A stretch of DNA of 64,000 bases, taken from the IMG/VR virus record IMGVR_UViG_3300010938_000951, positions 1 through 64,000 of that record, one strand, 5' to 3'. A model generated the notes under the pieces. That model was not told the DNA's origin. It did not search any database and saw only the letters and a list, made by a program, of their open reading frames with translations. The position numbers were made by a program, and so were the translations under genes. Shown one piece after another: positions 1 to 64,000 of the stretch. Within the stretch, counting starts at the first letter, position 1; each line of letters opens with the position of its first letter.

Positions 1-465
1 ATGCTAAGAAAAATCTGTAATTGGTTGGCTAAACATTTACCATCATTTACCATTCCAACGCCTGATGGCGAACCATATCTCACTAGATATTATTTATTTG
101 GTGCGGATCGTAAATGGGGAAATATTTTCTTGCATCACTTTCATTCTTCCGACAAAGATATGGCTCCAAGTGGTACGTATTATTTACACAATCACCCTTG
201 GCCATGGTCTTTCTCCATTATCCTCGTAGGTGGATATGTTGAAGAAAGGCGCCGAGCTGATGATTCTATTGAAGAAAGAACTTACCTTCCCGGTTCAATT
301 AATACGATGACAGATAAAGATTTTCATCGTGTTGAATTAATTGGTAAAGATGGTTGGAGTCTCTTTTTTACTGGCTGGCGCTCTGATAAACGTAGCTGGG
401 GATTCTGGGATAGAATCACCAAAGAATATCTTGACTTTAAAAATTTCGCAAAAGCGATTGAATGA
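1..465 (+). CDS. cupin-like phage protein (HxHPW motif)
   Basis: LHHFH...HNHPW...GGYVE...FHRV...WGF; paralog of 5304..5792. Confidence 0.6.
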   Translation: MLRKICNWLAKHLPSFTIPTPDGEPYLTRYYLFGADRKWGNIFLHHFHSSDKDMAPSGTYYLHNHPWPWSFSIILVGGYVEERRRADDSIEERTYLPGSINTMTDKDFHRVELIGKDGWSLFFTGWRSDKRSWGFWDRITKEYLDFKNFAKAIE

Positions 466-478
466 GGAAGGAAAGTCA

Positions 479-1360
479 ATGTCAAAAGAAAAGAAATCAA
501 GTGCTGGGCTATGGACATTATTTGCTAAGCTTGGTAGCAAAATGTTTAGCATCGGCGCTAAACTTTTAAAGGGACTTAAGTTTACTAAAGTTGGTTTAGC
601 GGGGCTATCTCTTGCTGGGTATGCTGCCGTTTATACTTGGAAGTTCGCACTGTTATTAATGATTGCAGTTGGCTTTCATGAGAGTGGCCACGTATGGGCC
701 ATGAAGAAGATGGGAATCAAAACCAAAGGATTCTACTTCTTACCTTTTATTGGCGGTGCAGCTATCGCTGAAGAAGAGTACAAAACGTACGGAGAAAATG
801 CATACATTGCTATCATGGGTCCAGTCTGGGGCGCTTTACTAGCGGGGCTTTGTGCTGTGGCTTATTATGTTACAGGGATCCCACTATTGGCAGCGGCTGC
901 CGCATGGATGGCAACGTTGAATATTTTCAACCTACTACCCATCTCTCCACTAGATGGCGGACAGTTAATGCGATCAATTGCTTTCTCAATTCATAAAAAC
1001 CTAGGAGTTATCTTCTTGGCTTTATCTATGATTTTGGGCGTGGTAATTATGATCAAATTAAAAGTTGGATTATTTGCCCTAATTCTTATCGTTGGTGGTT
1101 TAGAATTATTCTTAGAATTACGCAAACGTTTCCTTCTTGCCAAAGTAAAATCTGGAGATTTGCCGACTTGGAAACTCCCAGAATCAATGTTTGATGATTC
1201 GCAGCCAGACGGTCTCAAAAAATATCCTGATTCGATGAATGGAAAACAATTAGCTCTCACAGCAGTATCTTACGTGGGTACCATTGCTGTACTAATTAGT
1301 ATCTTATTCTTGATGGCACATGCTCCGGGAGCTGATCTAGCAAAACAGTTCCTCGAATGA
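479..1360 (+). CDS. site-2 protease family (M50) membrane metalloprotease
   Basis: HESGH zinc motif, NLLPISPLDGG motif, several TM helices; ATG at 479 after GAGGA. Confidence 0.9.
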   Translation: MSKEKKSSAGLWTLFAKLGSKMFSIGAKLLKGLKFTKVGLAGLSLAGYAAVYTWKFALLLMIAVGFHESGHVWAMKKMGIKTKGFYFLPFIGGAAIAEEEYKTYGENAYIAIMGPVWGALLAGLCAVAYYVTGIPLLAAAAAWMATLNIFNLLPISPLDGGQLMRSIAFSIHKNLGVIFLALSMILGVVIMIKLKVGLFALILIVGGLELFLELRKRFLLAKVKSGDLPTWKLPESMFDDSQPDGLKKYPDSMNGKQLALTAVSYVGTIAVLISILFLMAHAPGADLAKQFLE

Positions 1361-1573
1361 TCGATCATTTATTACGATCATTATCAAGGGTATGCTACGA
1401 TCAACTTACTATACACCCCCTATAGATCCCCCATCGCGATGTCGAGATCAAGTTCAAAAAGATTTTGAATAGCTTTGGCGCCATGTTTTCTTATAAATTA
1501 GCTAAGGTTAGTATTGACCTCCGACATGGTTATGGTTCTATGGGATTAGAATAAATTGAAAGAACAATATACA

Positions 1574-1762
1574 ATGAGCAACCTTTCACTTAAGCCTTGT
1601 CCTATCTGTAAAAAGATGATGTGGGTCATTGGTACCGATGCTAAAGGTAAAAAGATTACCTCTTGCGGCCATAAGTTTAGATTTAAAAAGACCAAGTCTC
1701 AAAAGGACATGGATCGGAAGTATGTCCGTACTCCTGATGGCGGATTAGAATTGGTAAAATAA
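1574..1762 (+). CDS. small zinc-ribbon protein
   Basis: CPIC...CGH. Confidence 0.55.
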   Translation: MSNLSLKPCPICKKMMWVIGTDAKGKKITSCGHKFRFKKTKSQKDMDRKYVRTPDGGLELVK

Positions 1763-2211
1763 TGAGCAAAGAATTTCATAGAAATGATAAAGCTGACCGT
1801 TCTGCTTGGGCTCCTGGCCCCTGGGATGAGGAACCAGACTTCTATGAATGGACTACATCTGTAGGATATGAAGCTTATATGTTTCGTCTAGACAGTGGTG
1901 CATGGGCTGCATCTATTACCGCTCCACACCCTCAAGGTATGATGCTATTAGCATTCTCACATCATATGCGCGATACTTATCCCAATGCTCATCAAGCAGG
2001 AATGATTTCCAAAACAGACATTGAAGGGATTGGTGAATTCTGTTTGAGTATGGAACACTATGCTAGTCCCGGTCCTGCATATGGTGGTCGTACTTGGAAT
2101 CGTGGCCCCTATAAGACATTATCTGAAGTAATTCAAATCTGTGAAGATGTTGCTTCTAATATTTATGAGACACATAAGAGCGGTACTTATATAAATTATT
2201 TTAAGATGTAG
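1762..2211 (+). CDS. hypothetical protein
   Basis: ORF coupled to upstream stop (TAATG). Confidence 0.6.
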   Translation: MSKEFHRNDKADRSAWAPGPWDEEPDFYEWTTSVGYEAYMFRLDSGAWAASITAPHPQGMMLLAFSHHMRDTYPNAHQAGMISKTDIEGIGEFCLSMEHYASPGPAYGGRTWNRGPYKTLSEVIQICEDVASNIYETHKSGTYINYFKM

Positions 2212-2226
2212 GCACATATCCTACAC

Positions 2227-2254
2227 TTGACCGCGAAAAATTCGTGATTACATT
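2227..2254 (+). promoter_or_regulatory. sigma70-like promoter
   Basis: TTGACC-N16-TACATT. Confidence 0.6.
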
Positions 2255-2275
2255 TTTAACAAATTGGTGATTCAA

Positions 2276-2647
2276 ATGACTGATCGAGATGATTTCAGAG
2301 GCGGAATGCCTGCTCCACGAAAGACTCAAGCATACTCTTTTGTTGAGCCACAGAGAGTAGTGAACGTAGGAGAGCGCTCAGTGGAACCAACTATTCCAAT
2401 GGAAGCTATGGAAATTCTCTCTGTCAAAGATGTTGTTCATCGTTTGATTGAGCGCAATCTTCAAGCATGGAAAGCTTTGCCAGAACGCATCCGAGATAAG
2501 ATGCTGGAAAGTCCACAAGATTTTCAGCTTATTATGAATAAGCTTGCCAAAGAAGGCGATTTTGATTACAATATTCTATACAATGGTACTGTGTGGCGCT
2601 ATCACAATACTGCCCTTGTATGGATGATTTCTGATATCATACGATGA
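2276..2647 (+). CDS. hypothetical protein
   Basis: ORF downstream of promoter. Confidence 0.6.
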   Translation: MTDRDDFRGGMPAPRKTQAYSFVEPQRVVNVGERSVEPTIPMEAMEILSVKDVVHRLIERNLQAWKALPERIRDKMLESPQDFQLIMNKLAKEGDFDYNILYNGTVWRYHNTALVWMISDIIR

Positions 2648-3147
2648 AAATAGTATTTCTTGACATAGACGGTGTGTTCAATTCGGCCAACTACAACAAC
2701 TCAGAGAGATATCTCTTAGAAACTGCGGGTATGTCAGACGCCGAGATTATGTTGATTGCGCACCACACTCATCTCGACCCTCTATCAATTCAAATATTCA
2801 ATGATTTGATTAAGCGATCTGGAGCTGTAGTTGTTTTATCTTCTACATGGCGAGCCCGTTATTCTCCCGAAGAGATGACCAAGATGCTACAGGATCGAGG
2901 TGCCGAGTTTGAGATTAAGGAATCCACACCAATTCTTTTTGGTAAGATGTCCTCTCGTATCCCAAGAGGAAAAGAGATTGCTGCCTATTTAAAAGGATTA
3001 CAAGAGCAACCAGAGTCATTTGTTATTCTTGATGATCATGATGATATGTTACATCTTAAGCCGTTTCTTATTCAAACATCTGTAAAAACGGGTATTACTA
3101 TTCAAGATGTTGAAAAGGCTCTCAAAATTCTAAACGGAGACAAGTAA
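2644..3147 (+). CDS. HAD-family phosphatase (Swiss-army-knife RNA-repair-like HAD)
   Basis: FLDIDGV motif I, VVLSSTWR, RGKEI, FVILDD. Confidence 0.8.
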   Translation: MKIVFLDIDGVFNSANYNNSERYLLETAGMSDAEIMLIAHHTHLDPLSIQIFNDLIKRSGAVVVLSSTWRARYSPEEMTKMLQDRGAEFEIKESTPILFGKMSSRIPRGKEIAAYLKGLQEQPESFVILDDHDDMLHLKPFLIQTSVKTGITIQDVEKALKILNGDK

Positions 3148-3148
3148 G

Positions 3149-3646
3149 ATGCATTGGTGTATGGATGAAACACTTGCGTTATTGGCTATGATTCCTGTCA
3201 TTGGCTATTTCTTTCGCAAGCTTCATGTCTGGTGGCATGAGAAAATTTCTCATACTTGTCATGAAAAACATTGTGATGAAACTCATGCAGAGCATCCTGA
3301 GTTTCAATTTTCACCCAACTCTCCTTATCATCCCGATAATTGGCATAAGCCTGTGATTGTATCTGATCAAGACATGGAATATTTGCGAAGAGCACCAGCG
3401 CCATTGAAGATAACAATACCTGTTACTATTTGGGATTCTATTGAACAAGAAGATGTTGCTGAACGTTTTGGCAATGACTTAGTTATCTTTTTGTACGCAG
3501 AGCTAGAAGATGCCGGACTTACTAATATTAGTAAGGAAGAAGTGCATTGGTATATCAATGACAAAGCAGAACTTCAAGTAGAAGTTCGTGACAAAATATT
3601 TCTTCATGATTATCAAACTTGCGAATATGGATGGAGAATGGCATGA
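3149..3646 (+). CDS. hypothetical protein with N-terminal hydrophobic helix
   Basis: ORF in operon. Confidence 0.55.
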   Translation: MHWCMDETLALLAMIPVIGYFFRKLHVWWHEKISHTCHEKHCDETHAEHPEFQFSPNSPYHPDNWHKPVIVSDQDMEYLRRAPAPLKITIPVTIWDSIEQEDVAERFGNDLVIFLYAELEDAGLTNISKEEVHWYINDKAELQVEVRDKIFLHDYQTCEYGWRMA

Positions 3647-3870
3647 AAAGATACAAAGCCATCATGCATTTCAATAAGCCCGGCTCTGCACAGGGTAAAC
3701 CCTGGACAGTGCATTGGCGCGGAACATGTTATCAAGTCGAAGAAATTAGGTGTATGGTTCCTATGGTTTCTGAATGGAAACCAAATAAAAAAAGTAATCC
3801 ACGCGCCTTCTTTACCGCACAAGTAGCAACGCTATCAATTACACAAAATGGTATAGCAATATTACAATGA
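3643..3870 (+). CDS. hypothetical protein
   Basis: ATGA overlap with upstream gene. Confidence 0.55.
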   Translation: MKRYKAIMHFNKPGSAQGKPWTVHWRGTCYQVEEIRCMVPMVSEWKPNKKSNPRAFFTAQVATLSITQNGIAILQ

Positions 3871-4058
3871 ACGACGCAAATTCTAAATTAGAAAATTATT
3901 CCCACAGAGAGATTATGGTTGCCCTTGCAAAGCTTCAGGAAAAATTTCCTGCGGTTTATCGTTGGTTTCTCATCTGGGAACTGGAGAAGATGTATGGTGC
4001 CAGAGGAAGTGATTCAGGATTGGATCAAGAACAAGAAGCGAATCCAGGATCGCCTTAA
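3867..4058 (+). CDS. hypothetical protein
   Basis: ATGA overlap. Confidence 0.45.
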   Translation: MNDANSKLENYSHREIMVALAKLQEKFPAVYRWFLIWELEKMYGARGSDSGLDQEQEANPGSP

Positions 4059-4135
4059 CCGTATTAAAAAGCGCTTGAAAAAACTTCAGAAGCAAGAAAA
4101 ACATTTTGAGATGCGACTAAGGATGATTCAAAAAC

Positions 4136-4603
4136 ATGAAAAAGAAAGTGCTATCAAAGAAGAAATCAGAACCAATTCGACACGAAATCCGGACGGACTA
4201 TCTGGGTAAAGTGTATGGTAAGGAGTTTCTTAAGCTGGTCCCCAAAGCAGCCAAGAAGCTCCGAGCTATTAAGCGTAAGCATCCATTTGATGCTATCGCG
4301 TTTACAGGATCTAGTGGGGCGGCATTAGCGTATCCACTATCTTATCTTTTAAAGATGCCACTTATCCATGTGCGAAAGGGTAGTAGTCACTATAGCGGCA
4401 AAATTGAAGGAACTATTTCTTCTAAAAAATATATCATCATCGATGATTTTATTGATACTGGTAAAACCTTACTTAAGGTCATGAAAACTATTGATGAGGC
4501 CCTTGAGAAGAAAGCTAAGCCGGTTGCTATTTGTCTCTATAGTTCTGGTCGTGAAAGTGATTTTTCTTTCAATAAGAAAAAGATTCCAGTATTTACGGTG
4601 TAA
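4136..4603 (+). CDS. type I phosphoribosyltransferase
   Basis: IIIDDFIDTGKT PRPP-binding motif; IHVRK. Confidence 0.85.
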   Translation: MKKKVLSKKKSEPIRHEIRTDYLGKVYGKEFLKLVPKAAKKLRAIKRKHPFDAIAFTGSSGAALAYPLSYLLKMPLIHVRKGSSHYSGKIEGTISSKKYIIIDDFIDTGKTLLKVMKTIDEALEKKAKPVAICLYSSGRESDFSFNKKKIPVFTV

Positions 4604-4612
4604 ATTAATACA

Positions 4613-4969
4613 ATGAAACCTTATATGCACGCTAAAAATAGTGCCAAAAAGCATGGTGGTAAGCCGGAAGATTACCAAAAAATTCATGACTTCATTGACT
4701 CTACTAAGGCCGCTATGCCAGATATGAGACATCGAGCAATCTTACATAGTGCATTTGGTATTTTTATGGTAGAGCAAGTGTTTGGAACTACCATCACCAA
4801 CTCAGAGGGCAAGAAGGTTTGCACTCGCGACCTAGCCGAGGATCATGTCATTGAAGACCTGGGATTCATTCCTACTATGGAGCACTGGTTAAAAAATATG
4901 ACTATGCAGGATTGGATGTTTGGTGGCCGTCGCAAAGAAGTCAAAGATAAGTTTATTAAAATTGACTGA
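4613..4969 (+). CDS. conserved phage protein (DUF6915-like)
   Basis: HAKNSAKKHGG.PEDY..IHDFID, HRAILH, EDHVIED. Confidence 0.55.
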   Translation: MKPYMHAKNSAKKHGGKPEDYQKIHDFIDSTKAAMPDMRHRAILHSAFGIFMVEQVFGTTITNSEGKKVCTRDLAEDHVIEDLGFIPTMEHWLKNMTMQDWMFGGRRKEVKDKFIKID

Positions 4970-4977
4970 GAAGTAAA

Positions 4978-5301
4978 ATGTCAAAAGGTATATGGGAAAT
5001 ATTAGTACCAACTGTGCGTCGATTGGAGCCAGGAAAGTACTATACTACCCGATATCATCGTGTTTGGGATAGCAAAGTTCGGGCTATTACTGGAGGATTA
5101 ACGGTAATGGCCCCCGCTCGTGGACAATGGATTAACCCTACTACAGGCGAGCTATTTCAAGAAAGAATGATTCCTGTTAGGATTGTAGCTACTCGTGAAG
5201 AAATTGAACAAGTAGTTGATCTAACACTTAAATATTATGACCAACTTGCTGTTCTTTGTTACAAGATTAGTGATGAAGTCATTTTGAAATATAAGGATTG
5301 A
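4978..5301 (+). CDS. hypothetical protein
   Basis: ORF in operon. Confidence 0.6.
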   Translation: MSKGIWEILVPTVRRLEPGKYYTTRYHRVWDSKVRAITGGLTVMAPARGQWINPTTGELFQERMIPVRIVATREEIEQVVDLTLKYYDQLAVLCYKISDEVILKYKD

Positions 5302-5303
5302 AA

Positions 5304-5792
5304 ATGAGTTGGTTTCCTATTGGTGCTATTTTATATATGCGCGAGGTTATCCGTAGCCTCTTCTTAGTAAAAGAGATTGTTTCCAAAGAAGGTCAAGTGC
5401 ATTTTAGACGATGGCGCCTATTAGCTACTCCTTGGTTTAACATCTACATTCACAACATTCTAAGGTCTGACGAGGAGGCTCACCCTCATGATCATCCTTG
5501 GAATTTCCTTTCTTTTATTCTGAAAGGTGGATACACAGAAGCATGGCTTCCGTTTTATGAAGATGTGGCTTTTAGGAATGGTGCCTCTCTTCTTAATTCT
5601 AAGAGGCGACCAGGCACTTTCGTGTATCACGATGCAAAAGATTTTCATAAGCTTACACTATTAAAAGGTAGTGCTTGGACTTTGGTGTTCACATTTGGCA
5701 AACGACGCCCCACTTGGGGGTTCCAGACTGAACAAGGCTGGATTGAACACAAGGCATACCGAGAATTAAAACATGAGGGAAAGTTACGATGA
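5304..5792 (+). CDS. cupin-like phage protein (HDHPW motif)
   Basis: HPHDHPWNF..GGYTE..FHKL..WGF; paralog of 1..465. Confidence 0.6.
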   Translation: MSWFPIGAILYMREVIRSLFLVKEIVSKEGQVHFRRWRLLATPWFNIYIHNILRSDEEAHPHDHPWNFLSFILKGGYTEAWLPFYEDVAFRNGASLLNSKRRPGTFVYHDAKDFHKLTLLKGSAWTLVFTFGKRRPTWGFQTEQGWIEHKAYRELKHEGKLR

Positions 5793-6274
5793 AGTTTAAA
5801 GAAGGTGATAGGGTTGGGGCTGGTGTAGATGAAGAGGGTGGGTTTACTAAGAAACTTCGCTATGATGGCGAATTTTGTGATGGTCCAGTCTTCGGCAAAG
5901 TAACGGATGTTATTTCTGCTACTAAGGTAAAAGTCTTATGGGACGATAATTACCTTAATGATCATAGCGATTCATTTAGTAAGAAAACTGGTAAATTGCT
6001 AAAGTCTATCCCAGTTCCGCGAGAGATGGATGTAAAGTTTCTATTGCCCGAAGAGGAATGCAAAAAGAAATTTTCTGAGCTAGAAAAAGAATATGAAGAT
6101 ATTGCAGTCCAAGTTCGCGCCAAGCTAAAGGAAGCTGGATCTTTGATTAAAGAAGCCAATAAGCTTGCTAAAAAAGCTGGGGCTGATTCTTTAGCTGATA
6201 TGTATGATGCAATTGACCCGCTTGAGTCGGCTATGGATGCTTGTGGTTGGCGCAGTTCTTCTTGGAGTTGTTAA
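5789..6274 (+). CDS. hypothetical protein
   Basis: C-terminus GWRSSSWSC resembles that of 16820..17155. Confidence 0.6.
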   Translation: MKFKEGDRVGAGVDEEGGFTKKLRYDGEFCDGPVFGKVTDVISATKVKVLWDDNYLNDHSDSFSKKTGKLLKSIPVPREMDVKFLLPEEECKKKFSELEKEYEDIAVQVRAKLKEAGSLIKEANKLAKKAGADSLADMYDAIDPLESAMDACGWRSSSWSC

Positions 6275-6275
6275 G

Positions 6276-6698
6276 ATGGATACCGTATATGTTTTAATGG
6301 AAGAGGGATGGGAATATAATGATGAGATTTATTTCCGTTCAGAGGGCGGAAGTGGATCGCCTCATTCTTTCTTTACTGATAAAGAAAAAGCCCAAGCGGA
6401 ATGTGATAAGCGCAATCTAGATTCCTTTAGAAAACTGTGGGAGTCTGGAGAGATTCGTGAGTATTGTTATGGGTTTGATGATCTTATCCCATACAACAGT
6501 CGGAAAGATAGAGCAAAACGCAAAGCGTTAGACAAGATTTGTGAGAAGATTTTCGGCAAGGATTTCGGGGAAATTTCCGAAGATTTTTACAACGATGAAG
6601 ATGTAAAAATCGAATCAAGATCCGATGAAGATTGGAAAGAACTCATGTCTTATTTAAAGCTTAATTTCTGGGAAGTAGTTCCGGTAGAAAAGGGATGA
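6276..6698 (+). CDS. hypothetical protein
   Basis: ATG just after upstream stop. Confidence 0.6.
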   Translation: MDTVYVLMEEGWEYNDEIYFRSEGGSGSPHSFFTDKEKAQAECDKRNLDSFRKLWESGEIREYCYGFDDLIPYNSRKDRAKRKALDKICEKIFGKDFGEISEDFYNDEDVKIESRSDEDWKELMSYLKLNFWEVVPVEKG

Positions 6699-6701
6699 TC
6701 A

Positions 6702-7130
6702 ATGGCTAAGTTATTTGATGAGCTAACTGCGCTCAAAGAAGCATACGATACTAAGCTTGAAGAAGAAGGAGAAGATGCTGTAAAAGAACTTTTTAAAGAG
6801 TTCTTTGAGGCTCACCCTAAAGCTGCTGCCGTGTCTTGGCGCCAATATACTCCATACTTCAATGATGGTGATCCTTGTTATTTCAGAGTAGGTGAGATGT
6901 CCCTTCATCTTCATGAAGAAGATGACGAGGAAGAAGACTATGATCCTGATGGTGGGTATGATTCTTACAGTCTTTCTCATTCAGAAGATCCTGAATTAAA
7001 AAAGATGAGCGAGGATTTTGATAAGTTAACAGATATTCCTGAAGAAGTTTTGGAGTATGTGTTTGGTGACCACGTTACCATTACAGCCACTTCTGAAGGA
7101 TTTGAAATTACCGAATACGATCACGATTAA
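6702..7130 (+). CDS. conserved acidic phage protein
   Basis: WRQYTPYFNDGDPC and YDHD end motifs. Confidence 0.6.
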   Translation: MAKLFDELTALKEAYDTKLEEEGEDAVKELFKEFFEAHPKAAAVSWRQYTPYFNDGDPCYFRVGEMSLHLHEEDDEEEDYDPDGGYDSYSLSHSEDPELKKMSEDFDKLTDIPEEVLEYVFGDHVTITATSEGFEITEYDHD

Positions 7131-7140
7131 GGACTAACAA

Positions 7141-8295
7141 ATGTTACAATTGCAAATTGCCGATCCCAACGTCAGCACAGGAAGTGTTGCTGTCTCATGG
7201 TGTTTAGACCATGAAGTGCTTAAAGAATTAGCTAACCAAGGTCTCCACGATCCTCAAATTGTGATTGTTGTAGCTCCCACGGAGAAATACCACATTTCAA
7301 AAGAATCTCGTAGGGTTGTTCCTCTAAAAGATTTGATGACTTACATTGAGTGCAGGTCGGCTGGCCCTAATAAAATTTATGCTCTTATCTCATTTAGAGA
7401 GCCGAAAGATGCTAGAGAACATTATCTTTCCAAAGAAGATGGTGCTTACCGGAATAATGTTTTAGATTACGACGGTGAATCCTATAGTTCTCGTTTAATT
7501 GGTCAGGAGGACCCAGACGACATTGAAGCGGGAAATTATAAATATCTTTCTGAGCCCCTTGCAATTAATGTGCCAAAGGGAGTCTTTGCTCCCGAGCCTC
7601 CTAAATGGGAAAAAGCTTGGGTCAATTTGTTTTTCCGAAGTAAAACAGTTGATCAATGTGATTACCGTAGGCGTCGATTGTTTGCCTATTCAATTCAGCT
7701 TTTAATTGTTGGATTCAATTTATTAGTTCGTTCTCTTATATTGCTTCTTGGTTTGCTAACAGGAGCCCGTGATCTCTCATTAAAGTATCTTAATCCTATC
7801 ACGTATAGGTGGAAAGATACTTTTGAAATTTGGGAGAGTGGTAGTGTGTTTATTAAACATCAACCAGAAGATGATAATGCGGGCGAAGAACTTGCATATA
7901 TACCTCCCGGCTATCTACTCCGCAGCTTTTGGCTTGCCCCTCTTATGCCATTGTTTTCAATTCCGGTTGGATTATTAGTGTGGTTTCACCACCCCTACTG
8001 GGCTCTTAGTATTCTTTTAATTGTATTCCTTGCATTACCAGTGTTGTTGGTGACTATATCGTATCTAGCTACTAATGGTAATGGTGGCAGGTTATTTAGA
8101 AAGACATGGAAGTATGTGACTAATTTGTTTACCACTGATGAGTTGTGGTATCTTCAACAAGAAGATATGCAACTTATCACTTGCAATAGTGATAAATCAC
8201 CTACAACTTATAAAAGTCTACCAGCTCGTAAGAAGACAGTTCGTTTACGATTCCAAAACCTAAAAACCAAAGTATGTAAGCCGTTTTCAGTTTGA
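7141..8295 (+). CDS. membrane protein
   Basis: 384 aa with several hydrophobic segments. Confidence 0.65.
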   Translation: MLQLQIADPNVSTGSVAVSWCLDHEVLKELANQGLHDPQIVIVVAPTEKYHISKESRRVVPLKDLMTYIECRSAGPNKIYALISFREPKDAREHYLSKEDGAYRNNVLDYDGESYSSRLIGQEDPDDIEAGNYKYLSEPLAINVPKGVFAPEPPKWEKAWVNLFFRSKTVDQCDYRRRRLFAYSIQLLIVGFNLLVRSLILLLGLLTGARDLSLKYLNPITYRWKDTFEIWESGSVFIKHQPEDDNAGEELAYIPPGYLLRSFWLAPLMPLFSIPVGLLVWFHHPYWALSILLIVFLALPVLLVTISYLATNGNGGRLFRKTWKYVTNLFTTDELWYLQQEDMQLITCNSDKSPTTYKSLPARKKTVRLRFQNLKTKVCKPFSV

Positions 8296-8353
8296 AAGCG
8301 GCCTCCCATTCACGGCGTAAAAGTATACGCATAATAGGTGATATATTAAAGAC

Positions 8354-8437
8354 TTGGGATAGGCTATTCAGAAAACTAGGGTATTTCCCCTCCTTTCTGC
8401 CCGACGTTTCAAATTGATTAGAATAGCCCTATCCCAA
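8354..8437 (+). ncRNA. putative hairpin RNA directly upstream of tRNA-Leu
   Basis: TTGGGATAGGCTATTC pairs with GAATAGCCCTATCCCAA (one bulged C); pyrimidine-rich interior. Confidence 0.45.
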
Positions 8438-8440
8438 CCT

Positions 8441-8523
8441 GCCGAGATGGTGGAATGGCAGACACAGGGCACTCAAAACGCCCCGCGAACAGCGTGAGGG
8501 TTCAAGTCCCTCTCTCGGCACCA
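8441..8523 (+). tRNA. tRNA-Leu(CAA)
   Basis: GCCGAGA/TCTCGGC acceptor, loop CTCAAAA, long variable arm, encoded CCA. Confidence 0.9.
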
Positions 8524-8531
8524 TGATTTAT

Positions 8532-8822
8532 ATGAAAGTTTATTTATTAACAATATTTTTGTGTGCCTGCGCTACAGGGGTTTCCGATCCAATTGATGAT
8601 CCTGTAGTAGAAATTCCTGAGAATAAATCTGCTCCTAAACCAGCACCAACAACACCTTCTGCTTCTTCTTGTGAGGTAGATAGTTATTGGTCGGGTAATT
8701 GTTTTATTAAAAAGACTTATTGTTCTAATCAATTAGAACGAATTGATGTAATGTGTGATAGGGGCAGAAAGCTGTTTCCCTGGGAATATATTCCTGATCC
8801 TCCATTTGATGGTACAAAATAA
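8532..8822 (+). CDS. putative lipoprotein
   Basis: hydrophobic N-terminus with LCAC lipobox-like site, Pro-rich linker. Confidence 0.55.
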   Translation: MKVYLLTIFLCACATGVSDPIDDPVVEIPENKSAPKPAPTTPSASSCEVDSYWSGNCFIKKTYCSNQLERIDVMCDRGRKLFPWEYIPDPPFDGTK

Positions 8823-10441
8823 TGTCCTCAGAAGAAAACCTAATTCAAGTTCGCAAGGATAAGCATCAAGAAATTAATAGCGGCACTTATCCATTAGCCA
8901 GCGATCCGGCAACATTGCCATTTATCACTCATACTAATATTGAGCATGTTCGTCGTATGATTGATCTATTGCGAAATAATGGCAAGTTAGTTACTTCTGT
9001 ATCACCATCTGAATTGGGGGATACTGATAAGTACATCATCAGAGGCCGCATTGCGGCTTTGCGTAAGTCAGGAGCAATTACGTTCATTCGAGTGACTGAT
9101 GCTTCAGGGTCTATACAAGTTATTGTAAGTAAGTCGGCTTTTGATAGCTATGAAAAGCTCAAGCTGCTTGATCTAGGAGACATTGTAGAAATTGGTGGTC
9201 GCGCCTGCCAATCTAAGACTGGCGAAGATTCTTTGCTAGCTTTTACTGTGCGCGTTCTAACCAAGGCACATCGTCCACCACCTGAAAAGTTTGCAGGCAT
9301 TGCAGATCAAGAGCTTAAGTATCGTAAGAGATATCTTGATTTAATGTCTTCAGAAGAGAGTCGCGCTAGGTTTACTGTCCGCGCCTATGCTCTTCGAGCC
9401 ATTCGTGAATTTATGGAGTCTCATACTTTCCTAGAAGTAGAAACTCCTACGCTTGGCGCGATTGCAAGTGGTGCCAACGCTAAGCCATTCATTACGCATC
9501 ACAATGCTTTGGATATGGATATGCGATTGAGAATTGCTCCCGAGCTTTATCTCAAGAGGTTGCTTGTTGGTGGTCTTGATAGAGTGTACGAGATTGGTCG
9601 CAACTATCGTAATGAAGGTATTGATACACGCCACAATCCAGAATTCACTATGATGGAGAGTTATCAAGCATACGGAAATTTCCAACAGCTTGTTAATTTT
9701 GCAAAGCAACTACTACAACATGTAGTATCTTATCTATCTAATAATCTTCCTCCAAGTGCTGCTCCCTTCTATAAGCGGTGGTTGGATGAGGCCCCATATG
9801 AATTTTATCATTGCGTAGATATCAGTATGGAGCAGGCTGCTCTTAACGCTTTAGAGAAGATGGATATGAGAGCAGATGAAGAGTTTGCAATCATTGAATT
9901 CAATCATCTAAATGATGAGGCTCCACCAGAAGCAGTCAAGCGTCGTACAAGCGGAATCAATTGGGTTGCCTTTCACCATTTACTAGGTGAGTGTCAATCC
10001 CGTGGTGAAAGGGTTGCTCTTTGTTTTGAAACGTTTGCCGAACCATTCTTAGTAGATGATTATCGTAATGAATCTGGAAATAAGTCGGTTCCGGTATTCA
10101 TTACTGACTACCCAAAGGATATCTCTCCTTTGGCTAGGGCAAAAGATTCTGATCCATCGATTTGTGATCGATTTGAATTGTTTGTAGATGGTCGAGAATT
10201 GGCAAATGCATTTCAGGAACTAAACGATCCGGAAGAACAAGCTCTTCGTTTTCAGGAACAGTTGGATGCTAACAATAAGGATCCAATGGATTTTGATGCC
10301 GATTATGTAGAGGCATTGGAACATGGTATGCCACCTGCTATTGGATTTGGGATTGGCATTGATAGATTAGTGATGTTACTTACTAATACCACATCTATCA
10401 AGGATGTAATCCTATTTCCAACCTTACGACCGGAGAAGTAA
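8822..10441 (+). CDS. lysS: lysine--tRNA ligase (class II)
   Basis: OB anticodon domain, YRKRYLDL, LRIAPELYLKRL, RNEGID..HNPEFT, ELANAFQELNDP, GMPPAIGFGIGIDRL. Confidence 0.97.
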   Translation: MSSEENLIQVRKDKHQEINSGTYPLASDPATLPFITHTNIEHVRRMIDLLRNNGKLVTSVSPSELGDTDKYIIRGRIAALRKSGAITFIRVTDASGSIQVIVSKSAFDSYEKLKLLDLGDIVEIGGRACQSKTGEDSLLAFTVRVLTKAHRPPPEKFAGIADQELKYRKRYLDLMSSEESRARFTVRAYALRAIREFMESHTFLEVETPTLGAIASGANAKPFITHHNALDMDMRLRIAPELYLKRLLVGGLDRVYEIGRNYRNEGIDTRHNPEFTMMESYQAYGNFQQLVNFAKQLLQHVVSYLSNNLPPSAAPFYKRWLDEAPYEFYHCVDISMEQAALNALEKMDMRADEEFAIIEFNHLNDEAPPEAVKRRTSGINWVAFHHLLGECQSRGERVALCFETFAEPFLVDDYRNESGNKSVPVFITDYPKDISPLARAKDSDPSICDRFELFVDGRELANAFQELNDPEEQALRFQEQLDANNKDPMDFDADYVEALEHGMPPAIGFGIGIDRLVMLLTNTTSIKDVILFPTLRPEK

Positions 10442-11476
10442 ATGTCTGATATTCTTCTTGCCAAACCAAAGCTGCCACCTGATTGGATCGACGTTTCCGT
10501 AGGTGAACCACATCTTGTTAAAGATAATCTAATTAAAGTCTTTCAATTAGAAGAAGAACTTAAGATTGGTCATCTTAAAGTAGATGATTTAGTTTACCCC
10601 GCTCCAACAGGGTATCAGCCTTTAGTCAGGCATTTAGAAGAAAAACATGGGGCTCCAGTTATCATTACTAATGGTGCCAAACAAGCGTTAGGTGCCTGCT
10701 TTTATGCCCTACGAAAATTGGGCAAAGAGTATGTGGCTATGAGGAATCCACATTGGTGTTTAATTCCACCTCTAGCTAGAATGCATGACCTGGAGCCCAC
10801 CTTTTCCGATCCTGATGTAGAATCGGGAGACCCGTATCTTTTATTGGCGCCTAATAATCCAGATGGATTTTGTCAATCACCAGAAGAATTAAAAGAATTA
10901 TCTGCCGAATATAAAGAAGCTGGTGTGCCTTTTATTCATGATGCGGCATATTACACCCACATTTATCTACCAGAAACACATACGCTACCTAAGATTGGTG
11001 ATGTTCAGATTTACTCTATCAGTAAAATGCTCGGGTTATCTGGTCTTAGAATAGGATACGCCGTTTGCCACAATCCTGAATATTATAAATTGATTCAGGA
11101 ATATATGGAAGCTATGACGGTAGGAGTTTCCATCTCCTCTCAGACGTGGCTTTATGATTTGTTAGACCGTCGTATGCGTAGCTTTCCAACATTAGTTCAA
11201 CAGTTCGAAGGAACCACTTCGTTGCAGTTAGAGGCTAATAAAAAACTCTGTCTTCAGATAGATCCAGAAGTTTTAGAGGTACCTGCCACTTCTGTTCAAG
11301 TACCTGGCATGTTTGGTTGGTTCAAGACAGGGCCAAAATTTAGCGTTGAAAAATCGAAAATTAATTTTATTGACGGGGCCTTGTTTGGCATGCCGGGCAT
11401 GATTAGAATGAATTTGGCATTTGACCACGCCCGAATGCAAGAAGTGGTCAATCGATTAAACTCTTGTAAAGAGTAA
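10442..11476 (+). CDS. PLP-dependent aminotransferase class I/II
   Basis: TNGAKQAL, PNNPDG, HDAAY, SISKMLGLSGLRIGY. Confidence 0.9.
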   Translation: MSDILLAKPKLPPDWIDVSVGEPHLVKDNLIKVFQLEEELKIGHLKVDDLVYPAPTGYQPLVRHLEEKHGAPVIITNGAKQALGACFYALRKLGKEYVAMRNPHWCLIPPLARMHDLEPTFSDPDVESGDPYLLLAPNNPDGFCQSPEELKELSAEYKEAGVPFIHDAAYYTHIYLPETHTLPKIGDVQIYSISKMLGLSGLRIGYAVCHNPEYYKLIQEYMEAMTVGVSISSQTWLYDLLDRRMRSFPTLVQQFEGTTSLQLEANKKLCLQIDPEVLEVPATSVQVPGMFGWFKTGPKFSVEKSKINFIDGALFGMPGMIRMNLAFDHARMQEVVNRLNSCKE

Positions 11477-11484
11477 GAAGTAAT

Positions 11485-11856
11485 ATGTATATTTACTATG
11501 TTTGGGTTACAGCTTTATTGCCTTCATACCAAGATGGATTAATTGCAGGATTAGTTCAACGTGGTTATATGGTAGGACCAGCAGCTAAAGACGGCAAAGT
11601 TTCAATGGCTGTTGAGGGTTGTCCGGCTGTATTGATTGCCCTTTCTGTTTACAAACAGGAAGAAGAAGTAGACGTTAAAAAAATCTACGAAGATGTTTTG
11701 GCGGTTCTTACAGAGATTCCCGCCAGATATTATTCTGTGGTGATTTCACTTTCTCACGAAGCAACATGGGTTGGTGCTAATTTTACCTTACCAGCTAAGA
11801 GTAAAAAAGAACCCCCACCTGTTCCTCCTGCCGGCAAAAAGACTAATATGAATTAA
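11485..11856 (+). CDS. hypothetical protein
   Basis: ORF in operon. Confidence 0.6.
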   Translation: MYIYYVWVTALLPSYQDGLIAGLVQRGYMVGPAAKDGKVSMAVEGCPAVLIALSVYKQEEEVDVKKIYEDVLAVLTEIPARYYSVVISLSHEATWVGANFTLPAKSKKEPPPVPPAGKKTNMN

Positions 11857-11872
11857 ATGGCATTAACACAAT

Positions 11873-12088
11873 ATGCCAAAAGTCCCGTACGAGCGTATTG
11901 CTCCAGAAGCTAATAAGCTTTTTGAAAAAATGACTACAGCACCAGACCTAAAAACTGTTAGGTTCTGGTATGAAGCTTATGTCTCTTTACTAGAAGCAGC
12001 CGGCTGGGATCCAGTTTCTTTTGATAAAGAGACTCAAAAGAGAGTTGATGAAGGCTGGGAAGATACTAAGCCTGTTATTTGGAATTAA
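11873..12088 (+). CDS. hypothetical protein
   Basis: ORF in operon. Confidence 0.55.
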   Translation: MPKVPYERIAPEANKLFEKMTTAPDLKTVRFWYEAYVSLLEAAGWDPVSFDKETQKRVDEGWEDTKPVIWN

Positions 12089-12090
12089 AA

Positions 12091-12750
12091 ATGTTTAATA
12101 AGAAAGTTGCTTGTGGAGAGTTTGTAAAGAGACAAACTCCGGAATCAGGATATTCTCATTTTGATGGAACCTGGGAACAGTTAGAAGAGTTAGTTACCAA
12201 GCAAATGGAAAGCGATCCTACTAGAGTTCGTCCGGGATACAAAGATGGTGTGGTTCTAGTAGATTTAGTATCTTATGGTTTTAAATCTGCTATTGTGAAA
12301 TTAACTGAGGAAACAAAGTTAACTGCCAATTATGCGCCTCGAAGACTAGGAGAAGATCCTTTTATTCGAGTGTCAGCAAAAGCTAAAAAACAACCAGCCA
12401 AATATGCATCTGTCGTGTTATATCGACACGACGTTCTTGCAGAGAACAACGAACGTGAAACAGATGCTGAGTGGGAAATTGTAGCAATTAAAGCTAGAGT
12501 TACAGAGGAAGAAGAGCCAATGGATCCATATACAATGGCTCGCAATTTTCTTCACCTTAAAGGTGGAACTAAAGGTGATTTTACGGCTGAGCAATTTGCT
12601 CAGTCAATTTTGTATTGGAATAACCATTGTATGACTACTGGTAAGCCAAAATGGTATAAAAAGATCGCAGCGTGGTTTCGACAACTACGCCATGATATTA
12701 TTGAGGGCGGTCTGAGATTGTGGAACAACATACCTTATTTGAAAGATTGA
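12091..12750 (+). CDS. DUF3228-like protein
   Basis: VVLYRHDVLAE, WEIVAIKA, EEPMDPYTMARN...GG. Confidence 0.65.
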   Translation: MFNKKVACGEFVKRQTPESGYSHFDGTWEQLEELVTKQMESDPTRVRPGYKDGVVLVDLVSYGFKSAIVKLTEETKLTANYAPRRLGEDPFIRVSAKAKKQPAKYASVVLYRHDVLAENNERETDAEWEIVAIKARVTEEEEPMDPYTMARNFLHLKGGTKGDFTAEQFAQSILYWNNHCMTTGKPKWYKKIAAWFRQLRHDIIEGGLRLWNNIPYLKD

Positions 12751-12770
12751 TATCTAAAGTAGAGGAAATA

Positions 12771-14348
12771 ATGAGAAAAGCAGTTGCGAAAAAGGTTGAT
12801 ACGAAGGCTGATGCGAAGATTGCATTTAATACGGCAGTTCTAAAAGAGGTGGTCAAGGGCTATGAAAAAGATTTGCCCCTGTCTCTTGGAAAAGATCGAG
12901 TAACAGAAATCGTGCTCACCGATGAAAACAAGGATCTCTTGGAATTCCTTCAGGATAACATTCCACTTACTGCTGCGCAAAGCGTAATGCTTTCTAAGTG
13001 GTTGTATGGAGATAAACCAACCAACCTATCTGAAGTGTCAGCCAGTTCGGTTAATGAATTCTTCAGGAAGATTGCGCATCTTACCACTTCACCTGATCCG
13101 CTAATCGAGGTTAAGATTGCCAACAAATGGTATCCTGTAAAAGCTAGCGTATCTAAGTTCAAGACTTTTATGGGAGATCATATTATTGATTTCCATTTCT
13201 ATGCTAAGTTGGGCGACCTTCAGTTTCAGAAGAGATTCTACATTGGATCATGGGACTTCACTGATAACGATGATAGGCCATGGAAGCGAACCTTTGATGA
13301 GGTTCTTGCTAAGAAGAATATCCGTGCAGCCTCTCCAGAGTCTATTGAAAGGGCTAAGAAGCTGAATGCGCAAATCATTGCTTTCAGCAATGAAACCAAC
13401 AAGCAATATGATGCTTGGGGTGTTGGCCTTGTTAACGGCTGGTGGGGATTTGAGGAAGTCAACGTTGGTTGGAAAGATTCTCCAACACCAGTTATCGTTG
13501 AGCCGGATTTGGAAAACGAAGATGCTCATGATGACAGGCACCAAGGTAACGAGTGGCATTTGCCATTTGTCCGCGTCTTCTCTTTGAAACATAAGGGATA
13601 TATTTATGTGGATGTTGAGTCCATGAAGGAACATGTTTATCATCGAGATGGTCGAAATAAGATTGTTCTTCCGAAGAAAATGTTTACTGCATTGGATAGT
13701 ATTTTCAATGCTCAAAGGGAAAACATTTTCGGCGACTTGTTCCATGGCCGCCATGGTGGTATCGTAGTTATGGCTAACGGACCATCTGGTGTGGGTAAGA
13801 CTTTGACTGCTGAAGTTTTTGCTGAGTTTCAGGAACGCCCACTCTACTCTATTGAGATGAGTGAGATTGGTACCTCCGTAACTTCTGTTGAGGAAAATTT
13901 GCAGAAAATCTTTGCTCGTGCAAAGAAATGGAATGCAGTTCTTCTCTTTGACGAAGCAGATATCTTCTTGTCAGAGCGTGAAGCGTCCGACCTCGAACGT
14001 TCTGCAATCGTTGGTATCTTCTTGCGTTTGCTAGATTATTACGAGGGTACCTTCTTCCTTACTACCAATCGTGGTGAGGGAATTGATAAAGCGTTCAAGT
14101 CTCGTGTTACACTATACTTGAATTATCCAGAACTTTCTGCGGATACCCGTAAGAAGATTTGGCAGACAATGCTACAGGCAGCTAATGCCAATGTAACAGT
14201 TGATACTGTGACTTGGGATGACATTGCTGCTAAGCCGCTCAATGGTCGCCAGATTCGTAACCAAGTTCGTTTGCTCAAACTAATGTATCCAGATGGCAAC
14301 ATGGCCACCTCGAACATTGTTGAGAGTATGGAATTCACGGCAATCTAA
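12771..14348 (+). CDS. AAA+ ATPase
   Basis: Walker A GPSGVGKT, Walker B LLFDEAD, FLTTNR, LNGRQIRN. Confidence 0.9.
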   Translation: MRKAVAKKVDTKADAKIAFNTAVLKEVVKGYEKDLPLSLGKDRVTEIVLTDENKDLLEFLQDNIPLTAAQSVMLSKWLYGDKPTNLSEVSASSVNEFFRKIAHLTTSPDPLIEVKIANKWYPVKASVSKFKTFMGDHIIDFHFYAKLGDLQFQKRFYIGSWDFTDNDDRPWKRTFDEVLAKKNIRAASPESIERAKKLNAQIIAFSNETNKQYDAWGVGLVNGWWGFEEVNVGWKDSPTPVIVEPDLENEDAHDDRHQGNEWHLPFVRVFSLKHKGYIYVDVESMKEHVYHRDGRNKIVLPKKMFTALDSIFNAQRENIFGDLFHGRHGGIVVMANGPSGVGKTLTAEVFAEFQERPLYSIEMSEIGTSVTSVEENLQKIFARAKKWNAVLLFDEADIFLSEREASDLERSAIVGIFLRLLDYYEGTFFLTTNRGEGIDKAFKSRVTLYLNYPELSADTRKKIWQTMLQAANANVTVDTVTWDDIAAKPLNGRQIRNQVRLLKLMYPDGNMATSNIVESMEFTAI

Positions 14349-14695
14349 TGAAAGAGCGTACAGAAAGAAATCGCCATCCAGGGTGGGCGGTTCGATTTGT
14401 AGATGGTAGTTGGCTAGCATACGCTCATGGATGGCATCTATTTGAAGATGCCTTTTATGCTAGAATCTTTTCCTCTGCCCAAGAAGCTGAGGATGCCGTT
14501 AAAGATGCGGCAGATGACTTTACCAAGCTGGACGAGTATGATATCGTTCCAGCTTGGGAGCCAGTCTGTGAGCAACTACGTCATGACGTAGCGCAGCTAG
14601 AACATGCCAACAAGTTTAGCCCGAATGATATATTTGAGATAACAATGGATTTAGAAGCCATTCTTGCAAGATTAAAGGAAAGAAATGATCATTGA
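14348..14695 (+). CDS. hypothetical protein
   Basis: TAATG coupling. Confidence 0.6.
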   Translation: MKERTERNRHPGWAVRFVDGSWLAYAHGWHLFEDAFYARIFSSAQEAEDAVKDAADDFTKLDEYDIVPAWEPVCEQLRHDVAQLEHANKFSPNDIFEITMDLEAILARLKERNDH

Positions 14696-15527
14696 CTGTC
14701 ATGTCCATTTGGGACGCAACGATCATATTAAGGCTAATGTAAGTGAATTACTTACATCTATGGATGGAGCAAAGATTGACAAAGCCATGGTGTTTGCTGG
14801 CGATCTGAATGCTTATCCAACTTATGAGATGCTAAAAGAAATTGAGCCATACCGTGACAGATTGTATGGAGTGGCTGCTTGGAATTTTGGGCATGTCGTT
14901 AATATCACTTCACCAGAATATGGGGCGTGGGCTCTTGGTACACCTCAACGAGATATTTACCGCAAGTTATACCATGCAGGATTAATTTCTGCCGTTAAAT
15001 TCTATACAGGCTATGATCATTACATGCCTAATGGAGAACAAGTTAGGTACGCCTTAGATGAATTAAACAAAGTAAAATGCCCAGTTATCTTTCATATGGG
15101 AGATTGTTTAAATTCTGTGCATCGTGCCAAACTTAAGTATGCGCACCCTTTACACATCGATGATATTGCGGTAGATTATCCCGATATTAATTTCATCATT
15201 GCCCATATGGGATATCCATGGGTCCGTGATACAGCCGAAGTTTGCTATAAGAACAAAAATGTTTTTACCGATATTTCTGGTTTTGTTTATGGAGAATTCA
15301 ATAAGGATGATGTAGGAAAATTTGGTAAGACACTACAGGAGTTTTTAGATATTGCTGACAGTAGTAAACTATTGTTTGGTACGGATTGGCCAATTTCCAA
15401 TCAACGTTCATATCTAGAAACACTAGACTACCTTGCAAATGTTGCTCCGTCCTTAAAAATGAGAGAAATTCTTTCACCTCAATATATGACCAAGAATACT
15501 CAACAAGCATTCAAACTCAATGTCTAA
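14685..15527 (+). CDS. amidohydrolase family (TIM-barrel metal hydrolase)
   Basis: IIDCHVH, FHMG, IAHMGYPW, LFGTDWP. Confidence 0.9.
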   Translation: MIIDCHVHLGRNDHIKANVSELLTSMDGAKIDKAMVFAGDLNAYPTYEMLKEIEPYRDRLYGVAAWNFGHVVNITSPEYGAWALGTPQRDIYRKLYHAGLISAVKFYTGYDHYMPNGEQVRYALDELNKVKCPVIFHMGDCLNSVHRAKLKYAHPLHIDDIAVDYPDINFIIAHMGYPWVRDTAEVCYKNKNVFTDISGFVYGEFNKDDVGKFGKTLQEFLDIADSSKLLFGTDWPISNQRSYLETLDYLANVAPSLKMREILSPQYMTKNTQQAFKLNV

Positions 15528-16134
15528 GCTAAAGATTAGAACCCAAGGAGATATGGCTGCTGGTTCCATCAAGCATCGTATTGCTATGGAAGATCCGGAA
15601 GCTAACTATCGAGATTGGAATAAAAACGTAGCAGATTCTTTAAAGGGAAAGTCTGATGAAGAAATCCGACAAATCCTTCGGGCTACTGCTAATCCTTTCT
15701 CAGTGTGTTTTGAACACTGGCTGGGTGATTTTAATATGGCTACTGGTATTAGAAATGCTAATGGTTTCAATGCTAAAGAAATTTTTTACATTGGAGATAA
15801 GAAGTGGGATCGGCGTGGAGCAGTAGGCGTTCATAATTATACAGAAGTTCAATGGATTCCTACTGTTAGCGATCTGGCTTCTCTACAAAACAAATATACT
15901 TTTGTAGGCATTGATAACGTTCCGGGTTCGGTACCTATGGCTGATTATGAGTGGCCAGAGAATACTCTAATGATTTTCGGAGAAGAGGGGCCGGGACTGA
16001 CGCCAGCTATGCAGTCCTTCTGCAAAGATATTGTTCACATAGAAATGTTTGGTAGTGTTCGATCTTTTAATTGTGGATCGGCCTCGGCTATTGCTATGTA
16101 TGACTTTGTTACAAAGTATAGGGCAAAACTATGA
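15520..16134 (+). CDS. TrmH/SpoU family RNA 2'-O-methyltransferase
   Basis: NMATGIRNA, IFGEEGPG, IEMFGSVRSFNCGSA (SPOUT motifs). Confidence 0.85.
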   Translation: MSKLKIRTQGDMAAGSIKHRIAMEDPEANYRDWNKNVADSLKGKSDEEIRQILRATANPFSVCFEHWLGDFNMATGIRNANGFNAKEIFYIGDKKWDRRGAVGVHNYTEVQWIPTVSDLASLQNKYTFVGIDNVPGSVPMADYEWPENTLMIFGEEGPGLTPAMQSFCKDIVHIEMFGSVRSFNCGSASAIAMYDFVTKYRAKL

Positions 16135-16463
16135 TTTTCTGGATTTTGTTAGCTATAAGTGTCTGGATTATGGGGGCTGTAGTTTTTGGCGCTTTGGATG
16201 GTTGGTTTGAATATGGAATGACAGAGGGTGAATTGTTTTGGTCATCAGTGTTTTGGCCTATAATTGTTCCTCTGGTTCTTCCATTTCTATTGTATGAGTT
16301 TTTGCATGCAAAATTGAAGGAAGCTAAGAAGAAAAAGAAAATTAGAATTGCTAACGAAGAGAAAATTAGAATTGCAGCAGAAAAAGAATTAGAAAAAATT
16401 GAAGAGGAAATTGAAGCTTCTCTTCAAGAAGAAGCCAAAAAACCCAGGCGCCTTAAACGTTAG
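16131..16463 (+). CDS. small membrane protein
   Basis: two TM helices plus charged tail. Confidence 0.6.
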   Translation: MIFWILLAISVWIMGAVVFGALDGWFEYGMTEGELFWSSVFWPIIVPLVLPFLLYEFLHAKLKEAKKKKKIRIANEEKIRIAAEKELEKIEEEIEASLQEEAKKPRRLKR

Positions 16464-16489
16464 ATGCGTTTTCTAAAAATTAGCGGGGG

Positions 16490-16517
16490 TTGACCGCGCT
16501 AAATCTATGATTATATT
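16490..16517 (+). promoter_or_regulatory. sigma70-like promoter
   Basis: TTGACC-N16-TATATT. Confidence 0.6.
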
Positions 16518-16527
16518 TTGGCATAAC

Positions 16528-16790
16528 TGGAGAGACGCGCAGGATAGCTTCCTGCTATTGAGATGGAAACTCAAGAATACTGGAGTCGCTACCAGAAAGC
16601 CACCCCTGCTTGGGATAAAAGTTCGCTGAAAGGACAGCGATGTTTTAACTATGTTATTATGAAAGTTACAGAGTAAGAATCTATAATATAAGTAATAGCT
16701 CTTTTAGTTAAGATAGAAACGGACCACCCAGATAACAACACAGATGATTGACTTAGTTCTCATCGCAGAAACGGGTTAAGCCGTCTCCTT
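16528..16790 (+). ncRNA. unknown ~260-nt structured RNA
   Basis: ORF-free gap right after promoter; ends pair (GGAGA...TCTCC); several internal hairpins. Confidence 0.55.
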
Positions 16791-16819
16791 TTATTCTGAA
16801 TTTAAATTGAGAAAGAATC

Positions 16820-17155
16820 ATGAGCGAATTGGATAAAGATTTCGATAGCCTAGTTGCGCAAATTAATACCAAATTAGCAGAGGCCGCAGATGCGATGAAA
16901 GAGGTTAATAGGTTACGAGTAAAAGCCGGACTTAACTCTCTTATCTTTTCACAATGGGAAAGAGAGTATATTTATGAAAAAGTCTCTCGTGAAGTAAATG
17001 AATCTGAAGATTCACTTCATCCCGATCTTGATGAAGATGAAATCATTGATATGAAAATGGATGAGATTGCTGCTAGATATGATCGTATTCAAACTGATGC
17101 GCTAGAGCAAGAACTTAATCAGGCTGGGTGGTCTACGTCTAGCTCTTACTGCTGA
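16820..17155 (+). CDS. hypothetical protein
   Basis: similar to C-terminal half of 5789..6274. Confidence 0.6.
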   Translation: MSELDKDFDSLVAQINTKLAEAADAMKEVNRLRVKAGLNSLIFSQWEREYIYEKVSREVNESEDSLHPDLDEDEIIDMKMDEIAARYDRIQTDALEQELNQAGWSTSSSYC

Positions 17156-17161
17156 GGTAAT

Positions 17162-17590
17162 ATGAAAGAAGCTGGAGTAATGCTTATCATTAAAGATGGC
17201 CTGATCTTATCAGTATCTCGCAGATATGATAAGAATATCTTTGGTTTGCCTGGAGGTAAGTTCAACCCCGAACCACCTGATAATGACCGAAATACTAAAG
17301 ATACTGCCATTAGAGAGACTGCAGAAGAAACGTCGGTAAAGGTTCATGATGCTACTTTCATTTATGAGAGAGTAGAACTTGGCGGCGGCCCTAACCCTGT
17401 CGATTATTATAGTCGATGTTACTATGCAACTTCTTGGGAAGGCGTTCCGCAGAACTCGGAAGAAGGGGAAGTAAAATGGCTAACTGCCGAAGAACTTACT
17501 TCTACTAAAGCTGCCTTTGGTGATTATAATCGAAAAACTTTGGACATCTTCAAAAAGATGTATCCTGATGTCTATATTAAAGGAGAATAA
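17162..17590 (+). CDS. NUDIX hydrolase
   Basis: LPGGK...TAIRETAEET Nudix box. Confidence 0.85.
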   Translation: MKEAGVMLIIKDGLILSVSRRYDKNIFGLPGGKFNPEPPDNDRNTKDTAIRETAEETSVKVHDATFIYERVELGGGPNPVDYYSRCYYATSWEGVPQNSEEGEVKWLTAEELTSTKAAFGDYNRKTLDIFKKMYPDVYIKGE

Positions 17591-17592
17591 AA

Positions 17593-17895
17593 ATGCCTGG
17601 TCCTAAGCAGAATAATCGTCGTGTTTACCCTGATGCTACTCGTCAACCACGCCATTTGGATTCGCTCCGAAAGCGTGAAGCTAAAGAGCGCCAAGAGGCA
17701 TATGCAAAACTCTCTTTAGAAGAGAAGCTTGCCCGCCTTCCGGCCGCACCCGCCGCAGCTAAACAGCGCGCCAAGTTAACGGCCCTTCTGGAAAAGAAGA
17801 ATCAAAAAGTTGAGAACGAAAAACTTGTTGCCGAACAAACTGCGGCAACTGAACAAATCAAACAAACTAAGAAGTCTAAGAAAGGACAAAGCTGA
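17593..17895 (+). CDS. basic hypothetical protein
   Basis: AAGGAG RBS. Confidence 0.6.
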   Translation: MPGPKQNNRRVYPDATRQPRHLDSLRKREAKERQEAYAKLSLEEKLARLPAAPAAAKQRAKLTALLEKKNQKVENEKLVAEQTAATEQIKQTKKSKKGQS

Positions 17896-17896
17896 G

Positions 17897-18589
17897 ATGA
17901 AATTTTATAGTGTTATGATGGCCGTGATGCTTGGTGTTACTGGTGTCACTGTTTCTGGTTGTGATCTTGCTGACAAGGGTGTTGCCAAATACGACACTTT
18001 AGTTGATAAAGATGAAGCCTGTTCTAGGGCTTGGGCCGATTATGAGTCTAACCTAACTCGTCGTGCACAGATGGTCCCGCAGCTAGTTGCGATTGTAAAA
18101 GCGCAATCTGCCAATGAGTCTACCACCTTGCTTGCCATTGCTCAGGCACAAGCCAATGCAACTCGCCCAGAAATTAAGCTTGACCCAAAGCAGGGTGATT
18201 TGGAAGACCCGCAGAAGTTTGCAGCTTATCAGAAAGCCCAAGCTTCTCTTGGCACTCAGTTGAGCCGACTCTTGGTGCAAGCTCCTGCACAGTATCCAAC
18301 TCTTGGTGCCAATGCAGCATTCCATGATCTTCAAGTTCAAATTGAAGGTACTGAGAACCGACTGCTTCGTGCCCGTGAGCAATACAACAAGGCAGTTGAA
18401 GCCTTTAATAAGGAACTACGCCATGTGAGTGGTAAAGTTATCAATCCGGTAACTGGCCATGAATTTAAGCCCAAGGCTTATTTCCAGGCGGATGAGTCTG
18501 ATAAGGCCGCTCCAAAACTTGACTTCGGTGCACCTCCTGTTCAGACGGCGGTAACACCAGCTCCTGTTGCACCAACTCCTAGTAAGTAA
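17897..18589 (+). CDS. lemA: LemA family protein (lipoprotein-like N-terminus)
   Basis: RRAQMVPQLV, YPTL.AN..F.DLQ.QIEGTENR...AR..YN.AV. Confidence 0.9.
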   Translation: MKFYSVMMAVMLGVTGVTVSGCDLADKGVAKYDTLVDKDEACSRAWADYESNLTRRAQMVPQLVAIVKAQSANESTTLLAIAQAQANATRPEIKLDPKQGDLEDPQKFAAYQKAQASLGTQLSRLLVQAPAQYPTLGANAAFHDLQVQIEGTENRLLRAREQYNKAVEAFNKELRHVSGKVINPVTGHEFKPKAYFQADESDKAAPKLDFGAPPVQTAVTPAPVAPTPSK

Positions 18590-18599
18590 TTGAGCGCGA

Positions 18600-18845
18600 A
18601 TGAATGGTCCTAAAAATAAAAGTCTTCGCAAGACTGTGCGCCAAATTGAAGATGAGTTTGGCGTAGACAAAGATATCGAAGATATTGTAGATAATATCCT
18701 TAGTATTTTTGATGATGAGGAAGAAGATGAAGAAGAATCATTTGGTGGTTCTATCTTTGATTCTGATGATAGCGATGACGACTCTGACTCTGGAGATTTT
18801 GGAGATGGAGATTTTGGGGGAGGCGGCTCCTCCGATGATTGGTGA
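18600..18845 (+). CDS. acidic mini-protein with GDFGGGGSSDDW tail
   Basis: tail shared with three downstream genes. Confidence 0.6.
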   Translation: MNGPKNKSLRKTVRQIEDEFGVDKDIEDIVDNILSIFDDEEEDEEESFGGSIFDSDDSDDDSDSGDFGDGDFGGGGSSDDW

Positions 18846-18850
18846 GTCAA

Positions 18851-18958
18851 ATGACATTGCTAATTATTATTGTTGTGGTAATTTTACTTCTCCTATTGCT
18901 TGGTTCTAAGTTTGGTGGAGGAGATTTCGGAGGCGGTGGTTCGTCTTCTGATTGGTAA
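18851..18958 (+). CDS. 35-aa membrane peptide MTLLIIIVVVILLLLLLGSKFGGGDFGGGGSSSDW
   Basis: translated by hand; TM helix plus the same tail. Confidence 0.65.
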   Translation: MTLLIIIVVVILLLLLLGSKFGGGDFGGGGSSSDW

Positions 18959-18977
18959 TTTTATATAAGAGGATAAT

Positions 18978-19208
18978 ATGACAACTTTATTGTTTGTGTT
19001 AGTGCTAGTATTATTTGTATTAGCGGTTGTGTGGGTACTTGTCAAGCTACTTGGTAGTGGTAGTGGCTCTGGTTGGGGTGGCGGAAGCTCCTCCGGTGGA
19101 AGTTGGGGAGGCGGCAGTTCCTCTGGCGGTTCGTCTAGTTCTTCTTCGGATAGTGGAAGTTTTGGCGGCGGTGATTCCGGTGGTGGAGGCTCCAGTTCTA
19201 GCTGGTGA
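18978..19208 (+). CDS. membrane peptide with Gly/Ser tail ending GGGGSSSSW
   Basis: GAGG RBS, TM helix, same tail. Confidence 0.65.
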   Translation: MTTLLFVLVLVLFVLAVVWVLVKLLGSGSGSGWGGGSSSGGSWGGGSSSGGSSSSSSDSGSFGGGDSGGGGSSSSW

Positions 19209-19217
19209 TTCTGAGCA

Positions 19218-20402
19218 ATGAAGAAAATTGTCGCTATGTTAGTTGCTTTGGTAGCAACCTTGTTCACAGTGAATGCTTTAGCATTTACACCGCCTCCATC
19301 TCCTGCACCTGCAAGTTGGATCTCAGATAGTTCTCACGTACTTTCTGATGATGCTCACGCTCGATTAGATGCTAAATTAAGGCAGATTAATCAGAGTAGT
19401 GCTAATGAAATTGCAGCATTGATTATCCCATCTTTAGATGGTGAGGATATTGCCACTGTTGGAGACCTTACTGCTAAGGCATGGGGCGTTGGCAAGAAAG
19501 ACTTAGACAATGGAGTTCTAGTTGTTCTTGCTATGAAGGATCGTAAGTCACGCATCTCTACTGGTAAAGGTGTAGAGGGTGATCTTCCTGACCTAAAAGC
19601 CAATGATATTTTGGTAGCTGCCCGCCCTTATCTTCGTAAGGGTGATGTAGAAGGGGCACTTGGTTTTATCTTTGATAGTACCAGCAAAGCTATCGCCAAT
19701 CACAAAGCAGAGGTTGCAGCCGGAAAGTCTTCTGGTAGCTCAAGCCGTCCAGCATGTGATGTTTCAGGTGGTGTTGGAGCTGGTGATGGCACTGGTTGGG
19801 TACTAGTTTTAGTTGCTGGTGGTGCTATTGCTTTAGTTTGGTACCTTGCCGCTCAAGCAAAGCGTAGGCGCCAAGCTGAAGAAGCAGAACGTCAAGCTGC
19901 CAAACAAAGGTTAGAAGCTCGTAAACGACTGATTGAAGAGCGAGAAGCGGCCAGAAAACGAGATGAAGAACGACAGCGTAGAGAATCTCTAACTAAGAAA
20001 ACTCCAGTAGTAGATGTTCCAACTGTTCCTCGTCCAACTGTCCCGCGCCCCACACGTAAACCTGTAGAGCCTACTTCCCCAGTAGTGCCAGTAGGCGCAT
20101 CTGCTATTTCAGCCGCCGCATCTTTAGCCGCCGCTGAAGAGCAAACTCGTAGACAAAGAGCAGAAGCGGATCGTCGTAAGCGTGAACAAGAAGAAGAATC
20201 TCGACGAGCCCGAGAAAGAGCAGAAGAAGATCGTAGACGCCGAGAAAGAGACGAAGAAGACCGTCGTAGACGAGACTCTGAAAGCTCCTATAGTTCTAGC
20301 TCAAGTTCTAGTTGGTCTTCTGGTGGCTGGGATTCCGGCGGATCCTCTGGCGGATTCGGAGGCGGAGACTCAGGTGGTGGTGGATCATCTTCTGATTGGT
20401 GA
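19218..20402 (+). CDS. TPM domain protein (YgcG-like)
   Basis: signal peptide, WGVGKKDLDNGVL, STGKGVEGDLPD, TM helix, GGGDSGGGGSSSDW tail; beside lemA. Confidence 0.85.
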   Translation: MKKIVAMLVALVATLFTVNALAFTPPPSPAPASWISDSSHVLSDDAHARLDAKLRQINQSSANEIAALIIPSLDGEDIATVGDLTAKAWGVGKKDLDNGVLVVLAMKDRKSRISTGKGVEGDLPDLKANDILVAARPYLRKGDVEGALGFIFDSTSKAIANHKAEVAAGKSSGSSSRPACDVSGGVGAGDGTGWVLVLVAGGAIALVWYLAAQAKRRRQAEEAERQAAKQRLEARKRLIEEREAARKRDEERQRRESLTKKTPVVDVPTVPRPTVPRPTRKPVEPTSPVVPVGASAISAAASLAAAEEQTRRQRAEADRRKREQEEESRRARERAEEDRRRRERDEEDRRRRDSESSYSSSSSSSWSSGGWDSGGSSGGFGGGDSGGGGSSSDW

Positions 20403-20447
20403 TTTACGCTAGGTAAGTGCGATGCCATTAAATTCGCGCGTCCAACG

Positions 20448-20475
20448 GAGCCTAATCTTGACTGGTTAGGCTCTG
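20448..20475 (+). terminator. hairpin, putative terminator
   Basis: GAGCCTAATC/GGTTAGGCTC inverted repeat after operon. Confidence 0.45.
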
Positions 20476-20510
20476 TCCATACTCTACATCGACTTTTGAA
20501 AGTTTAATAA

Positions 20511-21050
20511 ATGACTACATTACCCGAAACTGTTTTTGTAAAAGACTCTCATTGTTCATATTGTGGTACTAAATTTACCGAACAAAAAGAATGGCCACGA
20601 AAATGTTTTCGTTGTTGGAATGAGAGTTATAAGAACCCAATTCCTATTGTTGTAATGTTAGTTAGAGTTTTCAAGCGAGGGGTTGGTGCCCAATGTGGTT
20701 GGCTTATTCAACAGCGTAATATCCCGCCTGAGAAAGATGGTTGGGCGTTTCCTAGTGGGTATGTAGATTTCGGAGAGACGTGGCAACAAGCTGCTGCTAG
20801 AGAACTTCAAGAAGAAGTTGGTTTAGTTACTGAGCCACAGGATTTTGAAATAATTCGTATTATAAACTCCACTCAGGGGAATATGCTTTTATTCTGTGCC
20901 CATAAGCGCGGGGTTTATGAAGATGAGATTAAGTTTTCTCCTAATGAAGAGGTTAGTGCTGTTCAGTTCCCAGTTCTTCCAGAACATTTGGAATTATGCT
21001 TTCCATCGCATAATGAAGTTTGGCGAGATTATTACTACGATATCGATTGA
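20511..21050 (+). CDS. NUDIX hydrolase with N-terminal zinc ribbon
   Basis: CSYCG...CFRC; PSGYVDFGETWQQAAARELQEEVG. Confidence 0.9.
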   Translation: MTTLPETVFVKDSHCSYCGTKFTEQKEWPRKCFRCWNESYKNPIPIVVMLVRVFKRGVGAQCGWLIQQRNIPPEKDGWAFPSGYVDFGETWQQAAARELQEEVGLVTEPQDFEIIRIINSTQGNMLLFCAHKRGVYEDEIKFSPNEEVSAVQFPVLPEHLELCFPSHNEVWRDYYYDID

Positions 21051-21102
21051 AACGGGGCCGTCCTGGCTCCAGGCGACTGTATAAATAAGGATTGAGAAGC
21101 CC

Positions 21103-21498
21103 ATGCCACCTCGCCCTGTACCCGACCCCTTCTATCTAATAAAAGACATGCCTCCCATTCACATCACACTTAACCAGTGTGAACGACAGTTTATATTTAC
21201 GCTTGTCAAGCCGAGGGCCGGCGCCCTACCAGGGCCAGTTTTCGAGGTTCATATGCTACATTATCATCATTGCCCTACATGTTATGAGCATTGGAAATGT
21301 GAATTAGATTGTACTATTGAGCCCGATTTAGAAGATAATGGCAAAGAATTCGGCGCACATTGTACTTGTCCAGAATGTGATAAGATGATTGATCATGAAC
21401 TTATTTTCTATTCTAATGATAATAAGAAGTACAATACCAAGGAATTCTGGGACGTATATAATGGATTTGTAAAGGTAAGAAAAAATGTCTTGGTCTGA
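21103..21498 (+). CDS. Cys-rich hypothetical protein (start uncertain)
   Basis: CPTC, CTCPEC. Confidence 0.5.
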   Translation: MPPRPVPDPFYLIKDMPPIHITLNQCERQFIFTLVKPRAGALPGPVFEVHMLHYHHCPTCYEHWKCELDCTIEPDLEDNGKEFGAHCTCPECDKMIDHELIFYSNDNKKYNTKEFWDVYNGFVKVRKNVLV

Positions 21499-22609
21499 TA
21501 AGCTCAAAGAAGCTGGTGTTAATATCCACATAATTGCGACTGGTGGAGGAGCTGGTGTGCAGAAATTACTTTGGCAAGTTCCCGGTAGTTCTGCCTATTT
21601 ATCAGGCTCTAGTTTTCCTTACGCTGCTGAAGAGCAAGAAGAACTTTTAGGGTTCATGCCAGAACATTTCTGTAGTGAGGAAGCTTCTGTTGACTTAGCT
21701 ATGGCAGCTTATATGAAGGCTTATAAGTTTGGTGGTAAAAAACCTGTCGGTGTTGGTTTAACTGCCTCAGTAGCATCTGAAAAAATTCACCGTGGTGACC
21801 ATCGCATTTTTGCAACTATCATCACTGAAGATAAAGTGCGAACCGCTCACTTCGTTTTAGAGAAAGGTGCGGGAGAAGCAGCACGTCATTATGATGGAGA
21901 GATGTGCGATGATTTGGCCTGGTTCCTTTTGATTGATTCATTGGCTGTTAGTGAAACAGAATTCACCCACCCAGATCATCCTTATAGCTATAAGGATAAT
22001 ACAGCTTTGGCTAAAGAGCGTTTCTTTTTGAGGCCATTCTTTGCGGCCAATGGTAAACGTTTAGAGACTATACCTACCAACAGGCACTTAGCGATTATGC
22101 CGGGAGCTTACAATCCCCCTCATGAGGGTCATTTTGGTACAGCTCAGAGCGTTATGGATGAGTATGGTCGTACTGTTGTATTTGAAGTTACTGCTGAACC
22201 ACCTCATAAAGAGGCTCTCACGGTTCAACAATTGCTACAACGAGCCAAATTACTTCAGGGCCATGACCGATTTTTTACTCGTAAAGAGCCGATGTATTTG
22301 GATAAAGCTAGACGGTTCCCTGGAGTTCCTCTAGTTTTAGGGGCTGATGCTATGGTGCGCATGCTTGACCCTAAGTGGGGCATTAAGTCAGTTGATCTTT
22401 TCAAAGGATTTATTGATTTGAATACTAAATTGCTAGTAGCTGGTCGTGTGGTGGGCGATAAATTTATGACTTGTGAAGATATTCAAGATAGCTTATTACC
22501 TCGTAATGGTGGTGATAGGGGCGTCTGGATTTTAGCCAGTAATGTTTTACTTCCTTTAGAAGGAAGGTGGGACGTTTCTTCTACTGAACTAAGAAACAAA
22601 GTGGTATAA
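21485..22609 (+). CDS. CinA-like domain fused to HxGH nucleotidyltransferase (NMNAT-like)
   Basis: TGGGAG...PGSSAY N-domain; PGAYNPPHEGH, LGADA, VSSTELR. Confidence 0.75.
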   Translation: MSWSDKLKEAGVNIHIIATGGGAGVQKLLWQVPGSSAYLSGSSFPYAAEEQEELLGFMPEHFCSEEASVDLAMAAYMKAYKFGGKKPVGVGLTASVASEKIHRGDHRIFATIITEDKVRTAHFVLEKGAGEAARHYDGEMCDDLAWFLLIDSLAVSETEFTHPDHPYSYKDNTALAKERFFLRPFFAANGKRLETIPTNRHLAIMPGAYNPPHEGHFGTAQSVMDEYGRTVVFEVTAEPPHKEALTVQQLLQRAKLLQGHDRFFTRKEPMYLDKARRFPGVPLVLGADAMVRMLDPKWGIKSVDLFKGFIDLNTKLLVAGRVVGDKFMTCEDIQDSLLPRNGGDRGVWILASNVLLPLEGRWDVSSTELRNKVV

Positions 22610-22616
22610 AGTAAAT

Positions 22617-22734
22617 GGAGCGGTGGCGGAATGGCGTACGCGGGTGCGAGAGGGAAGTGCATTTCCCTCAAACACCTATTCCAAACTGATGCTACCAGTA
22701 GGAATTGCACGTTCAACTCGTGCCCGCTCCACCA
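22617..22734 (+). ncRNA. tRNA-like RNA with enlarged anticodon and variable arms
   Basis: GGAGCGG/CCGCTCC-ACCA acceptor, D arm, T arm GCACG-TTCAACT-CGTGC; 118 nt. Confidence 0.8.
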
Positions 22735-22746
22735 AAAGGTATTGAA

Positions 22747-23130
22747 ATGTACAGTGTAATTCGTCGTTCACACGAGCGCTACGGCTCCGTTATCCACATA
22801 GAACGAGCAGAGAATGGGAGGCTGACTACGCCATTTCAAGCAGTTAACGCCGCTATGAAAGAACGGCGCTTATGGATGGAAGCCGGTACTAAAAAAGTTA
22901 GAATTCTGGTAGATGATAAGGTAATGAGTCCCAAGCAAGCTGATCACTGGGCTCGTGAAGAGTATAGCTCTTTACCCAAATGTGAAGGTTGTGCTAAAAT
23001 TCTTGATGGGAATATTCATACCCACCAACTTTCTGGTACTAAATTTTTCTGTTCAGCTCTCTGTGCTGACAGAGATTATCTAGAAGAAATAGAGAAACAA
23101 AAAGATGAAGAAGAAATCGACTACCTCTGA
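22747..23130 (+). CDS. hypothetical protein with C-terminal zinc finger
   Basis: CEGC...FFCSALC. Confidence 0.6.
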   Translation: MYSVIRRSHERYGSVIHIERAENGRLTTPFQAVNAAMKERRLWMEAGTKKVRILVDDKVMSPKQADHWAREEYSSLPKCEGCAKILDGNIHTHQLSGTKFFCSALCADRDYLEEIEKQKDEEEIDYL

Positions 23131-23419
23131 TCTTCCTACAGTAGGAATGGGGGCCACTATTCATGTGGGTTCAGATTCTTATCCAGCAACTGTGATTCAA
23201 GTTACCAGAAATGGAAAGAGGGTTGTGATTCAAGAGGATATTGCAATTCGTATTGATAATAATGGGATGTCTGAATCTCAAGAATATACATACGAACCTA
23301 ATCCTCAAGGTACAATTCATATTGTTACTTTACGTAAAGATGGTCGATATCGTGAGAGCGGTACTACTACGCCAGTTTCCATTGGTTTTCGTAGGAAATA
23401 CTACGATTTTTCGTTCTAA
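23105..23419 (+). CDS. conserved phage protein
   Basis: PTVGMGAT..GSDSYP...YYDFSF. Confidence 0.6.
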   Translation: MKKKSTTSDLPTVGMGATIHVGSDSYPATVIQVTRNGKRVVIQEDIAIRIDNNGMSESQEYTYEPNPQGTIHIVTLRKDGRYRESGTTTPVSIGFRRKYYDFSF

Positions 23420-23440
23420 ACAAATGGGTGGAGATATATA

Positions 23441-23689
23441 ATGATTGTGTATAAAAACTATCAAGTCTTTACGATTCTGGGTGAAGAAGTAAATATCATT
23501 TCAGATGAAACAGAACATGGTAGGAACACAGTTGTAGAGATTAATAAAATCTTCCATCATATGGGTGATGAGTTTCCTGGTGTTGCCGCAGCAATCTATG
23601 CCTGGCAAGAAGTTAATGGTCGCGACCTAACGAACGAGGAGCTTCATCAAATTCTAGAAGATAATAAATTACTCTCTAAAGCTATCTAA
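23441..23689 (+). CDS. hypothetical protein
   Basis: GGAG RBS. Confidence 0.6.
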   Translation: MIVYKNYQVFTILGEEVNIISDETEHGRNTVVEINKIFHHMGDEFPGVAAAIYAWQEVNGRDLTNEELHQILEDNKLLSKAI

Positions 23690-23706
23690 ACGTTTAGGAG
23701 AATAAG

Positions 23707-23940
23707 ATGCCAGCTAAGAAAGCAACAGCTAAAAAGGCCGTTAAAAAGCCAGCAAAGAAGCCAGTTAAGAAAATGGCAACTAAGAAGCCAGCAAAGGCAG
23801 CTAAGAAGCCAGCAAAGAAAGTAACAGCCCGCAAACCAAAGAAGGTTGCAGAGCCGGCCACAGATGTGGTTGTATCTCCGGTTGTGGATCCATCAGGTGT
23901 TGTCACCGTGGCGCCCGTAGCTAGTGATATGTTGAATTAA
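23707..23940 (+). CDS. histone H1-like Lys/Ala/Pro-rich protein
   Basis: KKPAKK repeats; AGGAG RBS. Confidence 0.7.
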   Translation: MPAKKATAKKAVKKPAKKPVKKMATKKPAKAAKKPAKKVTARKPKKVAEPATDVVVSPVVDPSGVVTVAPVASDMLN

Positions 23941-23965
23941 TTTCAAAACTTAAATGTATTAATTT

Positions 23966-23998
23966 AATGCCTGGGTAATTACTCGGGCATTTTCTTTT
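23966..23998 (+). terminator. intrinsic terminator
   Basis: AATGCCTGGGT/ACTCGGGCATT plus T run. Confidence 0.7.
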
Positions 23999-24008
23999 GG
24001 AAGATATT

Positions 24009-24623
24009 ATGTTTGTACTATCATTGTGCAGGCATTTCTGCCCAGATAAGATTCCTTATCAACCTGATATTAGACTCGGTGAAGGTGCTGATGGAGAAGT
24101 ATTTTCCATCATTAATGATGATGCTAAAGTTATTAAGCTTGGCATTAAATATGAACACCATGATGAAGATGTAGATAAAGAATATCATCGTATTCAGGAT
24201 GGTCTCCAGTACTTTATCGATAAGCAACCAAGCGTGTATGCGCGCGTGTATGAACAAGGTTACTTGGGAACTTTTTCGAGAAAGATTGGTTCGTTCCGTG
24301 GTGGAGAACAGAAATTTATTATCTATTACTACACGATGGAAAAACTAGAAAAAATTACAGAGGACGAGAAGAAAGTATTTCATAGTATTATTTCACACGA
24401 AGATCGCGGAATTGAAAAGAATTTTTCTCCAAGCAAAGTTCGCGAAATGTTGCAGGGTATGAGCCGAGGGCTTGACTTTGATTTAGAAAAGGTTATGTTT
24501 TTCTGCGAAAATATCAAATCGGCATCTGTCTCGCACCTCGACATACACGTCCGAAACATTATGAAAAATGGTTCGGGTGATTTTAAATTGATCGATTTAG
24601 ATCGTATTAAATTGGAGAAATAA
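24009..24623 (+). CDS. protein kinase-like fold protein
   Basis: LGEGADGEV, VIK, HLDIHVRNIM, KLIDLD. Confidence 0.75.
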   Translation: MFVLSLCRHFCPDKIPYQPDIRLGEGADGEVFSIINDDAKVIKLGIKYEHHDEDVDKEYHRIQDGLQYFIDKQPSVYARVYEQGYLGTFSRKIGSFRGGEQKFIIYYYTMEKLEKITEDEKKVFHSIISHEDRGIEKNFSPSKVREMLQGMSRGLDFDLEKVMFFCENIKSASVSHLDIHVRNIMKNGSGDFKLIDLDRIKLEK

Positions 24624-24625
24624 TT

Positions 24626-24913
24626 ATGGCTAAGAATAAAGTTGATTTAACCGTTCTGAAAAGACTGGTTGCAGAATTGGAATCTACATTAAGTACCGCA
24701 GAAGGAATTCAAACTGATGTAGCTGCTGATAAAGTAGAGTTTGTTGTAGAAGCTAACAAAGCTACTGGTTTAGCGGCTGGTATTATGATGGAGGCTGGAC
24801 TGTTAATGGGTGATATTCAGAACCTACTTCAAGGTGCGAGTGCCCCATCAGTCAAGTCAGATTTTCTAGAAAAACTACTCGGTGGTTTGAAGGGGCCAGG
24901 CTCGTCTAATTAA
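24626..24913 (+). CDS. hypothetical protein
   Basis: GGAG RBS. Confidence 0.6.
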   Translation: MAKNKVDLTVLKRLVAELESTLSTAEGIQTDVAADKVEFVVEANKATGLAAGIMMEAGLLMGDIQNLLQGASAPSVKSDFLEKLLGGLKGPGSSN

Positions 24914-24999
24914 AAGAAATTAGACGCCCTTGCCACGTCAAAAATTCGTGTTTAATTTATAAAAGATTCCCGCTAAGAGGAAAATTAGGAGATTATAAA

Positions 25000-25290
25000 A
25001 TGTCTAATACTGTTCGTAATGAAATGAGCCGTCTTGCTCAACAGATTGAAAATCTTGCTCGTCAAGTGCAAGATAAGATTGCATCTGGCACAGACTATAA
25101 CGGTCTAATCACAACTGCCAATGAACTTGTTCGTAATAGCAGCGTGTTTGTTTTCACCTTTGGTGAAATGGCTGCTCTTGAAGAGACTGTTAAAAAGGTG
25201 AAGACTACTGTTGTTAGTAATCCTAACAACACTAAACCTCGTAACTATCACAACGTCCGTGACTCCTTGGGACGTTTCAGCCGAGTGTAA
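25000..25290 (+). CDS. hypothetical protein
   Basis: AGGAG RBS; ends RDSLGRF. Confidence 0.6.
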   Translation: MSNTVRNEMSRLAQQIENLARQVQDKIASGTDYNGLITTANELVRNSSVFVFTFGEMAALEETVKKVKTTVVSNPNNTKPRNYHNVRDSLGRFSRV

Positions 25291-25535
25291 TGCAAAACGA
25301 TAAGTTAACCGAAGCGTTAGCTGTGATTCCTGTCATCATAATGATGACTCTTATTGACGTTCTTATCGCCTCGATTGTATCCATTACATTCTTTTTACAT
25401 CTTGTGTTAGTGATGGAGATATCAAAAGGCGTTTCTTTGGGGATGGCTATTCTTGTGGCCATAGCTGTACTGGCGTATATTCGCTTTCAGCCAAACATGA
25501 GAAAATATATAGACACGAGGAGTCGTAAAGTATGA
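25290..25535 (+). CDS. small membrane protein
   Basis: hydrophobic; coupled start and stop. Confidence 0.5.
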   Translation: MQNDKLTEALAVIPVIIMMTLIDVLIASIVSITFFLHLVLVMEISKGVSLGMAILVAIAVLAYIRFQPNMRKYIDTRSRKV

Positions 25536-25966
25536 GTGTACCATTACATATTCAATCTTACTTAGATAGTAAAATCTCTATTTTTCAAGTTGTGGACGAA
25601 GTTCTTGATGCTTGGAATGGAGAAGGTTGCCTTCAGTTCCCAACCCTAATGGGAACTGTAAATGCCAAGATGGGCTGGACAGACAAAGAAGGTGAGAAAC
25701 TTTCTAGAGCTAATGAGCCTATCATCCGTGACTACGTTCGTAACCATCCTAACTGGTATGTTACGCGCGGTGCTCATGGTGGTATTATGAGGGCATCTGA
25801 TAAACAAAAGAAAGAAGAAGCAAAAGCGGCAAAAGAAAAAGCTAAAGCTGAATTGGCTGCCGCTATTGAGGCAGAAGTGGCCCGTAAGAAGGCTGAAGCT
25901 GCCGCTTCTCAGACAACTGCATCACCTGCAATTGTTACAGACAATACCAATATTGATTCCGAATAA
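25532..25966 (+). CDS. hypothetical protein (YVTRGxxGGI family)
   Basis: motif shared with 60542..60874. Confidence 0.6.
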   Translation: MSVPLHIQSYLDSKISIFQVVDEVLDAWNGEGCLQFPTLMGTVNAKMGWTDKEGEKLSRANEPIIRDYVRNHPNWYVTRGAHGGIMRASDKQKKEEAKAAKEKAKAELAAAIEAEVARKKAEAAASQTTASPAIVTDNTNIDSE

Positions 25967-25974
25967 TTCGGACA

Positions 25975-26006
25975 AAAGGTGGACCGGGTAATACTTGTCT
26001 ACCTTT
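25975..26006 (+). terminator. hairpin, putative terminator
   Basis: AAAGGTGGAC/GTCTACCTTT. Confidence 0.5.
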
Positions 26007-26023
26007 CCACAGTTAGGTAACTT

Positions 26024-26218
26024 ATGGCTACAGATTTATCACGTGAGGCTTTAGAAGCCTGGAAAGAATTTAAAAAGTTCTTAACAGTCAAAAATATTAT
26101 TGTAACAATAATTGTAGTTCTGGCACTTATAGTAGTGTGCTCTCCAAAATCATCGAACCCTCATGACGACTGTAGTGAAGATCATTGTCCAATGAGGTTG
26201 CATGATAATATCCGTTGA
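26024..26218 (+). CDS. small membrane protein
   Basis: single TM helix. Confidence 0.5.
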   Translation: MATDLSREALEAWKEFKKFLTVKNIIVTIIVVLALIVVCSPKSSNPHDDCSEDHCPMRLHDNIR

Positions 26219-26489
26219 TTATGATAATACTTATACTGCTGCCCCTCAATTATGGGACGCATTTATTACTATGGCCCTTGCTGCCGGTCATACAGTAATC
26301 TGTACTACTGCTCGCCCTGAAACTATGGGACAAGTAGTATTGGATTCTATTGGCAAGTTAGTGCCAGTTATATTTGCGGGTGGGGAGTGGAAAAGAGAAA
26401 TAACACTCAAACGCGGCTATAAAGTAGATGTTTGGATTGATGATATGCCTGAGTATATTGGACCTCAAACTATCATAGGTCATCGTTAA
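26202..26489 (+). CDS. small HAD-family protein
   Basis: SVDYDNT, CTTAR, WIDDMP. Confidence 0.75.
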   Translation: MIISVDYDNTYTAAPQLWDAFITMALAAGHTVICTTARPETMGQVVLDSIGKLVPVIFAGGEWKREITLKRGYKVDVWIDDMPEYIGPQTIIGHR

Positions 26490-27403
26490 TGGATAAAGTT
26501 CTTCTTATTGACGCGCACAATGCTATGTGGCGCGCTAGTATTGGCTTTGGCCCTAAGAAAGAACCCGCCCCCATAGCTTCAAGTCCTCAATCGGATACTG
26601 AAGATGGCTGGGAAATGGTGCCAGGTGATCCGGCCCCACCTATGCCAGAAAAGAAAAATACAGAAGAGTTTGTTCTCATTTTTAATTTCTTCCGTAATCT
26701 TCGACCAATCATTGAGTTATTCTCCCCTGACAAATGTTTTTTTGTTTTGGAGGGTCACCCTCAATTTAGATATGATTTGTTTGCCGATTACAAAGCAAAT
26801 CGTATTATTAAGCAGGCTAGCTCTAAAGAAAAATTGGATTCTTTTCTAAAGAATAAAGATGAGATTGTTAGAATCCTTCAATACTTTCCTGTTACCGTAG
26901 CACGAGCTGCTAACTATGAAGCAGACGATGTTATCGCCACTCTTTGCGATAATATGCGAGATGAGGAATTAACAATTCTGAGTAATGACTCAGATTATAT
27001 TCAACTCTTACAGCGCGGTTATCCTAATTGTAAGGTTTATAATCCTATCAAAAAAGTTTTTATGGAAGCCCCGCCTTATCCATATGTGGCATGGAAGTGT
27101 TTAAATGGCGATAAATCAGATAATATTCCAGCGCTTTTGAAACCAAAGAAAGCTTTAGATACTGTAAACAATCCTGAACTCTTTAAAAAGTTTATGGAAG
27201 TAGAAGAAAATCGTGCCAATTTTAATGTCAATCGTCAATTAATTGAATTTCGTTCAGTTCCTATGGAAGAAATTACTATCTATGAAGGAATTCGTAACTT
27301 CGATATAGTTAAACAAGAATTTGCTAGAATGGATTTTCAATCCATAATTAATGATAAATCCTGGGATAAATATACAAAAACATTTGACTGTTTGAGGTAC
27401 TGA
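26489..27403 (+). CDS. 5'-3' exonuclease / flap endonuclease (T4 RNase H-like)
   Basis: LLIDAHN, YKANR, EADDVIATL, SNDSDYIQL, GDKSDNIP. Confidence 0.9.
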   Translation: MDKVLLIDAHNAMWRASIGFGPKKEPAPIASSPQSDTEDGWEMVPGDPAPPMPEKKNTEEFVLIFNFFRNLRPIIELFSPDKCFFVLEGHPQFRYDLFADYKANRIIKQASSKEKLDSFLKNKDEIVRILQYFPVTVARAANYEADDVIATLCDNMRDEELTILSNDSDYIQLLQRGYPNCKVYNPIKKVFMEAPPYPYVAWKCLNGDKSDNIPALLKPKKALDTVNNPELFKKFMEVEENRANFNVNRQLIEFRSVPMEEITIYEGIRNFDIVKQEFARMDFQSIINDKSWDKYTKTFDCLRY

Positions 27404-27404
27404 A

Positions 27405-28286
27405 ATGGATCATAAAGCATTTAAGTCAGATATGACTTACGCTCTAAAGAAGATGACTAAAGAAGGTAAGACTATTACTTTTGAAGTCCTTTCAGATAAT
27501 CTCCAATTGGTTGATGGCAAGCTTACTTTACCTAGTGACAAGGTAGACGTATTAGAGGCTTTTGCTTTAGTCAAAGGATATCAATTGAGTCCAGTCAAAG
27601 AAGTATCAGATTGGGCCGCATCTGATGGTGCTAAATTTCATTTAGAATGGTATCATCACGAGGCATTTGGTATTCCTGTTGCAGACATTATTTCTGAGCA
27701 AGGGCAAATTGCCAAGTCCGATCTCTATGATTTTATGGATGGCCTAGAAAATGTGGCCGGCAACGACAAGACTGAGTTCTACAAGGTGGGAGCTTATCTT
27801 CGTGAGAAGTTTACTCCGATTGGTGTACGAACAGAAACTTTACAGAAAACTAAGTATCAAGACACAAAGGCGGTAGAAACTGTGCGCAAATTTATTGTTC
27901 ACAACAGAGTTATTCCTGGCGGATGTGCCGGCTCTAGCTGTACCAAGCCAGGGGTAAAGGGCCTTCCTTCCATTGTGGAAGTGGAATGTGAAGTGTTTAC
28001 TCCGCTCCTGTCGCCACCTGGTGAATTTGCAGCGCGCATTCTTAAGCCAGAATGGTTATGGGAACCGACTCGAACCCTACAGAATGGGGTTTTAGTTGAT
28101 GTAGATATGCCACCCGTCTATTGTAGCCATGCGGTATATGAAACTGTTGAAGCAGCAAGAGATGTTGCCCATCGACAAATTCGCAGTGGCCTGGAGTTTG
28201 AAGTTCGTAAGGGAAGGATTTCTTCTTTCACGGAAGAAGAATTCAAGTCCCGATGTGATCAAGTTCAAGAAGTTCATCTATCATGA
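27405..28286 (+). CDS. hypothetical protein
   Basis: 293-aa ORF in operon. Confidence 0.65.
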   Translation: MDHKAFKSDMTYALKKMTKEGKTITFEVLSDNLQLVDGKLTLPSDKVDVLEAFALVKGYQLSPVKEVSDWAASDGAKFHLEWYHHEAFGIPVADIISEQGQIAKSDLYDFMDGLENVAGNDKTEFYKVGAYLREKFTPIGVRTETLQKTKYQDTKAVETVRKFIVHNRVIPGGCAGSSCTKPGVKGLPSIVEVECEVFTPLLSPPGEFAARILKPEWLWEPTRTLQNGVLVDVDMPPVYCSHAVYETVEAARDVAHRQIRSGLEFEVRKGRISSFTEEEFKSRCDQVQEVHLS

Positions 28287-28864
28287 GAATCTTTATTGTT
28301 GGTTTACCAAAGAGTGGTCGAACGACCGTATCTAAAGCTGTAGCTGAAGCTCACAACTTTGAATACATTGACGCGATGTCATGGGTTCGATCCACCTTTC
28401 GTGAGCGCAAAGAGGACGAGCACCCCCAACAATATGAAGATGAGTATCATCACTATCTTACAAAAAGAATGATGGTGAATCCTTGGTTTATTAGTGATCA
28501 TGTCTATGAAATGATGAAGGTTAGTGGAAAGGATGAAGCTACCTTTATTATTGATGGGATTGCTTCTCCAAAGGATTTTACCACTTTGTTTGATTATCGG
28601 CAAGATATTGTAGTATTTCTTAATAGAACAGATCATGACCCAGAGTCGAGAGATCACGAATCAATTGGTGTTTCAGTTATTCGAGACTATTGTTTCTGGA
28701 TGTCGGCAGCCGGCGTATTAACTAGAGATCGATGGTTAGAATATAACTTTAAAATTCCCGGAGAAGACTCTGATCATATTAAGCCAATGGGTGCACAGAA
28801 TAGCGTATTCATTTGTCGTTCAATTAAGAAAGTAATTTCTCACTTATCAGATAGATTCAAATGA
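28283..28864 (+). CDS. P-loop nucleotide kinase-like protein
   Basis: GLPKSGRTT, FIIDG. Confidence 0.7.
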   Translation: MRIFIVGLPKSGRTTVSKAVAEAHNFEYIDAMSWVRSTFRERKEDEHPQQYEDEYHHYLTKRMMVNPWFISDHVYEMMKVSGKDEATFIIDGIASPKDFTTLFDYRQDIVVFLNRTDHDPESRDHESIGVSVIRDYCFWMSAAGVLTRDRWLEYNFKIPGEDSDHIKPMGAQNSVFICRSIKKVISHLSDRFK

Positions 28865-29817
28865 GTATTACCTTCATTGATTTGTTTGCTGGTGTTGGAG
28901 GATTCAGGGTTGCCCTTGAACAATTAGGGGCAACCTGTGTTTTTTCCTCTGAAATAGACAAGTATGCTTTACAAGTCTATAAAGCAAACTTTAATGAAGA
29001 TGCCTCTGGGGATATCACTAAAATAAAAGAAGAGGATATACCGGCGCATGATGTATTGTGCGCCGGATTTCCTTGCCAAGCTTTTTCTGATTTTGGCAAT
29101 CGAAAAGGGTTTGGCGATCCTAGAGGTACGCTTTTCTTTGAGATTGTTAGGGTTGCCAAGCATCATAAGCCCAAAATTGTACTACTAGAAAATGTGCAAG
29201 GATTAACTTGGCATGACGGTGGTAAAACGTTTAGAACCATTCTTGATAGTCTAGAACAAATAGGATACAAAGTATATTGGAAAGTTTTAGACGCTATCAT
29301 GTTTGATGTGCCACAGCAAAGGAAAAGAATTTTTATTGTTGGTGTACGCAATGACATCGATAAGGAATTCGTCTTTCCAGATGGCAAGTTAACTACTAGA
29401 ACAATGAAAGATATTATTGAAAGTAATGTCGATGCTAATCATTTTCTCGCAGAAGAACGATATGAAAAGGTTTTAAAACAAAAGGCTAATGGAAAATGTC
29501 AGTATAGTCATTTCGTTATTGGGCCTAATGATTATGCACACACTTTACTTACATCTAAATATGAGCACAATTTAGTTGTTGATCATACATCTCCAACGGG
29601 CAAATTCCATAATGTTAAAGCTAAAACGGCGAAAGCTGCTCGAATCAATAAGCAACATGTTCGCCGTTTAACTCCAAAGGAATATAGTAGGCTACAAGGA
29701 TTTCCAGATACGTTCCAAGTGCCAGTATCTAATAAGCAGGCTTATAGATTATTTGGTAATGCAGTAGCTGTTCCAGTAGTAGCCGCAGTATTTGAAGAGA
29801 TTAAAAAAGTATTATGA
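28861..29817 (+). CDS. DNA (cytosine-5)-methyltransferase
   Basis: DLFAGVGG, GFPCQAFS, LENV, QQRKRIF, RLQGFP, FGNAV. Confidence 0.95.
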   Translation: MSITFIDLFAGVGGFRVALEQLGATCVFSSEIDKYALQVYKANFNEDASGDITKIKEEDIPAHDVLCAGFPCQAFSDFGNRKGFGDPRGTLFFEIVRVAKHHKPKIVLLENVQGLTWHDGGKTFRTILDSLEQIGYKVYWKVLDAIMFDVPQQRKRIFIVGVRNDIDKEFVFPDGKLTTRTMKDIIESNVDANHFLAEERYEKVLKQKANGKCQYSHFVIGPNDYAHTLLTSKYEHNLVVDHTSPTGKFHNVKAKTAKAARINKQHVRRLTPKEYSRLQGFPDTFQVPVSNKQAYRLFGNAVAVPVVAAVFEEIKKVL

Positions 29818-39583: not shown

Positions 39584-40356
39584 TGGAAAAATGGCACGAC
39601 CCATCTCTTCCATTAGGTAAGAGATGTATAGAATTTGCAAAAAATGAAATGGCTAATGGCGTAGCTGAGGATAAACCTAATTCATTTACCTCACCCCGCA
39701 TTAGAGAGTATTTTAGCATCTGTACTCGATTAATTAATGGCAAAGAAACTCCAATTGGAAAGACTTTTAAAGCTGGAAATTGGTGTTCAGCGGGCGTGTC
39801 TTTTACTTTACATAACTGTTATTTAGAACAAGATGGTTCCCTTCCGCACGGCTACAGATTGGGCGTAATCGAAGTTATGTCTGACATGCAAAAGAAGGGA
39901 ACCTACCGTTCTATTGATCAAGTAAGGAAAGGTCTCTACAAGATTAAAGTAGGCGATCCGGTCTTTTTTGATCGTAGTAATCCAAACAATCCTGCCTCTT
40001 CTTGGTGGCGTCATATTGGATTTGTTTATTCTGTTGAGGCTAATGGTAAATTTATTTGTATTAGCGGTAATAACGGTGGTAGGTGGAGGCTAAGTAATCA
40101 TGATATCAATCAAAAATCTTTACTAGGTTTTGGTGACTATCCTGATGTTAGTGTGGTACAAACAGTTCCAGATGTTGTTGTCGTTAATACTACAGTAGTG
40201 ACAACGCCACCTGCCCCTCCAGAACCTTCTGTTAATATAGATGATTTAGATGACCAGTCATTAACCCCGCCACCACATGATACTGGCAAGGGACTAGGTG
40301 TTAAGAATCCTTTGGTTGCCATTATTGATTTTATCCTTAGTCTATTTAAGAGGTAA
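39583..40356 (+). CDS. CHAP/NlpC-like peptidoglycan hydrolase candidate
   Basis: WCSAGV, GDPVFF, HIGFV, ISGN. Confidence 0.65.
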   Translation: MEKWHDPSLPLGKRCIEFAKNEMANGVAEDKPNSFTSPRIREYFSICTRLINGKETPIGKTFKAGNWCSAGVSFTLHNCYLEQDGSLPHGYRLGVIEVMSDMQKKGTYRSIDQVRKGLYKIKVGDPVFFDRSNPNNPASSWWRHIGFVYSVEANGKFICISGNNGGRWRLSNHDINQKSLLGFGDYPDVSVVQTVPDVVVVNTTVVTTPPAPPEPSVNIDDLDDQSLTPPPHDTGKGLGVKNPLVAIIDFILSLFKR

Positions 40357-40359
40357 ATA

Positions 40360-40566
40360 ATGTGTGCGGTATCTGTGATTTATGATATGTTTGGCAAGCA
40401 GCCTGATGATTGGTATACACTAGACCGCATTGATTTGTTTAAACGCATGGTGGCTGACGCTAAAGTTTTTGATGAAGAATCTGGTCAGCCCGATTGTGAA
40501 GATCCTGAAAAAGCAAAAATTACTGAACGTATAGAAAATCTAGAAAAAGAATTAGAGCAAAAATAA
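40360..40566 (+). CDS. small conserved phage protein
   Basis: MCAVSVIYD...QPDCEDPEK. Confidence 0.55.
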   Translation: MCAVSVIYDMFGKQPDDWYTLDRIDLFKRMVADAKVFDEESGQPDCEDPEKAKITERIENLEKELEQK

Positions 40567-41087
40567 TGTGCAAAGCTATTTACGCTGGTACGTTTGATCC
40601 TATCACTTTCGGTCATATGGATATTATTAAACGTACTATGCAGTTCGCTAGAGAATTAGTGATTGTAGTTGGAATTAATTCAAATAAACAAACTCTTTTT
40701 ACAGAAGAAGAACGAATTAATTTGATTAATAAATCATTTGATTCTGAAATAGATTTTCTAACGGGCACCAATATTAAAGTAGTTTCTTATCAAGGGTTGA
40801 TGGTAAGCTATGCTAAAGAAATTGGTGCATCTATAATGGTTAGAGGTATTAGATCAGTTTCTGATTTTGAATATGAAATCAACTTAGCTAATGTTAATAA
40901 AACCTTAGCACCAGATATAGAGACTGTCTTTTTACCAACTCGTCCTGAACTAGCTGTTGTTTCTTCTTCGATGGTTAAGGAGATTGCTAAGTTTAATAGA
41001 GATATTAAACAGTATGTTCCAGGCTGTGTAGCAGAAGCAATAGTTTCTAAATTTGGTTTTGTCAAGTTTGGGGAGCCGCAAAAATAA
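40566..41087 (+). CDS. coaD: phosphopantetheine adenylyltransferase
   Basis: YAGTFDPITFGHMDII, RGIRSVSDFEYE, VSSSMVKEIA. Confidence 0.95.
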   Translation: MCKAIYAGTFDPITFGHMDIIKRTMQFARELVIVVGINSNKQTLFTEEERINLINKSFDSEIDFLTGTNIKVVSYQGLMVSYAKEIGASIMVRGIRSVSDFEYEINLANVNKTLAPDIETVFLPTRPELAVVSSSMVKEIAKFNRDIKQYVPGCVAEAIVSKFGFVKFGEPQK

Positions 41088-41100
41088 AAATTAGGGCCAC

Positions 41101-41128
41101 TTGACGGTTCAATTTTTTGGTATACAAT
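41101..41128 (+). promoter_or_regulatory. sigma70-like promoter of the tRNA / Y-like RNA array
   Basis: TTGACG-N16-TACAAT. Confidence 0.7.
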
Positions 41129-41202
41129 GTTCGTTATCCAAATCGCGAAATCGAAAAATCTGGGCATAGCCTGATATAGATGATACGATTCCGCATTTTC
41201 AT

Positions 41203-41285
41203 GGGGGAGTAGCTCAGAGAAAGAGCGCAAGGAGTCCGTAAGGAAAACCTTGAGGTCCCAGGTTTAATTCCTGGCTCCCCCACCA
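41203..41285 (+). ncRNA. tRNA-like RNA with anticodon loop replaced by a GNRA hairpin
   Basis: GGGGGAG/CTCCCCC-ACCA; CAAGG[AG-TCC-GTAA-GGA-AAA]CCTTG. Confidence 0.75.
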
Positions 41286-41326
41286 AGCCATATATTAGTA
41301 GCGTCCTAGGTACTAATAGGCTATAT

Positions 41327-41403
41327 GGGACAGTAGCTCAGTGTTAGAGCACCGGCCTTTAACTGCCGGGGGTCGCTGGTTCAACTCCATGCCTGTCCCA
41401 CCA
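41327..41403 (+). tRNA. atypical tRNA with 8-nt anticodon loop CTTTAACT (identity undetermined)
   Basis: GGGACAG/CTGTCCC-ACCA; bulged T stem. Confidence 0.65.
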
Positions 41404-41463
41404 AACCGAATGCAAGTAGGATTACATCGGATTAAAAATAATCTTACTAACCTTTCGTCGGTT
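41404..41463 (+). ncRNA. Y-like scaffold RNA 1 (no cargo)
   Basis: AACCGA/TCGGTT and AGTAGGATTA/TAATCTTACT stems; CCGAATG and GGATTACAT motifs. Confidence 0.7.
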
Positions 41464-41465
41464 AT

Positions 41466-41552
41466 CCTGTCTGATTCGATGCCTGGGAGCATCTACCGGC
41501 TGTAACCCGGTCGCCAATGTGCTAAGTGGTTCGACTCCACCAGGCAGGACCA
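41466..41552 (+). tRNA. tRNA with Tyr anticodon (GTA), 8/4 allo-tRNA-like fold
   Basis: CCTGTCTG/CAGGCAGG-ACCA, 4-bp T stem, loop CTGTAAC. Confidence 0.75.
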
Positions 41553-41652
41553 AAACTAAACTGTAATAGGAGCTTCGGCTCTAATATTTGTGACGCACAA
41601 GAGTTAAGCAAGTATTTACAGTCTGTTCAATGACAACTGAATATCTGTTTAT

Positions 41653-41729
41653 CGGGGATTAGCTCAATCTGGTAGAGCGCTAGTTTTGGGTACTAGATGT
41701 TGCACGTTCAAATCGTGTATCCCCGACCA
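41653..41729 (+). tRNA. tRNA-Pro(TGG)
   Basis: cloverleaf, loop TTTGGGT, CCA. Confidence 0.9.
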
Positions 41730-41870
41730 TAGAAGATGGTCCTAATCACAGCCCCACAAGGGCCGCGAGTGGAAAACAATAGCATCATACTAGTTCTGAG
41801 TAAGCGGTATTGGTATCTGGCTTACGCTTTCCTTTTCCACAAGTAGGTTGACCTTTTACCAAATCTTCTA
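41730..41870 (+). ncRNA. unknown rod-like RNA between tRNAs
   Basis: nested TAGAAGAT/ATCTTCTA, GTGGAAAA/TTTTCCAC, GTAAGC/GCTTAC. Confidence 0.55.
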
Positions 41871-41875
41871 GTAAT

Positions 41876-41951
41876 GGCCCTGTCGTCTAATGGATAGGAT
41901 AAGAGACTTTCACCCTCTTGATGTTGGGTTCGATTCCCACCAGGGTCGCCA
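41876..41951 (+). tRNA. tRNA-Glu(TTC)
   Basis: cloverleaf, loop CTTTCAC, GCCA. Confidence 0.88.
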
Positions 41952-42059
41952 TGACGAATGCCCGAAAGGGTTTACATTGTATGCGAAACAATCCGATGGA
42001 GTTCGATTCTCCTTTAAGGCTGGTGCCAGGTAAAACAACTCTTTCATTATTAGTCGTCA
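41952..42059 (+). ncRNA. Y-like scaffold RNA 2 (anticodon arm GCG plus T arm)
   Basis: TGACGA/TCGTCA, GAAAGGGTT/AACTCTTTC; ATTGT-ATGCGAA-ACAAT; GGAG-TTCGATT-CTCC. Confidence 0.75.
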
Positions 42060-42061
42060 AT

Positions 42062-42138
42062 CAGAGCGTGGTGTTTAATGGCTAGCATCCGTGGTCTGGA
42101 ACCATGTGGAGTCAGTTCGAATCTGACCGCTCTGACCA
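42062..42138 (+). tRNA. tRNA-Pro(TGG), C33 variant
   Basis: CAGAGCG/CGCTCTG-ACCA, loop TCTGGAA. Confidence 0.8.
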
Positions 42139-42185
42139 ATGCCAGTATAACTCAAATATAATTTGGTAGATTAGTTTGGGCTGGT

Positions 42186-42321
42186 ACATACCGAATGAGC
42201 TTAAGAGCTACTTAGTCCTAAGGTAGGCAGTCCGCTTACCTGACAATGAATGTAGCTACCTTAAAACAACCGTTATAGTTAGGCTCTAAAGGAATTGTGA
42301 CAAACATTTTTGTCGGTATGT
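42186..42321 (+). ncRNA. Y-like scaffold RNA 3 (divergent)
   Basis: ACATACCGA/TCGGTATGT with CCGAATG and TTTGTCGG; lacks GGATTACAT. Confidence 0.55.
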
Positions 42322-42326
42322 TTTAT

Positions 42327-42403
42327 CAGGGAATGATGTTTAATGGCTAGCATCCTACCTTCGGAGAGTAGAAGTCCCGGTTCGAATCCGGGTTCCCTGA
42401 CCA
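42327..42403 (+). tRNA. tRNA-Pro(CGG)
   Basis: CAGGGAA/TTCCCTG-ACCA, loop TTCGGAG. Confidence 0.85.
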
Positions 42404-42536
42404 TCAGCAAATGCCTGTAGGGATTACATTGCATTTGGAGCACGAGGAGAAGGTCCGATTCCTTCCGGCCCGACCATATCGGGACGAGGTGTTATGGCAG
42501 CACGCGTAAAAATAGTCTCTCAATTCTTGTTGCTGA
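42404..42536 (+). ncRNA. Y-like scaffold RNA 4 (circularly permuted Pro-type tRNA)
   Basis: TCAGCAA/TTGCTGA scaffold; order anticodon, T arm, CGGCCCG-ACCA, CGGGACG, D arm. Confidence 0.8.
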
Positions 42537-42815
42537 ATATCTTCGCATTAGTGTAATAGCTAGTGCGAGGACCATGAGGTCACTCAACTGAAACCTCATC
42601 CATCTAAACGGTCGTCCATTATCGGTTAGAGGAAAATGTAAAGTGGACGTAGCCACAAGGTTCCCAGCGATCGAATGGCTACATTATATTGTTTGAAACT
42701 ATCACTGGGGGCGTAATCGGTTGCGCTTGATATTCCGATGACTAATGGGAGTGAAGATAGTTCCATTGCAGCCCGCAGCTATCACGATATAGTAACTCAG
42801 CGGGATGCGTTTTAT

Positions 42816-42889
42816 TCCGAGGTCGTTCAAAGGCAGGACGGGTCGCTGTTAACGACTCTATGTTGGTTCGATTCCAGCCCTCGGAGCCA
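42816..42889 (+). tRNA. tRNA-Asn(GTT)
   Basis: cloverleaf, loop CTGTTAA. Confidence 0.92.
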
Positions 42890-42892
42890 TAT

Positions 42893-42979
42893 TCTGCGGT
42901 AGCCTAATGGTAAGGCAGGCGGCTGTTAACCGCCCGGTGGTAAAACACTTTCTAGGTTCGAGTCCTAGCTGCAGAGCCA
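42893..42979 (+). tRNA. tRNA-Asn(GTT) with long variable arm
   Basis: loop CTGTTAA; extra arm GGTG-GTAAAA-CACT. Confidence 0.85.
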
Positions 42980-42987
42980 AATAATAC

Positions 42988-43342
42988 GGGGACTGATTAG
43001 ACTGGAATGATCCGTATTAGGTGTTGCGTTTGGTCAGTTCTGCGCAACGACAGGAGTTGTCACCGGAACTTTAACCCGGCCAATCTTCTGAGATGAATGC
43101 GGTAAGGACTACATTACTAATAGCGATCCGCAAGGACAACCCACTCCTTTACAGTACACAAGAGCGGTAGAAAATGCAAACTGAGTACCTGACAAACTTG
43201 ATAACCAGTAAAGCTTCAAGTGTAGGCGGTGAACTACTAAAATTTGCTGCGGACCTTATCGATATCCATAACAGGACTCTTTAAGCAAACCCGCTGTCTT
43301 TACTACCTCTTGTATTGAAATACAAGTTCTTGTCATCAATCT
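42988..43342 (+). ncRNA. unknown ~350-nt structured RNA
   Basis: no ORF; long-range pairings GACAGGAGTTGT/ACAAGTTCTTGTC and ACAAGAG(C)GGTAG/CTACCTCTTGT. Confidence 0.5.
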
Positions 43343-43344
43343 AT

Positions 43345-43419
43345 TCCGCTCTAGTGTAATTAGCACGACGATCCTTTTTCGGGTCGGGGGTCATGGTTCG
43401 AGTCCATGGGGCGGAGCCA
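43345..43419 (+). tRNA. atypical tRNA (T-rich anticodon loop, identity undetermined)
   Basis: TCCGCTC/GGGCGGA-GCCA; arm CGATC-CTTTTTCG-GGTCG. Confidence 0.65.
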
Positions 43420-43500
43420 AAGCGAGCCATAGAGGAACTTCCTTCTACTCATTTATTAACTGAAAACAGTTCTTCTGCTTTCTCGCTAACTTTTACTACT

Positions 43501-43674
43501 ATGGAAAAAATTGCAACATATAATTTGTCTGAATGTATTCATGCCCGCAATGGTTTAAATGAGCCTTTATGTGGGTTTGATCCTAAACAGGCAAAATTAA
43601 CAGACAACATAGAAGAAGTTGACTGTCCTAGTTGCAAGAAATATAAACAATTTCATCGTTCACAACCAATTTAA
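43501..43674 (+). CDS. small Cys/His protein
   Basis: CIH..LCG..VDCPSC. Confidence 0.5.
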   Translation: MEKIATYNLSECIHARNGLNEPLCGFDPKQAKLTDNIEEVDCPSCKKYKQFHRSQPI

Positions 43675-43689
43675 TACCATGAGAAAATT

Positions 43690-44118
43690 ATGTTTACATC
43701 TACCGGAATCTTGCATTATGATCCCGGCTTGGGATCTAAACAATATGACCCTTGGTGGGCTCTTCTAATCTGTGACGATGAAGTGTCTAGGTATTATGCC
43801 TGGTTATTAAAGAGAAATGGAGTAGAAGTTTATCCCAATGATAAAGGATTGTGGGGCACACACGTTTCAGTTTTGAAAGGTCAAATCCCAGAAAATACGA
43901 CTAATTGGGGGAAATACGAAGGCTACGAAGTAGAATTCCATTACAATCATCTTGTCCGTTATGATAACGGTAAACATGCTTGGGTGGATGTATATTCCGA
44001 AGATTTATCGTATATACGTCAAGAATTAGGATTCGAGGCAAAGCCCTGGTATCACTTGACAATAGGAAGATTAGTTAGGCCATATGCAGTAGACTTTACA
44101 AAGTATGGCATAACATGA
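43690..44118 (+). CDS. 2H phosphoesterase-like protein
   Basis: two HxS/T motifs: THVSV and YHLTI. Confidence 0.65.
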   Translation: MFTSTGILHYDPGLGSKQYDPWWALLICDDEVSRYYAWLLKRNGVEVYPNDKGLWGTHVSVLKGQIPENTTNWGKYEGYEVEFHYNHLVRYDNGKHAWVDVYSEDLSYIRQELGFEAKPWYHLTIGRLVRPYAVDFTKYGIT

Positions 44119-44132
44119 TATAACTGCTATAC

Positions 44133-44207
44133 GGTCCCGTCGTTCAATGGTTAGGACAGCACCTTGTCACGGTGCATACGAGGGTTCGATTCCCTTCGGG
44201 ACCGCCA
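44133..44207 (+). tRNA. tRNA-Asp(GTC)
   Basis: cloverleaf, loop TTGTCAC. Confidence 0.92.
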
Positions 44208-44216
44208 GCATATAAT

Positions 44217-44291
44217 GCCTCCGTACGCATCTGGTGAAGCGGGGTGATTGTCAATCATCTGAGGGCGGTTCGATTCCGCTCGGGGGCGCCA
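44217..44291 (+). tRNA. tRNA-Asp(GTC)
   Basis: cloverleaf, loop TTGTCAA. Confidence 0.85.
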
Positions 44292-44362
44292 AGCCAAATG
44301 CCTTGATAGGATTACATTGAACTGTTAATTCAAACCTATATCTTATCTAATTTTTGTTGGCT
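44292..44362 (+). ncRNA. Y-like scaffold RNA 5 (isolated Asn anticodon stem-loop)
   Basis: AGCCAA/TTGGCT, GATAGGAT/ATCTTATC; cargo TTGAA-CTGTTAA-TTCAA. Confidence 0.8.
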
Positions 44363-44366
44363 ACAT

Positions 44367-44445
44367 CGGACAAAAGGTAAGCTGGTGGCATCCGGAAGTC
44401 TTATAAACTTCTCATAGGAGGGTTCGATTCCCTCTTGTCCGACCA
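44367..44445 (+). tRNA. tRNA-Ile(TAT)
   Basis: CGGACAA/TTGTCCG-ACCA, GAAGT-CTTATAA-ACTTC. Confidence 0.8.
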
Positions 44446-44448
44446 TAT

Positions 44449-44525
44449 GGCACGGTAGTCCAAAGGCAGGAGACACCTGACTTAAAATCAGTTCAGTGTG
44501 GGTTCGAATCCCACCCGTGCTACCA
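44449..44525 (+). tRNA. tRNA-Leu(TAA), short variable loop
   Basis: loop CTTAAAA, CCA. Confidence 0.85.
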
Positions 44526-44557
44526 AATGATAATCTTGCGCAAGATTATCAGATAAA

Positions 44558-44702
44558 GACAGAATGCCCCGAAGGAATACATAGAACAGCAATTGAATGA
44601 AAATCAATAGATTGTAGGTGCGAATCCTACCTCTCCCACCAATAATAAGATATATGGGAGGGAAGCTAAATAAAACAAACTTCTTTCAAATCTTTGTCTG
44701 TC
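44558..44702 (+). ncRNA. Y-like scaffold RNA 6 (circularly permuted tRNA-Phe)
   Basis: GACAGA/TCTGTC; ATTGA-ATGAAAA-TCAAT, T arm, CTCTCCC-ACCA, linker, GGGAGGG. Confidence 0.8.
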
Positions 44703-44705
44703 AAT

Positions 44706-44781
44706 GGAGCTTGAGCAAGTGTGGTCATTGCATCGGTCTGAAAAGCCGACAAATCCGGTTCGATCCCGGAAGGCTCCACCA
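44706..44781 (+). tRNA. tRNA-Phe(GAA)
   Basis: loop CTGAAAA, CCA. Confidence 0.85.
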
Positions 44782-44790
44782 ACTACCAAT

Positions 44791-44865
44791 GGTCCTGTAG
44801 CTCAGTGGTAGAGCGCTTGCCTGAAGAGCAGGGCGTCGGGGGTTCAATTCCCTCCGGGACCACCA
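44791..44865 (+). tRNA. tRNA-Phe(GAA)
   Basis: loop CTGAAGA, CCA. Confidence 0.92.
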
Positions 44866-45219
44866 ATGAGAATTGTTCAGAAGCCTTGGGGCCATGAAGA
44901 AATCTGGGCCGAAACTGACAGTTATGTTGGTAAAATCCTAGTAATTAATCCTGGTCACAAACTTTCTCGACAATATCATAATTTCAAAGAAGAAACTTTT
45001 AGAGTACTAGAAGGTATTCTTTATCTTGAAATTGGCAATCCTGGTGATATAGATTTTGCTACTTATACTTTATATGAAGGAAATTCTTTTCATTGCCCGC
45101 CAAAAACAATTCATAGAATGATTTGTTCTACTGGCAATATTCAGGCAGTTAAAGTACTAGAAGTATCGACCAATCATTTGGATGATGTAGTAAGACTAGA
45201 AGATGACTATAAAAGATAA
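44866..45219 (+). CDS. cupin (mannose-6-phosphate isomerase C-terminal-like)
   Basis: KPWGHE, LSRQYH..KEET, IHR, DDVVRLEDDY. Confidence 0.85.
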   Translation: MRIVQKPWGHEEIWAETDSYVGKILVINPGHKLSRQYHNFKEETFRVLEGILYLEIGNPGDIDFATYTLYEGNSFHCPPKTIHRMICSTGNIQAVKVLEVSTNHLDDVVRLEDDYKR

Positions 45220-45394
45220 AATAGTAGAGTTAGAAATTGAAAGACTTTCTTTATTAGAAGTAGTAAGGCAATTTACAATACATGATTGCGATGCAAGAAT
45301 GTGGTGTGAACTAAATGAATTCTTAATAAAGATTGAAGAAAGAGCAGAAGAAATAAATCGTGCCATAGCTCAGTTGGTTAGAGCGCATGTCTGA
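45203..45394 (+). CDS. hypothetical protein overlapping tRNA-Ile
   Basis: short ORF. Confidence 0.4.
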   Translation: MTIKDKIVELEIERLSLLEVVRQFTIHDCDARMWCELNEFLIKIEERAEEINRAIAQLVRAHV

Positions 45395-45435
45395 TACACA
45401 TGAGGTCGCAGGTTCGACTCCCGCTGGCACGACCA
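45359..45435 (+). tRNA. tRNA-Ile(GAT)
   Basis: loop CTGATAC, CCA. Confidence 0.92.
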
Positions 45436-45444
45436 AGATAACAT

Positions 45445-45519
45445 GGGATGTTAGTTCAACGGTGAGAACGGAAGTCCGATAAACTTCAGACAATGGTTCA
45501 ACTCCATTACATCCTACCA
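45445..45519 (+). tRNA. tRNA-Ile(GAT), C33 variant
   Basis: GAAGT-CCGATAA-ACTTC, CCA. Confidence 0.8.
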
Positions 45520-45520
45520 C

Positions 45521-45660
45521 TGAAACAAATGCTCGCAGAGGATTACATCGCATATCCAGCGGGTTACGTGAGTGCGAATCTCACTCTCAGCTCATTATGC
45601 TGAGATCGTCTAGCAGTCTAGGACACCTAAAAAATAGTCTTCTCAATTCTTGTTGTTTCA
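45521..45660 (+). ncRNA. Y-like scaffold RNA 7 (circularly permuted Gly-type tRNA)
   Basis: TGAAACAA/TTGTTTCA; CGC-ATATCCA-GCG, T arm, TCTCAGC/GCTGAGA, D arm. Confidence 0.8.
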
Positions 45661-45667
45661 CAATTAT

Positions 45668-45863
45668 GCCTCCTATCATGGCTGGAAACTGATAGCGATA
45701 CCACCAGGCGGTCCCAGAGGGATGCAGCAGGGGAAGTACAAGAGTATCAAACAGAAGGGACGCCTTCTAGCCTGCTCACATGGTTGGAAACTGTGACGCG
45801 GTCTTGGTCGCGATAGACCAAGTAGTAAAACCGCAAGCCTGCCCACATGGTCGGAAACTGTGG
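45668..45863 (+). repeat. three copies of a hairpin with conserved core CATGGYYGGAAACTG
   Basis: copies at 45668, 45770 and 45837 with co-varying stems. Confidence 0.75.
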
Positions 45864-45866
45864 AAA

Positions 45867-45943
45867 GAATCGTCTAGCTCAATGGTAGAGCTACGTCACT
45901 AGTGACGACGTGGATCTGGGTTCGAATCCCAGGATGATTCCCA
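45867..45943 (+). tRNA. His-like tRNA (G-1:C73) with 9-nt anticodon loop
   Basis: GAATCGTC/GATGATTC-CCA; ACGTC-ACTAGTGAC-GACGT. Confidence 0.7.
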
Positions 45944-45945
45944 GC

Positions 45946-46097
45946 GAAGCAAATGCCCCGAAGGTTTACATTTGAGAAACTGTATTATCGCAAGATAGTC
46001 GTGGGTTCGAATCCCACATCACCGCAAGGTGATTGGCTGAGTGGTCTAAAGCGACAGTGCCGCAAGGCATGCTAACTTTCAAATTTTTTGTTGCTTC
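45946..46097 (+). ncRNA. Y-like scaffold RNA 8 (YrlA-like, permuted class II tRNA)
   Basis: GAAGCAA/TTGCTTC; variable arm, GTGGG-TTCGAAT-CCCAC, acceptor ATCACC-GCAA-GGTGAT, D arm. Confidence 0.85.
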
Positions 46098-46098
46098 A

Positions 46099-46228
46099 TC
46101 TCCCGCTAGTTTAAAACGAAACACCTGTTATAGAGGACGTATACTTCAATCTATGAGGGGTTAGTAGTCCAGAAGAATACCTTCCAGTGAGGAAGGAGAT
46201 GCGAGTGCAAGTCTCGCAAGGGAGACCA
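46099..46228 (+). ncRNA. tRNA-like RNA with ~55-nt insert between D and anticodon arms
   Basis: TCTCCC/GGGAGA-CCA, CCTTC-CAGTGAG-GAAGG, GCGAG-TGCAAGT-CTCGC. Confidence 0.65.
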
Positions 46229-46232
46229 ATTT

Positions 46233-46559
46233 ATGGAAAAGAAAATTCCAACTATGAAGGATCTCAAAGAAGGTCCGCCATTACTCTGTCCAATTTGTGA
46301 CAGACCAAATTATTTTCCATCCGACCATCATATGGTACCAAAGTCTAGGGGCGGTAAAACTACCGAAACTATTTGTGAAGATTGCCATAAAGCAATTCAT
46401 GCGCATTTCACCAATAAAGAATTAGAAGAAACGTATCATACGCCAGAAGCTTTGCTATCTCATGAGGGGTTTGCAAAACAGATTAAATTCCTTTCTAAAC
46501 AGGATCCTGGTGGCCGAACCAAAACGAAAAAGAATAAAGATCGTTTGAGGCGAGAATGA
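46233..46559 (+). CDS. small HNH nuclease-like protein
   Basis: CPIC..HHMVPKSRGG..CEDCHKAIH. Confidence 0.8.
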   Translation: MEKKIPTMKDLKEGPPLLCPICDRPNYFPSDHHMVPKSRGGKTTETICEDCHKAIHAHFTNKELEETYHTPEALLSHEGFAKQIKFLSKQDPGGRTKTKKNKDRLRRE

Positions 46560-46825
46560 GTAGGATTATTGAATTAGTAAAAGCTGGCGCCAAGATTCAA
46601 CAAGAAATTGTTGATGAATTAGTAGTTGATGTCTTAAAAGACGTCGAATTACATCACGAAGAACTTGACATAGCTTTGTCGTTAGATTTTGATAAAATAA
46701 AAGATCCAAATGATAAAGATTTAGCCATTTATCTGGCATTGGATGCTATACGTGATGCGAGAGAAACATTATCTATAATGAAGAAGTTATTAAGAGCCAG
46801 CGAGCTTTTAGATCGTATCGGGTGA
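46556..46825 (+). CDS. hypothetical protein
   Basis: ATGA overlap. Confidence 0.55.
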   Translation: MSRIIELVKAGAKIQQEIVDELVVDVLKDVELHHEELDIALSLDFDKIKDPNDKDLAIYLALDAIRDARETLSIMKKLLRASELLDRIG

Positions 46826-46828
46826 TTT

Positions 46829-47020
46829 ATGGAAGAGAAGAAAGATTTTTGTGAAAAGTGTCAAAAAGAAGTTTGGTCGCTGTATTTACATAAACACTGT
46901 CCTGAATGTGACTCAGATCCAAGCCAGCATGAGCTAAGAAATTATGACATGATGTGGCACGAAGGAGACATTCATTGTGGTAAGTGCGGAACATTTGTTA
47001 GATATTATGACGCCGGCTAA
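46829..47020 (+). CDS. small zinc-finger protein
   Basis: three CxxC pairs. Confidence 0.55.
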   Translation: MEEKKDFCEKCQKEVWSLYLHKHCPECDSDPSQHELRNYDMMWHEGDIHCGKCGTFVRYYDAG

Positions 47021-47086
47021 TCGTTCGATATATCTATTACAACCTGCGTGAGCCCTAGTGGCCACGGTCGAATTAAAGGTGGTAAT

Positions 47087-47674
47087 ATGAATAAAATTCA
47101 AAGATTGCAAATGAGGGGCGTGAGGCTCACGTCCGAGGCAGACTGGGAGAAAGTTATAATTTCCCCTGAAGAGGTAGAAGAAGGCATTAGGCTCGGTACG
47201 CTGCAAGAGATGGAGTCCGCAAAACTGGGATTAAAAGATCGATCATTCTCCGGAGATGAAGGAGATTCGTTAGCAAGGTCAATCGCAGCCAAACAGTTCG
47301 AATTTGCAATTAGACGATGGGGTGGTGGTACTGCTCGCATTGTGCAAATTAATGAGTTCCATGACTTCCCGGACGTTGGGAAAGTGAATGCTCGATATAC
47401 ATTCAACACTGGTTACGGGATGATTATTACCAACCGTGATCAGGGTAAAGTACCAATGATCTTGGGAACGGGTAAATGTCCTGAGTTTTATTTAATGGGA
47501 TGGTTTATTCCAGATTATGCAAAACAAATTATTTTTAAAGTCCACCAAAAACGCAATGAAGATTGTGAAACCGATTTTGGTTTCTTGCAGGAAATGAAAG
47601 ACCACGAATGTTGTCAGCTTAATATGCAAATGCTTTTTCCTATGTGGTCTTTCAATAAAGAACTACTAAAATGA
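47087..47674 (+). CDS. hypothetical protein
   Basis: AAGGTGG RBS before ATG. Confidence 0.65.
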   Translation: MNKIQRLQMRGVRLTSEADWEKVIISPEEVEEGIRLGTLQEMESAKLGLKDRSFSGDEGDSLARSIAAKQFEFAIRRWGGGTARIVQINEFHDFPDVGKVNARYTFNTGYGMIITNRDQGKVPMILGTGKCPEFYLMGWFIPDYAKQIIFKVHQKRNEDCETDFGFLQEMKDHECCQLNMQMLFPMWSFNKELLK

Positions 47675-47796
47675 TATAAGTTTAGGAAGCAAAACAAAGT
47701 ACCTGCTGTTCAAGGGAAAGTTTTGATGAGGAGAGCCGGAACAGGGCAATCCTAAGTTAGGGGTGGACTCAACATCCAACCGCCGCTTCCGCTTAT

Positions 47797-47873
47797 GGGC
47801 TCTTAGTGTTAACGGTAGCACACCTGACTCTTAATCAGGCAAGTCCTCGGTTCGAATCCGGGAGAGCCCACCA
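47797..47873 (+). tRNA. tRNA-Lys(CTT)
   Basis: loop CTCTTAA, CCA. Confidence 0.9.
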
Positions 47874-48104
47874 GATGTATCACAAATGGGAATTCGGGAA
47901 AGGTCCCGCATATAGAATTGGTTTTCAATTCCTACATGTATGGTGGTCATTTACTTCCAAATGTTTTGGAATTAATTTAGGCTCGCGTTATAGAATTTTT
48001 ATTCAGCGCCTTGCTTTTCCAAACTCAAAACCTTATGTTAGGTTTGAGTTTCATCTTCCCAATAAGAAGATGCCAAATCATCCGAAGTGTTACAGTTTTG
48101 AAAT

Positions 48105-48182
48105 GGGTTCGTAGTATAATTGGATTATTACCTCTCCCTCTTAAGGAGCACGATGCGGGTTCGAGTCCCGCTGAACCCACCA
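48105..48182 (+). tRNA. tRNA-Lys(CTT)
   Basis: loop CTCTTAA, CCA. Confidence 0.82.
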
Positions 48183-48195
48183 ATACGAGGTAAGT

Positions 48196-48396
48196 ATGAC
48201 TCGCAATGAAATCAAAGATTTGATCATGGTAATTCTTGGTCAAGCCGATTATGATCTGATGAAAGCATATGATCCAGAAACGGCTGAAGAACCCGAGTAT
48301 GCCGAATCAGAAATGGAAAGATTAATCGATACAGTAGTGGAACATCTCAAAAAGTTAGAAAAGAAAAAGACTAAGAAGGTAAAGAAAAAGAAGTAA
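48196..48396 (+). CDS. hypothetical protein
   Basis: GAGGT RBS. Confidence 0.55.
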   Translation: MTRNEIKDLIMVILGQADYDLMKAYDPETAEEPEYAESEMERLIDTVVEHLKKLEKKKTKKVKKKK

Positions 48397-48397
48397 T

Positions 48398-48471
48398 GGG
48401 TTTATAATTCAATGGCAGAATAGCGGTCTTTTAAACCGTCCATCAGGGTTCGATTCCCTGTGAACCTACCA
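48398..48471 (+). tRNA. tRNA-Lys(TTT)
   Basis: loop CTTTTAA, CCA. Confidence 0.9.
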
Positions 48472-48493
48472 CATGCATGATATATTAAAAGTC

Positions 48494-48949
48494 ATGCCAG
48501 ATCAAAGTTTCAAAGTTTGTAGTATTTGTGGTGAAGATAAGCATATTCACTTGTTTAATAATAGGGCTCGTAGTCCTGATGGTAAACAAGTATTTTGTCG
48601 TCAATGCGGCAAAGAAAAATCTAGAAAATATTATCGCGACAATCAATCACATCATAAAAGTGTAGTCTATTCTAGAAAGATAGATCATATACAAAAATCA
48701 AAAGAGTTTGTTCTTTCATTTTTAAAGGAACATTCTTGTATAGATTGCGGAGAACGAGATCCTGTTGTTCTGGATTTTGATCATGTTAGAGGCGAGAAAT
48801 ATCGCAATATTTCTCAGATGGTACATAGAGGAAATTCTTTAGAGAAGATTAAATTAGAAATAGAGAAATGTGAAGTACGATGTGCTAATTGTCATCGCAG
48901 AAAAACTGCAAAGGAATTAGAGTATTTTACATATATTATGGGGTCATAG
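48494..48949 (+). CDS. HNH endonuclease
   Basis: CSIC/CRQC N-terminal finger; CIDCG..LDFDH..CANCHR. Confidence 0.85.
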   Translation: MPDQSFKVCSICGEDKHIHLFNNRARSPDGKQVFCRQCGKEKSRKYYRDNQSHHKSVVYSRKIDHIQKSKEFVLSFLKEHSCIDCGERDPVVLDFDHVRGEKYRNISQMVHRGNSLEKIKLEIEKCEVRCANCHRRKTAKELEYFTYIMGS

Positions 48950-49015
48950 TGTTAGTGGTAGCATAGTGGACTTTTAATCCATCGGTCTCGGTTCGATTCC
49001 AGAGTGGCCCTACCA
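48940..49015 (+). tRNA. tRNA-Lys(TTT)
   Basis: loop CTTTTAA, CCA. Confidence 0.85.
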
Positions 49016-49036
49016 AGCATAATTAGTAATAGTAAT

Positions 49037-50056
49037 ATGAGAATTATAATGAACCTCATTTTACTTATTGTCTTAATAATATTTATTCCATTTCATGAAT
49101 TAGCTTGTATTAATTCAAATATATCTCCAACAATACAGCAACCTATTCCTTCTAGAATAGAAAAATCTAAAGTGGTTCTAATTACTTTGGATGGTGTAAG
49201 ATGGCAAGAGATTTTCAACGGAACTGATCCTCTTCTCTATCATGGAAAAAAGATATCAGCCCGCGACTTACTTCCCAATATTTATTATCAGTTTGTTGAT
49301 AGGGGCATGGTGGTTGGTAAGGATTCAACATTTGTAGCTACTGGTCCGAACCATATTTCTTTGCCGGGGTATCTTGAAATTATGAGAGGGCATCCATCTT
49401 CTGATTGTCAAGATAATGATTGTGAGCCCCGTCTGCAAGAAAATACTATCGCTGACTTATTTGACAAGTCAGCAATTTTTGCTTCTTGGGATACTATTAG
49501 AAAAACAGTTGGTAAAAATACAGATAAGTTTGTAGTTAACTGTGGCCGTAATTTTCGTTCTACTGGCTGGAAACAAGCCGAACTAGATGATAATCAAACT
49601 TTTCCAGAAGTATGGGGAGATCCAATTTATAGACCAGACGATCTCACAGAGAAAGCTGCTATAGATTATTTACAGTATTATAGCCCAGATTTCTTTTGGG
49701 TTTCTCTGGGGGATACTGATGAGTGGGCTCATTATGGAGACTATGATAAATATTTAGAATCTTTACAACAGGCTGATAAGTTTATAGGTATGGTTGTGGA
49801 GATGGTGAAATCTGGCGAAGATGGTCAAGATTTTACATTTATAGTTACAGCAGATCATGGTCGTGGATTACAATGGCAATCACATGGCTGGGATAGAGAA
49901 TCCGCCAGAGATTGGGTGATGATGGCGGGAAGAAAGATACCGGCACAAGGTTTCGTATCTTATCCTACCAAAAAATCTCTCTCAAATATTTTTCCTACCG
50001 TTAAGCATTTAGTAACTGGAGTTCATACTAAGAATTCTTTATTATCTAAGGATTGA
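49037..50056 (+). CDS. alkaline phosphatase superfamily protein
   Basis: ITLDGVRWQE, SLPGY, DTDEWAH, TADHGRG. Confidence 0.85.
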   Translation: MRIIMNLILLIVLIIFIPFHELACINSNISPTIQQPIPSRIEKSKVVLITLDGVRWQEIFNGTDPLLYHGKKISARDLLPNIYYQFVDRGMVVGKDSTFVATGPNHISLPGYLEIMRGHPSSDCQDNDCEPRLQENTIADLFDKSAIFASWDTIRKTVGKNTDKFVVNCGRNFRSTGWKQAELDDNQTFPEVWGDPIYRPDDLTEKAAIDYLQYYSPDFFWVSLGDTDEWAHYGDYDKYLESLQQADKFIGMVVEMVKSGEDGQDFTFIVTADHGRGLQWQSHGWDRESARDWVMMAGRKIPAQGFVSYPTKKSLSNIFPTVKHLVTGVHTKNSLLSKD

Positions 50057-50057
50057 G

Positions 50058-50606
50058 ATGAAGACTACTATTATCAATTTGTATGGTGGACCTGGTGCAG
50101 GAAAATCCACCTCAGCCTCATATTTGTATTATCTGTTAAAATGTCAACAAGAAAACGTTGAATTAGTTCGTGAATACGTTAAGAATTGGGCATGGGAAAA
50201 CCGACCATTCGGAGTGTATGATGAACTATATTTTCTAGGTAAACAAGTAAGACATGAAAGTATGCTTTTTGGTAAAGTCAAATACATTGTTACTGATGCT
50301 CCGGTGTATATGACAGCCTACTATGCTGATCTTTATTGTAGCAAAGTATTTGCCCAAGGAATTGAGAAAGCTGCTACTGCCTTTTATCAACAAGCTAAAG
50401 ATGATGGACATAATCATGTTCATGTTTATTTAAAACGCTTGCGTCCTTATCAAGCCGAAGGGCGCTATCAATCTGAGCAGGAAGCCTTGTCAGTTGATGA
50501 CGGTGTGCTTAAGATGTTGGCAAGACTGGATGTTCCAGTTATTCATGCCGCTCCTGATGAAGAAGATTTAAAAAGAGTTTTAGAGGATATTCGCAAAGGA
50601 CAATAA
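50058..50606 (+). CDS. NadR-like P-loop kinase/ATPase
   Basis: INLYGGPGAGKST, VREY, IVTD, GRYQ. Confidence 0.8.
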   Translation: MKTTIINLYGGPGAGKSTSASYLYYLLKCQQENVELVREYVKNWAWENRPFGVYDELYFLGKQVRHESMLFGKVKYIVTDAPVYMTAYYADLYCSKVFAQGIEKAATAFYQQAKDDGHNHVHVYLKRLRPYQAEGRYQSEQEALSVDDGVLKMLARLDVPVIHAAPDEEDLKRVLEDIRKGQ

Positions 50607-50607
50607 T

Positions 50608-51021
50608 ATGGTTGAAACTTTCAAAGACCTTGTCGGTGAGGATGTAAAAACTCCTGAAGACATTGATGCTAAACTTAAAGAAAAGCTTGGCATTGGACTT
50701 CAAGAAATGTCATATGCGCTTTGCGATTCATTAAGGCAAAGAGCCGAAGAGGTAGCAGAAGATTGCTATAGTGTTGCTCCTTATGGAGACTATAGTAAAA
50801 TGATTGAAGATCCAGAAGGGGTAGCGAAATTTTTCAGAGATGAAGCTTCAAAGCCCGAGCATTGGAAATTAGAATATCTAGAAGTTCGAAAGAAAGGCGA
50901 TCAGCTCATCGAATTTGTTTTTACTAACTCAGCAGTAGATGATGGCGACATTCTCAAAGGTTTTGTTTTCGTAGGGTTTAGTGGAACCATACGACATGCT
51001 TTTTGTCAGGTTCACACATGA
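50608..51021 (+). CDS. hypothetical protein
   Basis: AAGGA RBS. Confidence 0.6.
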   Translation: MVETFKDLVGEDVKTPEDIDAKLKEKLGIGLQEMSYALCDSLRQRAEEVAEDCYSVAPYGDYSKMIEDPEGVAKFFRDEASKPEHWKLEYLEVRKKGDQLIEFVFTNSAVDDGDILKGFVFVGFSGTIRHAFCQVHT

Positions 51022-51030
51022 AAAAAATCA

Positions 51031-51246
51031 TTGACCATTGAAGAGAGGGTGGATATCCTACTTCGTGAAGGAGTAGATAAACCCAAGAAGTGGGCGGCTG
51101 TTCATGGATATGATGAACCTACTTGGGGAACAAACGATTCTCATGGTTGGGCCAAAGAATATAAAAAGCTTCGTGAACATCATCTTGAAGAAACTAAATT
51201 TCTTTTTGAGGTGATTGGGGAATTAGTAAAGAGAATTAACAAATGA
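51031..51246 (+). CDS. hypothetical protein
   Basis: short ORF with TTG start. Confidence 0.45.
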   Translation: MTIEERVDILLREGVDKPKKWAAVHGYDEPTWGTNDSHGWAKEYKKLREHHLEETKFLFEVIGELVKRINK

Positions 51247-51473
51247 AAAAGATTCTTTTATTATGTTTAGTTTTGTTTGCTTGTGATGAAGAGACTCGTA
51301 AGCAATGGAATCCAACTCCACAAGAGAGTGCGCAAGGAATTCGTTATGTTAAAGATAATCGCACTGGATTATGCTTTGTTTACAATAACATAGGCATGTC
51401 TGCTCAAGGTGGTGGAGGCGATGTATATACTAATGTACCTTGTACTCCAGAAGTAGAGAAGCTAATAAAGTGA
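51243..51473 (+). CDS. small lipoprotein
   Basis: MKKILLLCLVLFAC lipobox. Confidence 0.65.
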   Translation: MKKILLLCLVLFACDEETRKQWNPTPQESAQGIRYVKDNRTGLCFVYNNIGMSAQGGGGDVYTNVPCTPEVEKLIK

Positions 51474-51521
51474 TATATAATAAGTAAGTTGTAAGTCCAA
51501 CTTTTTAAATGGAGAAACAAT

Positions 51522-51623
51522 ATGCTTTCTACTTTGACTTTTGTTATGGTAGCTTGTTTATTCGCAAACCTCGCCTATGAAAAGGGCGGAAAGCTTGTCG
51601 AATTAGTTAAGAGCAAGTTCTAA
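51522..51623 (+). CDS. 33-aa membrane peptide
   Basis: GGAG RBS, hydrophobic, followed by hairpin. Confidence 0.5.
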   Translation: MLSTLTFVMVACLFANLAYEKGGKLVELVKSKF

Positions 51624-51685
51624 TACCTTAATAGAAGGTGGACTTGATTGGGCGCCTTCTATCTAATTAAAAAAATTTGACAGGC

Positions 51686-51713
51686 TTGACGTCTGGTAAT
51701 AAAGTGTTATAAT
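51686..51713 (+). promoter_or_regulatory. sigma70-like promoter
   Basis: TTGACG-N16-TATAAT, 12 nt before tRNA-Ala. Confidence 0.75.
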
Positions 51714-51725
51714 AGTAAGCGTTAT

Positions 51726-51801
51726 GGGGCTGTAGCTCAGTTGGGAGAGCGTCTCGTTTGCACCGAGAAGGTCAGGGGTTTGAATCCCCTCAGCTCCACC
51801 A
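51726..51801 (+). tRNA. tRNA-Ala(TGC)
   Basis: G3:U70, loop TTTGCAC. Confidence 0.93.
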
Positions 51802-51939
51802 TAACTCACTGGCCGGATACGAAACACAATTCGCGAATGTTTCATTATGTTATCCGGTGTCAGATTGAGTAAAAGTTTGGCGATGTACAACTCGCTACAA
51901 GTCCTGGACATGACTTGGATACGGAAACTGTCCGGTAAT

Positions 51940-52015
51940 GGGGCCTTAGCTCAATTGGGAGAGCGTCACGCTGGCAGTGTGAAGGTCGCGGGTTCGACCC
52001 CCGCAGGCTCCACCA
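51940..52015 (+). tRNA. tRNA-Ala(GGC)
   Basis: G3:U70, loop CTGGCAG. Confidence 0.93.
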
Positions 52016-52018
52016 TAT

Positions 52019-52117
52019 ATCCCGCAATTCGATATAATCTCTGCTGGCTGTCTTATCGCGGCTGAACATAGGTTGGCACGGACAGAGAACAAGGTGCAAT
52101 TCCTTGGCGGGATACCA
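52019..52117 (+). ncRNA. tRNA-like RNA (acceptor, T arm and CCA; non-canonical core)
   Basis: ATCCCGC/GCGGGAT-ACCA; CAAGG-TGCAATT-CCTTG; CTCTG/CAGAG encloses ~40 nt. Confidence 0.65.
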
Positions 52118-52122
52118 AATTA

Positions 52123-52323
52123 ATGAGTAAGATTGATTGGTCAAAACACGAGATAGACATGTGGGGCTACTATTGTGAGTCCTGGTGTAAAGCTTGTGAA
52201 AAAGATCGTCGTGTTTGTGAGAAGTGCGGCCTAAACTATGGGGCTGGCCAATGGCACAGTATAGAGCAATGTGCTAAGGTTATTGCCGATGAAAAGGCAA
52301 AACAACTCTCTTTTCCATTCTAA
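52123..52323 (+). CDS. small Cys-rich protein
   Basis: CxxC motifs. Confidence 0.5.
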   Translation: MSKIDWSKHEIDMWGYYCESWCKACEKDRRVCEKCGLNYGAGQWHSIEQCAKVIADEKAKQLSFPF

Positions 52324-52505
52324 TTTTCGAATTGTTGATATAAACTACGCAACTGATTGTATAGACTTATCCGCATGGATCGCTAGTTAAACTGGCGTTA
52401 CAATTCACCTCTTGGAGAAGGGAGGGCTCATCATGAGCGGTAAAAGTAGTAAAGGCATTAGAGACTAATAAGAAAGAAACGTTTTCCCAACGTTTATCAA
52501 TCCAG

Positions 52506-52859
52506 ATGGCCAAGGTCATTAGAACTTGGGCATTCATCATAGGCCAACTAGTTTTTGTGGTTGGCTGGTTTAGTGGACATCACTTCTTCCCACAGCATTT
52601 ACCTTTCGAGGTATTACAAATCTTACTTCTCACTGAAGGTTGCTGTATTGGATCAGTTTTCTTGATGAATCAGCATCGCGAGCAATCATTGGATCGTCGC
52701 ATTGCAATAAATGATTACATTGTTAATTGTCAGATGAGAAATGATGTGAAAGAATTACTCAAAGACGCCGAAAAGAAAAATAATTTTTGGTGTGTAGGTT
52801 GCGGGGAACCGCGATATAAATGTGCTTGCGAAGAGCAAACGCAACTTCGTCAAAGCTAA
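52506..52859 (+). CDS. membrane protein (DUF1003-like)
   Basis: TWAFII..TM..PF..L...LMNQ.R. Confidence 0.5.
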   Translation: MAKVIRTWAFIIGQLVFVVGWFSGHHFFPQHLPFEVLQILLLTEGCCIGSVFLMNQHREQSLDRRIAINDYIVNCQMRNDVKELLKDAEKKNNFWCVGCGEPRYKCACEEQTQLRQS

Positions 52860-52895
52860 AGTTTCTATGAATATTCAAGTATCATAGATACTCAT

Positions 52896-52969
52896 TCAGG
52901 GATCGTCTAATGGTAGGACCGCGGCCTTTGACTCCGCAGATACAGGTTCGAATCCTGAGCCCTGAGCCA
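52896..52969 (+). tRNA. tRNA-Gln(TTG)
   Basis: loop CTTTGAC, GCCA. Confidence 0.85.
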
Positions 52970-52985
52970 GGTCAGTTAAGTATAC

Positions 52986-53059
52986 TGGAGCATCGTCTAA
53001 CGGCAGGACAACGGACTCTGACCCCGTTTATCTAGGTTCGAATCCTAGTGCTCCAGCCA
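52986..53059 (+). tRNA. tRNA-Gln(CTG)
   Basis: loop CTCTGAC, GCCA. Confidence 0.9.
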
Positions 53060-53063
53060 GTAT

Positions 53064-53137
53064 TCTCCGATCGTCTAATGGTAGGACGGGTCGCTCTGAA
53101 CGATCAAATCGAGGTTCGAATCCTCAGCGGAGAACCA
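53064..53137 (+). tRNA. tRNA-Gln(CTG)
   Basis: loop CTCTGAA, ACCA. Confidence 0.82.
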
Positions 53138-53297
53138 GCAACAAATGCCAGCTAGGATTACATAGCTCGCAACTATTTTCCCCGCCAGCCCGAGAGGGCA
53201 AATAAACTTTTATTTTTTATGTTACTAACACGGGGAAATGTTCAAGTCGGTCTGAAAAACCGATAAGGAACTCTTCTTGGCACCTTTAGTTGTTGCT
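53137..53297 (+). ncRNA. Y-like scaffold RNA 9 (two anticodon-like stem-loops)
   Basis: AGCAACAA/TTGTTGCT, GGATTACAT; ATAG-CTCGCAA-CTAT and TCGGT-CTGAAAA-ACCGA. Confidence 0.7.
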
Positions 53298-53303
53298 AAA
53301 TAT

Positions 53304-53404
53304 AGCAGATTGGAGCAGCGGTAGCTCGCCAGGTTCACAATGGGGCTGATGCCCTATAAGGATACCCTGGAGGTCGTGTGGTTCGATTCCCTCATCTGCA
53401 ACCA
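53304..53404 (+). tRNA. initiator-type tRNA-Met with 25-nt insert in the anticodon
   Basis: 1:72 mismatch, TGGAGCAG..GGTAGCTCG D arm; CCAGG-TTCA[25 nt]TAC-CCTGG. Confidence 0.8.
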
Positions 53405-53412
53405 AAACAATC

Positions 53413-53808
53413 ATGAACCCTAAAGAAGTTGGCGAGAAAACAGAAGCCGCCATCCTAAATCATTTCATCCAAAAAGGCGTTTCAGTATCATTGCCGTGGG
53501 GTAATAACCAGCGCTATGATATGATTATTGATGTAGATGGTAAACTTCTTAAAGCACAATGTAAAACTGGCACCTACAAAAAGGGTGTCATTTCTTTTTC
53601 TACTAGCAGCAAAGCTGGCGGAAAAGAACGTAAAGATTATAAGGGTCAAATTGATTGTTTCTTAGTTTATTGTGAACAGCTAAACAAATACTATAAAGTA
53701 GACATTGAGGGTTTACATAATGTAAATGCTATGTCTCTTAGAGTTGATCCTCTTAAAAAGTTTGGTCCCAAGTCTGCCATTAGGTGGGCAAAAGACTATG
53801 AAGTATAA
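53413..53808 (+). CDS. PD-(D/E)XK homing endonuclease, I-Ssp6803I-like
   Basis: GEKTE..G..VSLPWG...RYDMIIDVDGKLLKAQCKT. Confidence 0.85.
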   Translation: MNPKEVGEKTEAAILNHFIQKGVSVSLPWGNNQRYDMIIDVDGKLLKAQCKTGTYKKGVISFSTSSKAGGKERKDYKGQIDCFLVYCEQLNKYYKVDIEGLHNVNAMSLRVDPLKKFGPKSAIRWAKDYEV

Positions 53809-53826
53809 CAGATATTAAGTTGTCAT

Positions 53827-54207
53827 ATGGATCCCGTACTGAAAGCACTTTTAAATTCTATGAAGTGCCCTGTATGTGGCGGTCAGATTGATGGTGTAAC
53901 AAAATTCCATTGTGCATTTAGCAAACAGCACTATAGTGTTGTAATTGATAATGACAATTTCCCCATCCGCATTACTCATGAATACGTAAGAGTAAATGAT
54001 GGACATAAACAGTATTATATTATTCAATCTGAGAATAGAACAGAGATTAATATTTTACAATTGAATGGCGACTATGAAGTAATTCCGCCAGACAAAACAC
54101 AGCCGGCTCCTAAGCCATTTGTTTACGATAAAAGACTTTTTGTTTTCTCGAAAACCAATCGAGAAAAACTAATTAACAAGGTCAAAACCATTTTGGTTTT
54201 CTCCTAA
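53827..54207 (+). CDS. hypothetical protein
   Basis: CPVC N-terminus. Confidence 0.6.
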   Translation: MDPVLKALLNSMKCPVCGGQIDGVTKFHCAFSKQHYSVVIDNDNFPIRITHEYVRVNDGHKQYYIIQSENRTEINILQLNGDYEVIPPDKTQPAPKPFVYDKRLFVFSKTNREKLINKVKTILVFS

Positions 54208-54228
54208 TTTGTCTCTTCGGAGAATGCA

Positions 54229-55155
54229 ATGTCTAAGAAAAATCTTTCCCGCACCGTTATTGAGGGCGGACGTTATACTGGCAACAAATGGGATCGTCGT
54301 AATTCCCATGCCGAAAGTCGCGCTGAAGAACGCAATTACATGCAAGAAGTGCGCCTTGATCCTGACAACTATGATGAGTATGACATCGAGCCCCTTCAAC
54401 ATGTTTACAAGGGCTTTAAAGATAAACTGAGTCCAATGTATCGATGGCTTAATAGTCAAGTTGGTCGTCCTTGGGATGAAGTTTATGCAGACGTCAGAAA
54501 ATCTTTTGACACTCGTACTACTGCTGGTCGTCATATTGTTTTTGATCATTTACTAAGTTCAGTAGAAATTACACCTCGACCACCATACCGTTGGTCTAGT
54601 GTACCAGATGATCCTACTGCGTCCTATTTTGAACATGATTTCTATGTAGATGATGATGGTATCCTACGCAAGAAACGCTATCTTGGTAGGCGTCGTTATC
54701 GAGAAAAAGTTCCTGCTTTTGATACTAATCGTATTTCCAATTGGTTAAACGGCCGTATTGTTGGTAAAGTGGGCAACAAGCTTTTCTGGTTTGTCCCCAC
54801 CACTAAGTCTAAGAAGAGGGGTGGATATAGCCACATTTGGGCTACTGAATGGCATCGTGGTAGCTATTATGCTGACCCCGGCCCGCAATTCCTTTATCTA
54901 ACTTATGAGCCAATTTATAAGAAAGATTCTATGGGGCGGGCAGTTATTGGTGAGGATGGCAGGATGATTATTGTAGATCATCAAGCAAAATGGATTCGAG
55001 CTAGTGTGCCAAGCCTGCGCCAGGATCGTAAGTTGAATGATAAAGATTTACAATTCTGGAATTCTCTTCCAGAATATTATCAAACTAAGATTCTTCAGAA
55101 ATCGCCCGGTTATCCAAAGCCCGCAAAAACTAATCTATATGGATATTACTACTAA
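54229..55155 (+). CDS. basic hypothetical protein
   Basis: GGAG RBS; RWL.SQVGRPWDEVY motif. Confidence 0.65.
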   Translation: MSKKNLSRTVIEGGRYTGNKWDRRNSHAESRAEERNYMQEVRLDPDNYDEYDIEPLQHVYKGFKDKLSPMYRWLNSQVGRPWDEVYADVRKSFDTRTTAGRHIVFDHLLSSVEITPRPPYRWSSVPDDPTASYFEHDFYVDDDGILRKKRYLGRRRYREKVPAFDTNRISNWLNGRIVGKVGNKLFWFVPTTKSKKRGGYSHIWATEWHRGSYYADPGPQFLYLTYEPIYKKDSMGRAVIGEDGRMIIVDHQAKWIRASVPSLRQDRKLNDKDLQFWNSLPEYYQTKILQKSPGYPKPAKTNLYGYYY

Positions 55156-55170
55156 TTTCACATTTCCTAT

Positions 55171-55692
55171 GTGAAGGTACATGGTCCATATAAAAGAAAA
55201 GATGGTCGTCAAATTGTTATCGTCGTTGAAGATGACGGTACAAGGCGAACTATTTCCTATCCTAAATGGTTATTAGAATTACAATTAGGTCGCAAGTTAG
55301 ATCCAGATTTGGAAACTGTAGACCATATTGATAGTAATTTTGATAATAACGATTTAGATAATCTTAGAATAATGCCACGTAAGGATCATTCTACTGAAGA
55401 TACTAGACGTGTAAAATTAGTTCAATTTACCTGTCCTTGGTGTAAAAAAGATTTCGAACGTAGTCCACGTCTAGTAAGAGATAAGGCTCGTAAAAATAAG
55501 GCCGGACCTTTTTGTTCTAGAAATTGTGCCGGTAAGTATAGTCGAAAATTGCAACTTAAATTAATTGATAAATTTGATACGCAGCCAGTTATTGATTCAG
55601 AATATTACAAGAAAAAGTATGTAAAAGCTTTTTCTTCAATTATCGATAGTGATGCGTTAATTGATTTTATTTGTGACGTGTGGGAAGAATAA
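55171..55692 (+). CDS. HNH endonuclease
   Basis: VDHIDSNFDNNDLDNL..H; CPWC..FCSRNC. Confidence 0.85.
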   Translation: MKVHGPYKRKDGRQIVIVVEDDGTRRTISYPKWLLELQLGRKLDPDLETVDHIDSNFDNNDLDNLRIMPRKDHSTEDTRRVKLVQFTCPWCKKDFERSPRLVRDKARKNKAGPFCSRNCAGKYSRKLQLKLIDKFDTQPVIDSEYYKKKYVKAFSSIIDSDALIDFICDVWEE

Positions 55693-55781
55693 TTTCTTAT
55701 ATTTGACTTTTGATGCAAGGCGACATATTATAGGCGTTGGTTTATACGCGATAGTATAGCCGTTACATAAAGAGGAAAATA

Positions 55782-56819
55782 ATGAAGAAAGTCTTAAAGC
55801 TATTTAGCGTCGCACTGGCGAGCATTGGTTTATTAGCACTACCTTCTATAGCTCAAGCCCAAGAGGTAACTTTGAGAGCGGAACCTGGCGTAGCCATTCC
55901 GCTCACTGATCCTCAGGCTCAACGCTTTGGAGTAGGTGGGGCTGTTGCGGTAAAGCCAGAGGTCACCCTATTCCACTATTTAGGAGTTGGTCCAAGTTTA
56001 CAGTGGATTGGTCTTCCATCCAATGTTTCTGGTGTTGATGCTGGTACTGCTACTCGATTGGGTGCTTTTGCACGTGTTAAGCGTCCACATGATGAAACCA
56101 ATACTGGTCGTGGTTTCTCCGCAGCATCCCCTTGGGTTGATGCTGATTTAGGTTATGTTCGTACTGATGGTCTTGATCGTTTAGGCGCCTCTGTTGCTGC
56201 CGGTGTTCAGGTTCCTACTAGTGACTCACGTTGGTTATGGGTTGGCCCATTTGCTCGCTATGATCTTGTTAATCAAGAAGATGGTAAACGCTTGGTTAAC
56301 ACCAACAGTGCTAAAACTTTGATTCTTGGTTTGAGCTTTGAAATTGGGGCGCCTGCTAAAAAGAAAGTAGAGCCACCACCTCCTGCGCCTAAGCCAGTCC
56401 CGCCTCCAGTTGTGGAAGAGCCAAAGAAGCCCGAACCACCTCCAGTTGTTGAGGAAACTGTTGTTAAGTTCAAGCCACGCATCCAGTTTGCTTGGGATTC
56501 TGCAGTGCTTGATGAGGCACAACAAACTGTGTTAAAAGATGTTGTCAAATCACTTTTGGCCGATAAATCTTACAATGTTAAGATTGAAGGTCATGCTTCT
56601 TCTGAAGGTCAGGTTGAGCACAATAACAAATTGTCTCAGCGTAGAGCTGATTCGGTGCGCAATTTCCTCATTGCCAATGGTGTTGATGGAAGCCGCTTGA
56701 CTGCTACTGGGTTTGGTTCCAGAGTACCAGTCGCCGATAACAAAACTGAGGCTGGACGTATCCAGAACCGCAGAGTCGAATTCGACGTATCATTTGTAGT
56801 GGTGAAAGAGAGTAAGTAA
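55782..56819 (+). CDS. OmpA family outer-membrane protein
   Basis: signal peptide, beta-barrel-like region, Pro linker, IEGHAS..N.KLSQRRA..GFG..P....NRRVEF. Confidence 0.92.
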   Translation: MKKVLKLFSVALASIGLLALPSIAQAQEVTLRAEPGVAIPLTDPQAQRFGVGGAVAVKPEVTLFHYLGVGPSLQWIGLPSNVSGVDAGTATRLGAFARVKRPHDETNTGRGFSAASPWVDADLGYVRTDGLDRLGASVAAGVQVPTSDSRWLWVGPFARYDLVNQEDGKRLVNTNSAKTLILGLSFEIGAPAKKKVEPPPPAPKPVPPPVVEEPKKPEPPPVVEETVVKFKPRIQFAWDSAVLDEAQQTVLKDVVKSLLADKSYNVKIEGHASSEGQVEHNNKLSQRRADSVRNFLIANGVDGSRLTATGFGSRVPVADNKTEAGRIQNRRVEFDVSFVVVKESK

Positions 56820-56821
56820 AA

Positions 56822-57718
56822 ATGAAGAAACTAGTTTGTATTTGCTCGCTGTTATTGGCAGCGATTGCAGTAGGATGTGGTTCTCAAGTAGTTGAGTTCC
56901 AAGAAGCAGTTGGTAACAGCGATGCTGGTAGTCCTCCAACTCTCCTTGAGCCACCTCCTGCAGAAGGGTGTGTCGATCAGAATTGTCCACTTGGACAAGC
57001 CTGTCGAGATGGAGTTTGTACTGTAGTCGATCCTTGTGAAGGTGTAATCTGTCCACCTGGTGAAGTTTGCCAGAATGGTGGTTGTGCCGTTGTTGATCCA
57101 TGTGCCGGTGTTATCTGTCCAGAAGGATCGTCTTGCAAAGATGGGGCCTGTGTTCCAAATGATCCTTGTGCTGGTGTTACCTGTCCAGAAGGAGCTACCT
57201 GCCAAAATGGAACTTGTGTAACTCCAGACCCATGTGCTGGTGTGGTATGTGAGGCAGGTACTTGCGTCAATGGTCAGTGTGTCATTTCTGACCCTTGTGC
57301 GGGGGTAGTTTGTGATGGCGGAACTTGTGTCAATGGTCTGTGCGTACCAAATGACCCTTGTGCCGGTGTCACCTGTCCAGAAAATTCTACTTGCCAAAAT
57401 GGCACTTGTGTTCCAAATGATCCCTGTGCTGGCGTAACTTGTCCTCCAGGATCTGAGTGTCGTGGCGGTACTTGTGTAGTAACTGATCCATGTGCTGGTG
57501 TAGTCTGTCCAGAAAGCAGAGTTTGCCGAGATGGCGTCTGTGTCTGTGATGGAGATCATGATGATGATAAGGTTTGCCGTCCAGGTAAAACTTTGATTTG
57601 TCACCGCGCTGGTCCACATGGCAAGAAAGTGCAGCTCTGTGTTGGTAATGCAGCAGTCCCGGCTCACCTCAAGCATGGTGATAAGGTTGGGGATTGCGAT
57701 CAGTGTAATTGCCACTGA
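56822..57718 (+). CDS. Cys-rich tandem-repeat lipoprotein
   Basis: AVGC lipobox; about 10 repeats of DPCAGVxCPxGxxCxxGxCV. Confidence 0.85.
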   Translation: MKKLVCICSLLLAAIAVGCGSQVVEFQEAVGNSDAGSPPTLLEPPPAEGCVDQNCPLGQACRDGVCTVVDPCEGVICPPGEVCQNGGCAVVDPCAGVICPEGSSCKDGACVPNDPCAGVTCPEGATCQNGTCVTPDPCAGVVCEAGTCVNGQCVISDPCAGVVCDGGTCVNGLCVPNDPCAGVTCPENSTCQNGTCVPNDPCAGVTCPPGSECRGGTCVVTDPCAGVVCPESRVCRDGVCVCDGDHDDDKVCRPGKTLICHRAGPHGKKVQLCVGNAAVPAHLKHGDKVGDCDQCNCH

Positions 57719-57741
57719 CTAATTCAGTAGGTAATTGATTC

Positions 57742-57782
57742 AAATGACCTACACCGTAAAAAGTGTAGGTCATTCTATTTTT
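57742..57782 (+). terminator. intrinsic terminator
   Basis: AATGACCTACAC/GTGTAGGTCATT plus T run. Confidence 0.8.
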
Positions 57783-57797
57783 ACAGATTAGGGCGCC

Positions 57798-57825
57798 TTG
57801 ACGCGCTATTTATTAAGAATACATT
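57798..57825 (+). promoter_or_regulatory. sigma70-like promoter
   Basis: TTGACG-N16-TACATT. Confidence 0.65.
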
Positions 57826-57830
57826 GATGG

Positions 57831-58169
57831 GTGAAAGTTATGAGCTTACCTTGGTCACGAGATATGCAATTAGATCCTGGCACATTTGGAGGGTCTCCAG
57901 CATGTCATGTATTAGTTGATATGATGAACAAAAATGTGATTCCTGTTCAGGAAAAACATCGAGTTCTATCATTCATTAGCGGTACTATTTTGCATTTCAA
58001 GGCCATCTCTGCCATCAAAGAAAGAGGTATAAGGGCACGGGTTATGGTGCTTTTGAAAAATGATCTGTTTTCCAGAATAGATCAAATGCCATATCCAGCT
58101 CATTTCAACTCTTATCTGAAGAACGTAGTAAATCACCACTTCAGGCGATACTTAAAAGAAGTAGTCTAG
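57831..58169 (+). CDS. hypothetical protein
   Basis: ORF whose end overlaps RNase P helix P1. Confidence 0.5.
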   Translation: MKVMSLPWSRDMQLDPGTFGGSPACHVLVDMMNKNVIPVQEKHRVLSFISGTILHFKAISAIKERGIRARVMVLLKNDLFSRIDQMPYPAHFNSYLKNVVNHHFRRYLKEVV

Positions 58170-58488
58170 ACAATCGCTCTGCAAGGAGAGGAAAGTCGGA
58201 GCTACATAGGACAGTCTGCTGGCTAACGGCCAGGCGTAGTAATACGACGGAAAGTGCAACAGAAAATAAACCGCCCGCAAGGGTAAGGGTGAAATGGTGA
58301 GGTAAGAGCTTACCGCATGTTTGGCGACAAATATGGCAAGGCAAACCCCAGATGTAGCAAGCTAAACAGAGAGTGACTTGTCCGGTCAATACTCTCGGGT
58401 TAGTGCTGGAGCCGTCAAGTAATTGTCGGCCAAGATTAATGATTGTCTCGATTTATAGACAGAACTCCGCTTATAGGGCTACTTCTTT
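58155..58488 (+). ncRNA. rnpB: RNase P RNA (bacterial type A)
   Basis: P1 AAGAAGTAGTC/GGCTACTTCTT; GAGGAAAGTCGGAGC, GGAAAGTGCAACAGAAA, GGGTGAAA..GGTAAGAGC, GGCAAACCCC, ACAGAACTCCGCTTA with compensatory P4. Confidence 0.95.
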
Positions 58489-58510
58489 TAAGTTCTTTTA
58501 AGGAATTATT

Positions 58511-59029
58511 ATGCAGAAAAAGAAAGTTATTGCCATAGCTCCCAAAGTGGTATCACAATGGGAAGCCGCCCGCCATGAATATAAAAAACTAGAAGATCAA
58601 ATTTTAGATCGTATTGATTATATTCTCAATACTTGGTTTTCTATTTATGGAGCTAAGTTAGAATATTGGTATTTTGATGGGGCGGCTGAAGGTGAGGTGG
58701 GCGATCTTCATCGATTTATGAATACAGATTCTATCTGGAGTTTTTACGTTGAAACTAAAAATTACCCAGATAATGATATGGTATTTATCGATAAAGACGG
58801 CGATGAATATAGTTGGCAATCAGAAATTCCCACTCGTTGGCTTTATGATGATTCCTTTGAGGAAGAAATTATAAAAGGTAAAGCCGAATATGAGAGACGA
58901 GAAGAGGAGCGTCTTGCAAAGAAAAAGCAAAAGACGGCTAATAAAAAAGCTCAAGACGAAAAACTCGTAGAAGAAGCTAAGAAAAAACTTTCAAAAGAAG
59001 AGTTAGCAGCTCTTCGTAGAACATTATAA
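58511..59029 (+). CDS. hypothetical protein
   Basis: AAGGA RBS. Confidence 0.65.
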   Translation: MQKKKVIAIAPKVVSQWEAARHEYKKLEDQILDRIDYILNTWFSIYGAKLEYWYFDGAAEGEVGDLHRFMNTDSIWSFYVETKNYPDNDMVFIDKDGDEYSWQSEIPTRWLYDDSFEEEIIKGKAEYERREEERLAKKKQKTANKKAQDEKLVEEAKKKLSKEELAALRRTL

Positions 59030-59040
59030 AAGGAAAAACA

Positions 59041-59733
59041 ATGGCAGATAAAGTTACCACCGTTAGCGCAAAAGGTTGCGTTGTAACAGATTTTGATACG
59101 GCTACATTTGCACTCTCATTTAATGAGTTTGCTCCTAAAGCCAAAGACGCAAAGCTGAAGCTAAAGAAAGGTGCAGCTAAGATTACAGCGGCCCTTGATG
59201 ATCTCAAGAAACGTGGGTTGGAGTTTTTAACCAACAACTATCGCACTAATATTACAGTGCAACCAAATTATGTTTATGACCGTTCGTCCGGCCAAAACAG
59301 AATGGAAGGACAGAAGGCAACTTACTCTGTAACGTTCCAAACTCCTACACTAGAAATGGTTAGTGAAGCATACGATCTACTTTCTGAATTGGAAGTGAAT
59401 GAACTTTCAATTAATTCTCCTGCTTATTCTGTCAGGTCCGAAGCGCAATTTAAGCAACAAGCATTGGAAGATGCTTGGAAGGTAGCTCAAGTTTTGTTTG
59501 CTAATCAGTGCAAGGTTCTTGGGTTTGATGAAACTAAATTCTCTGTTGATAGCTGGCAGGTTAATTATAGTGGCCATGACCATGGTGGATTTGCTAAGGG
59601 TCGTAGCTATTCAAACTCTGTGCTAGCGGCATCAGCTTCGGCTGATTATGGTGATGAAGCCATTGAACTAAATGCTGGCCGTGCTATCATTGAAGTAGTT
59701 CTGACTGTCGATTACGTTCGTACCGGATCATGA
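59041..59733 (+). CDS. SIMPL (DUF541) domain protein
   Basis: VTTVSAKG...D.A, ITVQPNY.Y, QQALEDA pattern. Confidence 0.7.
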   Translation: MADKVTTVSAKGCVVTDFDTATFALSFNEFAPKAKDAKLKLKKGAAKITAALDDLKKRGLEFLTNNYRTNITVQPNYVYDRSSGQNRMEGQKATYSVTFQTPTLEMVSEAYDLLSELEVNELSINSPAYSVRSEAQFKQQALEDAWKVAQVLFANQCKVLGFDETKFSVDSWQVNYSGHDHGGFAKGRSYSNSVLAASASADYGDEAIELNAGRAIIEVVLTVDYVRTGS

Positions 59734-60401
59734 AAATTAAGCTAGCCTATCCTAAAATTCCTGATACTTTAGACTGTCCACTCAAGCAATGTATTGCTTT
59801 TGAAAAATTGGATGGAACTAATTTGCATTGGGTTTGGAATAGGGAAAAAGGCTGGCATGCTTTTGGTACTCGCCGAGATAGATTTAATCTAGATGAACAA
59901 GGAATTGCTTCTTTCAACCAAGCACATCCCGGACTGGAGGAAGCAATTTCCTTGTTTAGAAAATCGTATGAGCATCTCGCTGAGTATCCACTTAAACATA
60001 AATATGGTCCAATATCAGAATCCACGGGTGACGTAATTCTATTTACAGAGTTCCTTGGAGATAAATCTTTTGCTGGTTCTCACCAAAAAGGCGACCCCAA
60101 AAGATTAGTATTATTTGATGTAATGACTGATAAAGGAATAACTCCACCAGATCAGTTTGTGATTGATTTTGGACAGTTTGATGATATTCCGGGATATTAT
60201 ATTCCACAAATTGTTTTTAGTGGAAAGTTTTCAGGACAATTATTTGTAGATGTTAGGAAAAACAAGTTCAAAGTAAACGAGGGCGTGGTTGTCAAAGGTA
60301 TGTTTGCCGGGCAAGTTTACATGGCCAAGATTAAGACGACTGACTATTTAGAGCGCCTAAAGAAAGAATTTAAAAACGATTGGAAAAATTATTGGGAATG
60401 A
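59730..60401 (+). CDS. RNA ligase (Rnl2-like adenylyltransferase domain)
   Basis: YPKI, EKLDGTN, TEFLG, LFDV, EGVVVK, AKIKT. Confidence 0.85.
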   Translation: MKIKLAYPKIPDTLDCPLKQCIAFEKLDGTNLHWVWNREKGWHAFGTRRDRFNLDEQGIASFNQAHPGLEEAISLFRKSYEHLAEYPLKHKYGPISESTGDVILFTEFLGDKSFAGSHQKGDPKRLVLFDVMTDKGITPPDQFVIDFGQFDDIPGYYIPQIVFSGKFSGQLFVDVRKNKFKVNEGVVVKGMFAGQVYMAKIKTTDYLERLKKEFKNDWKNYWE

Positions 60402-60469
60402 GCCCGGTTGGACGTAAAAGAATTGTATAATTTAATCTCGATATTCAAATTGTTTTTCTTTTGATTTCG

Positions 60470-60497
60470 TTGACACTATTGGAATCGTGTATATAGT
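60470..60497 (+). promoter_or_regulatory. sigma70-like promoter
   Basis: TTGACA-N16-TATAGT. Confidence 0.6.
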
Positions 60498-60541
60498 TAT
60501 GAATATACACGAGGTATGTCCTCAAATTGTGGAGAATTACA

Positions 60542-60874
60542 ATGAGTTCAAAAGACGTCGAGCGTATGACCGCTTTTTCTAAGGAAGTTTATGAGGCCGC
60601 CGAGCATGCTATCGAAGCAATGCAGGATGGCGAACGCATTCAGATTAAAGAGCTTGCTAAGGTAGTTGGGTTAGCTTTAGCCAAGGATCCAAAGGATGTT
60701 CTTGGGTTTGTTAATCACTATGCACATGATAACAGCCTATCCTATGTAACACGTGGAAAGAACGGTGGCATTATCAAGGGCACCAAGCCAGCTAAGGTTG
60801 TTAAAGCTAGCAAGCGCCAAAAGAAAGTTGATACAGTTACTGTAACTGATTCAGTCGTCGATCCAGCTAACTAA
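60542..60874 (+). CDS. hypothetical protein (YVTRGxxGGI family)
   Basis: motif shared with 25532..25966. Confidence 0.6.
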   Translation: MSSKDVERMTAFSKEVYEAAEHAIEAMQDGERIQIKELAKVVGLALAKDPKDVLGFVNHYAHDNSLSYVTRGKNGGIIKGTKPAKVVKASKRQKKVDTVTVTDSVVDPAN

Positions 60875-61206
60875 TGAGTAAAGAGCGAGGTGTTCTTGCT
60901 CAAATACTTAAGAGTTGGGCGCAAGAGCATGATACCAACTTTCAGATTGCATCCGCTACTCCTGGCGATCAGGGCGTAGATGAGACAAGTGCATTCTTTT
61001 CTTGGCTTATCAAGAACACCGAAGCTAACATTGATCTAACGTCTTTGCTAGATAGGCTGGAACTTTATTATCTTAATTTGAAAAAGAAAACATACCCAGA
61101 TGGTATGTTTTGTCGTAAGTGCCAATCATTTTACAAATATGCTGAGCCCAATCAGTCCGATGGTACGTTATTATGTTGGTCATGTCGAACTAATCCATTT
61201 AGATAA
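60874..61206 (+). CDS. hypothetical protein with zinc ribbon
   Basis: CRKC...CWSC. Confidence 0.6.
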   Translation: MSKERGVLAQILKSWAQEHDTNFQIASATPGDQGVDETSAFFSWLIKNTEANIDLTSLLDRLELYYLNLKKKTYPDGMFCRKCQSFYKYAEPNQSDGTLLCWSCRTNPFR

Positions 61207-61215
61207 GAGGAAGAT

Positions 61216-62568
61216 ATGTTGAACTTGAAGAACTTTGTAATCATTGGAGGTGGCACGGTTTCTCATGTTCGTAATCATCTGGCATTGTGCGCTCCAGCAT
61301 ATGGGACCACTGCTAGAAAATTGAATCGTTTGTTTCGTGATAAATTAAATATTGTCGGAGCCGAAGCTCAAATGCGAGAGTATGGTTACTGGCCTTCTGA
61401 TCAATCAGAAGATGTTGTGATGTATCTAACCAAAATGGCAGGATCAGACAACCTTGCACGAGAATCCAATCTAGAAACCAACGCAGATATTTCTAAATTG
61501 GTTGATGAGTTGATCGCAGATCCAAATACTAAGGCTATTATTTTTAATCCAGCTTTGGTAGATTTTGAAGGATCTATTACAACTTCAGGTATAGTTGGCT
61601 ACGAATGGTCCGATGATATTACTACTAAGAGTGGTAAATACGAAGAGCGCCTAAAGACTTCTGAGGGTGAGAAGTCAATGTTATTGTGGCCTTCCGAAAA
61701 AATTATTAGTAAAATTCGTAAAGAACGTAAGGATATTTTCTTAGTTGCGTTTAAGACAACTTGTGGAGCAACTGAAGACGAGCAGTTTTTAACCGGCCTG
61801 CACTTACTCAAGACTAACTCCTGTAACCTAGTTTTGGCTAACGATACCAAGACTAGAGTAAACATGATTATCACTCCGGAACAAGCTCGTCATTGTGTTA
61901 CTACTAATCGAGACATAGCTTTGGATATGTTAGCAGAGATGACTATCTCTCGCTCTAGAGGAACTTTTACCCGCTCTAAAGTAGTGACTGGTAGAGGCGT
62001 TCCCTGGGGCCATGATATGGTTCCAGCCTCTTTACGAAGAGTAGTGAATCATTGTATTCAAGCTGGAGCATACAAGCCATTCCAAGGTTCAACGGTTGGT
62101 CATTTCGCTGTCAAGGTTGATGACAATAGGTTCCTTACTTCTATGCGTAAGACTAATTTCAATCAGCTAGAAGAGTTAGCGCTGGTTCATGCTAATGGCG
62201 ACAATGAGGTTTGGAGTCAGGGAGGGAAGCCCTCTGTAGGAGGACAATCACAACGTATCGTCTTTCGAGAGCATCCTGGCATGGATTGTATTGTTCATTT
62301 CCATTGTCCCCCTAAACCAGGAGCGAAGCTTTCTATCAGAGACCAGGCACCCTACGAATGTGGTAGCCATGAGTGTGGCAAAAATACAAGCAATGGTCTT
62401 CGAGAAGAAGCAGAAGGTATCAAATGTGTCTATTTAGACAATCATGGCCCCAACATTGTCTTCAATCGAAACATCGACCCCGAAAGAGTAATTAAGTTTA
62501 TCGAAGAGAATTTCGACCTAACTAAGTCCACTGACGGAGTAGATAGGACAAAAATAACGGTAGTCTAA
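61216..62568 (+). CDS. CoaB/DFP-like domain fused to class II aldolase-like domain
   Basis: IIGGGT, PALVDF, FLVAFKTT, LVLAND; C-terminal GHFAV..IVHFH..NHG. Confidence 0.7.
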   Translation: MLNLKNFVIIGGGTVSHVRNHLALCAPAYGTTARKLNRLFRDKLNIVGAEAQMREYGYWPSDQSEDVVMYLTKMAGSDNLARESNLETNADISKLVDELIADPNTKAIIFNPALVDFEGSITTSGIVGYEWSDDITTKSGKYEERLKTSEGEKSMLLWPSEKIISKIRKERKDIFLVAFKTTCGATEDEQFLTGLHLLKTNSCNLVLANDTKTRVNMIITPEQARHCVTTNRDIALDMLAEMTISRSRGTFTRSKVVTGRGVPWGHDMVPASLRRVVNHCIQAGAYKPFQGSTVGHFAVKVDDNRFLTSMRKTNFNQLEELALVHANGDNEVWSQGGKPSVGGQSQRIVFREHPGMDCIVHFHCPPKPGAKLSIRDQAPYECGSHECGKNTSNGLREEAEGIKCVYLDNHGPNIVFNRNIDPERVIKFIEENFDLTKSTDGVDRTKITVV

Positions 62569-62891
62569 TGTTTGTTCACTATAAAGGCAAGGTAGTCAAC
62601 GCAGACTCTATTGAGTGGATAGACTACTCCAATTTTGCCAAATTGGGATACATTAGGGTCTATTGTGAAGGCCAAGTGGGCCAAGTTGTAGAAGGTCCTG
62701 AAGCTTTCAATATACTAATGCGGCTGTGCCCAGAAGCATTAGAGGGCGAAAATGTCAAATATAAACGCGGGGCTTGGGCTGTTCATAATTTAATTGGGCA
62801 CCCCTTGATGCAGATTTTATCATGGTTAGGTTTCACGAGGTTGGGGTTAAAAATTCATGATGCAACCGTCCCCAATCCTATTACTAAGTAG
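62568..62891 (+). CDS. hypothetical protein
   Basis: WAVHNLIGHPL motif. Confidence 0.6.
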   Translation: MFVHYKGKVVNADSIEWIDYSNFAKLGYIRVYCEGQVGQVVEGPEAFNILMRLCPEALEGENVKYKRGAWAVHNLIGHPLMQILSWLGFTRLGLKIHDATVPNPITK

Positions 62892-62904
62892 ATAAGTAAA
62901 GTAA

Positions 62905-63444
62905 ATGGGAACTAAACTAGAGATTGAACGTAAATTCTTGGTCAAATTTCCGACAGACTGGTCAGCACTCGCTGAGCTTTTTGACGGTATAGTAGATGTT
63001 AAACGCATCTCGCAAACATATTTAAAGCCGGAGCCAGGGGAGCAAGCTGGTCGTGTTAGGAAAACGGTGGAGGGATTAACTGGTGAAACTGAAACTGTAT
63101 ACCACCACAATCAAAAGAAACCAACGGGCGATACTGGAGTGCATGAGGAAACCGAATCTGAAATTAGTGAGAAGGAGTATAACAGCGCACTCAAGAGAGC
63201 AAACCCTGATAAATGCGCTGTTGAAAAAACCAGATTCGTCTTCAAATGGCACGATCAAATTTTTGAGCTTGACTTATTCAAAGGGCATCTCAAGGGGCTG
63301 GCTATATTGGAGATTGAGCTAAACGATAAAGATGATACCGTTGAATTACCTCCCTTCTTAAAAGTTATTAAAGAAGTAACTAAGGATAAAAAATATACAA
63401 ATTTTAGTTTAGCCGATAAAAAACTAAAAGAAAGATGCAAGTGA
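62905..63444 (+). CDS. CYTH domain protein
   Basis: EIERKFLV, QTYL, RVRK, KTR, ELDLF, LEIEL, EVT. Confidence 0.9.
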   Translation: MGTKLEIERKFLVKFPTDWSALAELFDGIVDVKRISQTYLKPEPGEQAGRVRKTVEGLTGETETVYHHNQKKPTGDTGVHEETESEISEKEYNSALKRANPDKCAVEKTRFVFKWHDQIFELDLFKGHLKGLAILEIELNDKDDTVELPPFLKVIKEVTKDKKYTNFSLADKKLKERCK

Positions 63445-63447
63445 CAC

Positions 63448-63672
63448 ATGGATAAACTAAAAGATATCTCGGCAAAAATCACCGAAGCTTTGGACAAAAT
63501 TCTCCCAGACGAAATGCGTTGTGCATTTGTTTTAATTGATTTAAAGGAGAAAGAAGTTTCAACTGTATCTAATATGTCTGATGAGAGCACCATTAGTCTT
63601 TTAGAGCAAGCAGCCGCCGCCATGAAAAATCCAGAAGAAACAGATAATTCAGACGAATTCAAAATTAATTAA
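63448..63672 (+). CDS. hypothetical protein
   Basis: short ORF. Confidence 0.55.
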   Translation: MDKLKDISAKITEALDKILPDEMRCAFVLIDLKEKEVSTVSNMSDESTISLLEQAAAAMKNPEETDNSDEFKIN

Positions 63673-63712
63673 ACATACGAATAATCGGGTATATATGATA
63701 CGCCGATATTAA

Positions 63713-63788
63713 GTCGCAGTACCCAATCGGATAAGGGAGCTGTCTGCAAAACAGCCATTAGCAAGTTCGACTCTTGCCTGCGACTCCA
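63713..63788 (+). tRNA. tRNA-Cys(GCA)
   Basis: loop CTGCAAA, U73-CCA. Confidence 0.9.
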
Positions 63789-63798
63789 CACCTAATAC

Positions 63799-63888
63799 GG
63801 AAGGGTGCGTGAGTGGCTGAAACGGCTACCCTGGAAAGGTAGTGATCTCGCAAGGGGTCCGAGGGTTCGAATCCCTCCTCTTCCGCCA
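63799..63888 (+). tRNA. tRNA-Ser(GGA)
   Basis: loop CTGGAAA, long variable arm, GCCA. Confidence 0.93.
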
Positions 63889-63898
63889 AATATAATAT

Positions 63899-63988
63899 GG
63901 AAACTTGGCCGAGCGGTTTAAGGCGCTAGTCTTGAAAACTAGAGATCCTGAAAGGGGTCCGGGGGTTCGAATCCCTCAGTTTCCGCCA
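63899..63988 (+). tRNA. tRNA-Ser(TGA)
   Basis: loop CTTGAAA, long variable arm, GCCA. Confidence 0.95.
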
Positions 63989-64000
63989 AAGGGTAATAAT

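What the first reader, a model, noticed from the sequence alone, without database searches (positions are those of the whole stretch)
41203..41285. First gene of the array is a tRNA with no anticodon
Seen: well-formed acceptor, D and T arms and CCA, but the anticodon loop is replaced by AG-TCC-GTAA-GGA-AAA, an internal loop plus a GNRA hairpin. This is the complement of the anticodon-only Y-like element. Inference: a nuclease-resistant tRNA-body mimic or a non-ribosomal aminoacyl donor.
Basis: partly seen in the sequence, partly recalled or inferred. Interest (0 to 1): 0.6.

Follow-up and report, generated by a model that had tools for sequence, protein, structure and literature searches.

The report
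Conserved phage tRNA gene without anticodon
The first gene of a huge phage's tRNA cluster encodes a perfectly tRNA-shaped RNA whose anticodon loop is replaced by a small capped hairpin, and it is kept more strictly than the real tRNAs beside it, so it is a working non-decoding tRNA look-alike, not a dead gene.

Summary
Window 41203-41285 (+) is a complete class-I tRNA cloverleaf with an encoded CCA. In place of the 7-nt anticodon loop it carries 15 nt: AG, UCC-GUAA-GGA, AAA. Rfam scores it as tRNA at 52.4 bits with a 15-nt insert; ARAGORN does not call it.

The window is the first 64 kb of a 267-kb IMG/VR phage contig. Eight distinct orthologues occupy the same slot in related huge phages: after coaD, first gene of the tRNA array, a few kb downstream of a Ro60 gene.
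- All keep the 15-16-nt loop, capped by GUAA (5), GCAA (2) or GAAA (1).
- Seven base pairs show compensatory double changes.
- Mean pairwise identity is 0.90, against 0.70 and 0.73 for the neighbouring tRNA-Tyr and tRNA-Pro.

"Unconstrained decay" is therefore refuted. More distant relatives keep the body but carry other non-canonical loops. A wider scan found many phage tRNA-like genes whose anticodon arms end in GNRA or UUCG caps.

Best reading: a non-decoding tRNA-body mimic, matured like a tRNA. Its partner is unresolved. The candidates are the co-conserved phage Ro60 module (favoured) or host enzymes that target tRNAs. An aminoacyl-donor role is disfavoured. I found no published description of this RNA type in the paper library searched.

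The parts
41101..41128 (+). Sigma-70-like promoter, TTGACG-16-TACAAT
   Evidence: 10 of 12 consensus positions. The TTGAC...TAnAnT block is present in 5 of 9 orthologous loci. It is a consensus match only.
41158..41180 (+). Conserved upstream block CTGGGCATAGCC-TGATATA, an extended -10-like promoter type, about 25 nt before the RNA's 5' end
   Evidence: The block is conserved in 8 of 9 orthologous loci. The same GGCATA-N3-TGATATA motif precedes tRNA-Leu (8339) and tRNA-Asp (44116), and a related one precedes Ro60 (33347). That it acts as a promoter is inferred.
41203..41285 (+). The anticodon-less tRNA-shaped RNA ('X0'), 83 nt including the encoded CCA
   Evidence: Rfam tRNA 52.4 bits. My own covariance model R2 scores it 112.8 bits and finds 8 distinct orthologues at 99 bits or more. 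98.4% of cells form standard pairs and 7 pairs show double changes.
41203..41209 (+). Acceptor stem, 5' strand; pairs with 41275-41281
   Evidence: Three of its 7 pairs show compensatory changes (GGGGGAG/CTCCCCC versus GGGAAGG/CCTTCCC). The base at -1 is T, as for the other tRNAs of the array.
41212..41226 (+). D arm GCTC-AGAGAAA-GAGC (G18 kept, A at position 19)
   Evidence: The same D arm occurs in 81 distinct phage or MAG tRNA(-like) genes, decoding and non-decoding.
41228..41252 (+). Extended, closed anticodon arm: 5-bp stem, 2x3 internal loop (AG/AAA), UCC/GGA mini-helix, GUAA tetraloop (41238-41241)
   Evidence: The outer stem shows a compensatory change (CAAGG/CCTTG versus CAACG/CGTTG). 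CC/GG is invariant. The third inner pair is U-A in 5 orthologues and A.A in 3. The tetraloop is GUAA x5, GCAA x2, GAAA x1.
41258..41274 (+). T arm CCAGG-TTTAATT-CCTGG
   Evidence: Three of its 5 pairs show compensatory changes. U56 could pair with A19 in this copy; most orthologues have C56.
41282..41285 (+). Discriminator A and encoded CCA
   Evidence: CCA is encoded in all orthologues; the discriminator is G in L127/L084.
41286..41326 (+). 41-nt spacer hairpin between X0 and the next gene
   Evidence: Read from the sequence. It is not conserved in orthologous loci; in L114 and L127 the RAAUGC...UUACAU trailer motif sits here instead.
41327..41403 (+). Second gene of the array: tRNA with an 8-nt anticodon loop CTTTAACT
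   Evidence: Its orthologues have 7- to 10-nt A-rich loops. Context only.
33529..35115 (+). Phage Ro60/Rsr homologue (TROVE + vWA), co-conserved with X0
   Evidence: Pfam PF05731 and PF25045; NCBIfam Rsr matches below its cutoff. It is 68-86% identical, and in the same relative position, in all related loci whose contig reaches that far.
40566..41087 (+). coaD (pantetheine-phosphate adenylyltransferase), the gene just upstream in every orthologous locus
   Evidence: TIGR01510 at 185.8 bits, cutoff 103.3. Synteny. It is a neighbour; no functional link is shown.

Best explanation
X0 is a functional, non-decoding tRNA-shaped RNA.

Shown:
- It has a complete tRNA body with the tertiary-pair positions in place (U8-A14, G15-C48, G18, T54-A58, G53-C61), a -1 U and an encoded CCA.
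- Its anticodon arm is a closed rod: a 5-bp stem, an AG/AAA internal loop, a 2-3-bp helix and a GNAA tetraloop.
- Both its sequence and its structure are under purifying selection stronger than that on the adjacent decoding tRNAs.

Inferred:
- It is transcribed from its own conserved promoter as the first product of the array.
- It is cut by RNase P and matured like a tRNA.
- It is kept out of decoding, because it has no anticodon and its arm is about 4-5 stacked layers too long.
- It works by offering a tRNA body to a protein that recognises tRNA shape.

I favour the phage's own Ro60-centred RNA surveillance and repair module as that partner. On this reading X0 would be an unpermuted counterpart of the tRNA-like domain of bacterial Y RNAs (YrlA). 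Ro60 is co-conserved in the clade, and distant phage Ro60 genes have anticodon-less tRNA-likes beside them.

My confidence that X0 is a selected, non-decoding tRNA mimic is about 0.85. The figure below is for the whole statement, including the Ro60 partner.
For: Anatomy.

Synteny: coaD, then X0, then the tRNA array holds in 9 related viral contigs, with Ro60 at 68-86% identity a few kb upstream.

Orthologues: 8 distinct sequences at 99 bits or more, all with a 15-16-nt loop and a GUAA, GCAA or GAAA cap.

Covariation: 98.4% of cells paired and 7 pairs with double changes; 0 of 500 shuffles reach this, and slid controls give 33-57% paired.

Constraint: mean pairwise identity is 0.90 for X0, against 0.70 (tRNA-Tyr) and 0.73 (tRNA-Pro) in the same 7 phages. 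A promoter block is conserved upstream.

Wider class: a D-arm scan gave 81 distinct tRNA(-like) genes, many with GNRA- or UUCG-capped or long perfect anticodon arms.

Ro60 link:
- L139: a tRNA-like with a 27-nt GUAA-capped arm lies about 250 nt upstream of a Ro60 at 26% identity.
- L134: an 88-nt tRNA-like with a 24-nt loop lies 44 nt after a Ro60 at 41% identity.
- A conserved family of 125-145-nt insert-bearing tRNA-likes lies 0.2-4 kb downstream of Ro60 genes at 21-24% identity.
- Ro60 is known to partner tRNA-like Y RNAs (PMC4201824, PMC7824862).
Against: - No binding or expression data exist.
- X0 has neither the GNCGAAN0-1G motif nor the open Ro-binding stem of YrlA, and Rfam's YrlA model does not hit it.
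- X0 starts 6.1 kb from the Ro60 stop codon, beyond the 4 kb typical of Y RNAs.
- Phage Ro60 genes generally sit inside tRNA-rich regions, with ordinary tRNAs directly beside them in L128 and L138, so proximity alone is weak evidence.
- Most capped-arm tRNA-likes found by the D-arm scan show no Ro60 in the few kb of sequence held.
- Other candidate Y-like elements exist in the array and could fill the Ro60-partner role.
- More distant orthologues replace the GNRA hairpin with 7- to 20-nt loops, so the cap itself is not indispensable.
- The eight orthologues are related to each other, so the counts are not independent events.
Confidence: 0.4

Rival explanations
1. X0 is a decoy or inhibitor of a host immune nuclease or toxin that recognises the tRNA body or 3' tail. 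It would be produced in quantity from the first position of the array. It would bind effectors directed at the acceptor end, elbow or anticodon stem without being consumed by translation, and its capped arm would offer no anticodon-loop cleavage site.
For: - The position directly after a conserved promoter suggests high output.
- The closed GNRA or UUCG arm recurs in many unrelated phage arrays regardless of detectable Ro60, as expected for a general counter-defence device.
- The array is embedded among genes with RNA-repair, NAD or ADP-ribose themes: a macro/PARG-like TIGR02452 protein, a Nudix fusion, and a weak match to a 2H phosphoesterase.
- The literature shows that tRNAs are frequent immune targets, including at the anticodon stem, tail and variable loop, and that phage tRNAs counter this (PMC10264068, PMC12445682, PMC12851939, PMC13056530).
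Against: - All documented phage rescue tRNAs work by restoring decoding, not by titration (PMC12445682, PMC11464382).
- A stoichiometric decoy is a weak answer to a multiple-turnover nuclease.
- No target is identified.
- The very high sequence conservation across phages that probably have different hosts fits a phage-encoded partner at least as well.
Confidence: 0.25
2. X0 is a processing or stability element for the polycistronic array transcript. It would be a 'dummy' first tRNA that recruits RNase P (host, or the phage's own RNase P RNA at 58158-58489), sets the 5' end of the array, or shields downstream pre-tRNAs from 5'-end-dependent decay.
For: - X0 is the first gene behind the promoter in all 9 loci of the clade.
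- The RNase P determinants are intact: a 7-bp acceptor stem, the T arm, a -1 U and CCA.
- The phage carries an RNase P RNA.
Against: - A scaffold needing only shape should drift in sequence at least as fast as real tRNAs, yet X0 is far more conserved (0.90 against 0.70-0.73).
- In other phages the related genes lie inside arrays, not at the front (L018, L022 and L023).
- Any ordinary tRNA could serve this purpose.
Confidence: 0.12
3. X0 is a non-ribosomal aminoacyl donor. It would be charged by an anticodon-independent synthetase and used by an aminoacyl-tRNA-dependent transferase while being excluded from the ribosome.
For: - The acceptor end and CCA are intact.
- There is a precedent from my own knowledge: staphylococcal cell-wall tRNA-Gly species with altered D and T loops.
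- A gene with a weak, sub-threshold CHAP match (39583-40356) lies nearby.
Against: - There is no G3:U70, no long variable arm and no G-1.
- The discriminator varies, A or G, among orthologues, and one lineage lost a base of the acceptor stem.
- No synthetase or Fem/MprF-type transferase was found among the window genes I scanned, but I scanned only part of the window and none of the remaining 200 kb of the contig.
Confidence: 0.07
4. X0 is a tRNA-Gly whose loop carries a short insert that is removed. Positions 34-36 would read UCC or ACC, and the insert's GGA pairs with them like an anticodon-intron helix.
For: - Six loop variants read NCC at the right distance from the stem, and three have U33.
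- No tRNA-Gly is called in the 64-kb window.
Against: - There is no bulge-helix-bulge geometry: the unpaired AG and AAA face each other.
- No group I intron is possible in 8 nt, and no bacterial machinery for such an excision is known.
- U33 is absent in the window copy.
- Relatives have loops without NCC (UAGGAAUA, CAGUAAG, UUCG-capped and others).
- The acceptor stem lacks the bacterial Gly identity set (C2:G71, U73).
Confidence: 0.03
5. X0 is a decaying pseudogene of a duplicated array tRNA.
For: tRNA arrays contain many irregular genes. The L012/L004 copy has lost one acceptor base.
Against: - It is more conserved than its functional neighbours.
- Stems change in a compensatory way, with no broken pairs in the acceptor, D, anticodon or T stems.
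- The tetraloop varies only within GNAA.
- The promoter block upstream is conserved.
Confidence: 0.03

Closest known systems
YrlA-type bacterial and phage Y RNAs (Chen et al. 2014, PMC4201824; Rfam RF02553)
   Same: Non-decoding RNAs that mimic the tRNA body (D arm, T arm, acceptor-like stem). They are encoded on the same strand as a Ro60 gene, in phages as well. The M. smegmatis YrlA is cut by RNase P and receives CCA.
   Different: YrlA is circularly permuted. Its 5' and 3' ends form the Ro60-binding stem where the anticodon arm would be, and its 'acceptor' is closed by a loop. X0 has the normal order, an open 7-bp acceptor with encoded CCA and a closed anticodon arm. X0 lacks the GNCGAAN0-1G motif and gets no RF02553 hit.
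Deinococcus radiodurans Yrn1 (as described in PMC4201824)
   Same: Unpermuted order, with a stem-loop in the anticodon-arm position that is not a 7-nt anticodon loop (5-bp stem, 6-nt loop).
   Different: In Yrn1 the long Ro60-binding stem replaces the acceptor stem, and there is no CCA-ended acceptor. L175 2100-2172, next to a distant phage Ro60, resembles Yrn1 more closely than X0 does.
Phage tRNAs with altered anticodon loops or stems that escape host tRNA nucleases (PMC10264068, PMC12445682, PMC11464382)
   Same: Phage-array tRNAs whose anticodon arm departs from the host's, in the setting of tRNA-targeting immunity.
   Different: Those tRNAs keep a 7-nt loop and an anticodon, and they rescue by decoding. 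X0 cannot decode.
tRNA-like domain of tmRNA; mascRNA; plant-virus tRNA-like structures (my own knowledge, plus PMC3985003 for tmRNA)
   Same: tRNA mimics processed or recognised by tRNA enzymes (RNase P, the CCA-adding enzyme) without acting as adaptors.
   Different: tmRNA lacks the whole anticodon arm, carries G3:U70 and has an mRNA module. mascRNA and the viral structures are eukaryotic or viral-genome elements. None is a free-standing gene in a tRNA array with a GNRA-capped anticodon arm.

Membership tests
Canonical tRNA (Rfam RF00005) | Cloverleaf with a 7-bp acceptor stem, D arm, 5-bp anticodon stem and T arm with a T-loop of the form TTCRANY | tested here: met
   52.4 bits against a gathering score of 29, model positions 1-71. 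All four stems pair, with covariation.
Canonical tRNA (Rfam RF00005) | 7-nt anticodon loop with U33 and an exposed 3-nt anticodon | tested here: not met
   The loop is 15 nt and folds into a GNAA-capped hairpin; position 33 is G. ARAGORN makes no call.
Canonical tRNA (Rfam RF00005) | G18-G19 in the D loop pairing with psi55-C56 | tested here: not met
   The D loop is AGAGAAA (G18 present, A at position 19). The T loop has U56 here and C56 in most orthologues. The same D loop occurs in decoding phage tRNAs.
Y RNA / YrlA | Match to the YrlA covariance model (permuted T arm, acceptor-loop, D arm layout) | tested here: not met
   No RF02553 hit on X0 at E <= 5. The only hit, 24.4 bits, spans two tandem tRNA-Asn genes.
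Y RNA / YrlA | GNCGAAN0-1G Ro60-contact motif near the 5' end | tested here: not met
   The motif is absent from X0. Near-matches lie in the array's trailer motifs instead.
Y RNA / YrlA | Encoded within about 4 kb of Ro60 on the same strand | tested here: inconclusive
   Same strand, 6.1 kb downstream, conserved in the clade. Phage Ro60 genes generally lie among tRNA genes.
Y RNA / YrlA | Bound by Ro60 | not testable with these tools
   Needs RIP or EMSA.
GNRA tetraloop hairpin | G-N-R-A loop closed by a Watson-Crick pair and kept across homologues | tested here: met
   C-GUAA-G in 5 orthologues, C-GCAA-G in 2, C-GAAA-G in 1; the CC/GG closing pairs are invariant.
Intron-containing tRNA | Bulge-helix-bulge motif or a group I intron at the anticodon loop | tested here: not met
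   The insert is only 8 nt longer than a normal loop, the unpaired strands face each other, and no intron family was hit.
tmRNA tRNA-like domain | G3:U70, no anticodon arm, linked tag-peptide reading frame | tested here: not met
   X0 has G3:C70. ARAGORN and Rfam report no tmRNA.

The most novel reading that the evidence does not exclude
Anticodon-capped tRNAs would be an undescribed, widespread class of phage non-coding RNA. They would be unpermuted tRNA mimics that ride in tRNA arrays and serve one of two roles: Y-RNA-like cofactors of phage Ro60, or inhibitors of host effectors that target tRNAs. X0 would be a highly constrained founding example.
Probability: 0.3. Interest if true: 0.8.

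Novelty: new variant of a known kind. Interest (0 to 1): 0.65.

Why it matters
Phage tRNA arrays are currently read as codon supplements or as replacements for tRNAs cut by host defences. X0 keeps everything a tRNA needs except the ability to decode, and it is conserved more strictly than the decoders. That points to a second job for tRNA-shaped RNAs in infection.

If the partner is Ro60, X0 offers a simple, testable handle on what the tRNA-like module of Y RNAs is for, which is still an open question. If the partner is a host effector, X0 would be the first RNA decoy of the tRNA-targeting arm of bacterial immunity.

There is also a practical point. Standard tRNA finders either skip these genes or label them with meaningless anticodons, so they are invisible in current phage annotations.

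Tried and rejected
2. Cultured-phage records (INPHARED) hold no relative of X0: there was no match for the 83-nt query, and the 3-kb region matched only ordinary tRNAs.
3. The genome-contig scan with the D-arm pattern gave 13 hits. About half are coding-sequence chance matches. The rest are tRNAs in MAG contigs that look like phage arrays, including two more anticodon-less genes, L032 and L033.
4. I tested the idea that positions 34-36 (UCC or ACC) mark a tRNA-Gly with a mini-insert. It is rejected on relatives without NCC and on geometry.
5. The alternative register, UAAGG pairing with CCUUG as in the MFE, is not conserved. In L008 and L009 the stem is CAACG/CGTTG, which only the cloverleaf register satisfies.
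6. The 200-nt region upstream of Ro60 looked like a Y RNA because of GCCGAAUG. It is a TTGACG-N17-TACAAT promoter plus leader.
7. I considered the upstream 'cytidylyltransferase-like' gene as a possible minimal synthetase-like partner. It is a genuine CoaD.
8. tblastn with nine diverse phage Ro60 proteins against the 98 D-arm loci found Ro60 only where it was already known.
9. Shared promoter type as a specific link between Ro60 and X0: the motif precedes several tRNA groups, so it is not specific.
10. Sandbox calls to aragorn and mafft hung. I computed identities with Biopython instead.
11. Literature searches for anticodon-less tRNA genes in phages found no description.

Full report
**What is there**

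Window 41203-41285 (+) reads as a complete class-I tRNA.
- The acceptor stem is 7 bp, GGGGGAG paired with CTCCCCC.
- U8-A9 follows, then a 4-bp D stem with loop AGAGAAA.
- The anticodon stem is 5 bp, CAAGG paired with CCTTG.
- The variable loop is AGGTC and the T arm is CCAGG-TTTAATT-CCTGG.
- The discriminator is A and CCA is encoded.

Where the 7-nt anticodon loop should be there are 15 nt: AG, UCC-GUAA-GGA, AAA. Rfam's tRNA model matches end to end at 52.4 bits (gathering score 29) and reports 15 nt in place of 7. ARAGORN tRNAs in the window but not this one. The cloverleaf with the inner hairpin lies within 0.4 kcal/mol of the MFE, and the fold is 4 sd better than shuffles. I call the gene X0.

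**Where it sits**

An exact-match scan placed the sequence on IMGVR_UViG_3300010938_000951, a 266,899-bp viral contig. A later locus showed that window coordinates equal contig coordinates. Genes are short, tightly packed and almost all on the + strand.

X0 is the first gene of an array of about 28 tRNA genes spanning 41.2-53.1 kb, all with encoded CCA. The contig also carries a class-A RNase P RNA at 58158-58489.

Upstream lie, in order:
- a Nudix fusion protein;
- a Ro60/Rsr homologue (TROVE + vWA, true start near 33529);
- a 558-aa protein without hits;
- a macro/PARG-like TIGR02452 protein;
- a gene with a weak, sub-threshold CHAP match;
- a genuine coaD directly before X0.

A sigma-70-like promoter (41101-41128) and a second conserved block ending in TGATATA (about 41158-41180) precede X0.

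**Homologues**

Searching viral contigs with CoaD returned nine loci with the same order: coaD, then an Rfam-tRNA hit of about 80 nt that ARAGORN skips, then the array. Ro60 is present at 68-86% identity wherever the contig reaches that far.

A covariance model built from these sequences finds eight distinct orthologues at 99 bits or more. All have a 15- or 16-nt loop of the form NN-(U/A)CC-GNAA-GGA-AA(A/C). The tetraloop is GUAA in five, GCAA in two and GAAA in one.

On the eight-sequence alignment, 98.4% of cells form standard pairs. Seven pairs carry changes on both sides: three in the acceptor stem, one in the anticodon stem and three in the T stem. No shuffle out of 500 reaches these values, and sliding the partners drops pairing to 33-57%. 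The inner helix has invariant CC/GG, so it shows no covariation of its own. Its third pair is U-A in five sequences and A.A in three.

Across the same seven phages, X0 has a mean pairwise identity of 0.90 (minimum 0.78). The syntenic tRNA-Tyr has 0.70 and tRNA-Pro has 0.73.

**Limits of the cap's conservation**

In more distant members of the Ro60 clade, the gene with the same body (5' half nearly identical) has other loops:
- UAGGAAUA in L007;
- CAGUAAG and CGUGUAAG in L022, and CAGUAAG in L063;
- CUAUAAACA in L067;
- an 11-nt loop in L011;
- a 20-nt hairpin in L122.

What is constant is the body and a non-canonical, mostly closed arm, not the exact hairpin.

**A wider class**

The D arm GCUC-AGNGAAA-GAGC was used as a scan pattern. 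It gave 81 distinct tRNA(-like) genes in about 80 viral contigs and a few MAG contigs. Some are ordinary decoders (Val, Thr, Ala, Arg), so the D arm is compatible with translation.

About half have anticodon arms that are not 17 nt long. Many of these end in stable caps:
- UUCG (L018, L109);
- GCAA (L042, L041, L059, L038, L105);
- GUAA (L064, L075);
- a bare 3-bp UCC-GUAA-GGA hairpin in L033;
- long perfect hairpins (L044, L105, L052).

Conversion of the anticodon arm into a capped rod has therefore happened repeatedly in phage arrays.

**What it cannot be**

- It cannot decode.
- It is not an intron-bearing tRNA. The extra 8 nt give no bulge-helix-bulge motif and no room for a group I intron, and relatives lack any consistent anticodon.
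- It is not tmRNA.
- It is not a YrlA-type Y RNA by Rfam, by motif or by topology.
- It is not a pseudogene in decay.

**How it probably works**

Everything needed for tRNA maturation is intact: the -1 U, the 7-bp acceptor stem, the T arm, CCA and the core tertiary pairs. The arm that would enter the decoding centre is sealed and lengthened. The simplest reading is an RNA that presents a tRNA body to a protein without entering translation. Its sequence conservation, higher than that of the decoders, suggests specific contacts with a conserved partner.

Two candidates stand out. The first is the phage Ro60 module.
- Ro60 proteins are known to pair with tRNA-like Y RNAs, in phages too (PMC4201824, PMC7824862, PMC12135203).
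- Ro60 is co-conserved with X0.
- Among 66 Ro60-bearing viral loci, a Ro60 at 26% identity has a GUAA-capped tRNA-like about 250 nt upstream (L139).
- A Ro60 at 41% identity has an 88-nt anticodon-less tRNA-like 44 nt downstream (L134).
- A dozen Ro60 genes at 21-24% identity are followed by a conserved 125-145-nt tRNA-like with a structured insert.

Several observations weigh against this.
- X0 lacks the Ro-contact motif.
- Ro60 genes sit among tRNA genes anyway.
- Most capped-arm genes elsewhere show no Ro60 in the sequence held.
- The array contains other Y-like candidates.

The second candidate is a host effector that targets tRNAs, with X0 as decoy or inhibitor. This fits the recurrence of capped arms in unrelated arrays and the RNA-repair and ADP-ribose gene context, but it has no documented precedent.

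The aminoacyl-donor idea is weakened by the absence of any anticodon-independent identity set and by a variable discriminator.

**Comparison and novelty**

The closest known things are the tRNA-like domains of YrlA and Yrn1, and phage tRNAs with mutated anticodon loops. X0 differs from the former in topology: open acceptor with CCA, closed anticodon arm. It differs from the latter in having no anticodon at all. I found no description of such genes in the searchable literature. I rate it a new variant of a known kind (tRNA mimics), of moderate to high interest.

**Caveats**

- All homologues are metagenomic contigs.
- The eight orthologues are phylogenetically related.
- E-values from my models are rough.
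- Nothing here shows expression, maturation, binding or charging.

Noticed in passing
window 41408, 41956, 42193, 42409, 43095, 44296, 44562, 45527, 45951, 53143 (+); also L113, L114, L117, L121, L124-L127, L135: A repeated trailer motif, RAAUGC-[2-3-bp capped hairpin]-(A/U)UUACAU, usually 3-8 nt after a tRNA's CCA. The loose search pattern matches 11 times on the + strand of the window (one weak), and there are 3-10 copies in the array of every clade member. Its 5' part resembles the YrlA Ro60-contact motif GNCGAAN0-1G. In L114 and L127 it directly follows X0.
   Followed up: partly
window 45520-45650 (+); weaker candidates at 44556-44705, 41952-42061 and 42404-42480: The trailer motif is followed by a T arm (GTGAG-TGCGAAT-CTCAC), a 7-bp hairpin closed by a 7-nt loop in the acceptor position, then a D arm. 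This is a permuted, YrlA-like layout. Rfam's YrlA model does not hit it.
   Followed up: partly
window 58158-58489 (+): A full-length bacterial class-A RNase P RNA (279.9 bits) is encoded in the phage contig, downstream of the tRNA array.
   Followed up: no
window 41327-41403 and 43345-43419 (+): Two tRNAs have 8-nt anticodon loops (CTTTAACT and CTTTTTCG). Orthologues of the first have 7- to 10-nt A-rich loops, so the second gene of the array is also non-canonical.
   Followed up: partly
L146 9577-9705, L154 11369-11495, L151 14933-15064, L167 4561-4708, L161 2804-2940, L145 11431-11575, L170 11241-11374, L155 4858-4986 and others: A conserved family of 125-145-nt tRNA-like RNAs lies 0.2-4 kb downstream of distant (21-24% identity) phage Ro60 genes. 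Each has a normal acceptor stem, D arm and T arm with strong covariation. A 55-70-nt structured insert (motifs GUUCC...GGUG and GAGUUACUUCA) sits between the D arm and a short anticodon-like hairpin.
   Followed up: partly
L175 2100-2172: A tRNA-like about 300 nt upstream of a distant Ro60. It has D, anticodon and T arms but no paired acceptor stem, and a 6-nt loop CGAAAU, reminiscent of D. radiodurans Yrn1.
   Followed up: no
L033 6248-6627 (-) and L075 9117-9601 (+): GOLLD RNAs (217 and 195 bits) lie within about 1 kb of capped-arm tRNA-like genes in two unrelated contigs.
   Followed up: no
window 8339, 33347, 41172, 44116, 47672, 51471 (+): A TGATATA extended -10-like motif, often preceded by GGCATA-N3, lies in front of tRNA groups and of Ro60. 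There are 11 copies on the + strand and 2 on the - strand.
   Followed up: partly
window 45667-45693, 45769-45795, 45836-45862 (+): Three direct repeats of a 27-nt unit (AGCCTGCNCACATGGTNGGAAACTGTG) lie in a non-coding stretch of the array.
   Followed up: no
window 42893-42979 (+); L114 16222-16340; L127 17555-17655: Over-long tRNAs: an 87-nt tRNA-Asn with a long variable arm, and 101-119-nt tRNA hits with large inserts in related arrays.
   Followed up: no
window 31936-33123, 36920-37780, 43690-44118, 50058-50606 (+): Genes with NAD, ADP-ribose or RNA-repair themes surround Ro60 and the array: a nucleoside deoxyribosyltransferase-like/Nudix fusion, a TIGR02452 macro/PARG-like protein, a weak match to a 2H phosphoesterase, and an AAA_28 kinase-like protein.
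   Followed up: no

Follow-up and report, generated by a model that had tools for sequence, protein, structure and literature searches.

Ten probable YrlA/YrlB-type Y RNAs among the tRNA genes of a phage that encodes Ro60

INTRODUCTION

What are the structured elements that lie between the tRNA genes of a huge phage carrying its own gene for Ro60? The DNA in question, referred to here as the window, is the 64,000-nucleotide stretch that forms positions 1 to 64,000 of virus record IMGVR_UViG_3300010938_000951. A first-pass annotation described nine Y-RNA-like elements in it, beginning at 41404, 41952, 42186, 42404, 44292, 44558, 45521, 45946 and 53137. All nine are present at these starts, and the stem halves quoted for them are correct. 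A tenth (43091–43338) was absent from that set. We number the elements E1 to E10, E10 being the tenth; all are on the + strand. Comparative analysis of their sequences makes it probable that all ten are Y RNAs of the bacterial YrlA/YrlB type, encoded by the phage as non-coding RNA partners for its own Ro60. As a set, they are a known kind of RNA, in unusually many copies and with unusually varied inner modules.

The presumed protein partner is encoded at 33529–35115, also on the + strand. It matches the Pfam TROVE and vWA_Ro60 families and, over its full length, the solved Ro60 structures of phage phiLo (9KOP), Deinococcus radiodurans (Rsr; 2NVO) and RO60 (9NEN). Phages with both Ro60 and Y RNAs were known before, in 22 cases by 2014 and, in 2025, in the Thermus phage phiLo (PMC12135203).

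A COMMON, COVARYING SCAFFOLD

The common scaffold has a terminal stem of 5–9 bp and an internal loop with AAUGC on its 5′ side and UUUUGU on its 3′ side. It also has a second stem, which covaries, and a junction reading UUACAU. The motif GG(A/T)(T/A)TACAT had been counted in eight elements and was thought in most of them to close a second stem. The count is exact: the + strand of the tRNA island has 8 occurrences of GGWWTACAT, versus about two in dinucleotide shuffles (whole 64 kb window, both strands). The structural reading needs amending. GG(A/U)(U/A)U forms the 5′ half of the second stem, pairing with 3′ A(A/U)(A/U)CU, and closes no small local hairpin; UACAU is a mostly unpaired junction.

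A covariance model built from short family members, and run with filters off over the whole window on both strands, recovers E5 (63.5 bits), E1 (63), E2 (54), E4 (47), E8 (46), E7 (44), E6 (29) and E9 (26), all eight at E <= 0.0012. In this search there was no match elsewhere in the window and none on the − strand; those found are confined to the + strand of the tRNA island. Among 91 distinct sequences from relatives, the terminal helix is 96.9% paired, and changes on both sides are seen in 6/6 of its pairs and in 14/16 scaffold pairs overall. The covariation score of the scaffold is 0.647, against 0.212 in shuffles, none of 500 of which reaches it, and the signal collapses when pair partners are slid by 1–3 columns as a control. 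The outer stem thus co-varies, as had been claimed. Single-sequence folding energies show a small gain over shuffles (z −0.3 to −3.2); these values are modest, and the case rests on comparative evidence.

Could the elements be selfish repeats, in the form of miniature mobile elements with terminal inverted repeats, or else tRNA pseudogenes that decay and accumulate in the island? Copy number does turn over among relatives: E3 is found only here, E8 and E9 are truncated in the nearest relative, L010, and another, L006, has a tandem duplication. The terminal stems, however, vary between copies yet remain paired, the opposite of conserved transposon ends. The single-stranded motifs (A-AUGC, UUACAU and U-GU) do not vary among phages whose Ro60 proteins share only 40–50% identity, and the strand is always that of Ro60. 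We consider this origin very improbable, the least likely of those weighed here.

THE TEN ELEMENTS AND THEIR CARGO

Beyond the scaffold, the cargo ranges from none, through tRNA-like domains with an encoded ACCA, to 150–200 nt of RNA of no known kind. The simplest element is E1 (41404–41463; 60 nt; E 3e-12), a short Y RNA that is scaffold only and whose lowest-energy fold is that scaffold. It starts 0 nt past a tRNA CCA and ends 6 nt ahead of tRNA-Tyr. E5 (44292–44362; 71 nt), between tRNA-Asp (0 nt) and tRNA-Ile (4 nt), adds one 5-bp hairpin with the 7-nt loop CUGUUAA; its L010 orthologue keeps the stem. E2 (41952–42059), between tRNA-Glu (0 nt) and tRNA-Pro (2 nt), carries three hairpins, one with the 7-nt loop AUGCGAA, one resembling a T arm and a small one, and has orthologues in L010, L007, L005 and L011. 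It contains an exact GACGAAUG motif; GACGAATG at 41953 had correctly been given as a match to GNCGAAN(0-1)G.

Several elements carry the permuted tRNA-like domain that the first-pass annotation had recognized. E4, E7 and E8 are Y RNAs of the YrlA type. E4 (42404–42536) has a V hairpin, a T arm, an acceptor-like hairpin whose loop contains ACCA, and a D arm. E7 (45521–45660) has a V hairpin, a T arm, a closed 7-bp acceptor-like hairpin and a D arm; in its L010 orthologue, the acceptor stem covaries and the loop holds ACCA. E8 (45946–46097) has a T arm, an acceptor-like hairpin, a D arm and two GCAA-capped hairpins. In E6 (44558–44702; E 3e-4), the scaffold is joined to permuted cargo that folds as a cloverleaf. 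A GAA anticodon-like arm and a T arm are followed by a 7-bp acceptor stem with A-CCA, which a 14-nt loop connects to the 5′ strand. E6 lacks a D hairpin, and its L010 orthologue differs by one base (U to C, in the 3′ internal loop).

Might these long copies (E4, E6 and relatives) be permuted or split genes processed to working, chargeable tRNAs, the scaffold merely holding the halves together? The 7-bp acceptor stems followed by discriminator A and CCA favour this, as does the E6 cargo, to which full cloverleaf numbering can be applied and whose anticodon loop is GAA. ARAGORN, however, rejects the permuted E6, which lacks the D hairpin and the conserved D-loop bases; E4, E7 and E8 have no anticodon arm at the canonical position; CCA is missing from E7 and E8 as they occur in the window; and two tRNA-Phe(GAA) genes already stand right beside E6. 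Such genes are very improbable.

Two elements carry cargo that is not tRNA-like. E9 (53137–53297; E 0.0012) includes an anticodon-arm-like hairpin, and its L010 orthologue is cut short by a tRNA. E10, found by a motif scan and marked by GAUGAAUGC...GACUACAU...UCAUC, carries about 200 nt of conserved cargo. It scores 18 bits here and its orthologues in five relatives 29–36 bits; their alignment displays the covarying second stem and conserved cargo blocks. E3 (42186–42321), identified by sequence, is a divergent probable member and the weakest of the ten, at the noise level of the model (13 bits, E 1.7). It keeps a 9-bp terminal stem, AAUG and UUUUUGU, lacks the second stem and UUACAU, and differs in its interior; its fold z-score is −3.2. 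L010 has no room for an orthologue. Since E8 and E9 have decayed in L010, individual copies are dispensable.

The hairpins invite another explanation, that of the first-pass annotation: a Ro60-docked library of tRNA and anticodon-arm mimics. These would draw off host anticodon nucleases or tRNA-targeting toxins, as decoys or sponges, or would be tRNA precursors kept in protected form. The E9 hairpin is identical at 16/17 positions to the anticodon arm of the phage tRNA-Phe (at 44706), the E5 loop is that of tRNA-Asn, E6 holds its GAA loop within a complete cloverleaf, and most hairpins that precede a T arm have a 7-nt loop with U at position 2. The phage is also richly equipped for supplying and repairing tRNAs, encoding about 30 of them together with an aminoacyl-tRNA synthetase, an RNA ligase and RNase P RNA. 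The anticodon-like loops nevertheless differ among close relatives, which weakens the idea: the E2 loop is replaced by CCUAGAA or by 10-nt loops, that of E5 by CCUUUAC in L010, and in E4 orthologues the hairpin shows UUG, UAG or UAU, or is missing. The nearest relative has lost the E9 mimic, cargo is absent altogether from about half of the family, and YrlA nomenclature calls this hairpin the variable arm rather than the anticodon arm. We regard decoys as unlikely, though the least unlikely of the alternatives to Y RNAs.

PLACEMENT AMONG tRNA GENES

Seven elements start within 3 nt of a tRNA CCA (offsets 0, 0, 0, 0, 1, 2 and −1), in agreement with the count made earlier, and seven end 2–8 nt ahead of the next tRNA's 5′ end. 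Because the elements sit between tRNAs, they could be released by tRNA processing, as had been suggested, and the abutment at both ends supports this. Ahead of the island is one strong promoter-like site only (TTGACG-16-TACAAT; 41101–41128, + strand), upstream of the first tRNA. It was found by a consensus scan (10/12 positions) and is a bare consensus match in a region where promoter-like sites are not enriched. The phage also encodes a class A RNase P RNA (58158–58489, + strand; Rfam RF00010, 279.9 bits), conserved in L010 (270.8 bits), which may cut the 5′ ends of the tRNAs that follow the Y RNAs and so take part in their release.

In the pathway that we propose, the Y RNAs would be transcribed inside long tRNA precursors. 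The cut that matures the CCA end of the upstream tRNA would form the 5′ end of the Y RNA, and RNase P cleavage at the next tRNA, possibly via the phage's own RNase P RNA, would form its 3′ end. Copies with a 7-bp stem and A-CCA in the acceptor-like hairpin might be cut by RNase P a second time, giving a two-piece RNA with a tRNA-like CCA end. This has been shown for the YrlA of Mycobacterium smegmatis, which is cut by RNase P and gains CCA (PMC4201824).

ASSOCIATION WITH Ro60 IN OTHER PHAGES

The elements are present in 6/6 relatives with adequate flank. We also searched 77 other phage contigs and loci fetched by their Ro60 gene, counting matches at E <= 0.01. All 129 matches, from 46 of the 77 loci, are on the Ro60 strand, and many of them directly adjoin the gene. 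A match lies within 10 kb in 60% of Ro60 loci, which is a lower bound because AT-rich members served to train the model and its filters were left at their defaults. Conversely, new contigs found by the RNA motif alone have Ro60 in 7/11 cases; the other four were not checkable, and none was shown to be without it. The cultured Myxococcus phage Mx1 has two elements, one of which matches Rfam YrlA at 32 bits, and a Ro60 that is 52% identical. Across a large phage clade, then, the association with the Ro60 gene is strict, on the same strand and strongly supported. Co-occurrence with TROVE genes, which the first-pass annotation had proposed to examine, is observed, and together with the YrlA-collinear scaffold it upholds the tie between these RNAs and the phage Ro60.

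These other phages also bear on whether the elements act in cis, as spacers within the tRNA precursor. Their structure would then punctuate the precursor, guiding cleavage by RNase P or RNase E or shielding neighbouring tRNAs, with no Ro60 role. The tight abutment to tRNA ends on both sides and the single strong promoter-like site ahead of the island would suit such spacers. In L006, however, the RNA is a stand-alone gene in four identical tandem copies, each with its own TTGATA-17-TATAAA promoter and with no flanking tRNA; in dozens of more distant phages, the RNAs adjoin Ro60, outside tRNA arrays; and the scaffold is the Ro60-binding module of YrlA. A purely cis-acting role is accordingly very unlikely.

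If the elements are Y RNAs, Ro60 would dock, as it does in characterized Y RNAs, at the terminal stem and the AAUGC/UUUUGU loop. The variable inner module would determine the partners to which Ro60 is tethered or against which it is gated, for example tRNA-handling enzymes or exoribonucleases like PNPase. With ten RNAs, a single Ro60 ring would then have ten specificities in the course of infection.

COMPARISON WITH KNOWN SYSTEMS

The closest known RNA is YrlA (RF02553; PMC4201824). The scaffold is collinear with the Rfam consensus (cggCgaAUGC...CUA...cUuGucG) and matches it position for position in the outer stem ending in CGA, the AUGC loop, the second stem, the YUAY junction and the 3′ cUuG loop with its closing strand. 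YUAY and GNCGAAN0-1G are motifs of Chen et al. 2014 (PMC4201824); both are present among the elements, the scaffold UUAC being YUAY. E4 aligns end to end and in register with YrlA positions 1–114 (17.2 bits), E7 likewise aligns with the full-length model (16.6 bits), and the T/acceptor/D region of E8 aligns with positions 26–82 (26.3 bits). YrlA likewise has an optional V hairpin, a T arm, a closed acceptor-like stem that can resemble an RNase P substrate, and a D arm, and it lies on the strand of the Ro60 gene. The phage elements, including the end-to-end matches, nevertheless score far below the curated threshold: 17–32 bits against 69, the best being 26 here and 32 in Mx1. Other differences are the ten copies in this phage, versus one or two per genome; their position between tRNAs, 6–18 kb from Ro60 (the 2014 survey found Y RNAs within 4 kb of it); an A-CCA that several copies encode in the acceptor hairpin rather than acquire by addition; in E6, a scaffold at the D-loop position and a retained anticodon-like arm; and, in several copies, a partial or absent tRNA-like domain or a large unrelated cargo. 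The elements had been said to go beyond canonical YrlA. Judged by these alignments, the scaffold does not, being the YrlA design; what is new is the copy number, the position among tRNAs and the range of cargo.

Two of the ten, E1 and E5, and roughly half of the family at large resemble YrlB/Yrn2, the short second Y RNAs of Salmonella, M. smegmatis and D. radiodurans. They are stem-loop-stem hairpins of 56–71 nt with an A/U-rich apical loop, and a longer tRNA-like Y RNA is encoded in the same genome. One short relative aligns with the whole of YrlB. The best Rfam YrlB score is 27 bits, against a threshold of 97. The short phage copies differ in sharing the full YrlA-type scaffold (AAUGC and UUACAU) with their long siblings.

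Phage phiLo, too, encodes Ro60 with its own Y RNA-like genes, Yrl1 and Yrl2, which have a stem-bulge-stem form and a CGAA motif; its Ro60 binds both RNAs and host PNPase in vitro (PMC12135203). In phiLo, however, there are two RNAs, directly upstream of Ro60, and none in a tRNA island. The two Ro60 proteins are about 25% identical. Metazoan Y RNAs are similar in size, in their Ro60-bound paired 5′ and 3′ ends, in their pyrimidine-rich internal loop, and in occurring as several paralogues per genome with different loops. The phage elements lack the bulged-C helix of these RNAs and are tRNA-linked rather than individual polymerase III genes, and the Rfam Y_RNA model has no match in the island at E <= 10. 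Finally, the arrangement recalls tRNA punctuation (in mitochondria, and in mascRNA/MALAT1), as flanking tRNAs could set the RNA ends via RNase P and 3′-end processing; here that parallel is drawn from geometry alone, and the product released would be a Y RNA.

The Y RNA elements

The ten elements described here are YrlA/YrlB-type Y RNAs and belong to a large clade of huge phages that encode Ro60, most of it unannotated; in the present subclade the RNAs have relocated to the tRNA island and multiplied to a varied set of ten. All lie on the + strand: E1 (41404–41463), E2 (41952–42059), E3 (42186–42321), E4 (42404–42536), E10 (43091–43338), E5 (44292–44362), E6 (44558–44702), E7 (45521–45660), E8 (45946–46097) and E9 (53137–53297). 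The shared scaffold comprises a terminal stem, an internal loop (5' AAUGC, 3' UUUUGU), a second stem and a UUACAU junction.

The first-pass annotation, made from the sequence alone, had claimed nine elements. A sequence check finds all nine at their reported positions with the stem halves correctly quoted, but the count was one short, since a motif scan adds E10. The motif GGWWTACAT, said to be present in eight elements, does have eight + strand occurrences in the island, against ~2 in shuffles (whole window, both strands). Folding with RNAfold shows what it does: GG(A/U)(A/U)U pairs over a long range with a 3' A(A/U)(A/U)CU to form the second stem, leaving UACAU at the junction. A small local hairpin following AAUG (CCCGAAAGGG) was our initial reading of this region, and was set aside because comparative pairing favours the long-range stem.

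Loose motif-plus-stem scripts proved too noisy for listing members, and covariance models were used instead. A model seeded from eight short members, then refined, was run with filters off over both strands of the whole window. It recovers eight elements at E ≤ 0.0012, gives 18 bits to E10 and a noise-level 13 bits to E3, and finds no further elements, and none on the – strand. E10 is supported by five orthologues (29–36 bits) with a common covarying second stem. Of the scaffold, E3 retains only the terminal stem, 9 bp long, together with AAUG and UUUUUGU; it is missing from the closest relative, L010.

Conservation and covariation

Related phage loci were fetched by way of the Ro60 protein and of an island ORF. 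They carry the same RNA family, always on the + strand, in three size groups: 56–71 nt (about half), 100–166 nt and 196–275 nt. In an alignment of 43 distinct sequences, the terminal helix is 95.7% paired, five of its six terminal pairs have changed on both sides, and the covariation score is 0.534, compared with 0.194 when shuffled. With 91 distinct sequences, from ~30 contigs, pairing in the terminal helix rises to 96.9%, both-side changes affect all six terminal pairs and 14 of 16 pairs overall, and the score is 0.647 versus 0.212, a value reached by none of 500 shuffles. The signal collapses when partners are slid by 1–3 columns. The co-variation noticed earlier in the outer stem is thus confirmed over 91 sequences, and extends to the second stem. 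The unpaired motifs are nearly invariant: A-AUGC (97–100%), UAC (100%), and the U, G and U of UUUUGU (98–100%). Single-sequence folding energies are modestly better than those of shuffles (z –0.3 to –3.2), and are not decisive.

Ro60 and the genome setting

The source record, IMGVR_UViG_3300010938_000951, is 266,899 bp long; the window is its first 64 kb, with a G+C content of 40.6%. Megablast with positions 33–45 kb of the window found no near-identical GenBank phage. The Ro60 gene (33529–35115, +) matches Pfam TROVE (4e-10) and vWA_Ro60 (8e-15), and its product matches solved Ro60 structures over residues ~26–513: PDB 9KOP (phage phiLo), 2NVO (D. radiodurans) and 9NEN (RO60). With a TROVE ring domain, a C-terminal vWA domain and full-length similarity, it is a member of the Ro60/TROVE family. 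Directly after it comes a 558-aa ORF (35152–36828, +) that matches no family in Pfam or PHROGs and lacks a homologue in 36 related Ro60 loci. We dropped it as a Ro60 partner on these grounds; it is an orphan insertion. A microbial PARG follows (36920–37780, +). Other genes of the window encode a class II (Asp/Asn/Lys-type) aminoacyl-tRNA synthetase (8822–10441, +), a SpoU-family RNA methyltransferase (15520–16134, +) and an RNA ligase (59730–60401, +).

The tRNA island itself (~41.2–53.4 kb, +) holds some 30 tRNAs. Two of these, at 41327–41403 (+; Rfam 53 bits) and 43345–43419 (+; Rfam 33 bits), have an anticodon loop of 8 nt, read by ARAGORN as 'ttaa' and 'tttt' respectively, and may be of the suppressor or frameshift type. 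A tRNA-Met(CAT) with a predicted 25-nt intron (53304–53404, +; ARAGORN -i; Rfam tRNA 39.8 bits) stands directly 3' of E9, and the same tRNA comes after the truncated E9 orthologue in L010. Several non-coding stretches are also conserved. After E4, ~280 nt (42537–42815, +) that recur at L010 5173–5452 and partly in the related locus L005, with no Rfam match, may be another structured RNA. Downstream of E7, 45661–45867 (+) forms three hairpins with differing stems (UAUCA, UCACA, CCACA) and a conserved 11-nt loop, UGGYUGGAAAC; it is 86% identical in L010 (8497–8730) and is likewise without an Rfam match. The ~130 nt after E8 (46098–46232, +), conserved in L010, contain a T-arm-like hairpin, and their ends could pair in the manner of an acceptor, followed by CCA; no tRNA finder calls this stretch. 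In the tRNA island of another relative, L008, positions 18684–18764 resemble skipping-rope RNA (RF02924) below threshold (30.4 versus 36.7 bits, E 0.0044).

Association with Ro60 across phages

The viral collection was scanned twice with Ro60 alignments, yielding at least 100 contigs, most of 100–512 kb. Among 77 new Ro60 loci, the RNA model gives 63 + 66 = 129 matches at E ≤ 0.01, distributed over 46 loci, and all 129 are on the Ro60 strand. Many matches in the wider clade fall within 0.5 kb of Ro60, and in phages whose Ro60 is only 41–55% identical the RNAs adjoin the gene directly, as in L158 and L148 (a tandem group of three immediately downstream), L188 (three immediately upstream) and L180 (seven downstream). 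In the window, the RNAs occupy the Ro60 strand 6.3–18 kb away; the survey of Chen et al. (2014) placed Y RNAs within ~4 kb. The reverse approach, an RNA-only pattern scan with a stem filter, produced at least 11 further contigs whose short elements are bona fide; seven of these contigs encode Ro60, and four are loci too short to judge. For co-occurrence with TROVE genes, which the first-pass annotation had put forward as a check, the counts from the two sides are thus 46 of 77 Ro60 loci and seven of these 11 contigs.

The family reaches a cultured phage, Myxococcus phage Mx1 (L014; Ro60 52% identical), which has two elements, both lying between tRNAs, one of them also a full-length match to Rfam YrlA (32 bits). 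Neither is annotated. A Y RNA match in Mx1 at L014 8554–8655 (29 bits; OR576727.2) overlaps hypothetical protein WNM70101.1 (L014 8556–8678), and this CDS has therefore probably been miscalled. In another relative, L006, there are four identical short copies, each with its own TTGATA-17-TATAAA promoter and no flanking tRNA, so that the RNA is a gene in its own right and not just a tRNA spacer. These copies reside in four tandem, almost identical 142-bp units (14560–15110), each made up of a promoter and a Y RNA of 59–65 nt; the array is closely preceded by a long (GATGGT)n repeat (14420–14510).

Placement, processing and cargo

As the first-pass annotation had noted, seven elements sit close behind a tRNA CCA: seven copies start 0–2 nt after one. 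Seven also end 2–8 nt before the next tRNA. One strong promoter-like site is found upstream of the island. Since tRNA ends abut the elements on both sides, RNase P cleavage at the downstream tRNA, together with maturation of the upstream one, would release the Y RNAs. The phage has a full-length class A RNase P RNA of its own (58158–58489, +; 279.9 bits), which is kept in the closest relative (L010 19996–20327, 270.8 bits); no protein subunit was found. The placement of Y RNAs among tRNAs, and the phage RNase P RNA, suggest that tRNA processing is used here to make RNAs that are not tRNAs. In the literature searched we found no report of a phage-encoded RNase P RNA of this kind, nor of Y RNA arrays in phage tRNA islands, which is no proof of absence.

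Beyond the scaffold, the elements differ in what they carry. E1 carries nothing, E5 a single hairpin, and E2 a hairpin and a T arm; E4, E7 and E8 carry the YrlA-type set of V, T, AS and D arms. In E6 the cargo is a cloverleaf in permuted order, which retains an anticodon-like arm (GAA) and has the scaffold in place of the D loop. E3, E9 and E10 carry cargo that does not resemble a tRNA. Elements of the E10 type form a conserved subfamily, and one such element in a relative (L007 19276–19550) has a second AUGAAUGCCCGAAAGGAUUCCAU nested in its cargo, as if one Y scaffold had been inserted in another. The permuted cargo of E6 folds as a cloverleaf with ACCA; it is not called by ARAGORN, and we rejected E6 as a real tRNA. 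An unpermuted Rfam tRNA match at 44571–44638 reaches 23.6 bits, under the 29-bit threshold.

The first-pass annotation proposed that such RNAs serve as anticodon decoys. The hairpin of E9 shares 16 of 17 positions with the anticodon arm of the phage's tRNA-Phe, and E5 carries the loop of tRNA-Asn; yet in close relatives the matching hairpins keep the stem while the loop is changed, longer or lost, the L010 orthologues of E8 and E9 are truncated, half of the RNA family has no cargo at all, and this hairpin is, in the published nomenclature, the variable arm. We regard a decoy role as possible, not indicated, and very improbable. A broader scheme for this clade of huge phages, which we also think unlikely, would have one Ro60 ring served by many interchangeable Y RNA adaptors. 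RNase P would cut some at an encoded acceptor stem and CCA, making two-piece tRNA or anticodon-arm mimics, and these would either direct Ro60 and an exonuclease to specific tRNAs or sequester the host's defence nucleases against tRNA; on this view specificity would be programmed by the cargo, a module evolving fast under host pressure.

Relationship to YrlA and YrlB

A YrlA RNA, as defined by Chen et al. (2014; PMC4201824), has a 5' GNCGAAN0-1G, a V region that opens with YUAY, and four arms, V, T, AS and D. The Rfam YrlA consensus begins with an outer stem (cggCga), the loop AUGCu, a 7-bp second stem, CUA and a short stem; it continues with a T arm, an acceptor-like hairpin, a D arm, the 3' strand of the second stem, the loop aAaAcUuG and the closing strand ucGccg. 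The scaffold seen in the window repeats all of these in identical order. The core identification as Y RNAs is right; the idea of a scaffold beyond canonical YrlA is not. Paired ends and the 5' motif are present, exactly so in E2 (GACGAAUG); the 5' consensus is nnn(c)(g)A-AUGC (C 65%, G 74%, A/A/U/G 98–100%), the first G and the CG being relaxed in many copies. The second stem is followed by UUAC in 82–100% of the 91 sequences, aligned with the CUA of the Rfam consensus; no full member lacks it. E4, E7 and E8 possess the T arm, closed acceptor-like stem and D arm. This tRNA-like domain is partial in E2, where it amounts to a T arm, and in E6, where an acceptor stem accompanies the T arm but a D hairpin is lacking; it is absent from E1, E3, E5, E9 and E10, which are thus not strict YrlAs.

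E4 aligns in register with Rfam YrlA 1–114 (17.2 bits), its extra hairpin being an insertion; E7 aligns likewise with the full-length model (16.6 bits), and the T, acceptor and D block of E8 corresponds to positions 26–82 (26.3 bits, partial). At gathering thresholds Rfam gives no Y RNA match, and YrlA and YrlB matches are sub-threshold only. The RF02553 gathering score is 69 bits; the best in the window is E8, and the Mx1 element attains 32 bits. With scores so far below threshold (17–32 versus 69 bits), formal YrlA membership fails, and the architecture is the same. A short relative (L005:15272–15345) aligns over the full YrlB model (RF02565) at 27 bits (E 0.34), short of the gathering 97 bits; an island scan at E ≤ 10 shows no YrlB match for E1 or E5. 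The metazoan Y_RNA model has no match in 41000–54000 at E ≤ 10, and the elements lack the bulged-C lower stem of metazoan Y RNAs, so that of the two Rfam comparisons proposed in the first pass only YrlA responds, below threshold.

Y RNAs are thought to tether and gate Ro60, deciding its action. Most bacteria and phages studied have one or two, which has limited the testing of this idea. Ten paralogues in one phage are a natural experiment in how the variable module determines function: they have a predicted Ro60-docking scaffold in common, and their cargo ranges from nothing through a single hairpin or just a T arm to a complete tRNA-like domain with encoded CCA or some other large domain. Current Rfam models miss the family, which spans at least 100 mostly huge phage contigs as well as Mx1, and so the RNAs go unannotated; with a new covariance model, the annotation of many phages would be put right.

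Comparison with characterised systems shows both likeness and difference. The acceptor-like hairpin of E4, E6 and many relatives has a 7-bp stem, then A-CCA, a loop and the 5' strand. M. smegmatis YrlA has the same geometry, and there RNase P cuts the RNA and CCA is added (PMC4201824); by analogy, the phage RNA could plausibly be cut a second time, to give a two-piece molecule. Characterised systems have one or two Y RNAs each (PMC4201824, PMC12135203), compared with ten in the window and 5–10 per close relative in the available sequence.

What the first reader, a model, noticed from the sequence alone, without database searches (positions are those of the whole stretch)
42404..42536. Complete circularly permuted Pro-type tRNA, with internal CCA, inside a Y-like scaffold
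Seen: after TTACAT the order is TGC-ATTTGGA-GCA-CG, T arm GAAGG-TCCGATT-CCTTC, CGGCCCG-ACCA, linker TAT, CGGGACG, D arm GTGTT..AGCAC, then G-CG and TAAAAA. Joining the terminal CG to the initial TGC rebuilds a 5-bp anticodon stem CGTGC/GCACG. The body (C1-G72, A73) is Pro-like and the element follows Pro tRNAs. Inference: excision and ligation followed by opening of the acceptor loop would give a tRNA, as for permuted tRNA genes of red algae and some archaea. An RNA ligase and RNase P RNA are encoded in this window.
Basis: partly seen in the sequence, partly recalled or inferred. Interest (0 to 1): 0.85.

Follow-up and report, generated by a model that had tools for sequence, protein, structure and literature searches.

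The report
Phage Y RNA carrying tRNA mimic
The 133-base element is a divergent member of a known class of small RNAs (YrlA-type Y RNAs, partners of the Ro60 protein) whose middle part imitates a circularly permuted tRNA; it is an unusually complete imitation, but the evidence points to a mimic and not to the precursor of a working tRNA.

Summary
When the two halves are joined in silico, ARAGORN calls a 74-nt tRNA. Its anticodon reads UUG (Gln), not UGG (Pro).

The element is a YrlA-type Y RNA:
- Rfam's YrlA model aligns end to end to 42404-42539, but at only 17 bits against a threshold of 69.
- A Ro60 gene lies 7.3 kb upstream on the same strand.
- Six more copies of the same scaffold lie in the window's tRNA array.
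- Scaffold copies found elsewhere by DNA motif alone lie next to Ro60 genes in six other contigs.

YrlA RNAs are already described in the literature as resembling circularly permuted tRNAs, probably derived from dimeric tRNA transcripts.

Orthologues at the same position in related jumbo phages keep the T arm, the acceptor stem (with strong covariation) and usually an internal ACCA. Their "anticodon" varies (UUG, UAG, UAU) or the hairpin is absent. The T loop has C55, whereas all 31 genuine tRNAs in the window have U55. There is no splicing motif.

Excision and ligation into a decoding tRNA is therefore unlikely. Opening of the acceptor loop by RNase P is plausible: the ACCA-UAU-C1 sequence copies the window's tRNA-tRNA junctions, and Mycobacterium smegmatis YrlA is a precedent.

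Verdict: a new variant of a known kind, of moderate interest.

The parts
42404..42410 (+). Closing stem, 5' strand (UCAGCAA). It starts immediately after the CCA of tRNA-Pro(CGG).
   Evidence: Pairs with 42530-42536. 100% paired in six orthologues, 4 of 7 pairs compensatory. The same stem covaries in ten minimal family members.
42411..42419 (+). 5' internal loop, AUGCC + UGUA. This is the YrlA 5' signature and the presumed Ro60 contact.
   Evidence: AUGC is invariant in all family members. It aligns to 'AAUGC' of the Rfam YrlA consensus. Binding to Ro60 is inferred, not tested.
42420..42426 (+). Upper scaffold stem, 5' strand (GGGAUUA). It includes the conserved YUAY (UUAC, which runs on to 42427).
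   Evidence: Pairs with UAGUCUC at 42513-42519. The core covaries across the family: GGGA/UCUC, AGGA/UCUU, GGGU/ACUC, AGGU/ACUU, AGGAC/GUCUU, CGGUU/AACUG. It matches the paired region of the YrlA model.
42430..42442 (+). Anticodon-like hairpin (UGC-AUUUGGA-GCA), at the position of the YrlA 'V' stem-loop.
   Evidence: 3-bp stem with compensatory variants UUC/GAA, UGC/GCA and UCC/GGA in orthologues. The 7-nt loop has U at position 2 and a purine at position 6. It is absent in L078b. It is a 14-nt insertion relative to the Rfam YrlA model.
42443..42444 (+). CG that can pair with CG 42505-42506 (tRNA positions 42-43 with 27-28).
   Evidence: Invariant in all six orthologues, so the pairing is untested. 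Stacked on the hairpin it gives the 5-bp anticodon stem drawn by ARAGORN.
42449..42465 (+). T arm (GAAGG-UCCGAUU-CCUUC), with C at position 55.
   Evidence: 5 bp, 100% paired, 4 of 5 pairs compensatory. All 31 tRNAs of the window have U54-U55.
42466..42472 (+). Acceptor stem, 3' strand (CGGCCCG).
   Evidence: Pairs with 42480-42486. 7 bp with one A.G mismatch. 95% paired, 6 of 7 pairs compensatory in orthologues.
42473..42479 (+). Acceptor loop: ACCA (discriminator + CCA) followed by UAU.
   Evidence: ACCA is kept in B, L078b, L080b, L082b, L139, L147 and L089, while the loop varies from 1 to about 100 nt. UAU is the commonest -3..-1 leader of the window's tRNAs (12 of 31). CCA-UAU-tRNA junctions occur at 42889/42893 and 44445/44449.
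42480..42486 (+). Acceptor stem, 5' strand (CGGGACG). The predicted RNase P cut lies 5' of 42480.
   Evidence: Pairing as above. Cleavage is inferred from M. smegmatis YrlA (PMC4201824) and from the tRNA-junction-like context. It was not tested.
42489..42503 (+). D arm (GUGU-UAUGGCA-GCAC), with the G18-G19 equivalent.
   Evidence: 4 bp, 100% paired, nearly invariant.
42513..42519 (+). Upper scaffold stem, 3' strand (UAGUCUC).
   Evidence: See 42420-42426.
42520..42529 (+). 3' internal loop (UCAAUUCUUG).
   Evidence: Conserved YYCAAWUYUYG block in the family. It aligns to 'AAaAcUuGu' of the YrlA model.
42530..42536 (+). Closing stem, 3' strand (UUGCUGA).
   Evidence: See 42404-42410.
33424..35115 (+). 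Ro60/Rsr orthologue (563 aa), the presumed protein partner.
   Evidence: Pfam vWA_Ro60 9e-15 and TROVE 4e-10. PHROG 850 RNA-binding protein 2e-39. Full-length matches to Thermus phage phiLo Ro60 (9KOP), D. radiodurans Rsr (2NVO) and Ro60 (9NEN).
42327..42403 (+). tRNA-Pro(CGG). Its CCA end abuts the element, so tRNA 3' processing would define the element's 5' end.
   Evidence: Five of the seven scaffold copies in the window start 0 nt, and a sixth 2 nt, after an upstream tRNA's CCA.
41404..41463 (+). Paralogous scaffold, minimal (60 nt, no tRNA module).
41952..42059 (+). Paralogue A: scaffold + anticodon-like hairpin (loop AUGCGAA) + T arm.
44292..44362 (+). Paralogue, minimal, with only an anticodon-like hairpin. 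Its loop CUGUUAA is identical to that of the window's tRNA-Asn.
44557..44703 (+). Paralogue C: 5-bp anticodon-like arm (loop AUGAAAA), T arm, 7-bp acceptor stem with internal ACCA, no D arm.
   Evidence: Weak tRNA (23.6 bits) and permuted-tmRNA (21.2 bits) hits.
45946..46097 (+). Paralogue D: classical YrlA layout, with the acceptor stem closed by a GCAA tetraloop.
   Evidence: Rfam YrlA 26.3 bits over T arm, acceptor stem and D arm; E = 6e-4 when searched alone.
53137..53297 (+). Paralogue E: scaffold with a different, non-tRNA-like insert.
58158..58489 (+). Phage-encoded RNase P RNA (type A), a candidate for cutting the acceptor loop.
   Evidence: Rfam RF00010, 279.9 bits, full length. Its role here is inferred.
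59730..60401 (+). RNA-ligase-family protein (223 aa).
   Evidence: Pfam RNA_ligase 29.8 bits, cut-off 27. PHROG 548 RNA ligase 2e-10. No evidence links it to this element.

Best explanation
The element is one of at least seven YrlA-type Y RNAs of an uncultured jumbo phage (IMG/VR contig of 266,899 bp).

**Steps shown or inferred.**
1. It is transcribed as part of the long tRNA-array precursor (inferred). It is freed by the enzymes that mature the neighbouring tRNAs. Its first base follows the CCA of tRNA-Pro(CGG) (shown).
2. Its two ends pair into a stem / internal loop / stem scaffold that carries the YrlA signature AAUGC...GGGAUUAC. The structure is shown by covariation.
3. This scaffold is the platform for the phage's own Ro60 protein. 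Binding is inferred from the association between scaffold and Ro60 genes and from literature on YrlA.
4. The apical insert folds as a tRNA-shaped module in circularly permuted order: anticodon-like hairpin, T arm, acceptor stem, D arm. The helices are shown by covariation.
5. Because the acceptor loop is a faithful copy of a tRNA-tRNA junction (ACCA-UAU-N1), RNase P probably cuts 5' of 42480 and exonucleases trim back to CCA (inferred). The result would be a two-piece Y RNA, about 73 + 57 nt, with a free CCA end that stays held together by the stems. This is what happens to M. smegmatis YrlA.

The module serves as a tRNA look-alike that recruits or occupies tRNA-binding factors on the Ro60 particle. 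It is not excised and ligated into a decoding tRNA.
For: **Class identity.**
- Rfam YrlA aligns end to end to 42404-42539 with matching scaffold motifs and T / acceptor / D order.
- Paralogue D scores 26 bits, E = 6e-4.
- A Ro60 orthologue lies on the same strand.

**Family and Ro60 linkage.**
- The window holds seven scaffold copies.
- Scaffold copies found by DNA motif alone lie directly beside a Ro60 gene on the same strand in L016, L018, L060, L067, L200 and L287.
- They also lie 5-8 kb downstream of Ro60 in most of the phage contigs retrieved by similarity to Ro60.

**Structure.** Covariation supports the closing stem, T arm and acceptor stem and the upper stem.

**Mimic rather than decoder.**
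- Orthologues at the same position, between the Pro and Asn tRNAs, read as Gln-UUG, Leu-UAG, Ile-UAU or a 9-nt loop, or lack the hairpin.
- C55 replaces the U55 seen in 31 of 31 tRNAs.
- The acceptor end resembles Pro, while the loop reads Gln.
- The module is closer to the Y-RNA orthologues (65-74%) than to any tRNA (at most 60%).

**Processing.**
- All 31 tRNAs encode CCA, and 24 of 31 have AU at -2/-1.
- ACCA is kept across acceptor loops of 1 to about 100 nt.

**Literature.**
- YrlA RNAs 'resemble circularly permuted tRNAs' and may derive from dimeric tRNAs (bioRxiv 10.1101/312249).
- M. smegmatis YrlA is cut by RNase P and carries CCA in vivo (PMC4201824).
- A phage Ro60 binds phage Y-like RNAs (PMC12135203).
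Against: - The Rfam score (17.2 bits, E = 0.23 even in a 151-nt search) is far below the family threshold of 69. At window scale the model does not report the element at all.
- The published GNCGAAN0-1G motif is not literally present in this copy (AUGCC-UGUA-GGG), though several paralogues have CGAA.
- The element lies 7.3 kb from Ro60, further than the 4 kb typical of YrlA.
- No expression, binding or cleavage data exist for this uncultured phage.
- C55 and the A.G mismatch could weaken recognition by RNase P.
- Some B-type relatives have closed loops without CCA (L019b, L097, L159), so cleavage is not universal in the subfamily.
Confidence: 0.7

Rival explanations
1. The element is a circularly permuted tRNA gene. 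The scaffold is removed, the ends 42506 and 42430 are ligated into a circle, and the acceptor loop is opened. This yields a decoding tRNA (Gln-UUG by register, or Pro by body).
For: - ARAGORN accepts the permuted join as a tRNA, and also the joins of L080b, L082b and L030b.
- ACCA and an RNase-P-type leader are encoded.
- RNase P RNA and an RNA-ligase-family gene lie in the window.
- A nearby tRNA (53304-53401) seems to carry a ~25-nt insertion, which hints at unusual RNA processing.
Against: - The anticodon is not conserved among orthologues at the same position, and the hairpin is missing in the closest relative.
- There is no bulge-helix-bulge motif. The two cut sites lie opposite each other at one helical junction.
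- No tRNA-splicing endonuclease domain was found among the 60 window proteins scanned against Pfam.
- Genuine tRNA-Gln(UUG) and two tRNA-Pro(UGG) genes are present.
- C55 replaces an otherwise invariant U55.
- Identity elements are mixed: the acceptor end is Pro/Ile-like, and the window's own tRNA-Gln(UUG) has U1-A72 and G73.
- The scaffold is conserved, occurs without a tRNA module, and travels with Ro60.
Confidence: 0.04
2. A closed-loop mimic. The element is a YrlA-type Y RNA, but its acceptor loop is never cut. ACCA-UAU is only an inherited trace of the tandem-tRNA ancestor, and the 133-nt RNA works intact, like Salmonella YrlA.
For: - Most characterised YrlA RNAs are not cut (PMC4201824; bioRxiv 10.1101/312249).
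- Paralogue D and several relatives close the stem with a GCAA tetraloop.
- The A.G mismatch and C55 depart from an ideal RNase P substrate.
- Some B-type relatives lack CCA.
Against: - ACCA at the start of the loop and U at -1 persist, while the rest of the loop changes completely in sequence and in length (1 to about 100 nt). This is hard to explain without selection on processing.
- The 7-bp stem is the feature that made M. smegmatis YrlA cleavable.
- The same junction is cut at two tRNA pairs in the same array.
Confidence: 0.2
3. A decaying relic. The element is a tandem tRNA pair degraded by deletions. It is flanked by chance complementarity and has no function of its own.
For: - The window is full of duplicated tRNAs.
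- Single-sequence folding is no better than shuffles.
Against: - The element is conserved at the same position, with compensatory changes, in phages whose Ro60 proteins are only 65-86% identical.
- The scaffold is shared with more than 30 elements in other contigs, next to Ro60.
Confidence: 0.03

Closest known systems
YrlA (Y RNA-like A; Rfam RF02553; Chen et al. 2014, PMC4201824; structure in bioRxiv 10.1101/312249)
   Same: - The 5'/3' ends pair into a scaffold with AAUGC...GGGA-YUAC and a 3' ...CUUGU block.
- The apical domain has the order V stem-loop, T arm, acceptor stem closed by a loop, D arm. This is a circularly permuted tRNA.
- It is encoded on the same strand as a Ro60 orthologue.
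- It is already known in phages: mycobacteriophages, CcrColossus, Bacillus phage G.
   Different: - It scores only 17 bits against the Rfam model.
- The V stem-loop looks like an anticodon arm, whereas YrlA is described as lacking an anticodon loop.
- ACCA is encoded in the acceptor loop, whereas YrlA is described as lacking a free CCA end.
- The T loop has C55.
- It lies 7.3 kb from Ro60, inside a tRNA array, as one of at least seven copies.
Mycobacterium smegmatis YrlA (PMC4201824)
   Same: [quoted passage not shown]
- RNase P cuts in the acceptor loop, and the 5' piece ends in CCA.
- The two halves remain bound to Ro60/Rsr.
   Different: - There, CA is added after cleavage and nibbling. Here the whole ACCA is in the gene, followed by a tRNA-type leader (UAU).
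- Cleavage here is only predicted.
Two-piece (circularly permuted) tmRNA of alpha-proteobacteria, cyanobacteria and others (Rfam RF04321 and related families; from general knowledge)
   Same: - The gene order is T arm, acceptor 3' strand, CCA, intervening loop, acceptor 5' strand.
- The loop is removed, so that a CCA end and a mature 5' end arise inside one transcript and the pieces stay paired.
   Different: - There is no tag reading frame and there are no pseudoknots.
- ARAGORN finds no tmRNA.
- Only weak partial hits appear: 9 bits on this element and 21 bits on paralogue C.
Circularly permuted tRNA genes of Cyanidioschyzon merolae and some archaea
   Same: The 3' half lies upstream of the 5' half in one transcript, and the acceptor ends are joined by a short linker.
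   Different: - Those precursors carry a bulge-helix-bulge motif, are circularised by the splicing endonuclease and ligase, and supply otherwise missing tRNAs.
- Here there is no such motif and no endonuclease was found. The tRNA would be redundant, its anticodon is not conserved, and the flanks form a conserved Ro60-type scaffold.
Thermus phage phiLo Ro60 with Yrl1/Yrl2 (PMC12135203)
   Same: A phage-encoded Ro60 binds phage-encoded Y-like RNAs that have a stem / internal loop / stem design. The window's Ro60 matches its structure 9KOP over the full length.
   Different: The phiLo RNAs lie just upstream of Ro60 and are not reported there to have a tRNA-like domain.

Membership tests
YrlA / bacterial and phage Y RNA-like (RF02553) | Score at or above the Rfam gathering threshold (69 bits) | tested here: not met
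   No hit in the 64-kb or 13-kb searches. The score is 17.2 bits, E = 0.23, with a full-length alignment (model 1-114 to 42404-42539) when the element is searched alone.
YrlA / bacterial and phage Y RNA-like (RF02553) | Ends paired into a stem carrying the conserved 5' motif and YUAY | tested here: met
   The closing and upper stems covary. AAUGC and UUAC align to the model consensus. The literal GNCGAAN0-1G motif of Chen et al. is absent in this copy; paralogues A, C and D contain its CGAA core.
YrlA / bacterial and phage Y RNA-like (RF02553) | tRNA-like domain in the order (V) - T arm - closed acceptor stem - D arm | tested here: met
   T arm and acceptor stem have 4 of 5 and 6 of 7 compensatory pairs. 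The D arm is conserved.
YrlA / bacterial and phage Y RNA-like (RF02553) | Encoded near a Ro60/TROVE gene on the same strand (usually within 4 kb) | tested here: inconclusive
   Same strand, but 7.3 kb away. Relatives of the scaffold lie directly next to Ro60 in L016, L018, L060, L067, L200 and L287.
YrlA / bacterial and phage Y RNA-like (RF02553) | Bound by Ro60/Rsr | not testable with these tools
   Needs pull-down or a gel-shift assay.
Circularly permuted tRNA gene (precursor of a functional tRNA) | The rejoined halves form a canonical cloverleaf | tested here: met
   ARAGORN calls tRNA-Gln(UUG), 74 nt, with one A.G mismatch.
Circularly permuted tRNA gene (precursor of a functional tRNA) | Bulge-helix-bulge motif formed by leader and trailer at the two cut sites | tested here: not met
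   The sites 42429/42430 and 42506/42507 face each other at one helical junction. A 3-nt linker (CAU) and a 6-nt linker (UAAAAA) lead to the scaffold stem, with no 4-bp offset.
Circularly permuted tRNA gene (precursor of a functional tRNA) | Anticodon and identity conserved among orthologues; fills a decoding need | tested here: not met
   Orthologues at the same position carry UUG, UAG, UAU, a 9-nt loop or no hairpin. Gln(UUG) and Pro(UGG) genes are already present.
Circularly permuted tRNA gene (precursor of a functional tRNA) | Universal tRNA nucleotides (U55 in the T loop) | tested here: not met
   The T loop is UCCGAUU, with C55. All 31 window tRNAs have U54-U55.
Circularly permuted tRNA gene (precursor of a functional tRNA) | Splicing endonuclease available | tested here: inconclusive
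   None was found among the 60 window ORFs scanned against Pfam. The other 200 kb of the phage and the unknown host were not examined.
Two-piece (permuted) tmRNA | tRNA-like domain plus tag reading frame and pseudoknots | tested here: not met
   ARAGORN finds no tmRNA. There is only a 9-bit partial hit.
Canonical tRNA (RF00005) | Collinear cloverleaf | tested here: not met
   Neither ARAGORN nor Rfam calls a tRNA in 42404-42536 in native order.

The most novel reading that the evidence does not exclude
The phage makes a panel of Ro60-bound Y RNAs that each display a different tRNA look-alike. Some are cut by RNase P into two-piece molecules with a true CCA end and an anticodon-like arm. The loops resemble those of Gln, Arg, Asn, Phe and Ala tRNAs; one is identical to the phage's tRNA-Asn loop.

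These RNAs would act as baits or sensors for host tRNA-targeting defence enzymes (anticodon nucleases, modification enzymes, possibly synthetases). That would couple them to Ro60-based RNA surveillance and to the phage's own tRNA set, RNase P and RNA ligase.

A Y RNA that can be charged, or cleaved in place of a tRNA, would be a new kind of phage counter-defence.
Probability: 0.12. Interest if true: 0.8.

Novelty: new variant of a known kind. Interest (0 to 1): 0.4.

Why it matters
Y RNAs with a tRNA-like domain have been known since 2014, but what the tRNA mimic is for remains open. This phage family offers unusually informative variants:
- Several paralogues sit in one genome, ranging from a bare scaffold to a nearly complete tRNA.
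- They are embedded in a tRNA array, so the tRNA-processing machinery would set their ends.
- They show a conserved encoded CCA, a leader like those that RNase P cuts after, and anticodon-like loops. Characterised YrlA RNAs are said to lack a free CCA end and an anticodon loop.

This supports the proposed origin of YrlA from dimeric tRNA transcripts almost literally. It also gives testable predictions on cleavage, charging and binding partners.

It also shows that Rfam's YrlA model misses this phage subfamily: none of the window's seven copies reaches the family threshold.

Tried and rejected
- **Single-sequence folding of the element:** z = -0.29, no signal.
- **Megablast of 41000-46500 against GenBank phages:** no match.
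- **Motif scan of genome contigs:** 120 rows, nearly all chance hits. Only L200 and L287 are real family members.
- **Free best-7-mer test for the upper scaffold stem against shuffled tails:** not discriminating, because the tails are AT-rich. The fixed-register covariation pattern was used instead.
- **MAFFT alignments:** these misplace the 3-bp anticodon-like stem and the 3' strand of the upper stem. Those two helices were therefore judged by eye from the sequences, not from the pair counts.
- **ARAGORN, with and without introns, on 42130-42335 and 42530-42830:** nothing found.
- **Covariance model of the scaffold:** not built. The variable insert (0-200 nt) and the imperfect alignments made it unlikely to add to the regular-expression and closing-stem screen.
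- **Two review papers (PMC10870794, PMC6047535):** not held in the library.
- **Considered and rejected:** permuted tmRNA (no tag frame, no ARAGORN call), a protein-coding reading (only incidental ORFs of at most 54 aa), and a terminator or attachment-site reading (no terminator-like site at the element).
Full report

It has:
- a 7-bp closing stem (42404-42410 with 42530-42536);
- the block AUGCC-UGUA-GGGAUUACAU;
- a small hairpin UGC-AUUUGGA-GCA (42430-42442), then CG;
- a 4-nt variable loop;
- a T arm (42449-42465);
- an acceptor 3' strand (42466-42472), then ACCA and UAU;
- the complementary acceptor 5' strand (42480-42486);
- a D arm (42489-42503), then G, CG and UAAAAA;
- a conserved 3' block.

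No tRNA is called here in native order. When I joined 42480-42506 to 42430-42476 in silico, ARAGORN called a 74-nt tRNA with all four arms. The anticodon in the standard 7-nt register is UUG (Gln), not UGG (Pro). The acceptor stem has one A.G mismatch. Folding the single sequence gives no signal (z = -0.29), so the case rests on comparison with related sequences.

**2. Where the window comes from, and what surrounds the element.**

The window is the first 64 kb of an IMG/VR contig of 266,899 bp, a jumbo phage. Nearly all its genes are on the + strand. From 41.2 to 53.4 kb it carries a tRNA array, and there are 31 ARAGORN tRNAs in the window overall. It also has:
- a full-length type A RNase P RNA at 58158-58489;
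- an RNA-ligase-family protein at 59730-60401;
- at 33424-35115, a 563-aa Ro60/Rsr orthologue.

The Ro60 assignment rests on TROVE plus Ro60-type vWA domains. It also has full-length matches to the solved structures of Thermus phage phiLo Ro60, Deinococcus Rsr and Ro60.

**3. The element is one copy of a repeated scaffold.**

The 5' block recurs in the window far above chance: 9 matches against 1.7 expected, with no shuffle reaching 9. With a closing-stem requirement, seven copies are found: 41404, 41952, 42404, 44292, 44557, 45946 and 53137.

Their positions relative to tRNAs are regular:
- Five of the seven start 0 nt, and a sixth 2 nt, after the CCA of an upstream tRNA.
- Five end 2-6 nt before the next tRNA.

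The RNAs would therefore be released from the array transcript by tRNA processing.

Two copies (60 and 71 nt) are the scaffold alone. The scaffold is thus the constant part, and the insert between UUACAU and AAAA is variable.

The scaffold structure is:
- a closing stem, with 7 of 8 pairs compensatory among ten minimal members;
- an asymmetric internal loop, with AUGCC on the 5' side;
- an upper stem whose core covaries cleanly: GGGA/UCUC, AGGA/UCUU, GGGU/ACUC, AGGU/ACUU, AGGAC/GUCUU, CGGUU/AACUG.

**4. The scaffold travels with Ro60.**

Seven related phage contigs were found with the Ro60 protein (65-86% identical), and most carry the scaffold 5-8 kb downstream. More telling are the copies found by DNA motif alone, with no reference to Ro60. 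These lie directly beside a Ro60 gene on the same strand (about 50-78% identical) in L016, L018 (five tandem copies), L060 and L067. The same holds for the only two genuine hits among 120 genome-contig matches, L200 and L287.

**5. It is a YrlA-type Y RNA.**

Searched alone, the element is aligned by Rfam's YrlA model from end to end (model 1-114 to 42404-42539). The following all fall in register:
- AAUGC, GGGA-YUAC and the 3' ...CUUGU block;
- the T arm, closed acceptor stem and D arm.

The score is only 17.2 bits (E = 0.23; threshold 69), so by the curated test it is not a member. Paralogue D, whose acceptor stem is closed by a GCAA tetraloop, scores 26.3 bits, E = 6e-4.

The literature describes this architecture:
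- A 5' motif, YUAY, a V stem-loop, T arm, acceptor stem closed by a loop, and D arm, encoded near Ro60 in more than 250 bacteria and 22 phages (PMC4201824).
[quoted passage not shown] - M. smegmatis YrlA has a 7-bp acceptor stem. RNase P cuts it in the acceptor loop, and it carries CCA in vivo (PMC4201824).
- A phage Ro60 has been shown to bind phage Y-like RNAs (PMC12135203).

**6. What the orthologues say about this copy.**

B-type elements lie between the Pro and Asn tRNAs in L078, L080 and L082, as in the window. Further members occur in L019, L030, L089, L139, L147, L159 and others.

On a six-sequence alignment the proposed structure gives:
- 91% paired cells, against 76% in shuffles and 33-53% with slid partners;
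- 15 pairs changed on both sides, with 0 of 500 shuffles reaching this;
- T arm 100% paired, with 4 of 5 pairs compensatory;
- acceptor stem 95% paired, with 6 of 7 pairs compensatory.

The CG/CG pairs are invariant, so they are uninformative. The small hairpin keeps a 3-bp stem with compensatory variants (UUC/GAA, UGC/GCA, UCC/GGA). Its loop is AUUUGGA, AUUAGGA, AUUAUAA, AUACGGA or a 9-nt loop. It is deleted in the closest relative, L078b (86% Ro60 identity).

The permuted joins are called Gln-UUG, Leu-UAG, Ile-UAU, Ser (9-nt loop), or nothing. A decoding tRNA would not change identity like this while staying at the same locus.

**7. Further points against a working tRNA.**

- All 31 tRNAs of the window have U54-U55. 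This element and its orthologues have UCCGAUU (C55), and paralogue C has UGCGAAU.
- C1-G72/A73 matches the Pro tRNAs, but also two Ile tRNAs. The window's tRNA-Gln(UUG) has U1-A72/G73. Acceptor end and loop therefore point to different amino acids.
- The module is 65-74% identical to its Y-RNA orthologues, but at most 60% identical to any tRNA here.
- tRNA-Gln(UUG) and two tRNA-Pro(UGG) genes already exist.
- No splicing endonuclease domain was seen in the 60 ORFs scanned.

**8. What is unusual.**

- **The acceptor loop copies a tRNA-tRNA junction.** All 31 tRNAs encode CCA. The -3..-1 leader is UAU in 12 and AAU in 9. CCA-UAU-tRNA occurs at 42889/42893 and 44445/44449. ACCA directly after the 7-bp stem, and U at -1 before the 5' strand, persist in B, L078b, L080b, L082b, L139, L147 and L089. 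The loop between them ranges from 1 to about 100 nt with no sequence conservation. That pattern suggests selection on processing. RNase P would cut 5' of 42480, followed by 3' trimming to CCA, giving halves of about 73 and 57 nt that stay paired.
- **The V hairpins often look like anticodon loops.** They are 7 nt, with U at position 2, a purine at 6 and A at 7. Examples are AUGCGAA, AUUUGGA, CUGUUAA, AUGAAAA and CUCGCAA in the window. CUGUUAA is identical to the tRNA-Asn loop.
- **An internal ACCA tends to go with a non-U55 T loop.** Modules closed by tetraloops mostly keep UUC. The lineages are few and related, so this is a lead only.

**9. Mechanism proposed.**

- Shown: the scaffold and tRNA-like helices, the family, the linkage to Ro60, and the abutment to tRNAs.
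- Inferred from the YrlA literature: Ro60 binds the scaffold, and the tRNA-shaped module is an effector or decoy surface.
- Inferred from sequence context and the M. smegmatis precedent: RNase P opens the acceptor loop.
- Not supported: excision and ligation into a tRNA.

**10. Verdict.**

The 'Pro' label and the precursor model are not supported. The element is a divergent phage YrlA, a known kind, with extra tRNA features (encoded CCA, an anticodon-like arm) and an unusual genomic setting. I rate it a new variant of a known kind, with interest about 0.4.

Noticed in passing
window 58158-58489: A full-length bacterial type A RNase P RNA (279.9 bits) is encoded by the phage itself, about 5 kb beyond the end of the tRNA array.
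   Followed up: no
window 41327-41403 and 43345-43419: Two tRNAs have 8-nt anticodon loops (CU-UUAA-CU and CU-UUUU-CG). ARAGORN reports four-base anticodons.
   Followed up: no
window 42062-42138 and 42327-42403: The two Pro tRNAs just upstream have odd anticodon loops: C33 in UC-UGG-AA, and a 4-bp stem with a 9-nt loop. Both fall below the Rfam tRNA threshold (26.3 and 25.0 bits).
   Followed up: partly
window 53304-53401 and 53413-53808: A 98-nt tRNA (Rfam 39.8 bits) carries an insertion of about 25 nt in the anticodon loop. ARAGORN in intron mode calls it tRNA-Met(CAU). The next gene is a PD-(D/E)XK endonuclease (PF11645, 1e-29).
   Followed up: partly
window 42139-42326: A 188-nt non-coding stretch lies between two Pro tRNAs. 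It has a 9-bp closing stem (ACAUACCGA/UCGGUAUGU) and an AUG...AGAGCU/GGCUCU arrangement that may be a very divergent copy of the Y-like scaffold.
   Followed up: partly
window 42537-42815: A 279-nt non-coding, strongly structured stretch (MFE -87.7 kcal/mol) lies directly downstream of the element. It has no Rfam or ARAGORN match.
   Followed up: partly
window 41203-41282: Rfam calls a tRNA here (52.4 bits), but ARAGORN does not.
   Followed up: no
window 31936-33123, 36920-37780, 40566-41087, 21485-22609: Genes of NAD/ADP-ribose metabolism cluster around Ro60: Nudix with a deoxyribosyltransferase-like domain, microbial PARG, and two cytidylyltransferase/NMNAT-like proteins.
   Followed up: no
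window 8822-10441: The phage encodes a class II aminoacyl-tRNA synthetase of the Asp/Lys/Asn type (2e-82), next to a tRNA-Leu.
   Followed up: no
window 44133-53137: Most tRNAs occur as two or more non-identical copies of the same anticodon side by side: Asn x2, Asp x2, Phe x2, Ile-GAU x2, Lys x4, Gln x3.
   Followed up: no
L018:1580-2261 (- strand): Five YrlA-like elements lie in tandem directly upstream of a Ro60 gene. One of them has a perfect 7-bp acceptor stem closed by the 5-nt loop ACCAU.
   Followed up: partly
window 44614-44664 (paralogue C): There is a weak hit to Rfam's permuted tmRNA model (21.2 bits) over the T arm, acceptor stem and ACCA region. Paralogue C has a 5-bp anticodon-like arm with loop AUGAAAA and sits just before two tRNA-Phe(GAA) genes.
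   Followed up: partly
window 35152-36828: A 558-aa ORF immediately downstream of Ro60 has no Pfam or PHROG match.
   Followed up: no
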